Origin: an uncultured bacterium
GTDB taxonomy: Bacteria; Verrucomicrobiota; Verrucomicrobiia; Verrucomicrobiales; DEV007
NCBI GenBank assembly: GCA_963977015.1
Contig: CAXBMO010000004.1
Span: forward strand, 128,001-192,000
Direction of reading: 5' to 3'
DNA: 64,000 nucleotides
Shown here: piece after piece, positions 1 to 64,000 of the stretch
Position numbering within the stretch: the stretch's first letter is position 1
How the letters are laid out: the number at the start of each line of letters is the position of its first letter
Made by a program: the position numbers and the translations under genes
Notes under the pieces: model-generated
Seen by the model: the letters and a program-made list of their open reading frames with translations, nothing else
The model's database searches: none
What the model was told of the DNA's origin: nothing

Positions 1-160
1 AACCCGTGCAAGACGCCTCAATTTGCGGAAACTCCCACCTATTTTGCACCTTTCCCCTCAACCGGTCGGGAAAACCGTCGGATGTTCTAAAAAACATGTA
101 AGGGATAGGGGCCCCTTTGGCGTATAATTTAGGAACACTAAAACCCATAACAACAAACCA

Positions 161-430
161 ATGAAATCCCCTGTATACATAGCTACCATCCTTCTTGCCA
201 CCCTCGGTTTTGCTTGGGCAGCTCCGCCATCCAAGATTCACAACCCGAACTACAAACAAGTTCGCGCTGAGAAGCAGGCAGACCTCGCCAATCGATCCGA
301 GCGCATGAGACGGATGCAAAGGATGCATCGCATGCAACCGACTGAGCAACGCGCTTCCACCGTCGCTCTCAACGTTCGCGAGAAGAGAAATCAGTTCAAG
401 ACCCATGGTCATCGGAACAAAGGCCACTAA
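161..430 (+). CDS. small secreted basic hypothetical protein
   Basis: N-terminal signal peptide (IATILLATLGFAWA|A); TATAAT at 124-129 and an A/C-rich leader upstream; hairpin downstream. Confidence 0.65.
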   Translation: MKSPVYIATILLATLGFAWAAPPSKIHNPNYKQVRAEKQADLANRSERMRRMQRMHRMQPTEQRASTVALNVREKRNQFKTHGHRNKGH

Positions 431-482
431 GTCACCCTGATGTTTGATGTCATAACCCTTTGACCTCAAACATTGGTTTACA

Positions 483-521
483 GCCCGAGCGCGAAGCCCC
501 TGCTAAACGCTCGGGCTTCTT
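483..521. terminator. probable intrinsic terminator between convergent genes
   Basis: GCCCGAGCG...CGCTCGGGC inverted repeat followed by TTCTT. Confidence 0.5.
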
Positions 522-543
522 CGTGCAAACGCCTGACTTGTTC

Positions 544-1581
544 TCAATGCGATGAGAATTCAGGCGCCTGAAATCTGGGCGGGTCGAGTCCGGGATGCCG
601 CTCAAGATAATGGGTGAAATAAGCAACGACGGCGTCGAGGCGTTTCTCGGTCGGATGAAGTGGTTGTTCGCTTGATCCGCTCCTCAAGACCAGGTTTCCA
701 TTCAAGATCGAGTGGGGCGGGTTTGGAACGAGTCCCGGAACGATGCGATCATGGTTCCGATCGAAATACTCGTCTTTCCTCGATATCGTCCAATCGAAGA
801 GAACCTCGTCGCCAAACTCTCGGCGCAGAACCTGGAGATGGCGCTTCGGCGAGAGTGGATCCGTTTCAAAACGCATGGCGACCGGTGGAGCCGCCGTCCC
901 ATTTTTGACCCGCTCAACCGCATGCTCAAGATCACTTCCCGGGATGCCCAAAGTGCAGAACGTCTGATCAAGCGGCATCAAAACAGGAGCGAACATGGGC
1001 AAAACCGGCTGACTGCTGACCGTGGCGCGAACCTCTGGCTCGCTCAGCATGGCGAGAGCGACCGATCCGGTAAAACACATTCCGATCACCCCGATCGGTT
1101 TGCCGGGATTCTCGGCTGCCACTTGGCGAATTTCCCGCCGCAAAAGCTCAAAGATTGGCCGGCTCCCCTTTTGCAGCTTCCATTCCGCCGTTCTTCCAGC
1201 CATTACATAAAACTCGTTTTCAGAGACGCCGTGATCGGGCCCAAACATGATCGGCATGATGACTTTGAAATGGCCTCGCCTTTCGATTTCTTCGGCCAAT
1301 CGCAGTATCCCTGCATCGAGCCCGGTAATCTCATGCAGGAGGACGATGGGAAGCCGGTCCTTGCTCGCCTGATTCAAGCGGGACCGAACCAGCGGAAGTC
1401 GGTCCGGAGCTGTTTCTTCGGGAAAAACGAAACGATTCTGAAAGCCGAGCGCTTCCTCCGACAGCACTTTCGAGGGCCGCTCTGCATCACAACAACTCCT
1501 GGACGTGGAGCACGACACCAGAACCAGATTCGCAGCCACCATGACTGAAAACGCGACGAATGTTGGCTTGGTTGTTTGCAC
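544..1581 (-). CDS. dienelactone hydrolase family alpha/beta hydrolase, possibly a lipoprotein
   Basis: LLHEITG and GVIGMCFTG (Cys nucleophile elbow) motifs; lipobox-like LVSC. Confidence 0.75.
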   Translation of the reverse strand: MQTTKPTFVAFSVMVAANLVLVSCSTSRSCCDAERPSKVLSEEALGFQNRFVFPEETAPDRLPLVRSRLNQASKDRLPIVLLHEITGLDAGILRLAEEIERRGHFKVIMPIMFGPDHGVSENEFYVMAGRTAEWKLQKGSRPIFELLRREIRQVAAENPGKPIGVIGMCFTGSVALAMLSEPEVRATVSSQPVLPMFAPVLMPLDQTFCTLGIPGSDLEHAVERVKNGTAAPPVAMRFETDPLSPKRHLQVLRREFGDEVLFDWTISRKDEYFDRNHDRIVPGLVPNPPHSILNGNLVLRSGSSEQPLHPTEKRLDAVVAYFTHYLERHPGLDPPRFQAPEFSSH

Positions 1582-1587
1582 GGGCTT

Positions 1588-2964
1588 TCAATCGATCTTT
1601 CCTCCAACCGCTTTGGCGATCGCCACCTGGTCGATCACGATGAGGTGACGCAGGGCCAGCTCGGACCGACGCGCAGCGAGGTAACTGCGTTGGTCATCAA
1701 GCACTTCGACATGGGAAACGACACCGGCTGCAAAATTCGTCCTCGTCGTTTTCCAAACGTCGCGCCATTGCGCCGTTTCGCGGCGGACGGATTCAAACTG
1801 GCGGCGGTGATGAGCCACGTCAATCAAGGCGATCTCCAATTCTTCGAACGCGGCCAACAGCGCGGTTTCCCAAGCGGCCACGGCGGCATCGGTTCGCGCT
1901 TGGGTGGCACGGGCCCGGGCCCGATTGGTGGGATCCAACACCGGCAATTGAAGTCGAGGGCCTCCTCCCGCCAGCCACGCCCCCACCGGGCCGGAAAGTG
2001 AGCCCGCCATCGCGATTCCATCCAGCTCCATGGTCAGCGCAGGATAGAGATTCAACCGGTCCGCCTGTTCTTGAGCATAGCTGGAAAATACGGCGGCTTC
2101 CGCAGCAAGCAGATCAGGGCGCTGCCGAATCCATTCCAACGGGACTTGCCGGGGAACCTTCTCGAACAGCCGGGAAGTGGAAAGGCCCTTTTGCGGGGGA
2201 GCAGACGTCCCGGGATGTTGCCCCTTCAGGACGTCGAGCCGGATGGCCGCGACTTCCCGTTGCCGGTCGATCTCAATCGACGTCCCGCGGAGCGTTTCCG
2301 TCTCTGCTTCCTGGCGACCGGTCTCTGCGGTGGAGGCCAGGCCCGCCTGTTCACGATTGCGGGTCGTCTCCGCAATTTCTTCGCTGGATTCCAGCAACTC
2401 CGCGACGATCTCGCGCTCCTCGTTCAATCGCAACAGTGTGAACCAGGCGACGGCGACCTCGGCGGACAACGCCAGTTGGACCGCTTGCAGATCGGCCTCG
2501 CGCTGACGCAAATTCTCCGTTGCCGATCGGGAACGAGCCGCAATGCGACCGAACAGATCGATCTCCCAGGAGGCGGTGGCCGCCGCGCGCCACGGATCGA
2601 TCCGGACATTCCGAAACGCGGTTTCGCGATTGCTTTCGCGCCCCTGGGTAAAGCCGGCTCCCAAATTGGCCCGGGGCAGACCTTCTGCCCGCTGGGCCTG
2701 AGCCAGTTCCCGAGCCTCACGGATGCGGGCGGCGGCGCTGTCCAAATCCGGGTTGCCCTCAAGCGCGGTCTCAACGGCCCGATTCAGCCCCGGATCACCG
2801 AACTCCCGCCACCAGGCGGGGATTTCGGCGAGAGGAGCGGTTTCCCGAACCTCGCTTTTCCCAAGCTGAGGGGCGTCCCGTTTTGGCACACTCGAGCAGC
2901 CGACAAATCCCAGGGAAAGACTCAGCGCAAGAATCGGGAAAAACTGTCTCCACGGGATTCGCAT
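1588..2964 (-). CDS. outer-membrane efflux lipoprotein (NodT/OprM/TolC family)
   Basis: Lipobox FVGC; WWREFGDP..LN; SWEIDLFG; RPDLLAAE motifs. Confidence 0.92.
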   Translation of the reverse strand: MRIPWRQFFPILALSLSLGFVGCSSVPKRDAPQLGKSEVRETAPLAEIPAWWREFGDPGLNRAVETALEGNPDLDSAAARIREARELAQAQRAEGLPRANLGAGFTQGRESNRETAFRNVRIDPWRAAATASWEIDLFGRIAARSRSATENLRQREADLQAVQLALSAEVAVAWFTLLRLNEEREIVAELLESSEEIAETTRNREQAGLASTAETGRQEAETETLRGTSIEIDRQREVAAIRLDVLKGQHPGTSAPPQKGLSTSRLFEKVPRQVPLEWIRQRPDLLAAEAAVFSSYAQEQADRLNLYPALTMELDGIAMAGSLSGPVGAWLAGGGPRLQLPVLDPTNRARARATQARTDAAVAAWETALLAAFEELEIALIDVAHHRRQFESVRRETAQWRDVWKTTRTNFAAGVVSHVEVLDDQRSYLAARRSELALRHLIVIDQVAIAKAVGGKID

Positions 2965-2978
2965 GGTTGCGGCCTCGT

Positions 2979-3542
2979 CTAGCTGGGCTTCCGGTAAATC
3001 CCGGTCGCATTCACGATGAGGTTCTCCGCGGTTGATCCTTCGGCTACCGTCCCGGTGACGATGATCGAATCCAGCTCTTTCAAACCTCCGGCGCCTTTCA
3101 GTGTTTGCGTCATGGGCTTGCCATCCGCGTCACTGATCTGAACGGACAAACGGGAAGCCTTGATGGTTTCCGGGAGCGCACAACACGCATCCCACGGTGT
3201 CGGGCAACTATCGCCGGGAATCTTGTCGCACGTCTCAAGCGTGTCATCGGCGAGAACCAGCGTCGCAAAGCTTTCCGAGAACGGCTCCATTGCTCCGCCA
3301 ACCCTGCCAACGACGGTAATTTCAGCCCCCGGCGTAACTTCCTTGCGGGCTTCGATGACGGAAACGGCTTCCGACTCAGGCGCCGCGTCCAAAAGCACGG
3401 CTTTGATTTCAGGAAGGGGTTCAGCGGAAGCAGCGGCACTTTCCGCCTCTCCACCATCACCACAAGCACTCATGCCGAGCGCGAAGGCTCCGGCGGCAAG
3501 GGTTGAGAACAGGAAGGATGGACTCAGTATATTTTTCATCAT
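2979..3542 (-). CDS. Cys-motif lipoprotein (OB-fold-like) in the export operon
   Basis: Lipobox MSAC; CDKIPGDSCPTPWDACC motif; co-oriented and tightly spaced with the operon. Confidence 0.75.
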   Translation of the reverse strand: MMKNILSPSFLFSTLAAGAFALGMSACGDGGEAESAAASAEPLPEIKAVLLDAAPESEAVSVIEARKEVTPGAEITVVGRVGGAMEPFSESFATLVLADDTLETCDKIPGDSCPTPWDACCALPETIKASRLSVQISDADGKPMTQTLKGAGGLKELDSIIVTGTVAEGSTAENLIVNATGIYRKPS

Positions 3543-3572
3543 TTAGGTTTGTTAATAGTTAATTAAACGAAA

Positions 3573-4724
3573 TTAAGCGGAACGCAAGGCAGTTGGAAGT
3601 GGAGATTGGAGGCAGCGGATCGCCGGCGGTAGCGCTCCCAACGAACCGAGAAGCAAGCCGGTGAGCAGTCCCAGGCCAAGCACCGACAAGGGAAGCAACA
3701 GCTGAAAAGTCCCGATTGAGAACGGAACGGTGACGCCTTCGAGCAGGACGATGGCGAGAAACGCCGCGAGGAGCGTTCCCAACAACGTGGAAAGGAGACT
3801 TTCCTGAATCAGGGACACCAGGATGGCGAACCGGGAAAAACCGACGGCCTGAAGCGTCGCCAGTTCCCGGATGCGCGAGGCGTAGGCCGCATAAAGCAGG
3901 TTCAGCCCTCCAAACACGGCCCCCGCTCCAACCATCCCAGCCGTGAGCCAGGTCATCCCGCGAAGCGGACCGTAAAAGTTCGCCAACTTGGCGTAGTAAT
4001 CGGATTCGCGCATCGCCACCAGCTCCAGATCGAGGCGTTGCCGGCAAAAGAGATCGGCCTCAACAAATTGCTCCTCGGAATCCATCCGCAAAATGACGCA
4101 GGACAAGGCATCGCGCTGAATCGCGGTCATCAGATCCGTTCGGTCAAACCAGAGTTCCGACTCCATCACGGTGCCGCGCGCTTCAAAAATCCCGGAGACC
4201 ACGAAGGTCTGATCTTCCAGGTAAACTTTCGTCCCGGGTTGCACCTGGTCTTCCGCCAGCCCGAGCGAGTGATGCGCCAACGTGCCGACCAGGACTTCGC
4301 CCGGGCGCGGATAGCGGCCTTCGAGAATGCGCACCTCCCGATGAACCTCCAGAGCAGCTGGCGTGATGCCGCGCAAAATCGCCTGCTCTTCCGGGTGGTC
4401 GCCAATGCGCAGCAGCCCCATGTAATGGACCTCGCCGGACACCGCAGGCACTCCCAGCCGCGAACTAATGCCGCTGACGCCGGCGGTGGCCAACGTTTCC
4501 GCCTGGATCGCGACCTCGCTCCGCTCGACGCTTTCCTCGGAACCTGCTCCCATCAGAATGACGTTGCGAGGCGAACCCGTTGCTTCCAGAACCTGCTTCA
4601 TCCCAAGATTGAAGGAACCAGCCGCGAAGACGAGAAACACGACCAAACAGGAACCGCCGACTTTCTGAGCGAACCGGGTGGGATCGCGCAGCAAATTTCG
4701 GGTGGCGTAGGAAAACGGGAGCAT
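3573..4724 (-). CDS. ABC transporter permease (MacB/FtsX family)
   Basis: N-terminal TM, periplasmic domain, RIRELATLQAVGF motif, three C-terminal TMs. Confidence 0.9.
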   Translation of the reverse strand: MLPFSYATRNLLRDPTRFAQKVGGSCLVVFLVFAAGSFNLGMKQVLEATGSPRNVILMGAGSEESVERSEVAIQAETLATAGVSGISSRLGVPAVSGEVHYMGLLRIGDHPEEQAILRGITPAALEVHREVRILEGRYPRPGEVLVGTLAHHSLGLAEDQVQPGTKVYLEDQTFVVSGIFEARGTVMESELWFDRTDLMTAIQRDALSCVILRMDSEEQFVEADLFCRQRLDLELVAMRESDYYAKLANFYGPLRGMTWLTAGMVGAGAVFGGLNLLYAAYASRIRELATLQAVGFSRFAILVSLIQESLLSTLLGTLLAAFLAIVLLEGVTVPFSIGTFQLLLPLSVLGLGLLTGLLLGSLGALPPAIRCLQSPLPTALRSA

Positions 4725-4741
4725 GGTAGGAAAGGGCGGGG

Positions 4742-5893
4742 TCAGGCGTTTCGCAGGGAGGTGACAATCGGTTTGCGGGCCGCATCAAAGGCGGGCCAAA
4801 GTGAAGCGAGCAAGCCCAGAAAAACCGCCAGAACCAGCCCCCAGGTGATCACTTGAAAACTGGGGACAAGGGCAAGTGTTAGCCCCTCATTCCCAAACGT
4901 GAAGCGTTTCAGGTGAAAGAAGATGCCGGCGGTCAGGCTGCCCAGCGCTCCCCCACCCAGGCCGAGTAGAATGCCCTCCCATAACATGAGGACGCCGACC
5001 GATCTTCGCGGAAACCCAACCGTCTGCAGAATCGCATTTTCCTTGATCCGTCCCCGCGCAACGAGAAGGAGCGCATTGGCCACCAGCCCCAACACGGCAA
5101 AGACCGCGCCCACGCCGAGCCAACGGGTGAAGCTGATGATTTCAATCATGTCACTGGCGGTCTGGGCAAAGAATGCTTTCTCCGGGCGCGTATCCGTGGG
5201 TTGCGAATCCGAAGCAAAGAGTTCGTCGATGCTCTCCGCCACCGACTCCAGTTGCTCGGAGGAATCCACCTGAACATTGAACTGGGTCACCGTTCCCAGC
5301 CCGACCCGGGAGGACTGCTGAAGGAAAGGCAGATGAACGTAGGCCACGTTGTTGTCCTGAGCCGAGGGAGAACGAACAATCCCCGCCACATAGACGCGAA
5401 CGCCTACCGCTTCGAACTGATCGCCGGGTGTGAGGCGACGCCGTGCGGCAAAGTTCTCCCCCAACAGCGCTCCGTCGCTGCGGGCTACCCAATCCTCGAA
5501 CGAACCGGCAATAACCTCCAGCTCGGGATTATAGGGTTTCAGCTCCTCCGGCGGCACCCCGCGAAAGGTAATCACGTCCAGACTGGCGCCACAGTTGTTC
5601 ACCACAATCTGCACCGGAATCGCGTCGCTCACCCCGGGGATGCGCCGGATATCGCTCAGGTAATGCTCCGGAAGCCGGGACGTTGCCGGACAGAACCGGT
5701 TCTCCCGGTAGACGACGAGGGTGGTATCGTCCGCGCTGGCTTCCGTCGCCACGCGAAGCGACTGCTGCATCGTCTCCACCGCCGTAAAGAGGAACATCCC
5801 CGTTCCGACTCCCAGGATCGTGAGTAGGCTACGCAGCCGGTGGCGGGCGATCTGCTTGGTGGCCAAATGCGCCAGATGAAGGAGCATCTTCAT
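4742..5893 (-). CDS. ABC transporter permease (MacB/FtsX family)
   Basis: RSLLTILGV start; RIKENAILQTVGF motif; C-terminal TMs. Confidence 0.9.
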   Translation of the reverse strand: MKMLLHLAHLATKQIARHRLRSLLTILGVGTGMFLFTAVETMQQSLRVATEASADDTTLVVYRENRFCPATSRLPEHYLSDIRRIPGVSDAIPVQIVVNNCGASLDVITFRGVPPEELKPYNPELEVIAGSFEDWVARSDGALLGENFAARRRLTPGDQFEAVGVRVYVAGIVRSPSAQDNNVAYVHLPFLQQSSRVGLGTVTQFNVQVDSSEQLESVAESIDELFASDSQPTDTRPEKAFFAQTASDMIEIISFTRWLGVGAVFAVLGLVANALLLVARGRIKENAILQTVGFPRRSVGVLMLWEGILLGLGGGALGSLTAGIFFHLKRFTFGNEGLTLALVPSFQVITWGLVLAVFLGLLASLWPAFDAARKPIVTSLRNA

Positions 5894-6618
5894 TTCACGG
5901 GTGCTGGCTCAGGGGTCAGTTTTCCACCGCTCACCAATTGGCCCTTTTCCAGGAACAAGGTTCGCTCTGCCGCGTTGGCGGCGCGGGAATCGTGCGTCAC
6001 CATGACGATGGTCTTGCCGTGTTCGCCGGAAAGCTCCCGCAGCAGATCCAGAATCTGGTCGCCGGACTTGCGGTCCAGATCTCCGGTGGGTTCGTCGGCC
6101 ACCAGGAGCCCGGGATCGGCCACAATCGCCCGGGCAATGGCAACCCGTTGCTCCTGCCCTCCGGACAACTCAGACGGGCGATGACTCGCGCGATCGCTCA
6201 GCCCCACCAACTCCAACGCGGCGTGGACTCGCTCCCGGCGTTGCCCCCGGGAAAGCGATTTGTCGAGCAGGAGCGGCAGTTCCACGTTCTCAAACGCCGA
6301 CAAAATGGGGACCAGGTGATAGAGCTGAAAAATATAACCACAATGACCAGCCCGCCACTTGGTCAGTTGGCTGCGCGACATCGTGGCGAGGTTGTGGTCT
6401 CCAATCAGCAGCTCTCCGGACGTCGGCTGGTCGATCCCCGCAATGAGGTTGAGCAGCGTGGTTTTGCCCGACCCGGACGGCCCCATCAAGGCGAGAAACT
6501 CCCCTCCCCTCACCTCCAGATTGAGGTCTTCCAGCGGCGTTACCGTGATCTGTCCCTTGCGATACGACTTCGAAAGCTGGCGACAGCGGATGTAGGACTC
6601 TTGAGATTTTGAACTCAT
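5890..6618 (-). CDS. ABC transporter ATP-binding protein (LolD/MacB type)
   Basis: Walker A GPSGSGKT, LSGGQ signature, ADEPTG, VTHD. Confidence 0.95.
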   Translation of the reverse strand: MSSKSQESYIRCRQLSKSYRKGQITVTPLEDLNLEVRGGEFLALMGPSGSGKTTLLNLIAGIDQPTSGELLIGDHNLATMSRSQLTKWRAGHCGYIFQLYHLVPILSAFENVELPLLLDKSLSRGQRRERVHAALELVGLSDRASHRPSELSGGQEQRVAIARAIVADPGLLVADEPTGDLDRKSGDQILDLLRELSGEHGKTIVMVTHDSRAANAAERTLFLEKGQLVSGGKLTPEPAPVK

Positions 6619-8070
6619 CTAGGATTTGGGTTTGATTCGTTGACCAGGCTTGAGATCCCCTGGTGGGTTTGTGACGACGCGATCCCCCGGCTTGAGCCCG
6701 TCCAGAACCAGCCGATGATCCTCCCGCTTTTCCGGTCCCAGTTGCACCGTCTGCCGGACGACACGTTTGCCACTGGCGTCAAGCAACCAGACCTGCGCCT
6801 CATTGCCGGACGCCTCAAGGAGCGCAGACTCCGGCACGTAAAGATTGACCCGTTCGTTCGCAACCGCGCCGGAATCCGAGCTGGTGAGACGCCCCGAAGT
6901 CAGCGCCAGAAACTCGGCCCGGCAGAGCATTTCCGGACGCAACCGCGAATCGGGATCTTGAATCCGCACCTTGGCCTGGAGCGTGTTTCGCTGAAGGTCC
7001 GCCTCCCCCACAATCCGGGTCACCGTCCCGCGAAACGTCCGGTCCGGCAAAAAATTCGAGCGCACCCGCACCGGCTGCCCCCCGGCGAGTTGAGCTGCCT
7101 CTTCCAGTGGCACATCAATCCGCGCCTGCAGGTGATCCGGCTGATACAGAATCGCGATGGTGGCGGAATCCGGATCGTCCATTCCCAACATGCGTTTCTG
7201 CCCCGGGACCGCGAGCAACCGCAATACAATCCCGTCCACCGGTGAAAGGATCCGCGTCCGGTCCAGGGCCAGCTGCCGTCGCGCAACCTCCGTCTCCGCC
7301 TCCTTCACCCGGGCGGTAAAGTCCTTGGCCATCTCTCGGTGCTGCTGCCATTTTCCGCGCAGCTCCTGTTCGGTCGCGGCAACGGCCTCGATCTCCGCCT
7401 CCTGAGTCGCCAGTTGCAGCCGCGCCTCCGCCACCTCGCGCTCCGGAACATTGCCCTTGGGCAGTTCCGTCAGGCGCCGCGCCCGGTCCGCCAGGTCCGT
7501 TCGTTTTGCCTCCGCCGCGACCAACTGCTTTTTCAAGGTCTCGACCTCCGCCTCAATCACCTGGATCAACCCATGGTGTGCCGCCTCCTGTGCCCGAAGC
7601 GAAGCCAGGCGACTCCGGGCCGTCTCCAAATCCAACCGGGCATCCTCGTCAATCAACGTCGCCAGCACCTGCCCTTTCTCGACCGTGGCTCCCTCCAGCA
7701 CTTCCACCCGATCGACCACTCCATCCACCAACGCCGTCGCCTTGATCGGGAGCGGATCAGGTTCAATCCAACCGGACGCCTGAAACAACATGGGTGCCGC
7801 GTAAGGATCGCCGGCCGTAGGAGTTGCCTCCTGCCGAACCCCCGCTTCGGCGCGCACCGTCACCACGGTTTCCAACGCCACTTCGCGAGCCGGCATCAGC
7901 CGTTCGCCCAAAAGGAGAACGAGGAGAAGCACAAACCCGAGCAGAATTCCAAGTGGAATCAGCGCGGCCAGACGCGCCTTCCAAACCGTGGTGGCTGAAG
8001 AGGTTTCGGAAGGTGCATCGTCCGAGCGGACGGAGCTTTTCAGTAGAGTTGTTAGTCGATCATTCGTCAT
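6619..8070 (-). CDS. efflux periplasmic adaptor (membrane fusion protein, HlyD family)
   Basis: TM anchor, lipoyl-like halves (VEVLEGATVEKGQVL; SPVDG) around a coiled coil; GLKPGDRVV. Confidence 0.9.
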   Translation of the reverse strand: MTNDRLTTLLKSSVRSDDAPSETSSATTVWKARLAALIPLGILLGFVLLLVLLLGERLMPAREVALETVVTVRAEAGVRQEATPTAGDPYAAPMLFQASGWIEPDPLPIKATALVDGVVDRVEVLEGATVEKGQVLATLIDEDARLDLETARSRLASLRAQEAAHHGLIQVIEAEVETLKKQLVAAEAKRTDLADRARRLTELPKGNVPEREVAEARLQLATQEAEIEAVAATEQELRGKWQQHREMAKDFTARVKEAETEVARRQLALDRTRILSPVDGIVLRLLAVPGQKRMLGMDDPDSATIAILYQPDHLQARIDVPLEEAAQLAGGQPVRVRSNFLPDRTFRGTVTRIVGEADLQRNTLQAKVRIQDPDSRLRPEMLCRAEFLALTSGRLTSSDSGAVANERVNLYVPESALLEASGNEAQVWLLDASGKRVVRQTVQLGPEKREDHRLVLDGLKPGDRVVTNPPGDLKPGQRIKPKS

Positions 8071-8232
8071 CGTAAATTCCGCGAGAGAGGTAGAGGTGAA
8101 AGCCGGGCGAAAGGCCTGGTGGTGCTTTCAAGCGGATTGAACCTGCGAATGGTTCCTTCCGCGCCAAGAATCAAGGCAACCGGCCGACTCCAGCACGGAA
8201 CGGGCCTGCCACCTGTAGTAAAGGCGCGGGAA

Positions 8233-8616
8233 TCAGAGCAGACGGACCTGTCGCTGAGCCAAACCGGTCCGCAACGGCGGCGGCGGAAGCTCGGGAATCG
8301 ACGGTGGAGCCAACTCTCGCTGGCTCGAACGAAACAACCCGGAGTGCAGAACATCGCTCGGGAGAAGAAATTGGAACGAGCAGCCCGGAACCGACGCAGT
8401 GGCCGGAGCGGTGAAAAAATCCCCCAGCGAAGGCAACTCCACACAGCAATCGCTCTCCTGGTTCGTCGTCACCTCATCAGAGCCGCAGCAACTGTGCTCA
8501 ACCGGCGAGCAAAAATCGTTTTGAGACGTGCAAAACTCCATCCCGGTCATCGGACGCGCCACGGCAATCCCCAGAAACAGGGGAAGAAGCAGAATGGCCT
8601 GGAGACAGCGGATCAC
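8233..8616 (-). CDS. Cys-rich exported leader-type protein (resembles HYC_CC_PP/DUF2946-like ORFs); start inferred at GTG 8616
   Basis: Signal-like N-terminus, HSCC and DCC pairs, Pro-rich C-terminus PPPPLR...VRLL; first ORF ahead of the export operon. Confidence 0.6.
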   Translation of the reverse strand: MIRCLQAILLLPLFLGIAVARPMTGMEFCTSQNDFCSPVEHSCCGSDEVTTNQESDCCVELPSLGDFFTAPATASVPGCSFQFLLPSDVLHSGLFRSSQRELAPPSIPELPPPPLRTGLAQRQVRLL

Positions 8617-8690
8617 GAATTCGAAGATGGTTTTCGAAACCGGGCATGCCAACAGGAATGGAGCAGGTGCGATGGGAAGCTCACAACACC

Positions 8691-8773
8691 GTAGCGGAAT
8701 TTGCCAAAAATTCCGACCGAAGATCGCATCGGCCTTCGGAAGGTTCTGCGGAAGATTTCGCATCTTCCGCTAC
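8691..8773. repeat. REP doublet (REPIN/BIME-like): two inverted GTAG REPs
   Basis: GTAGCGGAATTTGCCAAAAATTCCG (8691-8715, +) and GTAGCGGAAGATGCGAAATCTTCCG (8749-8773, -). Confidence 0.88.
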
Positions 8774-9345
8774 GATTTTTCCCGCTCCCGGAGCAGCCAG
8801 TAAAGCTTCCAGAACGATTCCCAAAATTCGTCCGTCCACACATCGAGTTCCGGATAGCCAGGCACGAGACATCCGGCAAACGGGTAACTTGGAAGCTCGT
8901 CGTAATCCGCGACCAACCCGGCGCGGAGCGGATTCTCCTGAACGTAACCGGCCACCTTTTCGAAAATGCTCGGCTTCCGTGAATCTTCACGAAGAACGTG
9001 GTCGTAACCTTGTTTTTGCAGCTGGAATCCTTCCGGGCGAAGGACCCAATTCAGTTGCTTCCGAAAATAGCGCATCGCGACCCGCTGGTCCGAGGACTCG
9101 TGGTAGCCCATCAGGAGCAGATGCAGATGATCAGGCATCAGGACATAGCTCGGACAGATCACATGGTAGCGAAACGCCATGTGGGTGAGTAGTTCGCGAA
9201 ACCGGGCGTGGAACAGCTCTGTCAGCCAGCCTTGCTTCCGCTCCTCAATGGTCATCGACCAGTGAACGACGGCGTAATCGCGATACGCTTCGGGAGGCAG
9301 GCGCCGCAGATAGGAATGTTCCTCGATCGGACTCTTCTCATTCAT
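8770..9345 (-). mobile_element. rayT: REP-associated tyrosine transposase (RAYT, Y1 HUH family)
   Basis: HUH motif in YVLMPDHLHLLL; QKQGYDHVLR; catalytic Tyr in YVQENPLRAGLV; REPs on both sides; true start is ATG 9345 (MNEKS). Confidence 0.88.
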
Positions 9346-9346
9346 C

Positions 9347-9454
9347 GTAGCGGAATTTACCAAAATTCCGACCGCTGCAATGCGCAAGGCTGACGATCGG
9401 AAGATTTTGCATCTTCCGCTACAGCCCTCGTAGCGGAATTTGCAAAAAATTCCG
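9347..9454. repeat. REP triplet upstream of RAYT
   Basis: GTAGCGGAATTTACCAAAATTCCG (9347-9370, +), GTAGCGGAAGATGCAAAATCTTCCG (9398-9422, -), GTAGCGGAATTTGCAAAAAATTCCG (9430-9454, +). Confidence 0.88.
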
Positions 9455-9538
9455 ATTCCCAGATGTTTGAGGAGGTCGAATGGCGTCGACGTTCCGCATC
9501 TCGGGCCCGATGGTTCGGGATTCCACTGAAGGCGCAGC

Positions 9539-10978
9539 CTACCGGGAACCCAGAGCAGCGCTGAGGATCTCGAGATTGCGGCAGAAGACGGCGCTATCGA
9601 TGTATAGCTCGCCCGGCTGGAACTTGGGCTGACCGACGAGAAGTTCGCCGCCGAAGGTGGAGATCCAGCGGCCTTGATCGTCCAGGGCGGCGAGGATTTC
9701 GGCGACAGTGGGATCGGGCTGCAACGGGGGCAGGATTTGGTCAATGTCAGGGAGTTTCCCGGTTTTGAGAAGACCTTGCCAGGCCGCTTCGATCGTCTGG
9801 ATGCGGGAAGGATTCTTCCAGCCGTAGTGACTGGGAAGACGGGAGTCGTCGTAGGTTAGGGAGTAGGCCTTGCCCTGGCGTTCCATGAAGAGCGGTTGAT
9901 TGGTTTGCACCTCGTAATATCTGGCCAGCATTCCGCCGTCCAATTCCGAGCGTTTGAGGTAGGCAATGGCTTTGGGAATGGGCTTGAGAAATTGTTGATC
10001 GCGAAGATAAGCCGCGATTTGCAGGAGGGTGACGATGACGCCTTCCGATTCCCGGCCGGCGACGGCTGGCGGCTCGAATTTTCGCGCCCAGATGGGCTGC
10101 ATCTCGTAGTTGTATTGCTGCGCCCAGCCGGATTGAGGCTCGGGCAATTGTGCCAGGATGAGAAACTTGCCCAAGCGTTTCAGCGCATCGGAATAACGAT
10201 CATGCTGATAGGCTTGATGGGCGACCATGAGCGTTTTGGCGACGGCGGGTGCCAGGCCGTCGTTGAGGGTGTATTGGCGCCAGTATTCCTTGATTCGTCC
10301 CTCCGTGCGCCAGTCGTAGTTGGGAAAATTGGCCCGCTTATCGACCGGCAATCCCGCGGGTTGCGGAGCGTCGTCCCAACCCTGGGGAAAGGCGCCGTTT
10401 GGAAACTGGGCTGCCAGCAAGGCGTCGAGCGCGATGGTAACGGATTCATGCACCTTCGCGTTCTTGAATCCGGTCGCGTGATCCAACTGGACCAGAAACT
10501 GGATCGCGGCTTGCGAGATATCGTCGTCGAGGGTTGAGAAGTTTCGCCCCTTGCCCTGGCCGTTTCGATACAGGCCAGCCCGGGGACTTTTCGGATCGAA
10601 GTCTACGAGATTCGTCCAGGCTCCGGACTTGAGTTGGCCATGGATCAGGGCATCTGCGGCCGCCAAAGCCGCCTCCAGATAATAGGGATCGCCGGTCGCC
10701 CGATGGGCCTTGAGATAGGCAAGGCCAACCGAGGGAGTTCCCGGAGGTTGCACCCAGATCTGGTTCTCGGTCGCGATCCCTTCGCCCGACCGTTTGGAGA
10801 AATCGGGAGCGGTATAGTAAACATAGCCGCCGTGGCGCGCGATCTTCTCCCCATAAAATACCGATGCCCGTTTCATGGCAGAGGCGATTTCCCGCGAATC
10901 GGGTTCGGCCTCCGCTCCTCCGGACAGGACAACGACAAAGACGGGAAGGAGGAAGCGGATCGGGAATGGATGGGGCAT
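9539..10978 (-). CDS. pectate lyase-like protein (PL10 / pectic acid lyase family)
   Basis: Signal peptide; STLDDD, AQFPNGAFPQ, TLND, GWAQQY, WARKFEPP, ARYYE motifs. Confidence 0.85.
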   Translation of the reverse strand: MPHPFPIRFLLPVFVVVLSGGAEAEPDSREIASAMKRASVFYGEKIARHGGYVYYTAPDFSKRSGEGIATENQIWVQPPGTPSVGLAYLKAHRATGDPYYLEAALAAADALIHGQLKSGAWTNLVDFDPKSPRAGLYRNGQGKGRNFSTLDDDISQAAIQFLVQLDHATGFKNAKVHESVTIALDALLAAQFPNGAFPQGWDDAPQPAGLPVDKRANFPNYDWRTEGRIKEYWRQYTLNDGLAPAVAKTLMVAHQAYQHDRYSDALKRLGKFLILAQLPEPQSGWAQQYNYEMQPIWARKFEPPAVAGRESEGVIVTLLQIAAYLRDQQFLKPIPKAIAYLKRSELDGGMLARYYEVQTNQPLFMERQGKAYSLTYDDSRLPSHYGWKNPSRIQTIEAAWQGLLKTGKLPDIDQILPPLQPDPTVAEILAALDDQGRWISTFGGELLVGQPKFQPGELYIDSAVFCRNLEILSAALGSR

Positions 10979-11039
10979 GAGAAGCGGGGGTTTGGTCACC
11001 AAACTACCCTGCTCTGCCCCGGAATTGGAACCAAAATCG

Positions 11040-12506
11040 CTACTTCCCTTCCGCCAGCCACTGTTTCTGCTGGCGAATGTTCTTTCGGATCTCGGCGAGC
11101 CGCTCCGGACGTCGCGCCTTCAGTCCTTTCAGGTATTCAGCCATGTCGCTGTTGTAGGCCTTGGGATCTTCCGGCGTCTGCCCGGCGTCCTGAGTCTCGA
11201 CGATCCAGTTCTCAAGCAAGAGACGATGTTTCCGAAGTTCGCCACGAAGTTTTGGATCTTTGGCGAGGTTGTTGGTTTCCCACGGATCGGCTTCCAAATC
11301 GTAGAATTCTTCCATCGGACGCGTTTCCGCCACCAGGCGCGATTGAAGCTCGTTCAGCTTCCCTTCCGCCCCCAATTCCCGAATCCTCGCGATGATTGGT
11401 TTGTTATCCTTATAGGCATTGGGCTGAAGGTGAGGACGCTCCGGATGAAAGTTGCGAATGTATTTATACTTCGCGGTCCGAACCGAGCGGATCCGGTCCA
11501 TTGTTTCATCACAACGATCCCGCGCCGAAACCACGAAGTCCCGGGGATTGGCGTTGTCTCCAAACAAGGGGCGGCCTTCCATCGACTCAGGAATCTCGAC
11601 CCCGGCAAAATCCAGCGACGTCGCCGAGAGATCGATATGAGCGACGAGGTCGGTTCGCCGCGTGCCGGGCTCAACCGCTCCGGGCGCGCGAATGATCAGG
11701 GGCACCTTGATTCCTTCTTCATACATGAACTGCTTGCCGCGAGCGTGGCTGATTCCGTGATCCGTGAGAAAGACGACCACGGTATTGTCCGCAACGTTCT
11801 CCGCTTCCAGTTTGGCCAAAATTTTGCCGACTTCGTGATCCACCAACAAGACACTGGCGAGGTAGTCCGCCCAGTCTTCCCGAAGCACCGCATCGTCTGG
11901 ATAGTAGGGCGGGAGCTTGACTTGATCCGCAGTGGGGAGTTGATCCGCGGGCAGAAGTTCATTGCTTCGGACGGCCCGGTTCTTCCCTCCCGCAAGTTGA
12001 TACTGGGCAAAGAACGGCTGGCCCTCTTCGCGCTGGGTCCAGTCATTCCCGTCGTAAAGATCATCCGCCGTTTCGAAGTTGTAATCGGTCTTTCCGATGG
12101 CATCCGGCTTCTTGGGATTCACCTTCGCTCCGGAGTTGGTGACATAGTATCCAGCATCCTTGAGCAAGTCGGGAATCGTGGAGATATGTTCGGGAAGATG
12201 AATGCGTATCTCGCCCCGGCCGCTGCGATGCTGATGGGCGCCAATGGTGGTTTGATACATCCCGGTGATCATCGCGGATCTACTTGGTGAACATACCGGG
12301 CAGGTTACGAACGCGTTCTCAAAGAGCGCCCCTTCCGACGCCAGCTTGTCGACATTCGGCGTTTGGATCGTCGTCTCGCCGTAGCAACTGAAATGGTCGG
12401 ACATGTCCTCCACCACAATCCAGACGATGTTGGGTTGATCAGAGAGTGCGAACAGTGGCGCATTGCCCAACAGCAAAGCGGTTAGAATATGAAGAAGGGG
12501 TTTCAT
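11040..12506 (-). CDS. sulfatase (formylglycine-dependent)
   Basis: PNIVWIVVEDM; CSPSRS (CxPxR); TDHG; EFYDLEADPWE. Confidence 0.95.
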   Translation of the reverse strand: MKPLLHILTALLLGNAPLFALSDQPNIVWIVVEDMSDHFSCYGETTIQTPNVDKLASEGALFENAFVTCPVCSPSRSAMITGMYQTTIGAHQHRSGRGEIRIHLPEHISTIPDLLKDAGYYVTNSGAKVNPKKPDAIGKTDYNFETADDLYDGNDWTQREEGQPFFAQYQLAGGKNRAVRSNELLPADQLPTADQVKLPPYYPDDAVLREDWADYLASVLLVDHEVGKILAKLEAENVADNTVVVFLTDHGISHARGKQFMYEEGIKVPLIIRAPGAVEPGTRRTDLVAHIDLSATSLDFAGVEIPESMEGRPLFGDNANPRDFVVSARDRCDETMDRIRSVRTAKYKYIRNFHPERPHLQPNAYKDNKPIIARIRELGAEGKLNELQSRLVAETRPMEEFYDLEADPWETNNLAKDPKLRGELRKHRLLLENWIVETQDAGQTPEDPKAYNSDMAEYLKGLKARRPERLAEIRKNIRQQKQWLAEGK

Positions 12507-12568
12507 AATGGTGACGGGTTTGGTGGCACTGAAGCCGGAGACGGGAAAATCGCAAGCGGGAGAGAAAC

Positions 12569-14569
12569 CTATCCCTTGGCGCGCTCGGCAGCGGCACGAG
12601 CTGCGCTCGCATCCGCCTTGGCCTGCTCCAGTGCCTGCTCGGAATCCTTCAGGGCCGTCAACGCCACCAGGGTGGTATCGACTCGAGACACATTGAGTGG
12701 CTTCTTCGTCGCCTTGGCCGCCTTCTCCGCAGCCTCCGCCACCAGTTTCGAGGCCGCCTTGACCTTTGCCGCGGCGATTTGGGCTTCGTCCAGCGCCGCC
12801 TTTGCTTCATCAACCTTCGTCGTCGCCGCCGTCACTTCGTTTTCCAGCGGGGGAACCGTGTCAGCCGTTTGCGTTCCCGCAGCCACCGCTGCTTTCGCGC
12901 TGGCCACCTTCGCTATGGCGGTTTTCACCTTCGCTTCCGCCGCACTAACCGCTTTCTTCGCTTCCGCGATGGCTCCATCGGCATTGGCAACCTGAAGAGC
13001 GACCTGGCCGATCAGACGTTTCGTCTCCCGAACCGCGCGGCGTTCCGCAATGATATCCCGCCAATCGTGCACCTGGTAGCCATCTCCCAATCCGCCAAGC
13101 CCATCGATCAGGGACTCACACTTTTCCTTCCACTTCAGCAAGTCCGGGGGACCTTTCGTCTCATCTTTGGAACCGGGAAAGACAACATAGGTAACCTTCA
13201 AATCACTGACCGGCCGATTGTAGGGACTGGCTTTGGGGTTGATGGTTTGGGCAACGAACAGGCTGGCTTCGCCCATCTTCCATGATGGCCCCGCATCACC
13301 ACACAGCACGGGATAAACTTTGGAACCATAGACCACCGCAGCGTAATCGCCGATTTCCGGGGCATGGGAAACCTTCCCAACCTGACGAAGCAAGGAGAGC
13401 GGCAACACGATGAAGGGATCCGCTTCCGCGATGAGAAAGCTGCGAAACTTCAGGTCAGAGATGATGCGCTTCAACTCATCGCGACGATTGACGAGGTAGC
13501 GGTTTCGGGACGCCGACAAGCCGGGAATCTTATACTCTTCAGTCACATCCTTGAGCTCCTTCTCCAACCGGGGAATCAACGGATTGAGCGTGCTTCCCGT
13601 CTTGGCCCAACCGTAGCTCGTCGTCGGTTGATAGTAGTTGGAAAGCGAAATGTAGTCGTCGATTGTCGGCATGCGATCGCCATCGGAACCGTCGGCCACC
13701 ACATCCATTTCACCCTGCATCAACAAGGCTTTCTGGCCTGTGTCCGGATGGGTTAACTGAAGAATGGTCTCGCAATCAAAGTAGTTGTGACGCGTTTCCA
13801 GCTTCTCCAACCGCGTCATGTAGGTTTTGATGCGGTCGTTCTTCAGGCTGTAAAGCTTATCATAAAATGGAGAGACCTTGGAGGTTTCGACCAGCGTGTC
13901 CAAACTGGGAAGAATGGTGGGCAGCAGAGGATTGAGCGCAGCGAGTTCGGCCACACTTTGATTCGCCTTGGGAACATTGATCTTAAGCTTGATCTCGAAT
14001 TGATAGGCATCGTCCGAAATCCGTTCCTTGGTTGCCGTATCGCCCTTCTGGAGGTCGAGCGTGGTTTTGACGCCAACGCCATTGAACAGCTTCGCAACGT
14101 CATACTCCTGCCGTGGAAGCAATTTGGGCGCCGGCGGAATGTCTGCCGGTGGTTCCTCCACGGTTTCTTCGGGCGTCTCGACTTCGGCCGGTTCGTCTTC
14201 CCCGATCGGTTGAGCGACCAACGGGGCCCGCTCTGCCGCGGCTTTGGCAGAGGCCAATTCCTGTTCCAGCTTGGCAATTTTCGCCTTGGCCTCCTCCAAT
14301 TGCTTGGTATCGACGACTTTTTCGCCATCCGAGCGGAGCGTTTTTTGGACCTCACGCTTTAGCCGGGAACCCGTGTCCGTAAAATAAACCAAAAAGGGAA
14401 TGGATATGAGGCACAGCAAAATTACCAGAAGAATGAGATTCCCCAGCGCATTGGAAAATGCCGATGGTTTCGGTTCGGGAGGTCCCGAGGGCGGCTCCGA
14501 TTCTTCCGCCGCATGAACCTGCGCAGCGATCGGATTTTCTGGGGGTTCGTTGGATTTTTTCTCAGCCAT
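12569..14569 (-). CDS. membrane-anchored glycoside hydrolase family 75 (chitosanase-like) protein with coiled-coil tail
   Basis: TM helix; MDVVADG, FIVLP, GDYAAVV...CGDAGP, MGEAS motifs; Ala/Lys-rich C-terminal coiled coil. Confidence 0.78.
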   Translation of the reverse strand: MAEKKSNEPPENPIAAQVHAAEESEPPSGPPEPKPSAFSNALGNLILLVILLCLISIPFLVYFTDTGSRLKREVQKTLRSDGEKVVDTKQLEEAKAKIAKLEQELASAKAAAERAPLVAQPIGEDEPAEVETPEETVEEPPADIPPAPKLLPRQEYDVAKLFNGVGVKTTLDLQKGDTATKERISDDAYQFEIKLKINVPKANQSVAELAALNPLLPTILPSLDTLVETSKVSPFYDKLYSLKNDRIKTYMTRLEKLETRHNYFDCETILQLTHPDTGQKALLMQGEMDVVADGSDGDRMPTIDDYISLSNYYQPTTSYGWAKTGSTLNPLIPRLEKELKDVTEEYKIPGLSASRNRYLVNRRDELKRIISDLKFRSFLIAEADPFIVLPLSLLRQVGKVSHAPEIGDYAAVVYGSKVYPVLCGDAGPSWKMGEASLFVAQTINPKASPYNRPVSDLKVTYVVFPGSKDETKGPPDLLKWKEKCESLIDGLGGLGDGYQVHDWRDIIAERRAVRETKRLIGQVALQVANADGAIAEAKKAVSAAEAKVKTAIAKVASAKAAVAAGTQTADTVPPLENEVTAATTKVDEAKAALDEAQIAAAKVKAASKLVAEAAEKAAKATKKPLNVSRVDTTLVALTALKDSEQALEQAKADASAARAAAERAKG

Positions 14570-14644
14570 GAATCAAAATGGTGGGCAAGATAGGATAAAT
14601 CGCGTCCACTTTGGACGTTGGCAACCTCTCAATTGTTTCACCCA

Positions 14645-15004
14645 ATGACGATTCAGCAACTTCGAGACCAGGAACCGTTTACGACGAAAGACGGATCCAC
14701 CATCCGCAGCATCCTCGATCTCACCAATGCGCCGGTGCAAAACCAAAGCTTGGCCGAAGCCACGCTGCCCGATGGCGCCGCGACCGATCGGCACTTTCAC
14801 AAGGTCTCCGAGGAGCTGTATTTCATTCAGGAAGGCACCGGAACCATGGAGATCGATGGCAATACCCGGACCGTCAGCCCCGGAGATGCCATTTTGATCC
14901 CTCCGGGGGCATGGCACCAGATTCGGGCGACCGAGGCGCTCCGTTTTCTGTGTTGCTGCGCTCCTCCTTATTCGCATGACGACACGTATTTCTCGGAGGA
15001 TTGA
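14645..15004 (+). CDS. cupin domain protein
   Basis: HFHKVSEELYFI...G and PPGAWHQI cupin motifs. Confidence 0.9.
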   Translation: MTIQQLRDQEPFTTKDGSTIRSILDLTNAPVQNQSLAEATLPDGAATDRHFHKVSEELYFIQEGTGTMEIDGNTRTVSPGDAILIPPGAWHQIRATEALRFLCCCAPPYSHDDTYFSED

Positions 15005-15025
15005 TGGATTTTGAAAGCGGCCTGA

Positions 15026-18000
15026 TCAGGATCCCAGCGTGAACGAGGAAGCCGTAGTTTCCGGCGCTTCCGGCACCGCGCTGCGTTTCGCCATCCCGGT
15101 CACTTCGCCAAATCGATCGCCAAATTCTCCCGAGGTCATGGTGAGAATCCGCGAGCGATTGTTCTTCTTCACCACTTGGATGTAGTAGTCGACAAACGGC
15201 TCGGTCACTTTTGCCTTGGCGTCGAATGGAGCGACGATGAGCAGCTGCAGGCCAAATTTCTCGAACAGGCGCAACGCGTATTCAGCATAGCGGTCGTCAA
15301 TCTTGGAGAACATCTCATCCACCACCACGAAGTGGAATTTGTCGCTCTGGGGAGCTTCCGGATCGATGTCGAACTGGTAAACGACGGCCGCGACCAAAAT
15401 GGTGAACGCCAATTTGGCCTTTTCACCACCGGACTGCCCCATGCTGTCGGAATAGTAACCGCGCTCTTCGCCGGTGGAACGAACTGTCTCCTGCGCGCCG
15501 AAATCGAACCAACGCCGGACGTCGGTCACTTTCTCTCGCCAACGCGAATCCTCGCGCAGGCGATTGATCAATCCCTCGATTCGGGCAAAGCGCGCTTCAT
15601 CAGCCTCGGTGTTCCCTTCAAACGCATCCGCGAGACACTCGCGCATCAACCGCTGAAACTCGGCGATCTCCGCATCACGAACCGGCTTCGGCTCCAGCTG
15701 CATGTAGGTGCCGTCGTGGGAATCGTAATCAATCGTCTCCAGGCAACGGTTCAACGTCTCGATCCGGGTCAGGATTTCCTCGCGTTCGTTATCCAACTGA
15801 TTGTTCAGAATCCCGATCTCCGTCGTCACCTTCTCATTGAGCCGCTCTTTGAAACTGCCTTCGTGCTTTGGCAGGTCTTCCTGCTCCAGACGAACGTGAA
15901 GATTGAGGAAATCGTCGAGATAGGAGGGATCATCGCGCAGTTCGTGCTCGAACTGGCGGAACTTCCGCAGGAACCGGCTCATCGATTGCAGCAACGACTT
16001 CTCCACCGGAGCGAGCTTGCTTCGAATCGAATCAATCGCCTGACGCAGATCCGCCGTGTAATGGTTCTCTTGTTCGGCCAACGTCTCGGCATTCAAGATG
16101 ACTCCCGCGCCCAACAGATCATCCTCAATGCTCGGAAACAGCGCTTTCTGAGCTTCGAAACCGCCTTCCTCGCTCATCGATTGGATCTGGCGCTGGCTCG
16201 ACTCGAGAAGACTCGTTGCCTGCGAAATCTCACGCTCCAAAACACCGAGACGCTTGATGAGATGGCTTTCCCGTCCCTTCAACTCGTGCTTTTGCGCCGT
16301 TGCCGCGCCGAGCTGACTCGTTACCGCGCTGACCGCCTCGTTCGAGGTCTCCAGCATTTCCTTTTCGCGTCGCAGCTCCGCCAGTTCGCGATCCACGGCT
16401 TCGTGATCGATCTCCGCAAAAACGCGAACCTCCTGAGCCCGCCGGATGGCTTCCTCGCGTCCCCTCAACTCGGTGACCTGATCTCCATGCTGAGCCATCT
16501 CCACCAACAGGCGTTGCAGATCCTCTTCCGCGATCGCCAAATCCTTGCGCAAGACCTGGAGCTTCGCCTCATTGTTCCAGCCTAATATATAGTGACGGGG
16601 ATTCGTGACCAACTCGCGTTCATCCTTCTCGAACCAGCCGCGCCCCAGATTCACATGCCGGTCGGCAGTCAACGCCATCGTCCGGACTTCGCGAAACTCC
16701 TCAAACGACTCACAGCATTTGAAATTGTATCGCGCAATCAACTCCGCTTTGATCCATTCGATCCAGGGATGTCCCTCTTTGAAATCCAGTTTGTTGATCA
16801 GCTGCGACGCATCGTTTGCATCGATCGTCGGGACGTTATCCGGAAGCACCTCGCCAACCCTCAGATAGGACACCTTCATGGCATCGGTCTGGTTCTCGGG
16901 AGTAAGCTGGTCCACGAACGTGCTCACTTCACGGAAACGATCCGCAGGGACGAGCAGACTAAGACCAAACTCGCGCAACGCCGATTCGGCTGAACCGGTC
17001 CATGCCGTCGCGCTCTCTTTCACCGCAATCAATTCAGCGGCGAACGGCAGTTCCGAAGGACTCATCCCGAGGCCCTCACAGATCACTTTGCGGATCTGCT
17101 GATGACGATCCGGAAGGTTCGAGCCCTGCTCCTGAAGCGTCCGGATCTCAAGTTCCATTCCGTCGCGGCGAGCTTCAAGCTTGTGAGCCCGAATCGCGCT
17201 ATTCAGCTTCCCTTCTTCGAGGGTCTGCAACTCTTGTTCCGTCGAAAGACGCAACGCGGAAAGAGACTCGTGGGCGGATTGAAACGTCGCCTCATCACCC
17301 ACATGCCCGGCCAAGCCAGCCTTCTGGAGCGCTTTCCGATAACGGTCCGCCCGTTCACGCCTCCGCTTGGAGTCGTCCTGCTTTTGCTCCAGCAAAAAGG
17401 GCAGGGATCGCAAACGCTCTCCGCCCGCGTTTTCCACATCATTCTGCAAGCGGCGAATCTGCTGCTCGTTGTCGTCCAATCGACGATTCAACAACTCCAG
17501 CTCAGCCGAAATCCCCTCCCCTTCGACGAGGCGATCCTCACGAACCCGCGTGAAGAGATCGACCGTCTTGACTCGGAAATACGCATCACAGGCTTTCTCC
17601 GTTTGTTCCCGCTTCTGCAGCTCTTCCTGAAGTCGATTGTATTCAGCTCCGGTCTGGGCAATCGGCTGAAGCGCAATCGACTGCTCCCTCGCATCGACCA
17701 ACATCCGGTGCGCGTCAGAGAGCTGCTGGAAGTGATTGAGAATATCATCAATCCGCTCCTTCCAGTTCTGCCCCTCCAACATATGCCCGCGAATGAACTC
17801 CGTGAGACTTCGAATATCTTTAACCGCGACCGTCTGGTTGAAGACGTCCATCGCTTTGGGACGCATGTTCGCCTCGTTGATGAGCCACTTGTGATACTGG
17901 GCAAACGTCTTCGTGGTCTTGATGTCACGAGCTTCCAGTTTCTTGGCGATCTGGTCGATTGACTTAATCTCGCCAAAATCCTCTGCGATGTCTTTCTCTC

Positions 18001-18469
18001 CTTTCGCGAAGCAAAAAACCTTTTCGACTTTTCCGTCCGCGCCGCAATACAGCACCTGGGCGACCGTGAATCCCTTGTTGGTGTCGGCATTGAAAAAGTA
18101 TCCCAGAAGAATACTGAGATGGCGCCCTTCCTTGCGAAGATACAACGTAGAGGCCTTGTTCTCCGCATCTGAGCTGGCGTGTCCATACGCGCCCATCAGA
18201 TAAGAACGTTCATCCCGCTCGCGCTTCTTCCCGCTCGAACCCGCCGCTACATTGTAGTTCCGGATTCCCGGCCGGACCAACAACGTCAGGATACTATCCA
18301 CCATCGTGGATTTCCCGCTTCCATTCTGACCAATGAGCAGTGACGTCCTGCCATTGGGACGAACGGTATGAATCTGGCCTTTTGAGGAATCAATCGTTCC
18401 CCAGTTCATGATCTGCACTTTATACAGACGATACCCGGGAAGTCCCACCGAAACGAAATTGTCTTCCAT
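15026..18469 (-). CDS. jetC: SMC-like ATPase, Wadjet JetC/MksB
   Basis: NWGT start, Walker A GQNGSGKST, YNVAAG, long coiled coils, signature QSGGEKAK, Walker B VVVDEMFSK. Confidence 0.9.
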   Translation of the reverse strand: MEDNFVSVGLPGYRLYKVQIMNWGTIDSSKGQIHTVRPNGRTSLLIGQNGSGKSTMVDSILTLLVRPGIRNYNVAAGSSGKKRERDERSYLMGAYGHASSDAENKASTLYLRKEGRHLSILLGYFFNADTNKGFTVAQVLYCGADGKVEKVFCFAKGEKDIAEDFGEIKSIDQIAKKLEARDIKTTKTFAQYHKWLINEANMRPKAMDVFNQTVAVKDIRSLTEFIRGHMLEGQNWKERIDDILNHFQQLSDAHRMLVDAREQSIALQPIAQTGAEYNRLQEELQKREQTEKACDAYFRVKTVDLFTRVREDRLVEGEGISAELELLNRRLDDNEQQIRRLQNDVENAGGERLRSLPFLLEQKQDDSKRRRERADRYRKALQKAGLAGHVGDEATFQSAHESLSALRLSTEQELQTLEEGKLNSAIRAHKLEARRDGMELEIRTLQEQGSNLPDRHQQIRKVICEGLGMSPSELPFAAELIAVKESATAWTGSAESALREFGLSLLVPADRFREVSTFVDQLTPENQTDAMKVSYLRVGEVLPDNVPTIDANDASQLINKLDFKEGHPWIEWIKAELIARYNFKCCESFEEFREVRTMALTADRHVNLGRGWFEKDERELVTNPRHYILGWNNEAKLQVLRKDLAIAEEDLQRLLVEMAQHGDQVTELRGREEAIRRAQEVRVFAEIDHEAVDRELAELRREKEMLETSNEAVSAVTSQLGAATAQKHELKGRESHLIKRLGVLEREISQATSLLESSQRQIQSMSEEGGFEAQKALFPSIEDDLLGAGVILNAETLAEQENHYTADLRQAIDSIRSKLAPVEKSLLQSMSRFLRKFRQFEHELRDDPSYLDDFLNLHVRLEQEDLPKHEGSFKERLNEKVTTEIGILNNQLDNEREEILTRIETLNRCLETIDYDSHDGTYMQLEPKPVRDAEIAEFQRLMRECLADAFEGNTEADEARFARIEGLINRLREDSRWREKVTDVRRWFDFGAQETVRSTGEERGYYSDSMGQSGGEKAKLAFTILVAAVVYQFDIDPEAPQSDKFHFVVVDEMFSKIDDRYAEYALRLFEKFGLQLLIVAPFDAKAKVTEPFVDYYIQVVKKNNRSRILTMTSGEFGDRFGEVTGMAKRSAVPEAPETTASSFTLGS

Positions 18470-18474
18470 GATTT

Positions 18475-19083
18475 CTAGCTTGGTAATTGGTTTTGAGCGG
18501 CAATCGTCTCCGCGTGGATTTGAAATTGCTGTTTCAATTCATCCAATCGTTCGGCGGTGATTCGCGCTTTGATGATTGGTCGAATCTCGTAGGCAACAGG
18601 CTGGGTATTGAGCTTGCGAAGAAACCCGAGTTCCTGCGCCCGCACCATCAACTGATCAAATTTTCGCCGAACCCGAACTTCATCTTCCGTATCGGGAAGC
18701 AACTCCATCATCCGGGTTTGCAACTCTGACGTATCCACCACGCAACGCTCGGAATCGACGTTCTGCTCTTCGAAACGCCGGAGTTCATCGCGCAACATCA
18801 CGCTGAATAAGGTGACGTCGTATCCCAAACGGCTTCTTCGAATCAACTTCGGCATCCCATCATACCCGTCGGGCAATTCCTCTTCCTCAATTTGCCGCAG
18901 ATAAGCAAACCCTTCGGGTTCATCGACGACCATGATCAGTCCGACCCGGCCAAAATAAGTCTCCAGCCTCGATCGATTGGTCATGAGTAAATCCCAGGTT
19001 TTGGAATCATCCGCATAGACCGCTCCTTGGAGGAGACGAATCGCGGGAACACTGGACTCGTGAAATTCAGGAAGGTGAGCCAT
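18475..19083 (-). CDS. jetB: JetB/MksE (DUF4194) kite subunit
   Basis: LLQGAVY...W..L; VDEPEGFAYLRQ; PKLIRRSRL; YEIRPIIKA; located between jetA and jetC. Confidence 0.88.
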   Translation of the reverse strand: MAHLPEFHESSVPAIRLLQGAVYADDSKTWDLLMTNRSRLETYFGRVGLIMVVDEPEGFAYLRQIEEEELPDGYDGMPKLIRRSRLGYDVTLFSVMLRDELRRFEEQNVDSERCVVDTSELQTRMMELLPDTEDEVRVRRKFDQLMVRAQELGFLRKLNTQPVAYEIRPIIKARITAERLDELKQQFQIHAETIAAQNQLPS

Positions 19084-19151
19084 AGAAAATGGGTTGAGTA
19101 AGTTTGGGTTTTGAAATGGTTAAAGGTCTAACGTCGCCAACACAGCAGAAT

Positions 19152-20627
19152 TCAGGACTTGCCAACCGCCGGGCGAAACACCACCCGCGGCACCCGCATC
19201 ACACGGTACCCTCCCTCGGCGCTTTCGTCAGGAAGACGAACTTCGTCCATCTCCTCATCGACAACGACGTGGTCGTCATCCTCTGCAATCTGCACATAGG
19301 CGAGCACCTCGACCGCGCCATTCTCCGGCGGATGATCTTCCAACAGGCGAGGCAGGGAAACGGAATCGACGTGCTTCACCGCATCGCCAATCACATCACG
19401 CATCCCTTTCCAATCCAGGCGCCGCATCTGCGAAAACAAATCAAAGGCTTCGTCCAATTCGTCAGTCCCCGCCTCCGCGACCTGGAGATCCATCGTATCC
19501 ACTTCCGCCGCCGGCGACCAGAACGTCCGGCTAAAGGTCACAAACGGTTTGTAGCCTTCTTCAATGTCCAGGCCGACCACCTCTTCAGGCGGCGCATTCC
19601 GAGCCTGACGCGCCAAATTCAAGACTTCTTCGATCGTGAGCGCGACTTTCCGGCGCTCGTCCGCCACCTTGCCATCGAGGATCCGTCGAATCGACGCCGA
19701 CAGCCGCTGATTCGTCTGCATGACCTGCTCCGCCTCCGCCGTCAGTGCCGGGATCATGTTTCGCAACATCTCCATCTCTTCCTCATCCCCTCCAATCTGT
19801 TCGATCTTCCGCACATTCTCGACCAAATCACGCAGCGTGCGCTGGCGCGAGGGCGATAGAATCAGGTTCACGAAGCCGTAAAAACTCTTCCCCTGGTCGG
19901 AGTCCTTCAAGACCGACTCCGAATTCATCACATACTCCAACAGATCCCCCTTGTTCTCCCCCGCCATCTGCATGTCCTGAACCTGCCGGGTAATTTCCTT
20001 GAACTTGTCTTCCACCTTGCGGAAATCCCCCAAAACACGTTGCAACAGATCCAGCGCAAAATGAAATCGCTCCCGAATCTGGGACTCATCGTAGGTTTTC
20101 GCGTCCCCACTTTGCTGAATCCGATCAATCTCGGCCTGCAATTGGTCGCGCTCTTCGGCCAGCGCCGCCACCTGGCTATCCGCGTCATCGCCCGAAAAAA
20201 TCACCACCTCCCGCAGCGTATCGACGATGGCCAACACGCAACTCTCGGCGCCGACAAACTGATCATCACGCTTCACCGACTCTCTCGCGAATCGCATCGC
20301 AGCCTCGGTATGAGCCGTCAACTGATAGACCGGCTCCTCGCTCGAACCCTGAAAATAACGCTGAAGATACCGCGTCTCCGGTTTGCACCACGCGTTCAGG
20401 TAATCCAGCGGCGCCTCATTCAACGCATCGGGGTGTTGCTCCTGATAATCGGTCAGATCCGCGATCAGTTGATCCTGTGGAATGGTGATCCGTTGCTCCC
20501 GTTTAAACTCCTGATACAGGAAGTGCAGAATGAAGCTCCCATTCTGAGCTCGCAACAAGCGAGTCGTCGGGGATTGGGTCAGAAAAACCTGAAGATCGTC
20601 TAGTTCCACGTTCCGAATTTTTAGCAA
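19152..20627 (-). CDS. jetA: JetA/MksF (DUF3375) kleisin; start may be GTG 20609
   Basis: SPTTRLLRA; YLNAWC; FVGAES; DFRKVEDKF; SDQGKSFYGF motifs typical of DUF3375. Confidence 0.88.
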   Translation of the reverse strand: MLKIRNVELDDLQVFLTQSPTTRLLRAQNGSFILHFLYQEFKREQRITIPQDQLIADLTDYQEQHPDALNEAPLDYLNAWCKPETRYLQRYFQGSSEEPVYQLTAHTEAAMRFARESVKRDDQFVGAESCVLAIVDTLREVVIFSGDDADSQVAALAEERDQLQAEIDRIQQSGDAKTYDESQIRERFHFALDLLQRVLGDFRKVEDKFKEITRQVQDMQMAGENKGDLLEYVMNSESVLKDSDQGKSFYGFVNLILSPSRQRTLRDLVENVRKIEQIGGDEEEMEMLRNMIPALTAEAEQVMQTNQRLSASIRRILDGKVADERRKVALTIEEVLNLARQARNAPPEEVVGLDIEEGYKPFVTFSRTFWSPAAEVDTMDLQVAEAGTDELDEAFDLFSQMRRLDWKGMRDVIGDAVKHVDSVSLPRLLEDHPPENGAVEVLAYVQIAEDDDHVVVDEEMDEVRLPDESAEGGYRVMRVPRVVFRPAVGKS

Positions 20628-20765
20628 GCCCTAACAATATGGCAACTTTTTCTTCTTGGATTGCCGAATGAAGCTCAAAACCCCTGCAAAAAACTAGTTG
20701 CTCATCGCGAAGAAGAGTGCACAATACGGGCCGTTCTCGGCCCGGCATTCCTGAGTTGAGAATAA

Positions 20766-20839
20766 GCGCTCGTAGATCAACTGGATAGATCGTCTGACTA
20801 CGGATCAGAAGGTTGAGGGTTCGAATCCTTCCGAGCGCG
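20766..20839 (+). tRNA. tRNA-Arg(ACG); CCA not encoded
   Basis: Acceptor stem GCGCTCG/CGAGCGC; anticodon arm TCTGA-CTACGGA-TCAGA; T-arm GAGGG-TTCGAAT-CCTTC. Confidence 0.96.
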
Positions 20840-20892
20840 CCTTTCATTCTCAGGGGGATACGCAGGATCTAAGGGAGCATTCAAAAAGAGGG

Positions 20893-21041
20893 GGACTACA
20901 CCAAGTTTGGGGGATTGCCGTTTTTCATCCGCACTCGGCAATGACGCGCAGGCGGTAGTTGTTAAAGTTTCGGAAGCCGTAGGCACGGCGTTGGATCAGT
21001 TTCAATTCCGTCGTAATTTTCTCTACCAGACCACTTGAGAG
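20893..21041 (-). pseudogene. ISL3-family transposase C-terminal remnant with probable right end
   Basis: LSSGLVEKITTELKLIQRRAYGFRNFNNYRLRV matches the ISL3 C-terminus; CCCCCAAACTTGGTGTAGTCC after the stop resembles an ISL3 IR. Confidence 0.8.
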
Positions 21042-21320
21042 CTTCTCTGCCTCCTTATTGAGGGGATGCTCTGTAGGTAAGAATATACCGACAGTACTGC
21101 TCAACACCTGGCAAGAGGCTGTTCATGATATTCGTCATTCGAAACGAAGGTGAGTCGCCCATTGCTTTGATTGCTGATTGAATCAGCGTTTCAACCATGG
21201 CAACCTCACTCGTTGCATTGGGATTAGGCGGTTCCTTTGAGTGTTCTACCCTAAGTTCTTGTCCATTGAGCCCCTTCGAAAATTCTTACTTTCATCCGTT
21301 CAATTGGGCAAGATGAGTTC

Positions 21321-24300
21321 TCATCCCACTTCATCTACCTGCGGGCAGGTTGCTTCCAATTTCGAAAAAATCCCCTCAATCACCTGTTCTTTGCCAGTGA
21401 ACACGGCCTCTGGTCCACCCGCGTCCAAATCCGAAAACGGCGATTCGTAAAGCGCTTCCGCTCCCATGACTCCGCGGTGGGTTAGTTGGTCAATAATCAG
21501 TTCAACAAACCGAATCTGATTGGCGGAGAGGCTTCGGTCCCCAAGGAACTCCGCGAAAGCCTGCTGCGCTGCGGTCCGGTCCATTCCGATCAACTTCCGG
21601 ACGAAATGCGGCAATGACGGGGCTTCGCTTTGGGCCAGCAAATCGGACAGCAACCTTTCACCCTGGTCCTCGCCAATCTCCTGCAAGGTTCGCTCCAATT
21701 CCGCAAGATCCAGTGCCGTCATCGGCTGATTGGTTCGCAAGCGGTGAATCACAATGTGATCCAGGTGAGCTTTCAAAAACTCCTTCACTTTCCGTTCATA
21801 TTGCGCCCCGGTCATCTTCGGCACCAAGACCGGTTCTCCTACCCGTACGCCCTGAATTTCGTCTTCGAAATCGGTGTAAACAATCTTGCGCTTTTTCTTG
21901 TCGAGAAACTGAACAAGACCTCGCAGCCGAAGCCGCAACTCCTCCAACAACGCCAGGGTGATGCCTTCCCAGAATTCCGTGGTCTGCACTATCTGCAAAT
22001 ACGCCAATTGCTCTGTTACCGCGGGAATGGCGTCCTTTCCTTCCAGCAACGCGGCAATTTCGATCACCGATAGTCTGATGCTTTCGGAAACACCACTCTT
22101 GTTGGCGACTCCCAGCTGCATTTTCAGCACCTTTAAATCGAACATTCGTGCTTCGATTTCATCGTTCTCGATTTGGCTGGGAAGGTTTGCGATGTCCCGC
22201 TCTAACACGTGCACGTCCCCCTCAGTCAATTGGCCCCAAGATTCCTTTTTCTGGAATCGCTCCACCGGTTCCAGTCGCATCCGAACGATAAAATTTTCGG
22301 GATTCATGGCTGCGACCTCCGCGTGAAGACCGGCTGCCAGCGACTGCGTCAGTTTCCCCTCCGGTTCCAATTCCGATTCCTTCTGCAACGTGGCCAGTAG
22401 CTCCACCCGCGTCTTGAACAGCCGACTCCCGATCGATTCGCCCCCGCGCCCTTCGATCCCGTCTGGATTCTCGCGGAAGAAATCGAAATTGAAACAAAAA
22501 TCGAAGATCCGGAAGTCCTTCTTGTCCTTGTCCGGCTCAAAAAGATTCTCGCAGAGCCGGGTGCCGCGTCCAATCATTTGCCAGAACTTGATCTTCGAGT
22601 AGACCGGCTTGAAAAACACCAAATTCACCACCTCTGGCACGTCAATTCCGGTGTCTAACATATCCACCGAAATCGCAATGTGCGGTTCTTTGTCCTTCAA
22701 CGAAAAATCGTCGATTAGGCTCTGCGGATAGGCCGCCTGGTTGTCAATCACGCGGGCAAAATGCCCCTTGAGTTCTGGATAGTGGTGGTTGAACCGCTCC
22801 TCAATGAACTTCGCTTGATCGTGATTCCGAGCAAAAATAATCGTCTTCCCGAGCCGGTCGCCACTCGCCACCGTATGCCCGCGCTCCATCAGGTGCTGCA
22901 GCACCTTGTCCACCGTGTCAGTGTTGAAGAGCCACTGATTGATCGCCGACGCATTCACGGCCGCCGGCGGGCCGTCATCACCGTCGTCACCCCAATCAAT
23001 CCCCTCCCATTCGGCCTGCTCTTCCTGACTAAGATCGTCATAGCTGATTCCCTCGCGTGGAAACTTCAGATCTACCTGCTCGACTCGCGGTGGCACGAGA
23101 AAGCCGTCACTCACCGCCTGATCCAGTTCATAAGCATCGGTCGGCACCCCTGCTTCCAGATCAAACAGATCGTAGGTGTTTTTATCGATCTCTTCCCGGG
23201 GTGTCGCCGTCAGCCCCAGTAGCAGGGAGTCGAAATACTCGAAGATCGCCCCGTATTTTTGGTAAATGGACCGGTGTGCTTCGTCGATGATCACCAAATC
23301 GAAGTGGCCCGGGCCGAACCGCGCCACCCCGCCCTTGGTTTCGTCGATCAATCCCATCATCGTGGGGTAGGTGCAGACATAGACCCGGCCTTCCTTGTTT
23401 TTCTCGGTCACCAGATTCACCGGGCTGGAATCCGGCAGATGCATTTTGAAGGCGTTTGCTGCCTGGTTCACCAGGGAAATCCGGTCGGCCAGAAACAAGA
23501 CTCGCTTCGCCCAATTGGCCCTCTGCAACACATCGGTCAGGGCGATCGCGGTCCGGGTCTTGCCCGTTCCCGTGGCCATCACCAGCAACCCCTTGCGCTG
23601 ATGCGCGGCGAAGGTGGCTCCAAGGCTCGCGATGGCCCGTTTCTGGTAATAGCGACCCGCGATTTCCTCATTCACCTGGGCCACGTCCAGGGGCTTGCGG
23701 ATCTGGCGGCGCTGCACCAGTCGCTCCAGGTCGTCCTTGCTGTAGAAACCGGCCACGCGCCGCGGCGGATAGGAGCGGTCGTCCCAGATCCAGGTTTCGT
23801 AACCGTTCGTGAAAAAGATCACCGGCCTTTGACCATGCATCTGTTCCAGGCAATCCGCGTAAAGCTTGGCTTGTTGCTGGCCGTTCTTCGGGTCGGCCGT
23901 GGTCCGCTTGGCCTCCACCAATCCGAGCGGCAGCCCGTTGTCGCCCCACAACACGTAGTCGACGAACCCCTTGCCGGGACTGTTCGGCATTCCCGTCACC
24001 GGGTATTCCCGATCCTGCGGCTTTTCCAGGGGCCAACCGGCCCGGCGCAGGTCCACATCGATCAGGTATTTCCGCGTTTCCGCCTCGGAGTAATCATGCG
24101 GATCGCTCTTGGCTTCATTCTCCGCAATGACCTTTGCCAACTCTTCGCGAACGGTTTTCAGCTCGGCGTCCAGCGCGTCAATCTTCTGCTGTTTTTCGAG
24201 AGTCTCGCAGCTCGTCCGCTCCAGTTCCGCCTCCAGCCTGGCCAGTTCTTCGCGGGAGATCGTCGGTTCGCTCACCACAGGTTTCGGCACCAGGCCGTCG

Positions 24301-24710
24301 CTCCAGGCTGCCTCACCGGGATCCGGCTGAGCTTCCCGCGAATAGGTTCGGGCCACCCAATACAGAACATGGTGCAGTTCCTGCACCACCCGCAGGGCAT
24401 CACCTTCACCTACTGGCCGGGGATTGTGCGCCGCTGCATTGCCCATCTTGTGAATGACCCGCGCTTTCTGAAACACCGCCTCCGGCAACACGCGCCGAAA
24501 GCTCGGCTCGTAGAGAAACGCCCCCAGGTTCCGGTCATAGGGCCGCTTCAGCCGCTGGTCGAAGCGAAAGAGCCAGTGAATCGTTGTCTCCAGGGCGAAC
24601 CGGGCGTGAAAACAGGAGGCCCGCGCGTCTGCAAGAGCCTGCCGCTCCGCCTTCATCGCCGCTTCGGCCAATTCGGGGAACTCAGTTTCGAGAAAGGCGA
24701 AGTTTGACAT
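21321..24710 (-). CDS. hsdR: type I restriction enzyme R subunit (EcoAI/EcoEI-like)
   Basis: Nuclease motif FVDYVL...VEAKR; MATGTGKT; IDEAHRS; GLTATP; TGIDVP; QMIGRGTR. Confidence 0.96.
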   Translation of the reverse strand: MSNFAFLETEFPELAEAAMKAERQALADARASCFHARFALETTIHWLFRFDQRLKRPYDRNLGAFLYEPSFRRVLPEAVFQKARVIHKMGNAAAHNPRPVGEGDALRVVQELHHVLYWVARTYSREAQPDPGEAAWSDGLVPKPVVSEPTISREELARLEAELERTSCETLEKQQKIDALDAELKTVREELAKVIAENEAKSDPHDYSEAETRKYLIDVDLRRAGWPLEKPQDREYPVTGMPNSPGKGFVDYVLWGDNGLPLGLVEAKRTTADPKNGQQQAKLYADCLEQMHGQRPVIFFTNGYETWIWDDRSYPPRRVAGFYSKDDLERLVQRRQIRKPLDVAQVNEEIAGRYYQKRAIASLGATFAAHQRKGLLVMATGTGKTRTAIALTDVLQRANWAKRVLFLADRISLVNQAANAFKMHLPDSSPVNLVTEKNKEGRVYVCTYPTMMGLIDETKGGVARFGPGHFDLVIIDEAHRSIYQKYGAIFEYFDSLLLGLTATPREEIDKNTYDLFDLEAGVPTDAYELDQAVSDGFLVPPRVEQVDLKFPREGISYDDLSQEEQAEWEGIDWGDDGDDGPPAAVNASAINQWLFNTDTVDKVLQHLMERGHTVASGDRLGKTIIFARNHDQAKFIEERFNHHYPELKGHFARVIDNQAAYPQSLIDDFSLKDKEPHIAISVDMLDTGIDVPEVVNLVFFKPVYSKIKFWQMIGRGTRLCENLFEPDKDKKDFRIFDFCFNFDFFRENPDGIEGRGGESIGSRLFKTRVELLATLQKESELEPEGKLTQSLAAGLHAEVAAMNPENFIVRMRLEPVERFQKKESWGQLTEGDVHVLERDIANLPSQIENDEIEARMFDLKVLKMQLGVANKSGVSESIRLSVIEIAALLEGKDAIPAVTEQLAYLQIVQTTEFWEGITLALLEELRLRLRGLVQFLDKKKRKIVYTDFEDEIQGVRVGEPVLVPKMTGAQYERKVKEFLKAHLDHIVIHRLRTNQPMTALDLAELERTLQEIGEDQGERLLSDLLAQSEAPSLPHFVRKLIGMDRTAAQQAFAEFLGDRSLSANQIRFVELIIDQLTHRGVMGAEALYESPFSDLDAGGPEAVFTGKEQVIEGIFSKLEATCPQVDEVG

Positions 24711-24792
24711 TCGTGTTGCTGATTCTGATGCCCAACAGAGGAGGAATCAACTTACCAGTTAAACTTTGCCAGATTCTCTGGAGCCCGCCGAA

Positions 24793-25998
24793 TCATTTTT
24801 GCAAAAGGGGAGCAAATCGTTGTTCGAGAGTCCTTCGATTGTAGCGGCTGAGTGCAGGGCGGTTTGCCCACGCAGCATGAACATGCCTCCGCCATTCCCC
24901 TCGCGGTTGACGTTGAATCGAACCCATACTGAAAAGGCTTTGCTCAATTTGTTCACCTGACTTCCCAAGCTTTGAGGCAAGATCATCAATTACCTGGCAG
25001 TAAAGTTCGTAGTTAAAACCGGTGTTCAGTTGGCCAGGTCCCTGGTCCGTATGACGGATGAGATTCTCGCCAGTAAGCAAGATGACGGACTTTGTCGTCC
25101 ACTGATCCATAATGTAGTGATTCTTAGGGCCGAAGAAATAAAGGAGCTTGGTAAAGAATGCGGGGCCCAAACCGGGGATGTTGGCATTGCCAGCAAAGAG
25201 GTCATAAGCCTCGGCACGGCTGAGTTTACAATCCCGTAGCTTGATCAGCTTGCCCCGAATGGCACGCCTCGCATTCCAAGCCTTCTGGGCGTTCTCGGCT
25301 CCCCCCGGTCCCAACCCCTGACCACCCCAAGCCATTGCACAGATGTAGCCGAATAGCGGATCCTTCTCGGTGTTGCTGCAATGCTGGCGAACGTCATGTC
25401 GGGCGAGTTGATCGACTGGAAAAGGACCCAATTGCGAAACCTCCTCTAGCTCTAAGTCTTCCACCCATTGCGCGGGAACGTCACCGATTCTTCCCTGCAT
25501 GAGGAAGGGCGCTTTTCGAAAAGCTTCAAAATGCTCCGGGTCGTAGAAAAAATTCGTGGCTTCTCCGCCATCCGCCTCCGCCATCGTTTCAAATGTCCAT
25601 GGCACGAACTCCCCAGACGGCTGTCCCCGGAAGAGATTCACCATGGATTCGCGGAACGATTTGTCTTTTGCCAACTTCCGGGTGGAACTCGAGATCTCGC
25701 TCCGACTGCGCAAATCTGGATCGAGAACGTCAATAGCGACTAACTCGGCCGCCTCACGTCTCCCGTTGTCGTCAAAGCCCGGTTCCGTCCACCAGATCAC
25801 CCTGGCGACGAGATCCGGATTGAGCGAAACCGCTGCCGATTTGCTGGTGATGCTGCTGCCGCGGTGAATCAAGTGCTGCTCGATCCGGCGGCGGAGATTC
25901 TTGCCCATCTCAACGTAGACCACACGTTCCTGGCCATCGAGCATCGCATAGATTCCCGGTAGCGTGGGGATGGAGGTAAGCTGGAACGAAGTGGACAT
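24793..25998 (-). CDS. GIY-YIG-like domain fused to an OGG-like helix-hairpin-helix DNA glycosylase domain
   Basis: N-terminal PGIYAM...VVYVEMGKNLRRRIEQH; C-terminal MAWGG, HhH IPGLGPAFFTKLLYF, IMDQW. Confidence 0.72.
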   Translation of the reverse strand: MSTSFQLTSIPTLPGIYAMLDGQERVVYVEMGKNLRRRIEQHLIHRGSSITSKSAAVSLNPDLVARVIWWTEPGFDDNGRREAAELVAIDVLDPDLRSRSEISSSTRKLAKDKSFRESMVNLFRGQPSGEFVPWTFETMAEADGGEATNFFYDPEHFEAFRKAPFLMQGRIGDVPAQWVEDLELEEVSQLGPFPVDQLARHDVRQHCSNTEKDPLFGYICAMAWGGQGLGPGGAENAQKAWNARRAIRGKLIKLRDCKLSRAEAYDLFAGNANIPGLGPAFFTKLLYFFGPKNHYIMDQWTTKSVILLTGENLIRHTDQGPGQLNTGFNYELYCQVIDDLASKLGKSGEQIEQSLFSMGSIQRQPRGEWRRHVHAAWANRPALSRYNRRTLEQRFAPLLQK

Positions 25999-26019
25999 GA
26001 GGAAGCGAGCAGAGCCCCG

Positions 26020-27153
26020 TCAAACTCGAACCAACTCCATGAGCGGTTCAAACCGATAAATTGCGGCTTTCCTCCCTGACGCCTCTTCAACGGTCTGAAG
26101 AATCTCCTCCTGCAGAAGCAGCCGGGTGAATCGGGCTGCCGTCTGGGCGGGAATTCCGGCGTTCCCGGTAAACCGGCTATTGCGAAAAACCGGATACGTG
26201 AAAACAAAATCAAGGGCATTCACCGACCACTTCGACGCCAGCAATTCAGAAAAACGCCCTTTCATATCCTCGTAAAGCGACCTGACCTTTTCGGCGACTT
26301 CCAGATTGTGAATCGCCTGCTTTTCCACTGCCGTTAGGAAAAAAATACACCAGTCGTCCCAGGCCCCCTTTGCCGAAACGTCGCGCATGGTCGCAATGTA
26401 GGCGTCCTTGTGATCTTCGAAGTAACGGCTGATGTAAAAATGGGGGGCCGCAATGGCTCCCTTTGCCCACAGCATCAGCGTGATCAGCATCCGCCCGACC
26501 CGGCCATTTCCGTCCTTAAACGGGTGCAGCGCCTCAAACTCGACATGACAAAGGGCAGCGCGCAAAAGGATTGGCATTTTCTCATCCTCAACCATGGCAA
26601 CCAGCGCATCCATACCGCTCTCAAGCTTTTCAGGCGCAATTGGCACGAAACTGACCTCTCGGCGGCCCCGCTCTCCGATATAATTCTGCTCGGCCTTGAA
26701 CGCACCGGGAGACTTGCTCGCTCCGCGTCCGAAAGACAGAAGTTGTTGATGAATACTCTTCAGCAACGAGATGGACAGCGGCCGCCCCTCGTCCATCTGC
26801 CGCTGCGCGACGCGAAGCGACCGCTGGTAGAGAACCGTCTCGATCACGTCAGATCGAGATTTCGAAGCCGAGGCCACCTCGTCACCATACTCAGCCTCGT
26901 ATTGAAGGATCTCGTCCAGCGTGCTGATCGTTCCCTCCATTCGTGAGGAGATCACCGCCTCTTGATTGCGCAGGGGTGCGAGGAAGATTTCGCTGTTGTG
27001 CAGCCCCTTTAGCATCTGGTCATAGCGCGCCAAGGAGTCGGTTGCCGCCAGCAGCGCCGACAAAATTCGCCCATAATCGAGCGACTCGGGTGGAAACTCC
27101 CCATCGTGATACCAAACGGCTTTGGACGTATCGAAGTTCATGTTCGGCTTCAT
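26020..27153 (-). CDS. Fic/DOC family protein with N-terminal Fic_N region
   Basis: HPFKDGNGRVGR Fic motif; EAVISSRMEGT inhibitory-helix-type motif; C-terminal HTH-like region. Confidence 0.92.
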   Translation of the reverse strand: MKPNMNFDTSKAVWYHDGEFPPESLDYGRILSALLAATDSLARYDQMLKGLHNSEIFLAPLRNQEAVISSRMEGTISTLDEILQYEAEYGDEVASASKSRSDVIETVLYQRSLRVAQRQMDEGRPLSISLLKSIHQQLLSFGRGASKSPGAFKAEQNYIGERGRREVSFVPIAPEKLESGMDALVAMVEDEKMPILLRAALCHVEFEALHPFKDGNGRVGRMLITLMLWAKGAIAAPHFYISRYFEDHKDAYIATMRDVSAKGAWDDWCIFFLTAVEKQAIHNLEVAEKVRSLYEDMKGRFSELLASKWSVNALDFVFTYPVFRNSRFTGNAGIPAQTAARFTRLLLQEEILQTVEEASGRKAAIYRFEPLMELVRV

Positions 27154-27243
27154 TTTTAATACCAAACTCGGTTGTTGTCGAAATTCTTGGACATTTAAAC
27201 ATTAAATCCGATCGAAGTTCATTGGTGATTGCCAGGGAGCGTT

Positions 27244-27433
27244 GATGTTAACGGGTGGCGAAAAATGAGAGACAAACTCGTTTGGCGTTCATGGTGGAAC
27301 ATCAATCTTCTTTGGCATCAAGATTCTCGAAAGTTTGATCATCGACACCTTTTGAGGCTCTCCCATGAAGGCCAAACGACTTCGATGTTAATAATCTAAT
27401 AAAAATGAGAGACAAACCCACTTGATGCTCATT
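27244..27433. repeat. 140-bp-spaced direct repeat upstream of the fic gene
   Basis: GATGTTAA-N9-AAAAATGAGAGACAAAC at 27244-27277 and at 27384-27417. Confidence 0.8.
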
Positions 27434-27550
27434 CTTGTCCTCCAAATTCGGTGCGAACCTCAAATCTCGCCGTTCGTCGAGGGTGCGAAATTGGAAGGAG
27501 CGAAGGGAATGTTTAGCTCGGCGAAGTGGGCTTGATGAACCAACGCCCTC

Positions 27551-28783
27551 CTAACCATGCCCCATCTCCTTGTGGTTGCCAATCGACAGCGCTTCCCAGG
27601 TGCCGTCGGGCTCCCGACGAAAGTGAGCCCGGAAGTTTTGGTTCACCCTGACCGACCACACATCATTTCCTCCCTTGGGCCACTTCTTGAAATCGGCTCC
27701 CGGTGTGATGGCCGCCTGAAGCTGTGATTTTTTCCGCTCCCAGGCATCCTGAATCGGTGGGGCGAGTTTGCGCAGCTTGCGCTGAAAATCACCGGATTCC
27801 ACGATTTCCTCCAAGTGACCGAACAGATCCAGGCAGCCTTCCAGAATCCCAAGTCGTTCTCCATCGTGAACGAGGTGGATGGGGCAGTAGCGCCAGTCGA
27901 TCCGGGGATGGATCGGGAACTGCCGCGGCCAATCCCAGCCGCCGCCCCGGTCTCCGAGATGGGGATTCGCCTTTCCCGTTTCGGAAAGGGCCCGGTAGCC
28001 TTCTGCCAGTTCCGTGAGATTGCGATCCCAGCCTTCCTTCTCGACATCGAGACCATCGCAGTAGCCTATCGGCTGGCCCCGAACAAATCCTTTCAGAGCC
28101 TCCTGCTTCCCGCGCACCTCCAGTGATCGTTTCCGAGTCCGGAACGCCTTGAGCATGTAGGCGTTCGCCAATTTTTCCTCTTCTTCACAGTAGCCGGGGT
28201 AATCCTCGAAAAACGCTTCCTTGGCCGGTCCCCACCATGGCTCCTGGAAAACCAATTCCATCTGGGCCACCGCGTAGTCCGTGGCAAAGTGAAACAGCTC
28301 ATGGTTGAGGATCGCGTGAAAGGCGAGGTGTGCCTTGGTCTTGTCTGTTGCCGGTAGGCCGCCGAAGGCATGCTTCATGAGGTAGGCAATCCCGGAAACC
28401 GGCACGTAAACGCCCCACTGCAATCCGGTCACGTGAAACGAGGAATACCAACCGACCGCATCCATCCCGTGGATTTCCACGCTTTTCCGGATCCGTTCCT
28501 CTTCTTCGCCATCCAGCGCCGGAAAAGTTTCTTCCGCCTCGGCTCCGATCTCGATCACCGGCTCAAAATCCGGAACCGACCCATCCGACTCCTGCTGCTC
28601 GTCGAAATCGTCACCATCCCACACGGAAAGAGGAGCTTCGCAGGTTTTTTCGGTCTCCGCGCCGGATAACGTGGTCACCGCCACCCTTGGTTCAGGACCG
28701 CGATTCTCGAACTCCGGCGATTCATCGAACAGCGCTCCCTCGATATCCTGCAAACTGTTGCGGACGCTGGTGATCAGTTTCAT
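27551..28783 (-). CDS. putative zincin metallopeptidase fused to a C-terminal RelE/ParE-like toxin domain
   Basis: NHELFH (HExxH) plus downstream EEKLANAY; C-terminal ~85 aa ESGDFQRKLRKL...FKKW...VWSVRVNQNFRAHF...IGNH. Confidence 0.65.
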   Translation of the reverse strand: MKLITSVRNSLQDIEGALFDESPEFENRGPEPRVAVTTLSGAETEKTCEAPLSVWDGDDFDEQQESDGSVPDFEPVIEIGAEAEETFPALDGEEEERIRKSVEIHGMDAVGWYSSFHVTGLQWGVYVPVSGIAYLMKHAFGGLPATDKTKAHLAFHAILNHELFHFATDYAVAQMELVFQEPWWGPAKEAFFEDYPGYCEEEEKLANAYMLKAFRTRKRSLEVRGKQEALKGFVRGQPIGYCDGLDVEKEGWDRNLTELAEGYRALSETGKANPHLGDRGGGWDWPRQFPIHPRIDWRYCPIHLVHDGERLGILEGCLDLFGHLEEIVESGDFQRKLRKLAPPIQDAWERKKSQLQAAITPGADFKKWPKGGNDVWSVRVNQNFRAHFRREPDGTWEALSIGNHKEMGHG

Positions 28784-28789
28784 TTCCTT

Positions 28790-30610
28790 TTAAGCCTCCT
28801 CCACCTCATCCTCCGCCACTCCTAGCTCGGATACAATCGCTCCCTTTCCCGTCGAGTTTTCCACCAAATCGAGAAGCGCGGCTTTCCGTGCCCGGTAGAA
28901 CCCATCGAAATCATCCGCTCGCAGGAACCTCGGCTCGATGCAGTGGGTGCGAAGAATCGAGTCCATCGCGTCGTCGTCGAGTTGGACTCCCTTGTGGGTC
29001 TGGATTTGCTCCAGGTAATGCGACGGGGCGTTGCCGCCGATCATCCGGTTGGCCTTGGCGGAGATGGCCGTCTTGTTGATGATGGAATTGTAGATCCGGG
29101 GTGAAATCCCCCGATCGTCGCACCACTTCCGGGGAAAGATGTGATGGATGTCGATTCCCCGCTCGTTGAGGTCCAGATCCAGCATCCTGGTCTTCCAGAA
29201 GAAGTCGCAGGCTCCCTGCTGCTGCACCAGCACATACAGACCCCGGTAGGCAGCGGAATTCCGCGTCCTCAAGGTATCGAGGCGCGACTCCTGGAACCCG
29301 GAGGCAACCACGGTCACCGGTTCCTCGACGACGTCTCCGGTCAACCAATCCATCAGGTTCTGGTAGTCCAGGGCGATCCTCGTTTCCACCGCGCCGCCAT
29401 ACATTTCCCCCAAAACCCCACACCAAAACCAGCGCGCCAGCCGGTCCTGGATGGCCGGTTCCAGCCAGCGTTCTTTCAAGTGGGTCAGGACCGTGGCCAG
29501 GGGCACCAATTGGCTGCGATAGGGAAGAAACCGTTGATGATGGAATCCCAGCATCCTCAGAAACTGTTCCGCTTCCAGGAACCCGCCGGTCAGGGGCTCC
29601 GTCCATCGCTGGTAGGCCGGCAGCGGCGTGGAAAGGACGTGCTCGCGTTTCGCGCTGACCGTGGTGGCTTCCTTCGGTTTCTTTCCGGCAGCCAAATCAG
29701 CCAGCCTTCGTTCCCGGGAATCGAGCAGGGCGATTCCCTGAAGGAAATCGGTCGGCTCCAGGTCGGTGAGGATGGACTTGGCCGCCAGCTTCGCTTTCCG
29801 TCCCGTTCCCGCAGGCTCGCCGAACCAGTCCTTCCGCATGTTGTAGCCGTCCGCCGCATAGCTGGCCGTGACCAGCTCAAAGACGGAGAGCGCCACCCCA
29901 CCGGTGTTCACCTTTTCAAACACCAGGCAAACGGCCTCCTTGGAGGTTTCCTTTTTGAGGAGAATGACCGGGATCATGTAGCCTCGGAATGCGGCGAGAA
30001 CTTCCTTCCGAAAGGTCATGTAGGTCGAGAACCGTTCCGGAAACCGTTCATTGAGCCCTTCTTCCCATGCGTCGGAATCCAGGATCTGGCTGCAGGGGAA
30101 GCACATCGCCTCGTATTCCTTTTCCGGGCTGCTCAGATCCAGGTCAATCTGCCGCCCGAAATCCGACCGCAGGGTTTTCCGTTCGTCCACAGCGATGATG
30201 GCGGCTTCCAGGGATTGCGGTCCCTCCAGCGCCTTGGCGATGTCGAAGTAGTAGTGCCGTTTGATCGGTCGCTTGTTGTCGTCCCGAGTGGCGACCGGCC
30301 CATCGCCTTTCACCACCTGGGTCAGGGAGGTGAGCCGCTGCTGGCCGTCGAGGATGAGGCGTTCCGCGTCTGAGCCGGGAGACAAGGTGACGCCTTCGAC
30401 CGGCCGGAGCTGAAATCGCGTTTCTCCTCCCGTTTCCAGAATCATGACCGCGCCAATCGGAAAGGAACGGGCGATGCTGACGAGGAGGGAACGAATATGC
30501 TCGTCATCCCAAACCCAGCCGCGCTGAAAGTCCGGCAGTTGGATCTTGCCCTCCACGATGTCGTCGAGGAGGTCGCTGAGCTTGAGCTTGGTGGAGTCGA
30601 AGGTGGACAT
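28790..30610 (-). CDS. gmrSD: GmrSD-family (DUF262 + HNH) modification-dependent restriction endonuclease
   Basis: LPDFQRGWVW, LDGQQRLTS, FEKVNTGG (DUF262); DIHHIFP...N...N HNH-like C-terminus. Confidence 0.88.
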   Translation of the reverse strand: MSTFDSTKLKLSDLLDDIVEGKIQLPDFQRGWVWDDEHIRSLLVSIARSFPIGAVMILETGGETRFQLRPVEGVTLSPGSDAERLILDGQQRLTSLTQVVKGDGPVATRDDNKRPIKRHYYFDIAKALEGPQSLEAAIIAVDERKTLRSDFGRQIDLDLSSPEKEYEAMCFPCSQILDSDAWEEGLNERFPERFSTYMTFRKEVLAAFRGYMIPVILLKKETSKEAVCLVFEKVNTGGVALSVFELVTASYAADGYNMRKDWFGEPAGTGRKAKLAAKSILTDLEPTDFLQGIALLDSRERRLADLAAGKKPKEATTVSAKREHVLSTPLPAYQRWTEPLTGGFLEAEQFLRMLGFHHQRFLPYRSQLVPLATVLTHLKERWLEPAIQDRLARWFWCGVLGEMYGGAVETRIALDYQNLMDWLTGDVVEEPVTVVASGFQESRLDTLRTRNSAAYRGLYVLVQQQGACDFFWKTRMLDLDLNERGIDIHHIFPRKWCDDRGISPRIYNSIINKTAISAKANRMIGGNAPSHYLEQIQTHKGVQLDDDAMDSILRTHCIEPRFLRADDFDGFYRARKAALLDLVENSTGKGAIVSELGVAEDEVEEA

Positions 30611-30627
30611 GGGGAAACGTTGGGCTA

Positions 30628-31764
30628 CTAAAGTTCTCCGTTAAAGGCGCGGGATTGGAGGGAGGCGAAAAGGGTGTCCAGTTCGGCGAGATGGGCGCGC
30701 AGGCGGGCTTTCTGGCGCTCGACCGATTCGACGACGGCGGCGAAGCTGTGTTGGAGGTCGAGGGGCGGCGTAGGGATTGGTAGCTTCTTCACATCGCCGA
30801 GATTGATTCCTCGAACTGCAATTCCTTTCGTCCTGCGCGCCATGTAGTGCTGCATCCCTTGAGTCGTGATGCACTGCATGACGTAGGCTGCTTCAGCTTC
30901 CGCCAAAGCGAGTCGGGCCGTATCTTGGGTAATATTAGCGCCTTCGGCATCATGCGGGGTTATCGCCATCCGACCAACGTGGCCCCTGATCGACATGAGT
31001 AGATCACCGGGCTTAAGACGCGACCGATTGTATTGATTCGCAATTTCTACCGTGGTTCTTCGGAGTTGGTTAACTAGCACTTGCTCATTCTTAATGTCGA
31101 CGACTCGCACATAGGGAATTCCGTCTTCAATATCCGGGCCCGGTTTAAGAATTCCGTAGGTGATTGGCCGATTCGGATCGATCAGCTTCTCCAGCGGAGC
31201 GTTCTCCCACCCCATCGGATTGGTGACGGGGTCGCCGAAGAGGGTGAGGAAGGTGGATTGGAGGAGGGTGTCGAGCTGGGCGAGGGACTCGCGGCGCTTG
31301 GCCCGCAAGGCGTCCGCCGCATCCAGGATCCCCGCAATCCGCTTCTGCTCGGCGAGGGGCGGGAGGGGGATTTGGATTCGGCTCGCTCCTGCCTTCGTAA
31401 GCTTTGCACGGGTCGTGCCGGTGAGCTGTGGTGTTACGTCAAGGTGCTTCAGCACAAGACATAGATAATCGAGATCTGTGCCGGACTTGGGCCGCAAGAC
31501 ATGTGCATGGTTGTTTACCCACGTTTTGCCGCTGATTTTATACGCGATGCCCCGGTTCGGTTCGAAGAAGTGTCCACCATCCTCAGCGAGAAGGACCAGC
31601 GGTTCATCGAAGATGAAGCCGTCGATGGTCCCCTGTTGCCCGTTCGCTCCAAAGTATGGGTATGGACCGGGATTTCGGTCGGCAGCTTTCACAGGACGCC
31701 TTTGGGAGTCAAGAAACTCAACCGCCTGTCCCAAAGTTGTAAGCGCAGTCGGAACTTCGCTCAT
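30628..31764 (-). CDS. hsdS: type I R-M specificity subunit; start MSEVP at 31764 overlaps the hsdM stop
   Basis: Two TRDs each followed by conserved IPLPPLAEQ / IPTPPLDLQ helices; ends AFNGEL. Confidence 0.94.
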   Translation of the reverse strand: MSEVPTALTTLGQAVEFLDSQRRPVKAADRNPGPYPYFGANGQQGTIDGFIFDEPLVLLAEDGGHFFEPNRGIAYKISGKTWVNNHAHVLRPKSGTDLDYLCLVLKHLDVTPQLTGTTRAKLTKAGASRIQIPLPPLAEQKRIAGILDAADALRAKRRESLAQLDTLLQSTFLTLFGDPVTNPMGWENAPLEKLIDPNRPITYGILKPGPDIEDGIPYVRVVDIKNEQVLVNQLRRTTVEIANQYNRSRLKPGDLLMSIRGHVGRMAITPHDAEGANITQDTARLALAEAEAAYVMQCITTQGMQHYMARRTKGIAVRGINLGDVKKLPIPTPPLDLQHSFAAVVESVERQKARLRAHLAELDTLFASLQSRAFNGEL

Positions 31765-33287
31765 CCTAACTTCCCCTCCAGCTCCTTCCGCCCTTTGGTG
31801 ATCTCTTCTTCCAGCTTCGCCAGCCGCTCCAGAATCACCCCCGGCGGATCGTATTCGACCGCTTCGTATTCCACCTCCTTGTAGCGGTTGATCGAGAGGT
31901 CGTAGTCGTTGCCTGCGATCTCGTCCTTCGGCACGAGGAAGCTCTGGTCGGTGCGTTTCCGCTTTTTCTCGGCCTTGCGGTTCTTCCACCGGGCCAGGAT
32001 GTCAGCCAAGTCGCTCTTGTCCGGCTGCGGGGTGCGCTTGTCGTCGAGCGAGTAGCCATCGGCCTGCATGTCGTAGAACCAGACTGCATCCGTTCCCCCA
32101 GAGTTGGTCTTGGTGAAAAGCAGGATGGCGGTGGAAACCCCGGCGTAGGGCTTGAAGACGCCGGATGGCATCGAGATGACGGCGTCGAGCTTCTGGTCCT
32201 CGACCAGGATCTTGCGCAGCGCCTTGTGCGCGGTGGAGCTGCCGAAAAGAACACCATCCGGCACGATGACGGCGGCGCGCCCGCCGGTCTGGAGCAGACG
32301 CAGGAAGAGGGCGAGGAAAAGCAGCTCGGTCTTCTTCGTCTTGACGATCTGGAGCAGGTCCTTGGCGGTGGACTCGAAATCCAGGCTGCCCGCGAACGGC
32401 GGGTTGGCGAGGACGAGGGAAAACCGCTCGGCGTCGTCCTCATCGGCCTGGGCCAGGGAATCCTTGTAACGGATGTCCGGGTTTTCCACGCCGTGCAGGA
32501 GCATGTTCATGCTGCCGATCCGCAGCATGGTGCTGTCGAAATCGTAGCCGTGGAAGGTGTGCTCGTTGAAACGGCGGCGGCTGGCCTCATCCTTGAAGAT
32601 GGCGTCGCCGTGATGATCGCGCAGAAACTCCGACGCGGCGATGAGGAAACCGCCGGTGCCGCAGGCGGGATCGCAAATGACATCCTTCGGTGTCGGAGCC
32701 ATCATCTCCACCATGAGCTGGATGATGTGGCGCGGGGTGCGGAACTGGCCGTTCTGCCCGGCGCTGGCGATCTTGCCGAGCATGTATTCGTAGAGATCGC
32801 CCTTGGTGTCGCGGTCGGCCATGTCGATGCCGTCGAGCTGATCGACCACGCTGGCGAGGACCCGGGGCGTCGGCATCATGAAGAGGGCGTCCTTCATGTG
32901 GTGGGTGTAGGTGCTGTCGCCCTCCGCCGCGCTCTTGCCGCCGCCGTTCTGGCCCAGCGACTTCATGAACGGAAAAACCTCGTCGCGCAACACCTCGAAC
33001 ATGTCGTTTGGACCGAAATCCCGAAAGCGCGACCAGCGCAGGTCTTGGAAGGAGCGTTGCGGCTTGGCCCGCGATTCCGGGTTCGGTCCTTCGGGGAAAA
33101 TCGGCTTCTGGATCGGCTTTTTTGTCCGGTTTGCCCTGGCTTCGGCCAGGGTGTGGATCTCGTCGAGCCGCTTGATGAAAAGCAGGTAGGTGATCTGCTC
33201 GATGACGGAGAGCGGGTTGGAAATTCCCCCGGACCACATCGTGTCCCAGATTTTGTCGACTTTGGAGCGCAGTTCGCCGGTAATCAT
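31761..33287 (-). CDS. hsdM: type I R-M N6-adenine methyltransferase
   Basis: MITGELRSKVD start; GQFRTPRH; DPACGTGGF; ANPPF. Confidence 0.97.
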   Translation of the reverse strand: MITGELRSKVDKIWDTMWSGGISNPLSVIEQITYLLFIKRLDEIHTLAEARANRTKKPIQKPIFPEGPNPESRAKPQRSFQDLRWSRFRDFGPNDMFEVLRDEVFPFMKSLGQNGGGKSAAEGDSTYTHHMKDALFMMPTPRVLASVVDQLDGIDMADRDTKGDLYEYMLGKIASAGQNGQFRTPRHIIQLMVEMMAPTPKDVICDPACGTGGFLIAASEFLRDHHGDAIFKDEASRRRFNEHTFHGYDFDSTMLRIGSMNMLLHGVENPDIRYKDSLAQADEDDAERFSLVLANPPFAGSLDFESTAKDLLQIVKTKKTELLFLALFLRLLQTGGRAAVIVPDGVLFGSSTAHKALRKILVEDQKLDAVISMPSGVFKPYAGVSTAILLFTKTNSGGTDAVWFYDMQADGYSLDDKRTPQPDKSDLADILARWKNRKAEKKRKRTDQSFLVPKDEIAGNDYDLSINRYKEVEYEAVEYDPPGVILERLAKLEEEITKGRKELEGKLG

Positions 33288-33434
33288 GTGGCGGAGATAT
33301 AGGGCAGAATGTTAGGGTGTGCCAGTGGGAAACTGGTGAACCCGGTGGACGAAGCGGCAGCCGTCCCCTTAAATCGATCCTGTTCCCGGCGGCAGTCCGC
33401 TGGCGACGCCGATTTGGAGGTTCATCTACCCACC

Positions 33435-34976
33435 TCATTCACACCGCGCCGGATGCCCCGGCCAGAACGTGCGGACGGACTTTGCTTCGATCACCATGTC
33501 GGCAAACAGTTCCGGACTGACCAAGGCCAGCTTGGCAAGCCGCGCCCCGATCAATCCCATGCTGTCGTGGAATTGGGTGGTGAAGTGGTCGTGCGCGTAT
33601 TCGTGGGCAAACTCGTGAATGAGCAGCTCGTTGATCCGTTGAAGGCCTTCCCAACTGCGATCGTTGAAGAAGCGATGGCCCAGCGTGCCGAGGTTGAAGG
33701 TGAGCGTTCCGCCCTCGCCGTAGGTCGCCGCGACTGGCCAGGTCGGTTTGCAGACGATGCGCACGTTGAGGTCATGCTGGACCAATTCCGGACCGATGCG
33801 ATGCACATACTGTTCCACCAAATGCATCGCTGGAGTCCACTCCAACGGTTCCATCTGTTGACTGGGGTTCTCCTCCTGATGATGCGTTGGCGTGACCTGA
33901 CCGGCAGGTTTGATCGCTTCAGCCTGGCGGGCGTTCTCCCATTCCTGTTTCGACATCGAACCGCCGGCGACGACGTTGTAGCCTTCGGCCATGGCTTTCT
34001 TGTTGGCCTCACGATCGTTCACATCGTAGGAGACCCGATTCTCGCCGAAGCGTAAGTCCAGGGATGTGGTCGTCGCTTCCGGGGCGCAGCGATGATCATT
34101 GGTGGCCGCACGAGCCCAGTCCTGAGTCACGTCCTCTTTCTCAAGAAGATGATGAGACTCGTTAAAGACGGCGACGCGCAATTCCTGCAGATACGCCGGT
34201 GTCACGTTATCGCGCTGCATATTGAGAGGGACACGTTGTTGGACGTCGCAGTGCCAGCGCGTTCCGCTAAGGACGACGGGAATACCCATCTCGTAGATCC
34301 AGCCTTCGCTGCGTTCGCCGCAGTCATAAAGCCGCACAGCGGTTTTCCGCCGGGTGCGACGGATCGCGCCGCTGTCATCGCCGATCGTGGTGGGCAGGGT
34401 CGTGGTGAACTCGTGGACAAAGGGCGGCGCGAGCAATTCTTCGCCATTGAAGCGAACGCTGACTTCCTGGGGAGGGAGCAGGCTGCGCATGCCATCGCAG
34501 GCATTCAAATACTCAGCCTGGCTCATGATCAGTTCCCCCTCGAAGCGCGTCCCCCGGACCCGGTGATCGCTGGAGTTGAAGCGTCGCCCGTCACGGAAGC
34601 TGACGGTTCCCTTGGTCGAAGCGATCGTCGCCTCGGTGCAAAATGCCAGGACCAGTTTCTCACCCAGGTTCCAGATGCCGCGTTGCTCGGGGTTGTGCAG
34701 CTTGGAACTGTCGGCGTAGAGCGTGTAGCTGTGGGTCAGGTCCTTGAAGCCTTCGGGGCTGTCGTCCTCGACAATCAACCGGCAACGCTCACCGCCGGGA
34801 ATCGGCTCGAGATTGATCGTAACGCGGGTCACGTCTTCATCGACCGCGTTCTGGTAAAGCTCATAGATGAGGAAGTTCTTAGAGCGGTTGGCGAACTTGC
34901 GACGTAAGCCGGCCACATCGACGCGGAACATGTCCTCGCCTGCCGCTTGTGATTTGAAGGGGTAGTTTGCGATCAT
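33435..34976 (-). CDS. HSP90/GHKL ATPase fused to a C-terminal zincin-like (HExxH) domain; start uncertain
   Basis: GHKL motifs YELYQNAVD, VEDDSPEGF, RGIWNLGEK, GTRF; HSP90-like VPLNMQRD loop; LLIHEFAH...DH. Confidence 0.7.
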   Translation of the reverse strand: MIANYPFKSQAAGEDMFRVDVAGLRRKFANRSKNFLIYELYQNAVDEDVTRVTINLEPIPGGERCRLIVEDDSPEGFKDLTHSYTLYADSSKLHNPEQRGIWNLGEKLVLAFCTEATIASTKGTVSFRDGRRFNSSDHRVRGTRFEGELIMSQAEYLNACDGMRSLLPPQEVSVRFNGEELLAPPFVHEFTTTLPTTIGDDSGAIRRTRRKTAVRLYDCGERSEGWIYEMGIPVVLSGTRWHCDVQQRVPLNMQRDNVTPAYLQELRVAVFNESHHLLEKEDVTQDWARAATNDHRCAPEATTTSLDLRFGENRVSYDVNDREANKKAMAEGYNVVAGGSMSKQEWENARQAEAIKPAGQVTPTHHQEENPSQQMEPLEWTPAMHLVEQYVHRIGPELVQHDLNVRIVCKPTWPVAATYGEGGTLTFNLGTLGHRFFNDRSWEGLQRINELLIHEFAHEYAHDHFTTQFHDSMGLIGARLAKLALVSPELFADMVIEAKSVRTFWPGHPARCE

Positions 34977-35555
34977 GATGGTAGTCCTGTTGGGTGGAGA
35001 GGGAGGTTGCCCGGGACTGCTCGAAAACCTGCTCATCCCTGCGCCTTCAAACTCTCCCAAAATGCTTCGCCGGTTTCGATTATAATTGGACGAAAGATTT
35101 GGAATGATTTCGTGTCAGGAAATTTTTGAACCTTCTGGCGATGATCCACCAAGGTTCATCTTCCGTGTTAGGTCAGCGCTTGGCCGAGAAAGAATTGGAA
35201 ATCCTGTTCTGAAAAATCCGGGGCTTCGTCAGTTACTACCTGCAACGTAATGGTTGGAATCTCCTGATCTTCTTCCTATCCGCAACACGTTGGACATTGA
35301 GTGCATCCTCTTTGATGAGGTGATTGCCGAAATGTTCGGTGTCATGACGATGCCCCCCCCCTGCTATGTAAGGACTGAGATCCATCCTGGTTCCTCGAAA
35401 GCGACTCTCTTCCTCCGGCCCAAAGCGACCGTGTCGCCAAACAGCACGAACCCAATACCTCGAAGGAATGTGGCGGCGCTACGCCGACGACAGGTGACCT
35501 GCCGAACAAATTCTCTGGGGAGATCGGTGGGTTTTTAGCCGCGGCCCGGCCTTCG

Positions 35556-36290
35556 TCAGCCGAACACCTTGAAGAGGTGCCGAATCTCCTCTTCCAGATC
35601 CTCTTCCTCGTTCAGCGTGTCGGCGACTTCCTTCCGGACAGTCTTGCGGTAGGCGCCTCGGAGCCGACACACTGCCGTTCTCACCGCGCCCTCCTTCATC
35701 CCGAGGCGCTCGCCCATCTCGGCGTAGGGAAGCGCTTCATCGCCATCCAGCGTCAGGTAAATCCGCAATTCCTCAAAGAGCGCCAGCTTTCCCGCCTTCT
35801 CGTATTCATCGCGAAGCCGATCCAGAACGAGGCTGAGCAAGGTCATGACCCACTGCCGGTCGAATCGGCGTTCGGGTTCCTCCTCCAGATCTTCGGTATC
35901 CAACATCCGCCCCTCGGCGATTTCCTGTTCGATGGATAGAATCTTGACGTGACCTCCGCGTTTTTCCGCCTTTTTGCGATTCCAGTCGTTGGCCAGGAAA
36001 TGGCGAAAAGCGACGATCAAAAACGTTCGCAATCGCCCCTTGTTCTCCTCCACGCAGTCGAATTGACGACGCCGCAGCAAATCTGCAAGAAAACTCTGGG
36101 TGACGTCTTCGGCATCGTGTGGGGAAAATCCGCGACCTCGCGCATAGGTATAGATCGGGTGCCAATAGGCTTGGCAAAGCTCGGTGAGAATCTGATTGCG
36201 ATCGTTGCCGGCCGGTTCGTGCAGGCGCTGAACCAATGTCCAACGCGTGTTGGGAAATTCGCGACCGACCCATGTTCGATTTGCAATCAT
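35556..36290 (-). CDS. ECF sigma factor (kinase-associated PVC type)
   Basis: FPNTRWTLV, LCQAYWHPIY, DAEDVTQ, GRLRTFL, region 4 YAEMGERLGMKEGAVR. Confidence 0.9.
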   Translation of the reverse strand: MIANRTWVGREFPNTRWTLVQRLHEPAGNDRNQILTELCQAYWHPIYTYARGRGFSPHDAEDVTQSFLADLLRRRQFDCVEENKGRLRTFLIVAFRHFLANDWNRKKAEKRGGHVKILSIEQEIAEGRMLDTEDLEEEPERRFDRQWVMTLLSLVLDRLRDEYEKAGKLALFEELRIYLTLDGDEALPYAEMGERLGMKEGAVRTAVCRLRGAYRKTVRKEVADTLNEEEDLEEEIRHLFKVFG

Positions 36291-36485
36291 GTCAGGGAAT
36301 TTAGCCGTCAATTCTCCTTTTTCAGAAAAAAATCAGTAACGTTTGCCCAAAAATTCTTCTTTAAAGTGTGGAGAGGGTTGATGTGCCGGATGGGCCAGTC
36401 CTCTAAACGGGTCTGTAGCTGCGGTTTTCGAACCGCGATGGGCAGGGATCCGCCATCGATCCTCTCCACGTTTTTTGACCGGGAT

Positions 36486-38471
36486 TCATTCCAACGGCAT
36501 CAGGGCAAAAATGTGGGTTCGGGTAATCTGGACGTCAATGGCTCCCGTGACCTGCTCGGCCAAGTCGTTCGAAAGTGGCTGCAACGGAAGCAGGGCCCCG
36601 GGGGCCCCAAAAAGGCGCCAGGAACCATCCTTCAATCCAATTGCCAGGGTGCCGTGGAGTGCGCGAATCGCAACGACCCCGGACATCGACTCCAATTCGG
36701 GACAAATGTATACGGTCCGACTGCTATCCCTCACCCAAATCGTCCCATCGGCCCTCAGTGCGTAGTGTTGCAAGGATTCGGGCGAAACGACATCAACGAC
36801 ATTCTGAAGTTCCGCTAATTCCGCCGATTCGGTGCCCTCCCGGTCCGCTCCATGAACGGTGCCGTCTTCGAGAAGCAGCATACAAAACCTACCGTCATAG
36901 GCGATGTCGACCACGGTGTGGTTTTCACCGTCGATCAAAGTCGCCACCGAATTGGCAAGCTGGAATCTTCTGTCCCCGCTCACCTCGTAAAGTCCCCCGT
37001 TTCGCCAAAATGCGGCTTGCGCCCCTGAAGCGCTGTCGAAGCACGAAACATCGCTGATCACACTTGATTTGGGAGAAGTACGCACCACGGCCCCATCTTC
37101 CTTCAGAACATATCCGAAATGGGCCACAACAACCCTGACGGAGGCTACGCCCGAAAGGGTTTGAGGAAGCTCGAGGAGTCCCCAGGAAACGGCTTTGCCA
37201 TCGGGATAGACCGCCGCCCCGCTCCGGGCATTGACGTCCACGGAAAAACTGACCACGGCACCGAGATCAGCGGGGATTTCGGCGGCCTGGCCGACTTTTT
37301 CGACGATGCTCGGATCCAAACTCGACAGATCCACGCCGGGGCGGGGAATCGCGATAAGGCGGCCCGGAATGCTGGGCCGGACAAACTGTTGCATCGGTTC
37401 CGTTTTCACTGACGCCTTGGAACTGGGGCCATCGCGCACCCCGATCCCAATCACCAAAGCCAACGCGATCAATCCACCCACCCCCGCAAACCCAAGTCTC
37501 CCAATCCCACAGCATTGGGATTGACGCCAGACTTCCCGCAAATCGCTCGCCAGTTCCGCGGCGTCCTGGTAGCGCTTTTCCAGATCGTGCTCGGTGGCTT
37601 TGGAAACGATCGCGTCGATTTTCAAGCCCATTTTCGGGTGGTGCTTCGAAAGCAAATCCCACTTGCCGACTGGCGATTTTCCGGAAAGCAATTCGTAGAT
37701 CATCACCCCCATGGCGAAAATGTCAGCCCGGTGATCGACATTCGCGCTGCCCCGTTTCAAGGTTTCCGGTGCCAAATAACCGGCGGATCCCATCCGCGAA
37801 TCCGGCATGGTCAGCGTGCCGGAATGCGGGGCATTTTCCAGCTTCGCCAGCCCGAAGTCGGCAACTTTGGCGCGCCCTTCGGGGTCGATCAACACATTGC
37901 CGGGTTTCATGTCGCGATGAATCACCTTGCGGTCGTGGGCGTCGTGCAGCGCATCGCCAATCTGACCGATCCATTCGACAACGCGCCCGGGGCCGGGTTT
38001 TTCGGTCTCCATCAGCGTCGCCAGATCCGGACCATCGACGAATTCCATGACAAAATAGAGGTATTCGCCCGCCTCACCAAAATCGTGGATCGCCACAATG
38101 TTGGGATGCGAGAGTGAAGCCATGACCTCCGCTTCCTGGCGAAAACGCTGCGCAAACTCCGGATCGTCGCGCAAATCGGGCGCCAGCAGCTTGATGGCGA
38201 CTTCGCGATTCAGGCTCTCCTGGCGCGCCCGATAAACGGCCCCCATTCCACCAGCTTTGATCAAGCTGAAGTCCGAGTAACCCGGGAGCATTTGGTGGAC
38301 GGTTTCCGGGCTCGGCGCCTCAAATCCGCCCTCGAAATTTGAATCCGGTTGGGAAAGCAGGTTTCGCGTCGCCGCGGCAAGGCAATCTGGGCACACCCCC
38401 TGCGCCGCGCCTGAAACAATTGATTTCTGACACTTTTGACAGCGTTTGATGCTGCTTTCGACAGGATTCAT
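36486..38471 (-). CDS. membrane Ser/Thr protein kinase with N-terminal Zn ribbon and extracytoplasmic RCC1-like repeats
   Basis: CQKC...CPDC; GGMGAVY; VAIK; HRDMKPGN; DFGLAK; LAPE; TM helix; repeated LxxDGtV motifs. Confidence 0.92.
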   Translation of the reverse strand: MNPVESSIKRCQKCQKSIVSGAAQGVCPDCLAAATRNLLSQPDSNFEGGFEAPSPETVHQMLPGYSDFSLIKAGGMGAVYRARQESLNREVAIKLLAPDLRDDPEFAQRFRQEAEVMASLSHPNIVAIHDFGEAGEYLYFVMEFVDGPDLATLMETEKPGPGRVVEWIGQIGDALHDAHDRKVIHRDMKPGNVLIDPEGRAKVADFGLAKLENAPHSGTLTMPDSRMGSAGYLAPETLKRGSANVDHRADIFAMGVMIYELLSGKSPVGKWDLLSKHHPKMGLKIDAIVSKATEHDLEKRYQDAAELASDLREVWRQSQCCGIGRLGFAGVGGLIALALVIGIGVRDGPSSKASVKTEPMQQFVRPSIPGRLIAIPRPGVDLSSLDPSIVEKVGQAAEIPADLGAVVSFSVDVNARSGAAVYPDGKAVSWGLLELPQTLSGVASVRVVVAHFGYVLKEDGAVVRTSPKSSVISDVSCFDSASGAQAAFWRNGGLYEVSGDRRFQLANSVATLIDGENHTVVDIAYDGRFCMLLLEDGTVHGADREGTESAELAELQNVVDVVSPESLQHYALRADGTIWVRDSSRTVYICPELESMSGVVAIRALHGTLAIGLKDGSWRLFGAPGALLPLQPLSNDLAEQVTGAIDVQITRTHIFALMPLE

Positions 38472-38913
38472 GTGCGCACGGGAAAAACGATCCGCCCCAA
38501 AAAGCGGCGTCTTCTAACAGAATATGACGCCATTGCAAACCCACAACTCATCCAATTTCAGTCCAGCTTGAAATTGATGGGTTTTTCGGAATCCCCAGAA
38601 CCAGTTGGTATCTCTCCCAAAATCCTCGCGAAACAGAGACCTCACAGGACGTGAAATCCCGGCCCGATGATCCCCGGAACAAGGAACCGAGCCCGGGAAT
38701 TGTCCAGAAACGTCGCTGAAACCAACCGGAAAACGTAACCACAGGAAGTGAGAACACTTGCCCCTGACAAGGCAGGTTCCCCTCCTCCCTCGCCCCAAGG
38801 TTCGCTCTTTTAATTCCCGGACCGATGGTCGTTCGGGCGCGGTTGCGGGGCTGGAAGCAATCCCCTTTCAGTTCAACAAAAACCAGTTTCGGGAAAAAAT
38901 TCAGAAAGTTTTT

Positions 38914-39038
38914 ACCGACCGGTCGGTCTATGTCTGTGCGATTTGGAAATCGACGGTTCTCCCTCAATCGATTTCCGATTCCGGCCCAACGTTGAACAAG
39001 GGCGATGCGTTTCGCTCTCGCCCGGTCCGACCGGTCGG
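38914..39038. promoter_or_regulatory. two copies of a palindromic TetR-type operator
   Basis: ACCGACCGGTCGGT perfect palindrome (38914-38927) and CCGACCGGTCGG (39027-39038) upstream of the ahpD operon. Confidence 0.65.
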
Positions 39039-39109
39039 TTGATGTCGGTCGCCAATCCAACTTTCAGCAACCAAACAACACCAATACCTAACCTAACCAA
39101 ACAAATACC

Positions 39110-39664
39110 ATGAGTAGAATACCAACCATCGAATCCGCCAACGCTCCGCAGCCTGTCACCGCCCTCTACGAGGCCGTGCAGCAGAAGCTGGGGCTCGTCC
39201 CCAACATGGTCAAGGCCCTGGGCAACAGCGCCGCCAGTCTCCAGGGTTACCTCGGCCTGAGCGGTGCCGTTTCCAGCGGAATCCTCCGGCCCGTGACTCG
39301 CGAGAAAATCGCGCTCCGCGTGGCCGAGCTCAACGAATGCGACTACTGCCTCAGCGCTCACACCGCAATCGGGGGGCTTCTCAAGATTCCGGCCGATGAA
39401 CTGGTTGCCGCCCGCGCCGGTGATTCCGCCGACGCCAAGGAGCAAGCCATTCTCAACCTGGTCCAATCCGTTCTCGAAACCCGCGGGAATGTCCCAGATG
39501 CAGCCTACGAATCGGCGCAGGACGCGGGCGTCTCCCCGGAAGAGGCGACCGAGGTGGTAGCCCACGTGGCCCTGAACGTGTTCACCAACTACTTCAACCG
39601 CTTCGCCCAGACGGAGATCGACTTCCCGAAGGTCGAGTCCGGTCTCGCTGCGGCTGCTGCTTGA
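39110..39664 (+). CDS. AhpD/carboxymuconolactone decarboxylase family peroxidase-related enzyme
   Basis: [22 protein letters not shown] motif. Confidence 0.92.
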
Positions 39665-39684
39665 ACGAGCCCCCACCCCAAAAC

Positions 39685-39715
39685 CGGCGGCGGAGGCGAG
39701 TTGCTTCCGCCGCCG
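39685..39715 (+). other. strong intercistronic hairpin (stabiliser or partial terminator)
   Basis: CGGCGGCGGAGGC-GAGTT-GCTTCCGCCGCCG, with no U-tract. Confidence 0.55.
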
Positions 39716-39737
39716 TGAGCCCCCCCAAAAAACGATC

Positions 39738-40157
39738 ATGAAAGCACCGACCCAACGTCCTCCGCTGCCGCCCTTTACCGAAGCGACAGCCCGGGAAAAG
39801 GTTCAACTGGCCGAAGACGCCTGGAATTCGCGGGATCCCGAACGGGTCGCCCTGGCCTACACCGAGGATTCCGAGTGGCGCAATCGGGCCGAATTCGTCC
39901 ACGGACGCGAGGAGATCGTGGAGTTCCTCCGCCGCAAATGGGACCGCGAACTGGACTACAAGCTGAAAAAAAGCCTCTGGGCGTTCAGCGACAACCGCAT
40001 CGCAGTTCGCTTTGAATACGAGTGGCACGACGACTCCGGGCAGTGGTTTCGCTCCCACGGCAACGAGAACTGGGAGTTCGACGAAACCGGGCACATGACG
40101 CGGCGATATGCCTCGATCAACGACCAGCCCATCACCGCCGCAGAGCGCCGCCTCTGA
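39738..40157 (+). CDS. DUF1348 / SnoaL-like NTF2 family protein
   Basis: PPLPPF...[34 protein letters not shown]. Confidence 0.92.
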
Positions 40158-40210
40158 TCCTTTCGTTACTCCTAACTTTAATTCTAACCTTAATCTCAAC
40201 ACCTACCGCA

Positions 40211-40669
40211 ATGAATCCATCCCATACCATCGACCTGACCCGGCGCGCCCCTCGGAGTCCGCGCGTTCGCCTCGGCGGCTTTGCCCATCTTCCCCGCTTG
40301 CTCGACAAGGCCCGGGCTTCCCTCGCCGGCACGCTCGGGGTCTACGTTTACGGCGAAGAAAGCCTGCTCGACACCGAGTTCTTCCGTTTCACCGGCCTTA
40401 CTCCCGAAGCCTTGCTCGACAAGGTCGGAGAAGGCGGCGGCGACCTGGAAATCCTCGAGTGGGTCACGGCCCAGACGGAACACCCGCTGCTCCCACACCA
40501 AATCCAGAGCTGGAGCACGTGGATCGAATCCGTGCCGGGCCTGAGCGCTGAAGCCCGTGCCTGGTTCGCTGAATTCTCCAGCTCCCTCTCCCCTCCCCGT
40601 CCCGATGTCGGCACGCTCTTCGAGTATCTCGATCTCGACGACCATGTGCGATTCGGCGGGCGCCCCTGA
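40211..40669 (+). CDS. DUF5069 family protein
   Basis: DLTRRAPRSPRVRLGGFAHLPRLLDKARA; TLFEYLDLDD; start ATG 40211. Confidence 0.85.
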   Translation: MNPSHTIDLTRRAPRSPRVRLGGFAHLPRLLDKARASLAGTLGVYVYGEESLLDTEFFRFTGLTPEALLDKVGEGGGDLEILEWVTAQTEHPLLPHQIQSWSTWIESVPGLSAEARAWFAEFSSSLSPPRPDVGTLFEYLDLDDHVRFGGRP

Positions 40670-40717
40670 AACCACCAAACCAACCAATCTGAATCCTAAC
40701 CAAACTAAAAACAAAAC

Positions 40718-41182
40718 ATGAAAAATACCGTCACGATTAATTGGTCCAAAGCCGTCCTCGCCGGCGTCATTGGAACCGTCCTCTTCGACCTCGTCGGTCT
40801 GCTTCTGGCGGGCACCTGGTGGGACATCCCCGGCGTCCTGGCCAAAGCGATCGGCCTGCCCTTCCCAGTCGCCTTGCTGATGCACTACGGCAACGGTGTC
40901 GCCCTGGCCTCCATCTACGCGGCCCTGGCGCCGTCGCTCTTCGGCCCCGGCTGGGTCCGCGCTATCATCTTCACCACGCTGGAAACCATCATGCTGGTCT
41001 GGTTCCTCCTCTTCCCCCTGCTTGGACTGGGAATCGCCGGCCTGGAGGGAGGCGTCCTCTTCCCGATCCTCTCGATGACCCGCCACTGGGCCTACGCCAT
41101 CCCGCTGGCCTACTTCTTCCGGGTCAGCAAGGAGGAAACCGCAACGGACGATCTTGAAATGCCCCAAGCCGCTGCCGGATAA
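40718..41182 (+). CDS. small multi-pass membrane protein
   Basis: About four hydrophobic helices with His residues (MHYGNG, RHWAY); last gene of the operon. Confidence 0.8.
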   Translation: MKNTVTINWSKAVLAGVIGTVLFDLVGLLLAGTWWDIPGVLAKAIGLPFPVALLMHYGNGVALASIYAALAPSLFGPGWVRAIIFTTLETIMLVWFLLFPLLGLGIAGLEGGVLFPILSMTRHWAYAIPLAYFFRVSKEETATDDLEMPQAAAG

Positions 41183-41231
41183 CTTTCCCCTGACCAAAAA
41201 CCCCAAAAACCCCTCGGAAAAACCCCAAATC

Positions 41232-41266
41232 GCCGCACGGGCCTCGCTGGCTCGTGCGGCTTCATT
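41232..41266 (+). terminator. intrinsic terminator candidate
   Basis: GCCGCACGGGCC-TCGCT-GGCTCGTGCGGC followed by TTCATT. Confidence 0.55.
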
Positions 41267-41375
41267 CGTTCCAGGCTGCTGGAATGTTTCACGGAGTCGC
41301 CGAGAAACTCGAGATAGCGCTTCAAATTAAGGCGATACCAGTTGATGTGGGCCGACTGCACGTTTCCTTACGCGG

Positions 41376-42656
41376 ATGAATCGACGCTCACTCCTCCAGA
41401 CTTCAGGCCTGGCTGGCCTCGGCCTTGCCCTTCAATCTTCTCTGTCCGCAGCCGAATCCAAACGCCCCCCGCGTATTCTGCTTCGTTCCTCCTGGCAGAC
41501 GGTCAACATCGGCGATATCGCACACACTCCGGGCGTCCTCAGCATCCTGCGCCAGCATCTGCCCGAGGCGGAAATCACCCTTTGGCCTTCAAATGTCGAC
41601 AACGGCGTCCAGGAATTGCTCCTCAAGGAATTTCCCAAGCTCAAGATCGCCAAATCCCGAAGCGAAGACCTGAAACGCGCGTTTGAGGAGTGCGATTTCC
41701 TCCTCCACGGATCGGGCGCTTCGATCGTGGCCGAGCGCGATTTGATTCGTTGGCGCGAGGAGACCGGCAAGCCCTACGGAATCTACGGGATCACGTTCCC
41801 CATGAAAAAGTCGTCGGCCACAACCTCACGGACGGAAGACGCGATGGCGCGTTCGGTCGAGGTTTTGAGCCAGGCGCAATTCGTTTTTTTCCGAGACAGC
41901 AAGTCGCTCGAACTGGCGAAATCATTGGGTGCGAAGTCGCCGGTCATGGAGTTCGGCCCCGACGGAGCGTTCGCCTGCGATCTGCGCGACGCGGAAAAGG
42001 CCGAGACCTTCCTCACCGCAAACGGGTTGGAGGACGGCAAGTTCCTCTGCTGTATCCCGCGACTCCGCTACACACCCTATTGGCTGATCAAGGAGGGCCG
42101 GAAACTCGACGAGGTAAAGCACGCCCGGAATGAGGAGATGAAGGAGCACGATCACGCCCCGTTGCGCGAGGCGATTGTCGAGATCGTGAAGCAGACCGAT
42201 CTGAAAGTGTTGGTTTGCCCCGAGGACCGCACCCACATGGCCGTCGGCAAGGAGATGCTGATCGATAAACTGCCCGCCGACATCCTCAAACGCGTCGTCT
42301 GGCGCCCCAATTACTGGCTCACGGGCGAGGCTGTCAGCGTTTACGTCCGCAGCGCTGGGCTCTTCGGCAACGAGATGCATTCGCCCATCATGTGCATCGG
42401 CCACGGCGTGCCCGCAATCGTCTGCCGCTTTGCCGAACAAACGAGCAAGGGCCTGATGTGGGAAGACATCGGCCTCGGCGACTGGCTCTTTGATCACGAT
42501 TCTCCCGAGGATCAGGCGCGAATTGTGCCGACCGTTTTGGAAATGGCCCAAAAACCAGAAACTGCGCGGAAACAGGCTGCGCTGGCCCGTCAATTTGTGG
42601 AAACGCGACAAAAGGAAACGATGGTCGTCTTGCGCCGGGAATTTGAGGAGGCGTGA
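41376..42656 (+). CDS. Tat-exported polysaccharide pyruvyl transferase family protein
   Basis: NRRSLL Tat signal; NIGDIAH; FFRDSKS; GPDGAF; EMHSPI. Confidence 0.82.
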
Positions 42657-42719
42657 CCACCGACTGATTGACATTTTTTCGTCAGATTTCCCGGTAAAAG
42701 GGAGTCCCTTTTTAGAGAA

Positions 42720-43262
42720 GTGCCCGATTCCGAAGACAGCCACGAACGATTTATCACGCTGCTGACCAAGCATGAGCGGGTGATTCGAGCCTCGATCTGC
42801 GCCGTGATTCGGCGCTCCGAGGATGTGGATGAGATCATGCAAAACGTCAGCCTCGTCGCCTGGCGAAAGTTTGAGACGCTGACCGAGCCGGAAGGGTTCG
42901 CGAAATGGGCCTGCGTCATCGCCCGTTACGAAGTCCTCGCGTTTCAGCGCGACAAAGCCCGGAACCGTTTTGAGCTGGACGAAAAACTGATCGAGAAAAT
43001 TACCGCCGAAGCGGCGAACGAAATCCCGCATTTGAATCGTCGGCTTTACCTGTTGGACAGTTGTCTGCAAAAGCTTCCGGACGAGCGTCGCCGCCTCGTG
43101 CTCCAAGCCTATGAGCCGGGCTGCAAAACGGCTGATCTGGCCGGAAAACTGGGCAAAACCGCGAATGGACTTTACCAGCTCCTGCGACGCATCCGCCTGG
43201 ATTTGAAGCAATGCGTCGAACGGGAATTGACGCTGGAAACCGGCGAAGGAGGCGCGTGTTAG
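42720..43262 (+). CDS. ECF sigma-70 factor (Rhodopirellula/Verrucomicrobium type)
   Basis: DVDEIMQNV, WRKF, FAKWACVIARY, CLQKLP, YQLLRRIR. Confidence 0.9.
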   Translation: MPDSEDSHERFITLLTKHERVIRASICAVIRRSEDVDEIMQNVSLVAWRKFETLTEPEGFAKWACVIARYEVLAFQRDKARNRFELDEKLIEKITAEAANEIPHLNRRLYLLDSCLQKLPDERRRLVLQAYEPGCKTADLAGKLGKTANGLYQLLRRIRLDLKQCVERELTLETGEGGAC

Positions 43263-43266
43263 CCGG

Positions 43267-44862
43267 ATGATCACCCGCGAGGACCAACAAATGCTCGATG
43301 CCTGGCGGCACGATCGAATTTCGGAAGCGGACTTCGCTCTGCTTCACGCACGTCTCGAGGAAAGCGCGGAATTGCGGGCAGAGCTCCGGGCGTTGGCCGC
43401 GGTCGAGACCGGTCTCACGGCATTGGCCGAACCCGGTTTGACCCTGCTGGCTGATCTTCCGCCCTCCAAACTGGATCCGTCCCGGAAAAAGCCTTTGCGC
43501 GAGCAAGTCTGGCTGCCCTGGACGGTCGCGGGTATTGCCGCGGCGCTGGCGCTGTTTCTCGGGATCCGTCCGGTTTCCACGCATTCACCGGGCGATGCCC
43601 CCGCCGGGGGACCGGCTTATACGGCCTTGCTGGTTGATGAAGCCGGGGCCGTATTTGCCCGGCATCGCGATGCAGGCGAGGTGGGATTCGGTCCCGGAGA
43701 TTACGAGTTGAAAGCCGGAACAGCCCATCTTCGCTACGCCAACGGAGCGGACCTGGTGGTTCAAGGGCCGGCCAGGTTTTCGATTGATAACGTGAAGCAC
43801 ACCTTGCTCGAATCCGGCCGCGTCAGGGCGGTCGTGCCTCCCCCGGCCCGCGGGTTCACCATCGAAACGCCTCAACTGCAATTTGAGGACGTGGGCACAG
43901 AGTTTGCCCTGAGCGTCGATCCCGGTTTGGGAGAAAGCGGCATGCAGGTTCTGGATGGTCAGGTCAACCTTCGCCGCAAAAGCGATTCAAGCCTGTTGCA
44001 GGAAGTCTTCAGTGGCGAATGGGTGCGGTATCGGGAGGACTTTGTCGAGAATGCTGCGGCCTTGGATTTGTCCCTCTTTCCCTCGCCCGGCTACATCGGT
44101 TATCTGCGTTGGAGACAGGAACGCAACACCATCCTGGAGGATCCAAGTGTCATCGCCTGGTTCCCGTTCTCGCGGGAAACGAACCGGTCCGTCCTGACCA
44201 ACGGGCAACGTCGATACGGAGTTCCCGACGGCCGAATCGCGGGCGCCCGATGGGTTTCCGGCCGCTGGCCGGGCAAGGAGGCGCTCCTGTTCGACCGGGA
44301 GAGCGATTTCGTTCAACTGGAGATTCCCGGCGAGTTTCAGGAGTTAACCATCGCCGTTTGGCTCAAGGTGGATCGCTACGATCAAGGGATGAACGCCGTT
44401 CTCAATTCCAACGGAGAGGATCCCGGCGACGTCCACCTTCAGCTAACGCGCCACGGATTGCCGCGCGGCGGGATCATGGCCGTCGAACGCCCGGTTTATG
44501 AGTGGGTCGGCAATCCCGTTCCGGTCGCCAAATGGACGCATGTGACGCAGGTGATCTCGATTCCGGAGCGCCGGCATGACATCTATGTGAACGGCGAATT
44601 GGTGACCAAAACCACCCTGGCTCCGCAACACCATGTCGCGATTCGCCCGGGGTATTGCCGCTTGGGCAACTGGCTGAAATCGGCCGCCTACCGGAACCAA
44701 CCGGACCGCGAATTTCACGGCCGGATCGATGAGGTGACGGTTTGGAACCGCAGTCTGGGCGAATTGGAGATCGGGGCGCTGATGGAACGCGGCCGGCCAA
44801 GCCTGCTGTGGGATCCGGAGAATCCACCCATGACGGGTCCCAAGCCGGTGCTGGAAAACTGA
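43267..44862 (+). CDS. FecR-like anti-sigma factor with C-terminal LamG domain
   Basis: TM helix; GFTIETP...DVGTEF; GRWPGK; TIAVW; GRIDEVTVWNRSL; adjacent to ECF sigma. Confidence 0.88.
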   Translation: MITREDQQMLDAWRHDRISEADFALLHARLEESAELRAELRALAAVETGLTALAEPGLTLLADLPPSKLDPSRKKPLREQVWLPWTVAGIAAALALFLGIRPVSTHSPGDAPAGGPAYTALLVDEAGAVFARHRDAGEVGFGPGDYELKAGTAHLRYANGADLVVQGPARFSIDNVKHTLLESGRVRAVVPPPARGFTIETPQLQFEDVGTEFALSVDPGLGESGMQVLDGQVNLRRKSDSSLLQEVFSGEWVRYREDFVENAAALDLSLFPSPGYIGYLRWRQERNTILEDPSVIAWFPFSRETNRSVLTNGQRRYGVPDGRIAGARWVSGRWPGKEALLFDRESDFVQLEIPGEFQELTIAVWLKVDRYDQGMNAVLNSNGEDPGDVHLQLTRHGLPRGGIMAVERPVYEWVGNPVPVAKWTHVTQVISIPERRHDIYVNGELVTKTTLAPQHHVAIRPGYCRLGNWLKSAAYRNQPDREFHGRIDEVTVWNRSLGELEIGALMERGRPSLLWDPENPPMTGPKPVLEN

Positions 44863-44917
44863 TTCACTTTTGACGCCTTTGTGCGCGATCGCGACATTCA
44901 CCCGGGCCCGGGATCTC

Positions 44918-45109
44918 TCAGCGTGAAGTGAGGCTCAGCCCATGCATCCGCCGTGCGGCGACTTCGCTGCCATGCGGAACTTCCGAATAGAGCTTCAGCC
45001 AGTGACGGAGGGTCTTGGGAGACTCGGTTTGAGTGCGCCGCTCGGGATGAGATATCGACGCCAACCGAGGCGTCCGCGAGCGGGGTTCAGGATGGAAAGT
45101 AGCATTCAT
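44918..45109 (-). CDS. small hypothetical protein divergent from the MocR regulator
   Basis: 63-aa ORF MNATFH... starting just beyond the operator repeats; no recognisable domain. Confidence 0.35.
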   Translation of the reverse strand: MNATFHPEPRSRTPRLASISHPERRTQTESPKTLRHWLKLYSEVPHGSEVAARRMHGLSLTSR

Positions 45110-45146
45110 TTTCACGTGTGGAAGTTGTGTCAGGTTGGACGACCAG

Positions 45147-45232
45147 AACAGACACAGAATTAACAATTGTTATCCAGTACAGATGATATAAATCATCTGT
45201 ACTGCATTAGATTCCCGCCATCTGTATCTGTT
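45147..45232. promoter_or_regulatory. nested inverted repeats, probable MocR operator
   Basis: Perfect CAGTACAGATGAT-ataa-ATCATCTGTACTG (45175-45204) inside AACAGACACAGA / TCTGTATCTGTT (45147-45158, 45221-45232). Confidence 0.7.
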
Positions 45233-45264
45233 GGATACCTTTCCAAGGCAGAACTTACCCAGCC

Positions 45265-46707
45265 ATGATCGACAAAAAGTCTTCCAAGCCGCTCTATCAC
45301 CAGGTCGCCGATAACCTGGAAGGCCTCATTGACGGCGGCACCTTTCGACCCGGCGAAAAAATTCCCTCCGTCCGGCAGCTCAGTCAGGATCACCGAATCA
45401 GCATTTCCACGGTCATGGAAGCCTATAGTCTTTTGGAAGACCGGGGCCGGGTTCAGGGACGGCGGCGATCCGGCTATTTCGTGCTTCCCCAAATGCCGGG
45501 CAACCGGCGCGACCGCATGCCCACCGCCGCGCGTCACCGCAACCGGCCCGTGGAGCTCTCGTGCTCGGCGATCCAGGAAGCGGTGATGGCCGCGATCGAG
45601 CAACCCGAGATCATTCCCTTCGGCGCCGCCACGCCCGGGGACGACGCCTGCCCGCATCACCGGCTCGCCTCCATCAGTCACGCGATGGCGCGCAAACACG
45701 GGCCGGCCGCGTTCCGCTACACCATGGTTCCGGGCCGGAAGGACCTGCGCACCCAGATCGCCAAGCGCAACCTGATTGCGGGCGTCGAGATGAAGCCGTC
45801 CGACATCATCACCACCACCGGCGCCATCGAAGCTGTCGGCCTGGCCCTTCGGGCGGTGGCGGAGCCCGGTGACCTCATCGTGGTGGAGACGCCCACCTAC
45901 TTCGGCCTGCTGGATCTCGTGCAAAAACTTGGTCTGCGAACCATCGAAACACCGCTCAATCCGGAAACCGGGATCGATCTCGACGCTCTCGCGGAAACGC
46001 TGAAATCGCATCGCGTCGCCGCCTGCCTCATTCAGCCGGACTTTCAGAACCCGATGGGAAGCCTGATGCCGGACGACCACAAGCAGAAGCTGGTATCGAT
46101 GTGCGCCGAAGCCGGGGTCGCCATTGTCGCTGACGAAATTTATTCGGAACTGCACTTTGGAGACAAGCGCTCGCCCTCGCTCAAGGCGTTCGACGAAGAC
46201 GGCATCGTCCTCCAGTGCTCCAGCTTCACCAAATGCCTGTCGCCCGGCCTTCGCGTCGGCTGGATCGCTCCCGGCCGGTATTACGACGCTGTCAAAAAGC
46301 TGAAAACCTCACTCTCGACCGCCAGTTGCACCCTCTCGGAAATGACAGCGGCGGAATTTCTCAACAGTGGTGGATTCGACCGCCAACTTCGCCGCGTTCG
46401 GGCGCTCTTCTTCAGCCAGGTTCAGCAAATTCGTCAGGCGATCTTCGATGCGTTTCCGGAGGGAACCCGCGTTTCCGCGCCCCAGGGCGGGTTCATCCTC
46501 TGGTCGGAGCTGCCCGCCGGTGTCGATGCCGAGAAACTCGCCGTCGATGCCCTGTCCGAAAATATTTCCGTCGTCCCGGGAAGTCTTTGTTCGGCAACCT
46601 GTCAGTTCCGGAACGCGATTCGGATCAACTGCGGCCACGCCTGGACCAGCCGGATGGAGCAAGCCCTCGGCGTCCTCGGTCACCTCGCCAGTCGCCAACT
46701 GCGTTGA
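45265..46707 (+). CDS. MocR/GabR-family PLP-dependent transcriptional regulator
   Basis: GntR wHTH (PLYHQVA...PSVRQL...GYFV) plus aminotransferase domain (FQNPMG, DEIY, SFTKCLSPGLRVGW). Confidence 0.94.
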   Translation: MIDKKSSKPLYHQVADNLEGLIDGGTFRPGEKIPSVRQLSQDHRISISTVMEAYSLLEDRGRVQGRRRSGYFVLPQMPGNRRDRMPTAARHRNRPVELSCSAIQEAVMAAIEQPEIIPFGAATPGDDACPHHRLASISHAMARKHGPAAFRYTMVPGRKDLRTQIAKRNLIAGVEMKPSDIITTTGAIEAVGLALRAVAEPGDLIVVETPTYFGLLDLVQKLGLRTIETPLNPETGIDLDALAETLKSHRVAACLIQPDFQNPMGSLMPDDHKQKLVSMCAEAGVAIVADEIYSELHFGDKRSPSLKAFDEDGIVLQCSSFTKCLSPGLRVGWIAPGRYYDAVKKLKTSLSTASCTLSEMTAAEFLNSGGFDRQLRRVRALFFSQVQQIRQAIFDAFPEGTRVSAPQGGFILWSELPAGVDAEKLAVDALSENISVVPGSLCSATCQFRNAIRINCGHAWTSRMEQALGVLGHLASRQLR

Positions 46708-46808
46708 ACGTGACTCGCCGCATTGATTCAAACCCGGAATTCCGTTTCGGAAATCGCGGCATTGCTGTGCTAGGAATAACCCTGACCCCGAAAACCCTCG
46801 TGATTCCG

Positions 46809-49800
46809 ATGCCCCTGACCCATTCCCGAACTGCCGCGGCGATCCTCTTCCTCTCCGCCCTGTCCTTCGCCACGCTTCCCGCCGAAACGCCCGGCAATTT
46901 CCAACCCGAAAACCTCGTGCCCTGGTGCATCGTCCCCTTTGACGCCAAAAAACGCAGCCCGGCGGAACGCGCGGAGATGTTGGTAGAACTCGGCTTGAAG
47001 CGCTGTGCTTATGATTGGCGGAACCATCACGTGGCTGAGTTTGAAGAGGAAATCCTCGAATACAAAAAGCACGGAATCGAGTTTTTCGCCTTCTGGGGCG
47101 GCCATGAATCGGCCTATGCCCTCTTTGAGAAATACAACCTGCATCCCCAGATTTGGCGAACGTTAGGATCTCCGACCGAAGGCGCCCAGAGCGAAAAAGT
47201 CGCCGCGGCGGCTGATTCGATGGAGGAGCTTGCGAAACGAACGGCGCAGCTGGGTTGCAAGTTGGGGCTCTACAATCACGGCGGTTGGGGTGGCGAGCCG
47301 GCGAACCTCGTCGCGGTCTGTGAAGAGCTGCGAAACCGTGGACATAAGCACGTCGGGATCGTTTACAACTGGCATCACGGGCACGGTCACATCACGGATT
47401 GGGCCGAATCGCTCGCGCTGATGACGCCGTATTTGCACTGCCTCAACCTGAACGGAATGAATCCGGGCGCCGAGCCCAAGATCCTGCCGCTGTCGCAGGG
47501 CAAACACGAACTGGAAATGCTCAGGGTCGTGCTCGAATCCGGCTACAACGGGCCGATCGGGATTCTCGATCACCAGAACACGACCGATTCCTTTGAGACC
47601 CTGAGCGAGAACCTCAAAGGGCTCGACTGGCTCCTCGGCGAGTTGGAAAAACCGGGCTCCAGCGGCGACCGGCCGAAGTTCGGAAAAGCGACCACTTCGC
47701 CGAAGCTGGAGACGTCTCTCGCCCCGGCGTTCGGACAGGCCCTCTCGGATGGGTTGCTGGTTCCTGGAAACGCCGACTGGCGCGAGCCGCCCATCACCGT
47801 GGAATGCCGCGCAAAACTCAAGCCAGACGGCGGCTACCACATTCTCCTCGCCAGCGACACCAAGGCTTCCGCGGCGCACTGGGAGATTTTCGCGATGAAA
47901 GGCGACGGCACCCTGACCGCTTATTTGCCCGGGGCCACGCCGGATCACGTCCGCAGCGACTTCGTGATCGCGGACGGAAAATGGCACTCGGTTTCCATGA
48001 AATACGCCCCGGATCGGGTTCGACTCCGGGCTGATGGGAAAGTGGTTGCGGACCAGGAAATTGAGCTGAAGCCTTCCCGGAAAGTTGTGCCGGGTGGCTT
48101 GGGAATCGGACGGCTCGTCGAGGGTAGGATCGGGATGCGCGGCGCGATCGACGAGGTCCGGATTCGCGCGGGGATTGTTTCCGGGCTCGACGCGGTTTCG
48201 CCGGACCCGTTCCCGGAATCTGCCGAAGGCCAGCTTGGCCACTGGGATTTTGAGGACCCGGCCGTTTTCCAATCAGCCGAATCGACCAAACCGGTTGCAA
48301 AGGGCGCGATTTCCCGCGCGCCGCTGGAACCCGAACTGAATCCCTACTGGGAAGCCGAGATCAATCGGGACCGGGTCTACGATTTCTACGCCAAGCAGGC
48401 GCTCCACTTCGGAAACCTGGAACCGGCCGAAGTTCCGGAGATTTTGCCCGCGTTTCCCGGGCTCGATGGCGGGAAATACGGGCATTGGGGGAACCAGAAC
48501 GACAAGGACACCTGGAAAGACGGCCGGGTCCGTGAGATGGATCACGGCTCGATGGTGAGCGGCGTGTTTCGCGGCGCGGGCCTGACCTTGCCCCGCGCGG
48601 TCAGTGTCCGGCTCGGCGATGGGATCAACGCGGTGTTCGATCAGAAAACCCTGACCTTCGCCGCGGCCTGGAAAGGCGAGCTGGTGGAATGGTCCGATGT
48701 GCGTCGCGGCATCATGCGCGGGATTCCGATGGGCGGGAAGGAAACGGTGCCCCTGAAACGCGCCCCCAAGCCGGCTGACGACGCGCGTTATCTCGGATTC
48801 CATCGGACTGGGCAGCGGGTCGTCTTTGCCTACCTCGAAAACGGAGAAACTCGGTATCGCTCCGCCGAAGTCCGCGACGGCGCGGTGATCGAAACGGTCA
48901 GTTCAGGCGCGCCCGGAATGGGCGACGCCGAGTGGCCCGAACGCCTCGAAGCGCGCGGGGAACGGGGTAAGGGCCAGCCTTACGCGATCGACACCCTCAC
49001 CCTCCCCTACGCCAATCCGTGGAACGCGCTTTTCTTCGTCTCCGGGATCGACTTTCTCGCGGAAAACCGGATCGCGATCTGCACGATCCACGGCGACGTC
49101 TGGATTTGCGACGTTTCCAGCGATGACCTTGCGAAGCTGACTTGGAAACGCTTCGCCGCCGGACTGCACCAGCCGCTCGGGCTCAAGGTCGCCGACGGCG
49201 TCATCCACGTGATGTGCCGCGACCAGCTCATCGCGCTGCACGACCGCAACGGCGACGACGAGGCCGATTTCTACGCGTGCGTTTCCCAGGCCCACGTGGC
49301 TTCGCCGGGAGCGCACGACTTCATCACCGGGCTGCAGCGCGACGACCAGGGCCGCTGGTATTTCGCCTCCGGAAAGCAGGGCGTCTGCCGGGTTTCGCCA
49401 AACGGCGACTCGCTCGAGGTGCTCGGCACCGGGCTGCGCAATCCCAACGGGCTGGGAATCTCGCCGGACGGCGAGGTGGTGCTGAGCAGCGTGCAGGAAG
49501 GCAACTGGACCCCGGCCAGCGCGATCTGCGACCTCAGCCGGGGCGGTCACTTCGGCGCGGGCGGGCCGAAAGCGGGCGACCGCGGTTACGTGCCGCCGAT
49601 GCTCTACCTTCCCCGCGGCGCGGACAATTCCTGCGGCGGGCAGGCCTTCATCGACAGCGACCGCTGGGGACCGGCACAGGGGCAGTGGCTCCACTTTTCC
49701 AGCGGCTACGCCAAGTATTTCCTGGTCCTGCGCGAGGTGGTCGGCGGGGAATCCCAAGCTGCGGCGATTCCCCTGCCCGGCGAGTTTCTCTCCGGCTGCC

Positions 49801-50579
49801 ACCGGGGACGCTTCTCGCCCTTCGACGGCCAACTCTACGTCGCCTCGGCCCAGGGCTGGGGGAACTACGGCGTCGCCGACGGCGCCCTGCAGCGGGTCCG
49901 TCACACCGGCGGTCAATACCCCTATCCGGATTCCTGTGAAATGCGCCAAAACGGGGTCCTGCTCCGCTTTGCCAATCCCCAGTCCGGCTCGATCGCGGAG
50001 ACGAATCGCTGGTTTGCCCAGCATTGGAATTACCTTTACGGCCCGGCCTACGGGTCGCCGGAGTTTTCCGTGAGCGCGCCGGAAACCGAGGGTCACGACC
50101 GGCTCGAGATCCGCTCCGTCCAACGCCTCGACGAGGGGCGGACCGTTTTCCTGGAAATTCCCGAGATCCGGCCCGTCCACCAGCTTCACCTCCACTTTGC
50201 GGGAACCCCGCGGCTGGAACTGTTCGCCACGGTGCATCGCCTCGGCGAACCGTTCACCGAGTTTCCCGGCTACAAACCGGTGGTGAAGAAATCGATCGCG
50301 GCGACTCAGCCCGCGCTCCCCGGCGAGCTGTCCATCGCCGCCTTGATGAACGCCTGCGCCGCCTGCCATCACCCGACCCAGCAGGTCGTCGGCCCACCCT
50401 TCGCCGAAATCCGGCAGCGCTACGCCGGCAACCCGGACGGCATCGTGAAATGGGCGATGAACCCGGAAAACCGCAATCCGGATCTCCCGCCGATGCCCTC
50501 GTTCCAGTTTCTCGGGGAGGAAACCCTGAAACGGATCGCCACCGAGATTCTGAACGGAACCGGCAGTCCAAAAAATTAA
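46809..50579 (+). CDS. large exported multidomain protein: TIM barrel + LamG + DUF6797-like + dehydrogenase-like beta-propeller + cytochrome c
   Basis: Signal peptide from ATG 46809; LYNHGGW; GAIDEVRI; GLDGGKYGHWG; GLRNPNG; QEGNWTPAS; CAACH...MP heme site. Confidence 0.82.
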   Translation: MPLTHSRTAAAILFLSALSFATLPAETPGNFQPENLVPWCIVPFDAKKRSPAERAEMLVELGLKRCAYDWRNHHVAEFEEEILEYKKHGIEFFAFWGGHESAYALFEKYNLHPQIWRTLGSPTEGAQSEKVAAAADSMEELAKRTAQLGCKLGLYNHGGWGGEPANLVAVCEELRNRGHKHVGIVYNWHHGHGHITDWAESLALMTPYLHCLNLNGMNPGAEPKILPLSQGKHELEMLRVVLESGYNGPIGILDHQNTTDSFETLSENLKGLDWLLGELEKPGSSGDRPKFGKATTSPKLETSLAPAFGQALSDGLLVPGNADWREPPITVECRAKLKPDGGYHILLASDTKASAAHWEIFAMKGDGTLTAYLPGATPDHVRSDFVIADGKWHSVSMKYAPDRVRLRADGKVVADQEIELKPSRKVVPGGLGIGRLVEGRIGMRGAIDEVRIRAGIVSGLDAVSPDPFPESAEGQLGHWDFEDPAVFQSAESTKPVAKGAISRAPLEPELNPYWEAEINRDRVYDFYAKQALHFGNLEPAEVPEILPAFPGLDGGKYGHWGNQNDKDTWKDGRVREMDHGSMVSGVFRGAGLTLPRAVSVRLGDGINAVFDQKTLTFAAAWKGELVEWSDVRRGIMRGIPMGGKETVPLKRAPKPADDARYLGFHRTGQRVVFAYLENGETRYRSAEVRDGAVIETVSSGAPGMGDAEWPERLEARGERGKGQPYAIDTLTLPYANPWNALFFVSGIDFLAENRIAICTIHGDVWICDVSSDDLAKLTWKRFAAGLHQPLGLKVADGVIHVMCRDQLIALHDRNGDDEADFYACVSQAHVASPGAHDFITGLQRDDQGRWYFASGKQGVCRVSPNGDSLEVLGTGLRNPNGLGISPDGEVVLSSVQEGNWTPASAICDLSRGGHFGAGGPKAGDRGYVPPMLYLPRGADNSCGGQAFIDSDRWGPAQGQWLHFSSGYAKYFLVLREVVGGESQAAAIPLPGEFLSGCHRGRFSPFDGQLYVASAQGWGNYGVADGALQRVRHTGGQYPYPDSCEMRQNGVLLRFANPQSGSIAETNRWFAQHWNYLYGPAYGSPEFSVSAPETEGHDRLEIRSVQRLDEGRTVFLEIPEIRPVHQLHLHFAGTPRLELFATVHRLGEPFTEFPGYKPVVKKSIAATQPALPGELSIAALMNACAACHHPTQQVVGPPFAEIRQRYAGNPDGIVKWAMNPENRNPDLPPMPSFQFLGEETLKRIATEILNGTGSPKN

Positions 50580-50746
50580 GATTTCCATCGCCGTCTTCCT
50601 TCAGCAGGAGTTAGTGGTTTCTCAAGGTGAAGCCCTGCGCAATGACGCACGATTGCACGTTCAGCCAGTTCACCATCAAATCACCCTGGAAGCAGTCAGC
50701 TCCAACGAACCCATCCATTATTTTCCCAATCCCAACCGTTTCCGAC

Positions 50747-53593
50747 ATGACACGTCTGATCGTCTTCCTTTTTTGCCTGTCCTTCCTCGGAGGACAGTTC
50801 CAGTCCGTGCATGCGGAGCCATTGCCTCAATTAACGGCGGCTTTCTCCGAGAATGAACGTTGGGCAATCTTTCAACCCGATGAGCCCGTTGAACTGATTC
50901 TTACGTTGACTGGCAGTCGTGCGGTAGAGGACGTGCTGCAATGGAACGTCACGGATTATCTGGGGCAAGAGCGCGACCAAGGAAGCATCAAGGTACCCGC
51001 GGGCGACGGAAGCTGGGAAACTCGAATCCAAGCCGATGACTATGGCGCCGGGTATTTTGAAGTTCACCTGAAATTGGAAAAGACAGGTTTAACGTTACCT
51101 CGAGAGGGCAGCCGTCGCCCGGGCATGATAGCCTGGGGAGTCTTGCCTGATTTGCAGGCTCTGCCCTTGGAGCACGTGGATGACTCACGCTTTGGCGCCC
51201 AAGGAACGAATTTTCTGCTGACTGATGACTTGGAGGGGAAAGTGGGGAATCGGAATCCCCTCATGCCAATCTACCCGCTGTTGGGCGCTCGCTGGGTATA
51301 TTTGAACCGGCATTTGGCATTGCTCTATAAAGATGGTCCAGACTCCTACCACCCCCGCTTGGACCCAGAGGTATTCTTGCGCAGCTCGCATTACGATGCC
51401 GATGCAGGGTGTGCAATTCTTGTCGACATGCACAGCCTTCCGGTCTGGCAACGAGACGTGCCTCCCGGAGCGAAGTCCGATGGGAACCATACCCAGGCAG
51501 GCCAGCGATTTCCTCCCAGAGATTATTCTGAGTACAAGCAAATGCTGGCCCAGCTCGTTCGGGAACAAGTCGTGCGTCGCAAAACGCTGTTCCCCAACAT
51601 GTCCCAAAACTATTACCAGATTAGCTGGGAAGCGGATTGGCACTGGAAGGGCTCGGATGAAGATTTCATCAAGATGTATCAGGTGGCCTACGAGGCGGTG
51701 CATGAGAACGACCCTGACGGACTGCTTTTGGGACCGAACTATGGAGTGCTCAAGACGGGGAATAGACTACTTCGTCGGTTATTTCCCAAAGGTCTTGGCA
51801 AGTACTTGGATGGGGTCTTGATCCATACCTATTATATCTCCAAGCAAGGCGCGCAGGAACTGCCCGACGACATGCGAGAATTGGTGAGCTTGACCCGCGA
51901 ATATGTTGGCCCCGATGCAAAAATCATGAACACCGAATGGGGGGTCGCGTGGAAAAAGACCCCCGAAGAGGATCCGAACGCTCTACGCATTGAAGCCGCC
52001 CAGTTCATGCGAGGTCACCTCGTCACGCTCGGGGAAGGCGTGGATGCCACCTTCTTCTTTTACACCGCCGATCACGGAAAGTCGGGCGCAGGCTTGCTTT
52101 ATAATCTGACGGCAGAGACACGGAAGTTCGGCGCGACAAAAGTCGCCCCGAAGCCGGTCTTCATGGCAGCAGCGACCGCGACACGCCTCTTGGAGGGGAC
52201 GCGTTCTCTGGGGCGGATTGACTTCCTCGGCGAGGGGGTGCTGGGCTACGCGTTTGATCGCAATGGTGAATCCGTCATTTGCTTGTGGTCCGAGGATGGA
52301 GAGTCGCGCGACATTCCCATTCCCGTGGGAACGAGCACGATGCCGACCTTGATCGACCCAATGGGGAATCCCAAATCCCTGGCAGTTCAAGACGGCACTG
52401 CAACAGTCCGTCTAGATACTATCCCAGTTTGGATCCGTGGGATTCACCCAGCGACGCTTCCCATCGGCAATGAAGACGTCAAGGAGATCACGACACTTCC
52501 CGGCGAAAAGGTGCGACTTCCGAAGCTTCACAATCGCGAACTTCGTGCCGCCTCATTCGTGAATGGCGAGTGGCGCACCGAAGGCATGAGAGCAGGGATG
52601 ATGAGCGTTCCCGAGGATGCCTCGGTTGGGCCAATGCTAGTCAAACTCTCTGATGCGAAAACGGAAGCGCTTATTAGAACGATCATCGTACATGTGAACC
52701 CTGTCCTGCAATTGGAACAGGTGATGGATGTGCCACCGGGGCAACTTGAGGTTCGCTTAACGAATGCTCGCTCCGAGGTGAGTGAGGGGGATCTTTACTT
52801 ATTAGCCGGCGAGGAGGTCGTGGCACAAAAACCAGTCGTATTGCAAGGCGGGCAAGATGTGCAGATTGGATTCCCCGTTAGAAATCTAGATGCCTCACCA
52901 GGATTCAGCCTTCACTACCGAGATGCACGGGGAGCCGAATGTCGCCTCGGCCTCAATTCCCCAAAGAAGATCGTGACGGCTCATCGCGCGGTGTCCGTGC
53001 TCACGATCGATGGGCAACTCGATGATTGGCTGTTGGAGGACTTTCAACGCTATGAGAATCAACAAAACCCGGAACTGGCAGAACGGATGGACCCACGCGT
53101 CGCGGTTCGCTACGATGCCGAAAAGCTTTACTTTGCCGTTCAACTCAACGACTCCGATCACCTTCAGACTCAGTCCCCACAAGGACTCTGGCACGCGGAT
53201 TCGATTCAAATCGCTCTAGCGATCGACCCGGAAAATCCAGATCAGAAAAACTGGCAGAAGTTGAACATCGGCCGCAACTCCGTCAATGGGCACCAGAATG
53301 TCTTTCGGGATATGGGGGACGCCTTTCCCGCAGGGATTGTATCGACGAAAGAACTCTCACGAGCGATTGTCCGCTCGGGCGACGAAACCGTTTACGAGAT
53401 CGCCATACCCTGGCAGGATGTGGCTCAAGGCCTCGACGGTGTGCCTCCCCGCAACTACATGGGCGTCGGCATAATGATCAACAACATCGATTCCACCGCC
53501 GACGGCAAGAAGACGCGTCGCGAGTGGATTGATTTACTGGGTGGGATGCGCTTTTCCAAGCCAGAGGATATGGGGCTGATCGAGTTTCAATAG
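50747..53593 (+). CDS. exported glycoside hydrolase (clan GH-A/GH39-like) with C-terminal CBM9-like domain
   Basis: Signal peptide; SWEAD acid/base and NTEWG nucleophile-like motifs; IDGQLDDW, LYFAV, DSIQIA, YEIAIPW. Confidence 0.75.
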   Translation: MTRLIVFLFCLSFLGGQFQSVHAEPLPQLTAAFSENERWAIFQPDEPVELILTLTGSRAVEDVLQWNVTDYLGQERDQGSIKVPAGDGSWETRIQADDYGAGYFEVHLKLEKTGLTLPREGSRRPGMIAWGVLPDLQALPLEHVDDSRFGAQGTNFLLTDDLEGKVGNRNPLMPIYPLLGARWVYLNRHLALLYKDGPDSYHPRLDPEVFLRSSHYDADAGCAILVDMHSLPVWQRDVPPGAKSDGNHTQAGQRFPPRDYSEYKQMLAQLVREQVVRRKTLFPNMSQNYYQISWEADWHWKGSDEDFIKMYQVAYEAVHENDPDGLLLGPNYGVLKTGNRLLRRLFPKGLGKYLDGVLIHTYYISKQGAQELPDDMRELVSLTREYVGPDAKIMNTEWGVAWKKTPEEDPNALRIEAAQFMRGHLVTLGEGVDATFFFYTADHGKSGAGLLYNLTAETRKFGATKVAPKPVFMAAATATRLLEGTRSLGRIDFLGEGVLGYAFDRNGESVICLWSEDGESRDIPIPVGTSTMPTLIDPMGNPKSLAVQDGTATVRLDTIPVWIRGIHPATLPIGNEDVKEITTLPGEKVRLPKLHNRELRAASFVNGEWRTEGMRAGMMSVPEDASVGPMLVKLSDAKTEALIRTIIVHVNPVLQLEQVMDVPPGQLEVRLTNARSEVSEGDLYLLAGEEVVAQKPVVLQGGQDVQIGFPVRNLDASPGFSLHYRDARGAECRLGLNSPKKIVTAHRAVSVLTIDGQLDDWLLEDFQRYENQQNPELAERMDPRVAVRYDAEKLYFAVQLNDSDHLQTQSPQGLWHADSIQIALAIDPENPDQKNWQKLNIGRNSVNGHQNVFRDMGDAFPAGIVSTKELSRAIVRSGDETVYEIAIPWQDVAQGLDGVPPRNYMGVGIMINNIDSTADGKKTRREWIDLLGGMRFSKPEDMGLIEFQ

Positions 53594-53629
53594 ATAGATA
53601 GGAGCTCTTTCGGCAGGGCGTCATTGCGA

Positions 53630-53816
53630 TCCCCTGCATACTTCATCCCGCAAGCAGTTGGGCCGCACCCCGGAGGCATCGTGAAATGAATCGCTGAACA
53701 CGGAGAACCGCAATCCGGAACTTCCGCCGATGCCTTCGTTCCAGTTTCTTGGGGAGGAAACCCTAAAACGAATCGCCACCACGACCCTTGCCGGAACTGG
53801 CAAAGCGGGCAACTAA
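53630..53816 (+). pseudogene. degenerate duplicate of the 3' end (cytochrome c part) of the 46809-50579 gene
   Basis: 53670-53780 closely matches 50433-50543 (GGCATCGTGAAATG...AACCGCAATCCGGA...CCGCCGATGCC.TCGTTCCAGTTTCT.GGGGAGGAAACCCT.AAACG.ATCGCCACC), with indels and a TGG>TGA change. Confidence 0.88.
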
Positions 53817-54054
53817 GTTTGATCGTCCCGGCTCTTATCCCGTCTTGTCCATTTGTCTCTTTGGCCGGTTCTTCCAGGCTACATATTCTGACCCTTTGGA
53901 ACCGGCTCTGACTTGCTGCTCCTCAGATTCTGATTGTTATCTCATCAATTCTTCCTGTTGCCAACGAGTGGTGGACATGTTAGGAAACTGACGCAAGCTT
54001 GGGATTTCCCATCGACCTCTTATCGCGGTCGCGAAGCACACCAATTCCACAACG

Positions 54055-54711
54055 ATGGCAGTCTACCCCCTACACGAACCGAAGGATGAGCATGGGCAAC
54101 CACTCCGATACTTCAAGACGAACCACGATAACAACGTCAGCAAAGCGATTGATCAACTATCGGGAATGTGCGCAGGAATCTTGGCTGACGGGGTGGTTTG
54201 TGAAAAGGAAGCGCGATTCTTTCACGAATGGATTCAAAAATACTCAACCTACGAGCCAGTTTGGCCTTTTTCGGAGGTTTTGGGACGACTGGAAACCATT
54301 TTTGCTGATGGAATAATTTCCGACCTCGAAAGGGAGGAACTTAAAGAAGTCATGCAGCGAATCACCGGGAATGCGAAAATGAATGCCCTTGAAACATTTT
54401 CTTCAGCTTTACCGCTCAACAATCCACTTCCATATACCATTTCATTTCCCCAAAATGAATTTGTCATAACTGGACGCTTTGCATTCGGAACCCGTCGGAA
54501 AGTGGGCGAAGCCATTGAACAACGTGGTGGAATCGTTAAAAATGGAACTCCGACCCACTCCACCAGCTACCTGGTCATTGGGGTTTTTGCGAGTCGAGAT
54601 TGGTATAACACCAACTACGGCAGGAAAATCGAGCGCGCCGTAGAACTTCGATCCGAAGGGACACCAATTTCAATTATTTCCGAAGAACACTGGAAGCGGT
54701 TTGTAGCATGA
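54055..54711 (+). CDS. BRCT-domain protein with TerB-like N-terminal repeats
   Basis: ADGVVCEKE and ADGIISDLE motifs; BRCT FVITGRF...RGG...YLVIG...YGRKIERA...ISEEHW. Confidence 0.85.
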   Translation: MAVYPLHEPKDEHGQPLRYFKTNHDNNVSKAIDQLSGMCAGILADGVVCEKEARFFHEWIQKYSTYEPVWPFSEVLGRLETIFADGIISDLEREELKEVMQRITGNAKMNALETFSSALPLNNPLPYTISFPQNEFVITGRFAFGTRRKVGEAIEQRGGIVKNGTPTHSTSYLVIGVFASRDWYNTNYGRKIERAVELRSEGTPISIISEEHWKRFVA

Positions 54712-55019
54712 AAGTCGAGTTCGAAAATGGCTATGCTATTGACTTTAGAATGGCCGTAGGCTCATGCTTCAAATCAGCCTTGGCAAATGAACGCTTTGCC
54801 CCCGGAGATACGATCTATGATACGTCCAAGGCATATTCTGGAAGTTGGTCAGAAGCTCTACAACAAATTGGATATGGGTTTCAGGTAGCAAATGTGATAG
54901 GAAATACGGTCGAGTATGATGTCTTGAGACCCTCAGCAGACAGAAAGTCGATTCAGGTTGTTGAACGTGTAAGATCTCCCGTTTCCACTTTTATTCAGAA
55001 ACTCCAAGAAGGGCTATAG
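54708..55019 (+). CDS. hypothetical protein
   Basis: ATGA overlap with the BRCT gene; same AT-richer composition. Confidence 0.6.
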   Translation: MKVEFENGYAIDFRMAVGSCFKSALANERFAPGDTIYDTSKAYSGSWSEALQQIGYGFQVANVIGNTVEYDVLRPSADRKSIQVVERVRSPVSTFIQKLQEGL

Positions 55020-55030
55020 CCGTTTCGGCA

Positions 55031-55930
55031 TTACGCCGTTTCGGCCCGGGCCGTGGCGCGGAGGTGTTCCTGGAACGCCTTGAGCCACTTGCTCTGGTAG
55101 CGGTAGGGATTCCAGAGCATCGCGATGGTCCGGGCCGGGCGCTGGTCGGCGATGGAGCGGTAGGTTCGCTGCGGGCTCTGGTCGATCCGCTGGGCCATTT
55201 TCGGGACCAGGGAAACGCCGTGGCCGAGCGAGACCAGTTCCTGGACCGTGGCCAGCTGGCTGGTCCGCTCCACCGAGACCGGCTGGATCGATTGCCGGCG
55301 GCAGAACGAGGCGATCTGGTCGGAGAGACAATGGGCCTCATCGAGCATGACGAAGGGATAAGGCTCGACGTCCACGAGCTGGATTTCCTCCATGGCGCTG
55401 AGGGGATGGTCGTTGGGCATAACCAGGACCAGTTCCTCCTCGAAGAGCGACTCGGTTTCGAGGTATTTCGCCTCGATCGGCAGGGCCAGGATCGCGAGGT
55501 CGACTTCGCCGTGGCTGCAACGCCGGATCACGTTCTGGGTGGTGTCTTCCTGAACGATCATTTTCACCTCGGGATGCGATTTGGCGAAGGAGCCGAGCAC
55601 GCCGGGCAGGAAGAACGGCGCGATGGTCGGGATCACCGCGATCCGGATCCGCCCGTGCTTCCCGAACTCCGAGATTTCCAAAAAGGTGTCGTCGACCAGC
55701 GCCAGGATCTGCTTGGCCCGGCCGAGGAGCAATTCGCCGAGGTCGGTGAGAACGACTTCGCGGGGCTGGCGCTCGAACAGCGGCTGACCGATCTGCTCTT
55801 CGAGTTTCTGGATCGCCCGGCTCAGGGACGATTGGGAAACGTTCAGTTCCTCGGCGGCGCGGGTGAAGTTCCGGGCACGGGCCACCGCGAGGAAGGATTC
55901 GAGCTGGTGGAAGTCGAGTTCGGGTTTCAT
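55031..55930 (-). CDS. oxyR: LysR regulator, OxyR-like
   Basis: LysR HTH; IPTIAPF; HCLSDQIASFC retains both redox cysteines with the OxyR C199/C208 spacing; near catalase. Confidence 0.82.
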   Translation of the reverse strand: MKPELDFHQLESFLAVARARNFTRAAEELNVSQSSLSRAIQKLEEQIGQPLFERQPREVVLTDLGELLLGRAKQILALVDDTFLEISEFGKHGRIRIAVIPTIAPFFLPGVLGSFAKSHPEVKMIVQEDTTQNVIRRCSHGEVDLAILALPIEAKYLETESLFEEELVLVMPNDHPLSAMEEIQLVDVEPYPFVMLDEAHCLSDQIASFCRRQSIQPVSVERTSQLATVQELVSLGHGVSLVPKMAQRIDQSPQRTYRSIADQRPARTIAMLWNPYRYQSKWLKAFQEHLRATARAETA

Positions 55931-56085
55931 CGCCAGCCAAGCTCCCCCGGTTTCCGGGGATGCGCCAGCCGGATTCCGCGACGAGGGCTTGGGAATCCGG
56001 CACTGACGGAAAAAACCGGTTTCACCGCGGCGAACCGTCGCTAGCGTGCCGAAAATCCCCGGCGTTCCGCGCCAATCAAAACCCC

Positions 56086-57411
56086 ATGTTGTACTTTCAG
56101 TTTTTCTTCCTCCTTGCGGTCCTCTACCTCGGCAGCCGATTCGGCGGAATCGGCCTCGGTGTCGTTTCCGGCATCGGGCTGGTGATCGAGGTGTTCGTGT
56201 TCGGGATGACCCCGACCTCGCCGCCGATCAGCGTAATGCTCATCATCATGGCGGTGGTGACCTGCGCGTCGGTGCTTGAGGCTGCGGGCGGGCTCAAGTT
56301 CATGCTCCAGTTCGCGGAACGGCTTCTCCGCGCGCATCCCCGGCGGATCACGATCTTCGGCCCTTTGGTCACCTACCTCATGACGCTGATACTGGGAACC
56401 GGGCACGCGGTTTACTCGGTCATGCCGATCATCGGCGACGTCGCCCTCAAAAACGGGGTGCGTCCGGAGCGCCCCATGGCCGCCGCCTCGGTCGCGTCGC
56501 AGTTGGGAATCACCGCCAGCCCGATCTCGGCTGCGGTGGTCTATTACCTCGCGGAAATCGGGAACCTCCATCCCGGTCTCACCCTGCTTTCGATCCTCGG
56601 CGTCACCATTCCAGCCACCTTCGCCGGAGTGATCGCGGTCTCGCTCTACAGCCTGCGCCGCGGCGTCGAACTGGCCGACGACCCGATCTACCAGGCCCGA
56701 CTCGAGGATCCGCTCTGGAAGGACCGCATCGCCACGACGACCCACACAACCCTCGACGAGAAACTGCCCAACTCGGCGAGAAACGCAGTCCTGATCTTTC
56801 TCGGCGCGCTGGTGACCATCGTCGTCATCGCGATGCTTCCCGAAATCCGGATCATCGGAGACTCCGAGAAACCGTTGAGCATGTCGGTGGTGATCCAGAT
56901 GATGATGCTCTGTTTCGGCGGGATCATCCTCCTCGCCACCCGCACCCCGACGGCCCGGATTCCCGACGGCCCCGTCTTCAAGTCCGGGATGGTCGCGGCG
57001 CTGGCGATTTTTGGGATCGCCTGGATGAGCGACACCTATTTCACCCACGCCCTGCCCAGTTTTCAGGCCGGCATCACCCAGATGGTCCAGACCTATCCCT
57101 GGACCTTCGCCCTGGCCATGTTCGTCGTCTCCGTGGTCGTCAACAGCCAGGCGGCGACCTGCCGAATGATGCTGCCGGTCGGGCTGGCCATGGGATTGCC
57201 GCCTCAGTTGCTCATCGGGATCATGCCGTCCTGCTACGGCTATTTCTTCATCCCGAACTACCCGTCCGACATCGCGACCTGCAACTTCGACCTCTCCGGC
57301 ACGACGCGGATCGGGCGCTACTATTTCAACCACAGTTTCATGGTTCCCGGATTGATCGGGGTGACGGTCGCCTGCCTCGTCGGTTATGCGCTTGCGTTTG
57401 TGCTGGTCTGA
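56086..57411 (+). CDS. anaerobic C4-dicarboxylate transporter (DcuA/DcuB family)
   Basis: GSRFGGIGLG; GTGHAVY; RPERPMAAASVASQLGITASPISAA; FGIAWMSDT; SGTTRIGRYYFNHSF. Confidence 0.93.
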   Translation: MLYFQFFFLLAVLYLGSRFGGIGLGVVSGIGLVIEVFVFGMTPTSPPISVMLIIMAVVTCASVLEAAGGLKFMLQFAERLLRAHPRRITIFGPLVTYLMTLILGTGHAVYSVMPIIGDVALKNGVRPERPMAAASVASQLGITASPISAAVVYYLAEIGNLHPGLTLLSILGVTIPATFAGVIAVSLYSLRRGVELADDPIYQARLEDPLWKDRIATTTHTTLDEKLPNSARNAVLIFLGALVTIVVIAMLPEIRIIGDSEKPLSMSVVIQMMMLCFGGIILLATRTPTARIPDGPVFKSGMVAALAIFGIAWMSDTYFTHALPSFQAGITQMVQTYPWTFALAMFVVSVVVNSQAATCRMMLPVGLAMGLPPQLLIGIMPSCYGYFFIPNYPSDIATCNFDLSGTTRIGRYYFNHSFMVPGLIGVTVACLVGYALAFVLV

Positions 57412-57430
57412 GATCTCAGGTGGACGCCTT

Positions 57431-57480
57431 GCGATGCATTTCGCGCATCGCTGATATCTGAATGATGCATTGGATGCATC
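57431..57480. promoter_or_regulatory. probable OxyR/LysR operator upstream of catalase
   Basis: Two ATGC-N7-GCAT dyads (57434-57448 and 57465-57479), each containing T-N11-A. Confidence 0.65.
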
Positions 57481-57566
57481 GACGGTTTTCCCGGATGAAG
57501 TTGTCGGTTCGCGATTCTGCGGGCCTTGCAAAAGCAACCATCAACCATCCGACACGACTCCACCCA

Positions 57567-59015
57567 ATGAAAACCATGACCACGACCGGCGGCAATCCCG
57601 TCGCCGACAACCAGAACAGCCAAAGCGCCGGCCCGCGCGGGCCACTCCTGCTTCAGGACTATCAGCTGATCGAAAAACTGGCGCACCAGAACCGGGAACG
57701 GATCCCGGAACGCGTCGTTCACGCCAAGGGCTCCGGCGCCTACGGGACGTTCACGGTGACCAACGACATCACCCGCTACACCCGGGCCAACCTCTTCGGC
57801 GAAATCGGCAAGGAAACCCCGGTCCTGCTCCGCTTCTCCACCGTGGCCGGGGAACGCGGCGCGGCCGATGCCGAACGCGACGTTCGCGGTTTTGCCCTCA
57901 AATTCTACACCGAGGAAGGCAACTGGGACCTGGTCGGGAACAACACCCCGGTCTTTTTCGTGCGTGACCCGCTGAAATTCCCCGATTTCATCCACACCCA
58001 GAAGCGTCATCCCAAAACGAACCTGCGGAGCAACACCGCGATGTGGGATTTCTGGTCGCTCTCGCCGGAGTCGCTCCACCAGGTGACGATCCTGATGTCC
58101 GACCGCGGCTTGCCGACCAGTTATCGCGAGATGAACGGCTACGGCTCGCACACCTACTCGTTGCTCAACGCCGACAACGAACGCGTCTGGGTGAAGTTCC
58201 ACTTCAAGTCGCAGCAGGGCATCAAGACCCTGAGCAACGCGGAAGCGGCGGATTTGGTCGGCCAGGATCGCGAGTCGCATCAGCGCGACCTCTTCGAGGC
58301 GATCGAAGCGGGGAATTTTCCGCGCTGGACCGTCAAGATCCAGGTCATGACCGAAGCCGAGGCGGAAACCACCTCCTTCAATCCGTTCGACCTCACCAAG
58401 GTCTGGCCGCACGCGGAGTTTCCGCTGATCGACGTGGGCGTGCTGGAGCTAAATCGCAACCCGGAGAACTACTTCCAGGAAATCGAGCAGGCCGCGTTTT
58501 CGCCGTCGAACATCGTCCCCGGCATCTCCTTTTCGCCGGACAAAATGCTCCAGGCGCGGGTCTTTTCCTACGCCGACGCCCATCGCTACCGGCTCGGCAC
58601 CTGGTATGAAGCCCTGCCCGTGAACCAACCGCGTTCCGCGGTGCGGACCTATCACCTGGACGGCGCGATGAACTTCGCCAAACCGGCGAGCAGCGACGCC
58701 TACTACGAACCGAACTCGATGGGCGGACCGGTCCAGAGTCCCGAATTCGCCGAACCGCCCCTGCCGCTTTCCGGCGCCGCGGACCGCTACGACCACCGCG
58801 AAGGCAACGACGATTTCACCCAGGCCGGCAACCTCTTCCGACTGATGTCGCCCGGGCAACAGGAGCAGCTCTTCCGGAACATCGCCGAAGCGATGGAAGG
58901 CGTCCCACGCGAGATCGTCGAGCGCCAGCTGGCCCACTTCGAACAAGCCGATCCCGCCTACGCTGCCGGCGTGGCCCGGGCGCTCGAGCTGCAACTTCAC
59001 GGGGAGGCCGCCTGA
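57567..59015 (+). CDS. katA: monofunctional heme catalase
   Basis: [42 protein letters not shown]. Confidence 0.96.
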
Positions 59016-59016
59016 A

Positions 59017-59523
59017 ATGAACGCAACCACCACGACGGTCCCCACCGAATCCGAAGACGCTCGCTACGCGGATTTGCAGCTTCTCGCGATCGACGCAGCG
59101 CGCGATAACGACCACGAGTTGCTCCGCCCGATGCTCCTCGCCGGTCTGCCGGTCAACCTGCAGGACGCGAAAGGCAACACCCTGCTGATGCTGGCCGCCT
59201 ACCACGGCCACGTCGAGACGGTGCGGCTTCTCCTCGAACACGGTGCCGATCCCGACCGGCGCAACGACCGCAATCAGACTCCGCTCGGCGGCGTCGCCTT
59301 CAAGGGCCATCTCGAGATTGCCCGGCTCCTGGTCGCTTCCGGGGCCAATCCCGCCGCGGACCAGGGCGGTGGCCAGACTCCGCTGATGTTTGCCACCTTG
59401 TTCGGGCGGCTCGAGACGGCGCGCTATCTGCGTTCTCTGACGCCACGCAACCGGTTCTCCGGCGGCCTGGATCTGCTGGCCCGGCTCAAGGCGTGGTTGC
59501 GGCGACGTCGGCAACCAAGCTGA
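59017..59523 (+). CDS. ankyrin repeat protein (AnkB-like, catalase-associated)
   Basis: GNTLLMLAAYHG, QTPLGGVAFKG, QTPLMFA repeats; directly after catalase. Confidence 0.9.
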   Translation: MNATTTTVPTESEDARYADLQLLAIDAARDNDHELLRPMLLAGLPVNLQDAKGNTLLMLAAYHGHVETVRLLLEHGADPDRRNDRNQTPLGGVAFKGHLEIARLLVASGANPAADQGGGQTPLMFATLFGRLETARYLRSLTPRNRFSGGLDLLARLKAWLRRRRQPS

Positions 59524-59605
59524 CCCCAGCTGGGTGGGTTCGCCGCCTTTCGGGAAGAATTTGCTGTTCCGCTCGTTCCGGATACACGATAGTATTCCCC
59601 TGACG

Positions 59606-62600
59606 ATGAGCGAATCTGCCCAGCAGAATCGAGTTGCGGAAATCAAGGCCGAAATCGAGCAACGGATGGGCCTCTGCCCTTCGTTTTTCCTGCTCGCGGC
59701 GAATTCGCCCGAAACCATGCAACTCCTCTGGCGCCAGGCTCAGGACGCTTATCTGGACAATCCGCTGCCGTCACTCTTCAAGGAGAAGCTGTTCGCCTAC
59801 CTGTCGCGATTCTGCAGGATCTCCTACTGCATGGCGCGGCATTGCGGGTTTCTCCTTGGCAAGGGACGCGTCGCGGGCGACCCCGGCTGTGACCCGCTGG
59901 CGCCGGAGGAAGTGTTGCGCTTGCTTCAGGATCCCCTCGTCATGAATGATGAACTGGCCGCGCGGCTTCGCACGCTGGATTCGATCGACGCTCCGCTCGA
60001 GCCGTGGCCGCAGCCCGGTGATGAAGTTGAAACCAGCCTGATCGCCTGTTCGGTTCCGGTTTTTTTGCGCCAGGGCAATCACGAACAGTGTCTGGAGGCA
60101 TTGCGCCGCGTCCTCGGGCCGACGCGGTGCGACCACTTGTTGCTGCTATTCGCCTTCATCCAGACCGCGCACTTCTGGACGGAGACGCATCCGGAACTGG
60201 CCTACGAAGGTGACGTGCAGCGGTTGCTCGACGAACAACACGCCCTGAACGAGTGGATTCACTCCTACCCCTCGGCGGTGGGCGAGGAATTGCGGCAGGA
60301 GACGCTCGATGAATTGGCGCAACTCCGCACCGTTCACTCGGCGCTCCGAAAAAGCGAACAACGCCTCCTGGCAACCATCGAGTCAGCACCGGTCGCGATC
60401 GTGATGTCCGACCGCGCGGGCCGCATCGTGCTCGTCAACGCCCGGACTGAAAACCTTTTGGGTTACTCCCGCGACGAGTTGCTTGGCCAACCTGTCGAAC
60501 GGCTGGTGCCGACGCGGTTTCGGGCCCAGCTTGCCGCCTACCGCGCCGACTACTTCGAGAATCCCGGAGTCCGGGAATTGAGCGCCGACCAGGAATTGTT
60601 CGCCCTGCGCAAGGACGGCAGCGAATTTCCGGTTGATGTCGGTTTGAGCCCAATCGAGACCGAGGACGGCTTGTTTGTGCTGAGCACCTTGTTTGACCTC
60701 ACCGAGCGCAAACAAGCCGAAAAAGCGCTGCGTCAATTGAGCGAGAACCTGAGCCAGCAGGTGGAGGATCGCACCCATGATTTGCGCGATGCCCGCGACG
60801 ACGCCGAAGCCGCCAACCGGGCAAAAAGCGAGTTTCTCGCCAACATGAGCCACGAGATCCGCACGCCGATGAACGGGGTCATTGGAATGACGGAGTTGCT
60901 GCTGAAAACCTCGCTCTCTCCCGATCAGCGCCACTACCTGGACCTGGTGCGCCAGTCGGCCGAATCGCTGCTCGTGCTGATCGACGACATCCTGGATTTT
61001 TCCAAAATCGAAGCCGGCAAGCTGGAGTTGTTCCCGGCCGAGTTCAACCTGCACGACCTGCTCGGCGCGACCCTCCAGGGGCTGGGCCACCGGGCGGCTG
61101 AAAAAAGACTGGAACTGGCCTACAGGGTCGCGCCCGAAGTCCCGGTCTGCCTCGTCGGCGACGCCAGCCGACTCCGCCAGATCGTCGTCAACCTCGTCAG
61201 CAATGCGATCAAATTCACCAAACAAGGCGAAGTCGTGGCCGAGGTGGAACTGGAAGCGTCCGAGGTCAGCGGCGATGAATCTGAGTTCATCCTGCACTTT
61301 CGGGTGCGCGACACCGGCTGCGGCATCCCGGCTGAAAAACGGGAGGCGATCTTCGAGTCATTCACCCAGGTCGACGGCACGGCGCAACGCCGCTTTGGCG
61401 GAACCGGTCTGGGATTGACCATCAGCCGCCAGTTGGTCGAGATGATGGACGGACGCATTTGGGTGGAAAGTGAGGTCGACGCCGGAACCACCGTTCACTT
61501 CACGGCCCGATTCGGTGTCGGCGAGGGCTCCGGGCGCATCACCCCGGCTCCGCCGGAATCGCTCCACCAGTTGCGGGTGCTGGTGGTGGACGACAACGCC
61601 ACCAATCGCGAAATCCTGGAAGAGAGCCTGCGGATGTGGCGGATGAAGCCGCTCATTGCAAAAAGCGGGCCACAGGCGCTGGAAATTCTGGAACAGGAAA
61701 GCGCGACTCCAGAACCGGTCCAGCTGATCCTGCTGGACATGATGATGCCGAAAATGGATGGCGAATCCGTGGCCCGCGAAGTGCGCAAACGGTTCGGCGA
61801 CGGTGCTCCCAAGATGCTGATTCTCTCTTCCCTGGGCCAACTCCTTTCGACGCGGAAGATGACCAAGCTCGGAATCAGCCGGGTTCTGACCAAACCGGTG
61901 CGGGCATCCCAGTTGCTCGACGCGATCGCGCAGGCCTTCGGCGCCAGCGAAATGAATGCGGACAAGCCCCCGAGTATCACCGCAGCCGTTTCCGTGCGTC
62001 CGTTGCGAGTGCTTTTGGCCGAAGACAACCAGATCAACCGCATCGTCGCCCTGAAGTTGCTGGAGGAGCGCGGACATTCCGTCACGGCGGTCGAGAACGG
62101 TGCCGAAGCGCTCCAGGAATTGGAGCGCGAGCCGTTCGACGCGGTCGTCATGGACGTGCAGATGCCGGTGATGGACGGGATCGCTGCGGCGAAGGAAATC
62201 CGTCATCGGGAGAAGATCACCGGCCGTAAACCGACCCCCATCATCGCCCTCACCGCCGACGCGATGCAGGCGGACCGGGAACGCTGCCTGGCGGTCGGAA
62301 TGGATGGCTACGTCGCCAAACCCGTGCGATCGGCCGAACTCTATGCGGCCCTCGAACAGGGCGGGACCCGGACCGATCAGGCAGCTCAGAGTCTCGAAAT
62401 GAGAGATCAGGAAGGAATTTTCGACCCGGAGACGTTCCGCAAGGCCATGAAAGATCCCCACCTCATGCGCGACATGATCGACGCCTATCGCGAGGAATTG
62501 CCGCGTTGGATGGAGGCGGCCGAAACCGCCCTGGCAGATGGCGACGGCAAAGCCTTGCACCGGGTGGCCCACGCACTCAAAGGGATGGTCGGCAACTTTA

Positions 62601-62752
62601 CGATCGGCGAGCCCTATCAGCAAACCAACGAACTCTATATGCTGACCAATAGCGGGCAGCTTACCCAGGACATCGAGACCATGCTCAACAGTCTTCAAGA
62701 GCAACTGACCGGGTTGAAGGATGAACTGGAAGCCTTCAGCGCGACGCTGTGA
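59606..62752 (+). CDS. hybrid sensor histidine kinase: AhpD-like N-terminus, PAS, HisKA, HATPase, two REC, Hpt
   Basis: RKDGSEFPV (PAS/PAC); [25 protein letters not shown]; two receiver domains; HALKG Hpt. Confidence 0.92.
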
Positions 62753-62872
62753 TCCGGAAAACTTTTCGCGCCACTCCGGGAGAACCTTACTCAATCACCA
62801 GAAAGAAATTGCTGATCTGGCCGGTGTGAATATCTTTAAGGTCGTCCTCTCCACCCAATAACCCCTCACTCC

Positions 62873-64000
62873 ATGAAAATCCTGGTCGCCGATGACGATA
62901 TGGTGACGCTGAAACGAATTCGACGCTTGGTAGAGTCGTGGGGATATGAATGTATCTCCGCTCCCGACGGGCAGGTGGCAGCGGATCTCTACGAGGAAGA
63001 GCGCCCCCCGATCGTCGTGACCGATTGGCTCATGCCGGGGTTGGACGGTCTGGAATTGCTACGGCGGATTCGCAAACACGACCACTCCACCTACGTGATC
63101 ATGCTGACGATTCGCGGAGAGACCGAAGATCTGGTGGAGGCGATGGACGGCGGCGCCGACGATTTTTTGAGCAAACCTTTCGCCAATGAAGAATTGCTGG
63201 CGCGAATCCGCGCGGGAGCGCGACTCGTTGAGAACGAGCGAAACCTGGAACGCAAGAACCGGCAACTCGCTTGGGCGAACGTGACCATCGCCACTTCCCA
63301 CCGGCGCATCAAGGGAGAACTGGAAGCGGCGGCTCGCATTCAAGCGGCGTTCTTGCCCAGAAACCTCCCTGAACTCCCCAACCTGCGTTTCGGTTGGCGA
63401 TTCGAGCCCTGCCAGGAGCTGTCTGGCGATGCGTTCAACATCCTGCCATTCGACGACAGTCACGTGGGCGTCTTCGTGGCCGACGTCAGCGGTCACGGGG
63501 TGGCATCGTCGCTGCTTTCCGTGCAACTGAATCGCTTGTTGAGCCGATTCGACGAGCCGGATTCCTTGCTGCAACCCCGGGACGGGTTTTCCCAGCCACC
63601 CTCCGCAGTGGCGGAAAAGTTGAACAACCTGTTTCCGTTCGATCAAGACCTCGTCCAATACTTCACCTTTCTCTACGGAGTCTTCGATCTGGACCGGCAC
63701 GTGTTTCGTTACACCTCAGCGGGCCACTCCGGCCCCATCGTCGTCTCGCAGGAGGGAATCCACGTCGAACCGGCCATGCCACCGGCGGTCGGGTTCTTTC
63801 CGGGGGCCCACTTCACCGAAGCCGAGGTGGAACTTCATCCCGGCGACCGGCTGTTTCTTTACACCGACGGGATCTTCGAGGTCAGCAACGGCAAGGGTGA
63901 GGAATTGGGGGAAAATCGCCTCGCCACTCTCCTTGCGGAGAATCTCACGGAGTCGCTGGACGAAAGTCTGAGCCGGTTGATCGGCGAGGTTCACTCTTGG
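62873..64000 (+). CDS. response regulator with PP2C/SpoIIE phosphatase domain (RsbU-like); truncated by the window end
   Basis: Read directly from ATG 62873: MKILVADDD, DWLMP, GADDFLSKP, SGDAF, ADVSGHG, YTDG. Confidence 0.9.
   Translation, partial: MKILVADDDMVTLKRIRRLVESWGYECISAPDGQVAADLYEEERPPIVVTDWLMPGLDGLELLRRIRKHDHSTYVIMLTIRGETEDLVEAMDGGADDFLSKPFANEELLARIRAGARLVENERNLERKNRQLAWANVTIATSHRRIKGELEAAARIQAAFLPRNLPELPNLRFGWRFEPCQELSGDAFNILPFDDSHVGVFVADVSGHGVASSLLSVQLNRLLSRFDEPDSLLQPRDGFSQPPSAVAEKLNNLFPFDQDLVQYFTFLYGVFDLDRHVFRYTSAGHSGPIVVSQEGIHVEPAMPPAVGFFPGAHFTEAEVELHPGDRLFLYTDGIFEVSNGKGEELGENRLATLLAENLTESLDESLSRLIGEVHSW

Follow-up and report, generated by a model that had tools for sequence, protein, structure and literature searches.

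A GIY-YIG and OGG-like domain fusion gene within a type I restriction-modification operon of an uncultured Verrucomicrobiales bacterium

We identified a gene whose product joins an N-terminal GIY-YIG nuclease domain to a C-terminal OGG-like helix-hairpin-helix (HhH) domain, and which lies inside a type I restriction-modification (R-M) operon. The gene occupies positions 24793..25998 on the minus strand of the window, the 64,000-nucleotide stretch of uncultured bacterial DNA analysed here, and encodes a protein of 401 aa (P0001) in a single open reading frame with an ATG start. We tentatively propose that the protein acts as an enzyme against phages in a modification-dependent manner, with base excision and strand cutting combined in one polypeptide. 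Every motif quoted in a preliminary description of this DNA was found in the minus-strand frame, and the fusion reported there proved genuine. Its C-terminal half matched Pfam family PF21790 (OGG) with E = 2.3e-21 and 76.9 bits (cut-off, 27), and phmmer aligned its residues 2-143 with stand-alone GIY-YIG proteins of ~165 aa (E = 1e-28 to 1e-21).

The fusion gene lies between hsdS and hsdR, as do genes for a SoFic-type Fic protein and a GmrSD-like protein. It was correctly described as standing just before hsdR: the gene for this type I restriction subunit (21321..24710, minus strand; EcoEI_R_C and an N-terminal DUF4145 in Pfam; PADLOC REase_I, 6.1e-183) lies immediately downstream, after a gap of 82 nt. 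The SoFic gene (26020..27165, minus strand; Pfam Fic and Fic_N; PADLOC SoFic, 2.5e-101) is 21 nt upstream, and the two are probably co-transcribed. Beyond it, on the same strand, are genes for a 410-aa protein without a family (27551-28783) and a 606-aa GmrSD_N/DUF262 protein (28790-30610), followed by hsdS (within 30628-31989; Pfam Methylase_S) and hsdM (31761-33287; Pfam N6_Mtase and HsdM_N). These neighbours, and the failure to find the fusion gene among 60 relatives from its order, bear out the anti-phage setting that had been suggested. A promoter and terminator scan of 20500-34000 returned sites no more numerous than in shuffled sequences. GC content was 0.52-0.59 in the island and 0.55-0.66 in its flanks, a difference too small to argue for transfer of the island. 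Compared with PADLOC, the fusion matched only UzuA (E = 0.045), and compared with PHROGs, nothing.

From M1 onwards the frame is open and uninterrupted and shows no decay. We take the ATG at 25998 to be the true start, rather than M19, where the database version (P0002) begins, because residues 3-18 align with the conserved P11, P14 and Y17 of the stand-alone GIY-YIG family. The N-terminal half thus numbered carries GIY (15-17), YVE (28-30), KNLRRR (33-38), H42 and REAAE (81-85), and the C-terminal half IPGLGPAFFTK (274-284) and IMDQW (296-300). By phmmer, modelling, Foldseek and column counts, the GIY-YIG domain covers residues 1-140 (25579..25998, minus strand); the PF21790 domain covers residues 150-395 (24814..25551, minus strand). 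The short linker between them, residues 141-149 (25552..25578, minus strand), was delimited by the alignment and a dip in pLDDT, and is bridged by a contig of sequencing run X1. The two halves were modelled as separate structures. A full-length alignment tried for modelling was dropped, as it misplaced the N-domain relatives (10-22% identity).

The model of the N-terminal half (pLDDT 87.4) has the GIY-YIG alpha/beta fold, with pLDDT at 95-98 around residues 11-40 and dropping to 54-77 over residues 131-150. UvrC GIY-YIG domains were the top Foldseek matches (1yd6: E = 7e-4, prob 1.0, TM by target 0.68), and T4 EndoII, Slx1, Eco29kI and PD-T4-3 appeared further down. On PF01541 the fusion reached 13.9 bits (15.7 for the domain alone), under the cut-off of 22.6; four stand-alone relatives (P0190, P0184, P0193 and P0199) exceeded it with 28.6-31.8 bits. 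The fusion keeps Y17, Y28, R38 and E85, which we take to be equivalent to UvrC Y19, Y29, R39 and E76 and which are conserved in 63-67 of 68 family members, as well as H42, found in all 68.

The second GIY-YIG motif had been noticed to read YVE in place of YVG, and this departure is real and unique. Among the 68 distinct family members, the glycine column holds G in 65, P in one, a gap in one, and E in the fusion only (Glu30, codon GAG at 25909..25911, minus strand). A contig piece from run X2 (record 7, 25861-26108), identical to the window, includes the Glu30 codon. Judging from this near-invariance, G30E may leave the nuclease crippled. The fusion also lacks the coiled coil found at the C-terminus of the stand-alone relatives, with the 9-residue linker in its place. 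No member of the N-domain family turned up in 400 additional genomes from the phylum, which yielded only four partial GIY-YIG matches, in ORFs of 229-673 aa. As a separate observation, members of this small family sometimes adjoin 7-deazaguanine genes (TGT, QueC) and YaaA-like domains.

The C-terminal half has an HhH glycosylase fold. W224, G225, T283, K284, D298 and R370, invariant in 79 of 79 PF21790 sequences, are all kept in the fusion, and family position 352, always E or D in these sequences, is Glu352. Motif reading and family columns place Ala280 and the invariant Lys284 in the HhH motif PGLGPAFFTK (residues 275-284; 25147..25176, minus strand); the codon of Asp298, within IMDQW, lies at 25105..25107 on the same strand. 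K284 and D298 had been read as the Lys/Asp pair of OGG-type glycosylase/lyases, and only the Asp part of that reading stood. D298 lies 20 residues past the second HhH glycine (G278), at the canonical distance of the catalytic Asp, a register that we presume to resemble that of EndoIII K120/D138. K284 lies four residues after the canonical OGG1/Nth Lys position (G278+2) and is non-canonical because that position is occupied by Ala280. The same column holds A in 51, S in 20, G in seven and P in one of the 79 sequences and never K. Lyase chemistry, should it occur, would not be canonical. This register rests mainly on the HhH motif; hhalign comparisons with the genome's own Nth-like and OGG1-like proteins were non-significant (Prob 0.1-0.2), including the one that aligns D298 with the PVDVW Asp of the OGG1-like protein (Prob 0.1).

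The best structural match of the OGG-like half, by VIA-align, was to 8-oxoguanine glycosylases. Foldseek against the PDB gave nothing better than E = 0.66, a profile search of PDB sequences with the OGG-like alignment found no glycosylase, and PF00730 had no match in the fusion up to E = 10. Structural neighbours of residues 150-401 in the Atlas, useful as leads only, included a NucS_C cluster (TM 0.55) and a PLDc_2/NgoFVII cluster (TM 0.45). Most PF21790 members are stand-alone proteins of ~250 aa and must therefore act as their own effectors. On sequence grounds, the invariant residues, the register of D298, these stand-alone members and a spacing like that of the glycosylase Dag1 (see below) make the OGG-like family look like an enzyme.

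In the reading that we tentatively favour, the PF21790 domain would bind DNA and flip out a non-canonical base lacking in host DNA, most likely a hypermodified guanine, for example one of the 7-deazaguanine derivatives. Asp298 would cleave the glycosidic bond, with help from the family-invariant Lys284 and Glu352. The GIY-YIG domain, on its 9-residue linker and active despite G30E, would then incise the strand at the abasic or flipped site or next to it, and densely modified phage DNA would be broken up. Placed in a type I R-M operon, the gene would cover phages that evade classical restriction by means of modified bases. It is possible, if doubtful, that both domains are catalytic and form a self-contained restriction glycosylase-nuclease, in which removal of the hypermodified base is followed by a cut from the tethered GIY-YIG domain. 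We know of no defence enzyme for which such a coupling has been described. Excision and cutting are counted against by Ala280 at the Lys position, by G30E, by the N-domain score under the Pfam cut-off and by several points taken up below, namely an OGG domain in a sensor position, the END nucleases' inactive C-terminal domain (CTD), the single occurrence of the fusion and the housekeeping-like setting of ~10 of 80 PF21790 loci.

It is also possible, though on the whole unlikely, that the OGG-like domain serves as a reader only, flipping and recognising hypermodified bases without catalysis, and that the GIY-YIG domain does all the cleavage. On this view, the protein would act as a modification-dependent restriction endonuclease, type IV-like and equipped with a new nuclease module. 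END nucleases, in the accessible part of their description, pair a nuclease or GTPase with a PF21790-like, catalytically inactive CTD (PMC12191111), and both the absence of the canonical Lys and the NucS_C and PLDc_2/NgoFVII leads are consistent with a similar arrangement here. A TIR-STAND-TPR-OGG fusion (L034), in which the OGG domain stands at the sensor end, also keeps the PF21790 invariants, which may therefore serve recognition instead of catalysis. Furthermore, DUF6884, a YaaA-like domain proposed as a base flipper in the portion of the source available to us (PMC11701544), lay directly beside stand-alone GIY-YIG relatives in 3 of 16 loci, which suggests that the nuclease is habitually paired with a reader. 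However, the fusion retains the invariant Asp at the catalytic position together with K284 and E352, a difference from what is described for the END CTD. A nuclease partner, either in cis or in the neighbourhood, is lacking for most PF21790 proteins, and the sole effector nuclease of such a reader would be one carrying the unique G30E.

Excision without cutting is rather improbable. It would suppose that a deletion joined two neighbouring defence genes, leaving a Dag-like OGG-like half and a GIY-YIG half that is inactive or merely binds DNA. The two halves do belong to separate families of stand-alone proteins, and the fusion architecture was found only once among 1,037 hits in one search and 215 in another. 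Homologues are not fused too: the N-domain family was absent from all 80 OGG loci examined, and the OGG domain from all 34 N-domain loci, which were searched for in metagenome contigs with a five-sequence alignment. Longer fused forms of the OGG domain were seen in seven proteins, none with a nuclease domain, a blank that amounts to weak evidence. An inactive N-domain would also agree with the unique G30E, the lost coiled coil and the low Pfam score, and the one variant-contig substitution that falls in this domain affords no test of selection there. Nevertheless, the remaining GIY-YIG catalytic-type residues are intact within a confidently modelled fold, and the frame shows no decay. In one PF21790 locus (L054), moreover, the OGG-like gene directly adjoins a LEM-3-type GIY-YIG gene, of a subfamily different from that of the fusion.

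Of 80 loci, 6 (L009, L057, L069, L076, L078 and L082) had a stand-alone PF21790 gene within a type I R-M operon. In L078, where stop and start codons overlap, the gene lies squeezed between hsdS and hsdR. Such genes may be working accessories of the type I enzyme that extend restriction to modified DNA, not independent lodgers. Other PF21790 loci had GmrSD, SIR2, REase-ARP or WYL regulators as neighbours, and in L085 a PD-(D/E)XK gene lay next to the PF21790 gene. A literature search, with subscription journals and bioRxiv supplements excluded, gave no report in which GIY-YIG and OGG-like domains are fused or PF21790 genes lie within type I operons.

About 10 of the 80 loci were housekeeping-like, with ArgJ (L012, L016), LepA (L018) or an ABC transporter and L19 (L067) nearby. 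These loci, the Pfam name and the structural match to 8-oxoguanine glycosylases would suit housekeeping base-excision repair of oxidised guanine with no part in defence. This is very improbable for the fusion, whose genome (95.26% complete) already contains three canonical HhH-GPD genes (Nth-like and OGG1-like ones among them), and whose gene shares an R-M operon with those for SoFic and a GmrSD-like protein and was not recovered from relatives of its order; PF21790 was likewise found in none of 14 well-known control genomes.

A run X1 contig covers 24851-25677, through the junction, with no gaps and 14 substitutions relative to the window; as it differs at 14 positions, it comes from a different strain or assembly. 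Among 15 substitutions counted in a variant contig, 11 were synonymous and 4 nonsynonymous, which points to purifying selection on the fusion gene; only one of the 15 falls in the N-domain. Metagenome runs from a second study contained pieces identical to the window on both sides of the junction. None of the listed contigs spans the whole stretch, and parts of 25680-25895 are uncovered in run X1. Over 12,233 bases, the metagenome scaffold L091 shows 100% identity; it is thus probably from the same source and not independent. As far as the contigs show, the fusion is not an assembly artefact. That assembly or sequencing joined two separate genes is scarcely credible: the singleton architecture and the non-independent scaffold would allow it, but a contig from another strain or assembly crosses the junction, the second study's runs match on both sides of it, and the removal of ~30 residues of coiled coil is not a plain stop read-through.

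Phages hypermodify bases to escape restriction, and bacteria counter with modification-reading enzymes. Two answers built on HhH repair folds were described in 2025: in the accessible parts of the reports, Dag glycosylases excise the base, and END nucleases sense it and cut through a fused nuclease. The fusion pairs the same reader family with a fourth type of partner, GIY-YIG. Its catalytic-looking Asp and END-like architecture make it a natural test case for telling excision from mere sensing by a PF21790 domain. Both the recurrence of PF21790 genes within type I operons and the neighbours of the GIY-YIG family suggest that modified-base defences form a larger set, still uncharted. Such enzymes could serve as reagents for detecting or cutting modified DNA.

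Like the END nucleases END-PaCF1 and END-Mag (Yee et al., bioRxiv 2025, PMC12191111), the fusion combines a nuclease and an EndoIII/Ogg-like HhH domain in one polypeptide. END nucleases are also found in defence islands without a cognate methyltransferase of their own and are proposed to read hypermodified bases, and the fusion is alike in these respects. According to the available text, their CTD aligns to PF21790 by HHpred, sets specificity for hypermodified DNA and lacks the EndoIII catalytic residues. Compared with that domain, known here by description, the fusion keeps an invariant Asp at the canonical position, and the canonical Lys is absent. The END partners described there are PLD, NucS-like PD-DExK and McrB GTPase, with GIY-YIG mentioned only in the introduction, whereas the nuclease of the fusion is of the GIY-YIG type and N-terminal.

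The fusion also resembles the Dag glycosylases (Dag1, Dag2 and 17 more; Getz et al., bioRxiv 10.1101/2025.10.29.685425), which, as far as the accessible portion of the preprint describes them, have an HhH-superfamily fold far from housekeeping enzymes and are small, horizontally moving defence genes, traits that we list as shared. Dag1 is a validated HhH defence glycosylase against phages with 7-deazaguanines, the target class that the preliminary description had proposed. It needs K118, D184 and W188, with a partial contribution from D132. On the published residue numbers, the K118-D132 spacing of 14 equals that of K284-D298, and a later acidic residue follows at +52 in Dag1 and +54 in the fusion. 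In contrast to the fusion, which adds a nuclease and sits in an R-M operon, Dags are described as compact single-domain enzymes in Vibrio integron cassettes.

The concept of base excision followed by a strand break at the abasic site is shared with R.PabI and R.CcoLI (PMC5388411, PMC7806768). In the sections available, these enzymes differ in having a HALFPIPE fold instead of an HhH fold, in being sequence-specific, methylation-inhibited and paired with a methyltransferase, and in having no fused nuclease. Ceres, named in bioRxiv 10.1101/2025.01.08.631966, combines DUF2387 with an OGG-like domain and is experimentally validated as anti-phage (PMC13700489). It shares the OGG-like domain with the fusion and, as described in the accessible text, has no GIY-YIG domain; its partner DUF2387 (PF09526) was not found in the window's 95.26% complete genome. 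On these partial descriptions of END and Ceres, domains of the PF21790 type have a documented part in defence against hypermodified phages, and Dag glycosylases are probably a further case of such domains in defence.

A parallel in operon setting is TgvAB (PMC11411939), which, in the part of the report at hand, is a modification-dependent restriction system set among the genes of a type I R-M operon, which it is argued to complement against phages with hypermodified DNA. TgvAB consists of a DUF262 NTPase and a DUF1524 His-Me nuclease, with no HhH or GIY-YIG domain in that description, unlike the fusion. The operon in the window, like that of TgvAB, carries a DUF262/GmrSD_N gene, and TgvAB provides an experimental precedent for the proposal that the fusion complements its R-M system.

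The protein under study, P0001, is encoded by a 401-aa ORF with an ATG start (24793..25998, minus strand), in which every motif quoted in the preliminary description was found: GIY at residues 15-17, YVE at 28-30 (codon GAG), KNLRRR at 33-38, H at 42, REAAE at 81-85, IPGLGPAFFTK at 274-284, and IMDQW at 296-300. It lies directly ahead of hsdR, as described, with an 82-nt spacer. The minus-strand operon is transcribed in the order hsdM (31761-33287), hsdS (within 30628-31989), GmrSD_N/DUF262, a 410-aa protein, SoFic, P0001, and hsdR (21321-24710; PADLOC REase_I, 6.1e-183). Besides P0001, three genes are embedded between hsdS and hsdR (26020-30610): a 606-aa GmrSD_N/DUF262 protein (28790-30610; best PADLOC match PDC-M55C, also HEC-05), the 410-aa protein, which has no Pfam, NCBIfam, or PADLOC family (27551-28783), and a SoFic-type Fic protein (26020-27165; PADLOC SoFic, 2.5e-101). 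The SoFic gene is separated from the 410-aa protein gene by 385 nt and from P0001 by 21 nt. HsdR carries DUF4145 at residues 21-112 (E 1.9e-8), N-terminal to the usual HSDR_N and helicase modules. Directly downstream of hsdR, a MksBEF/Wadjet-like trio on the minus strand (15026-20627) comprises DUF3375 (JetA/MksF-like), DUF4194/MksE, and an SMC-like ATPase; no JetD/MksG-like gene was recognized after it, and the next ORF (12569-14569) gave only a weak Glyco_hydro_75 match. Upstream of hsdM, a 541-aa ORF (33435-35060, minus) has no Pfam family and weakly matched a sacsin-type ATP-binding model (NF047352, E 0.0021).

Pfam placed PF21790 'OGG' at residues 192-356 of P0001 (E 2.3e-21, 76.9 bits, cut-off 27). 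The N-terminus scored 13.9 bits on PF01541 GIY-YIG, under the cut-off of 22.6, and weakly matched UvrC models over the first ~40 residues. Because four relatives of this N-domain (residues 1-140) passed the Pfam cut-off (28.6-31.8 bits), its family is GIY-YIG. A joint alignment had misplaced N-domain relatives, and the N-domain and C-domain (residues 150-395) were folded separately, with pLDDT values of 87.4 and 94.8, respectively. The N-domain model matched the UvrC GIY-YIG domain 1yd6 (Foldseek E 7e-4, probability 1.0, TM by target 0.68). Matches to the C-domain model were weak (E 0.66), yet they were to OGG and MutY. Atlas structural neighbours of residues 150-401 included clusters with NucS_C (TM 0.55) and PLDc_2/NgoFVII (TM 0.45), which are leads only.

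We then counted residues in 79 OGG-like sequences, P0001 and 78 from genome loci. W224, G225, T283, K284, D298, and R370 were invariant, and position 352 was E in 72 and D in seven. The catalytic Lys of Nth and OGG1 stands two residues past the second HhH glycine, and the genome's own Nth/OGG1-type copies show GVGHK and GVGPK at the HhH. P0001 reads G276-L-G278-P-A280; none of the 79 sequences has K at the canonical Lys position, which is taken by A, S, G, or P, and K284 lies one helical turn beyond it. D298 follows G278 by 20 residues, matching the canonical Asp distance. Therefore, the proposed OGG-type Lys/Asp pair stands for its Asp but not for its Lys, as A280 occupies the canonical position. 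The best local hhalign alignment with the genome's OGG1-type copy paired GLGPA with GVGPK and IMDQW with PVDVW, but was not significant (Prob 0.1).

The most probable role of P0001 is in modification-dependent defence, as an enzyme of END/Dag type. Tentatively, it may both excise and cut, each of its domains being catalytic; catalysis is favoured by the canonical placement of the invariant Asp and by the stand-alone relatives. It is possible, if rather doubtful, that P0001 instead senses and cuts in an END-like manner. A reader role of the OGG-like domain is favoured by the missing canonical Lys, by the END precedent, and by the family invariants being unchanged at a STAND sensor position: a 1,354-aa protein combining TIR, STAND (NPHP3_N), and TPR domains (locus L034, 7992-13168) ends in PF21790 with all of them. 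Another OGG-like gene, encoding a long C-terminal extension, lies directly upstream at that locus.

Turning to the nuclease, five residues are conserved among 68 distinct members of the N-domain family (Y17 in 63, Y28 in 65, R38 in 67, H42 in 68, and E85 in 64), and all five are present in P0001. The glycine of YVG is also general among homologues, with G in 65, P in one, and a gap in one. The reported YVE proved sharper than claimed, with E found in P0001 alone. A contig piece from another study covers the Glu30 codon with identical sequence, so YVE is not one assembly's read error. This unique G30E substitution, together with the singleton status of P0001, calls for caution in assuming an active nuclease. 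Glycosylase activity only, beside a vestigial nuclease, is an unlikely reading.

The genomic settings of the two halves were examined separately. One genome per species was scanned, giving 117 OGG-like relatives, of which 80 loci were kept, and 263 neighbouring or extended ORFs from these loci were scanned with Pfam. The N-domain family was within 8 kb of the OGG-like gene in none of the 80. Six loci (L009, L057, L069, L076, L078, and L082) house a stand-alone OGG-like gene in a type I R-M operon, between hsdS and an hsdR with EcoEI_R_C and usually directly upstream of the latter, as in the window; four of these are alphaproteobacterial and hence not independent. In L078 (4889-10768), it overlaps both hsdS and hsdR by 4 nt, suggestive of translation coupled to that of the R-M subunits. 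WYL-WCX regulators stand beside the gene in ten loci (L044, L045, L048, L052, L053, L061, L063, L073, L075, and L079), and the Sphingobacterium ORFs among them (L052, L075, and L079) have an N-terminal extension of ~200 aa with no Pfam family. SNF2-NOV_C helicases adjoin it in four (L036, L058, L060, and L066), which may represent an uncharacterised multi-gene system. The OGG-like proteins of these four are extended C-terminally by about 150-200 aa, and in L060, where only a NOV_C fragment of the helicase is present, the gene is flanked by this fragment and a DUF1156 protein. Other neighbours included GmrSD (L022), SIR2 (L029 and L051), REase-ARP (L024 and L074), a C5 methylase (L028), and PIN with Abi_2 (L030). 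Nuclease genes, LEM-3-type GIY-YIG (L054) and PD-(D/E)XK (L085), as well as toxin-antitoxin genes, integrases, transposases, and T4SS genes, were also present. In contrast, about ten loci look housekeeping-like, with ArgJ (L012 and L016), LepA (L018), an ABC transporter and L19 (L067), RNR (L071), CcmH (L083), and others. For P0001 itself, housekeeping repair is highly improbable. PF21790 gave no match in the 14 well-known control genomes, a search of 60 same-order relatives did not turn up P0001, and the window's genome has three ordinary HhH-GPD genes.

Neither large search listed a homologue that joins the two domains. When P0001 was searched exhaustively with phmmer against 1.84 billion representatives, 1,037 hits reached E ≤ 0.001; each of the 150 matches listed covered either residues ~150-400 or ~2-143, and among these only P0001 itself spanned both domains. 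This absence is informative, because the two scores would add up in a fused relative and place it first in the ranking. Most of the listed C-terminal matches were stand-alone, with about 250 aa, and so were most of the N-terminal ones, with about 165 aa. The same picture came from 5.8 billion clusters searched by word index, where query coverage exceeded 63% for P0002 only, the same protein called from M19 (two member sequences, one contig). The N-domain family is also fused to RNase H, DUF7664, and GYF_2, and the OGG-like domain to AAA_15/AAA_21, FGE-sulfatase, and DUF4926. A coiled coil is predicted at the C-terminus of the N-domain relatives, whereas P0001 has none, and a 9-residue linker runs directly into its OGG-like domain. 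An artefact joining two genes is scarcely credible, as a variant contig from sequencing run X1 bridges the junction without gaps (24851-25677, residues 108-382; 14 substitutions). A second study gave identical pieces on both sides of the junction in three metagenome runs. Counted inside the ORF, the variant-contig substitutions number 15 (11 synonymous and four nonsynonymous), with only one in the N-domain. A metagenome scaffold (L091), 100% identical over 12,233 bases, is probably from the same source as the window, and so not independent. Residues 3-18 align with the N-domain family's conserved P11, P14, and Y17, and the start is therefore M1, not M19. The public call P0002 (383 aa, Met19 start) loses the GIY strand (25944-25998), so that automatic annotation hides the nuclease domain.

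N-domain relatives in 34 metagenome loci were stand-alone proteins, with no OGG domain in any of these loci, and neighbours were examined in the 16 loci of at least 5 kb. In three (L099, 4483-5955; L108, 2526-2942; L113, 6477-6863), a DUF6884 gene abuts or overlaps the small GIY-YIG gene. In the available text of the Pfam curators (PMC11701544), DUF6884 is a YaaA-like DNA-binding domain proposed, from structure prediction, to flip bases. The pair is a candidate two-gene reader-plus-nuclease module. A TGT-like gene was near in two loci, L093 (4339-5382) and L097 (1091-10307), the latter with QueC immediately upstream and DEAD helicase, HerA, and NurA genes downstream. We take the L097 arrangement to be reminiscent of 7-deazaguanine DNA-modification/restriction clusters. 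Given the DUF6884, TGT-like, and QueC neighbours, the small GIY-YIG family therefore tends, in small numbers, to accompany base-reading or 7-deazaguanine functions; GmrSD_N, HEPN, and WYL with Cas6 were its other neighbours. A modified guanine would be a reasonable target because of Dag, END-Mag, and these TGT/QueC neighbourhoods; because END-PaCF1 is promiscuous, the chance of such a target is put at about even.

In the literature searched (subscription journals and bioRxiv supplements being outside its scope), no description was found of a GIY-YIG-OGG-like fusion or of PF21790 genes in type I operons. Ceres combines DUF2387 with an OGG-like domain (PMC13700489) and protects Streptomyces (bioRxiv 10.1101/2025.01.08.631966), according to the text available from both sources; DUF2387 was not found in the window's genome. 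TgvAB, a type IV system inside a type I operon, complements the latter experimentally against hypermodified phages, according to the accessible part of PMC11411939. The DUF262 gene and its 410-aa partner recall this two-gene arrangement; unlike in TgvAB, the partner shows neither DUF262 nor DUF1524. In END nucleases, an EndoIII/Ogg-like CTD is joined to a module of PLD, NucS-like PD-DExK, or McrB type; this CTD was aligned with PF21790 by HHpred, is devoid of the catalytic residues of EndoIII, and confers specificity for hypermodified phage DNA; in the available text, GIY-YIG is named only in the introduction (Yee et al., PMC12191111). Nineteen HhH 'Dag' glycosylases defend against 7-deazaguanine phages, and Dag1 appears bifunctional, with defence lost in K118A, D184A, and W188A and partly kept in D132A, as stated in the preprint text available (Getz et al., bioRxiv 10.1101/2025.10.29.685425). 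Compared by these quoted residue positions alone, Dag1 and the OGG-like family share a similar K-14-D spacing and a later acidic residue.
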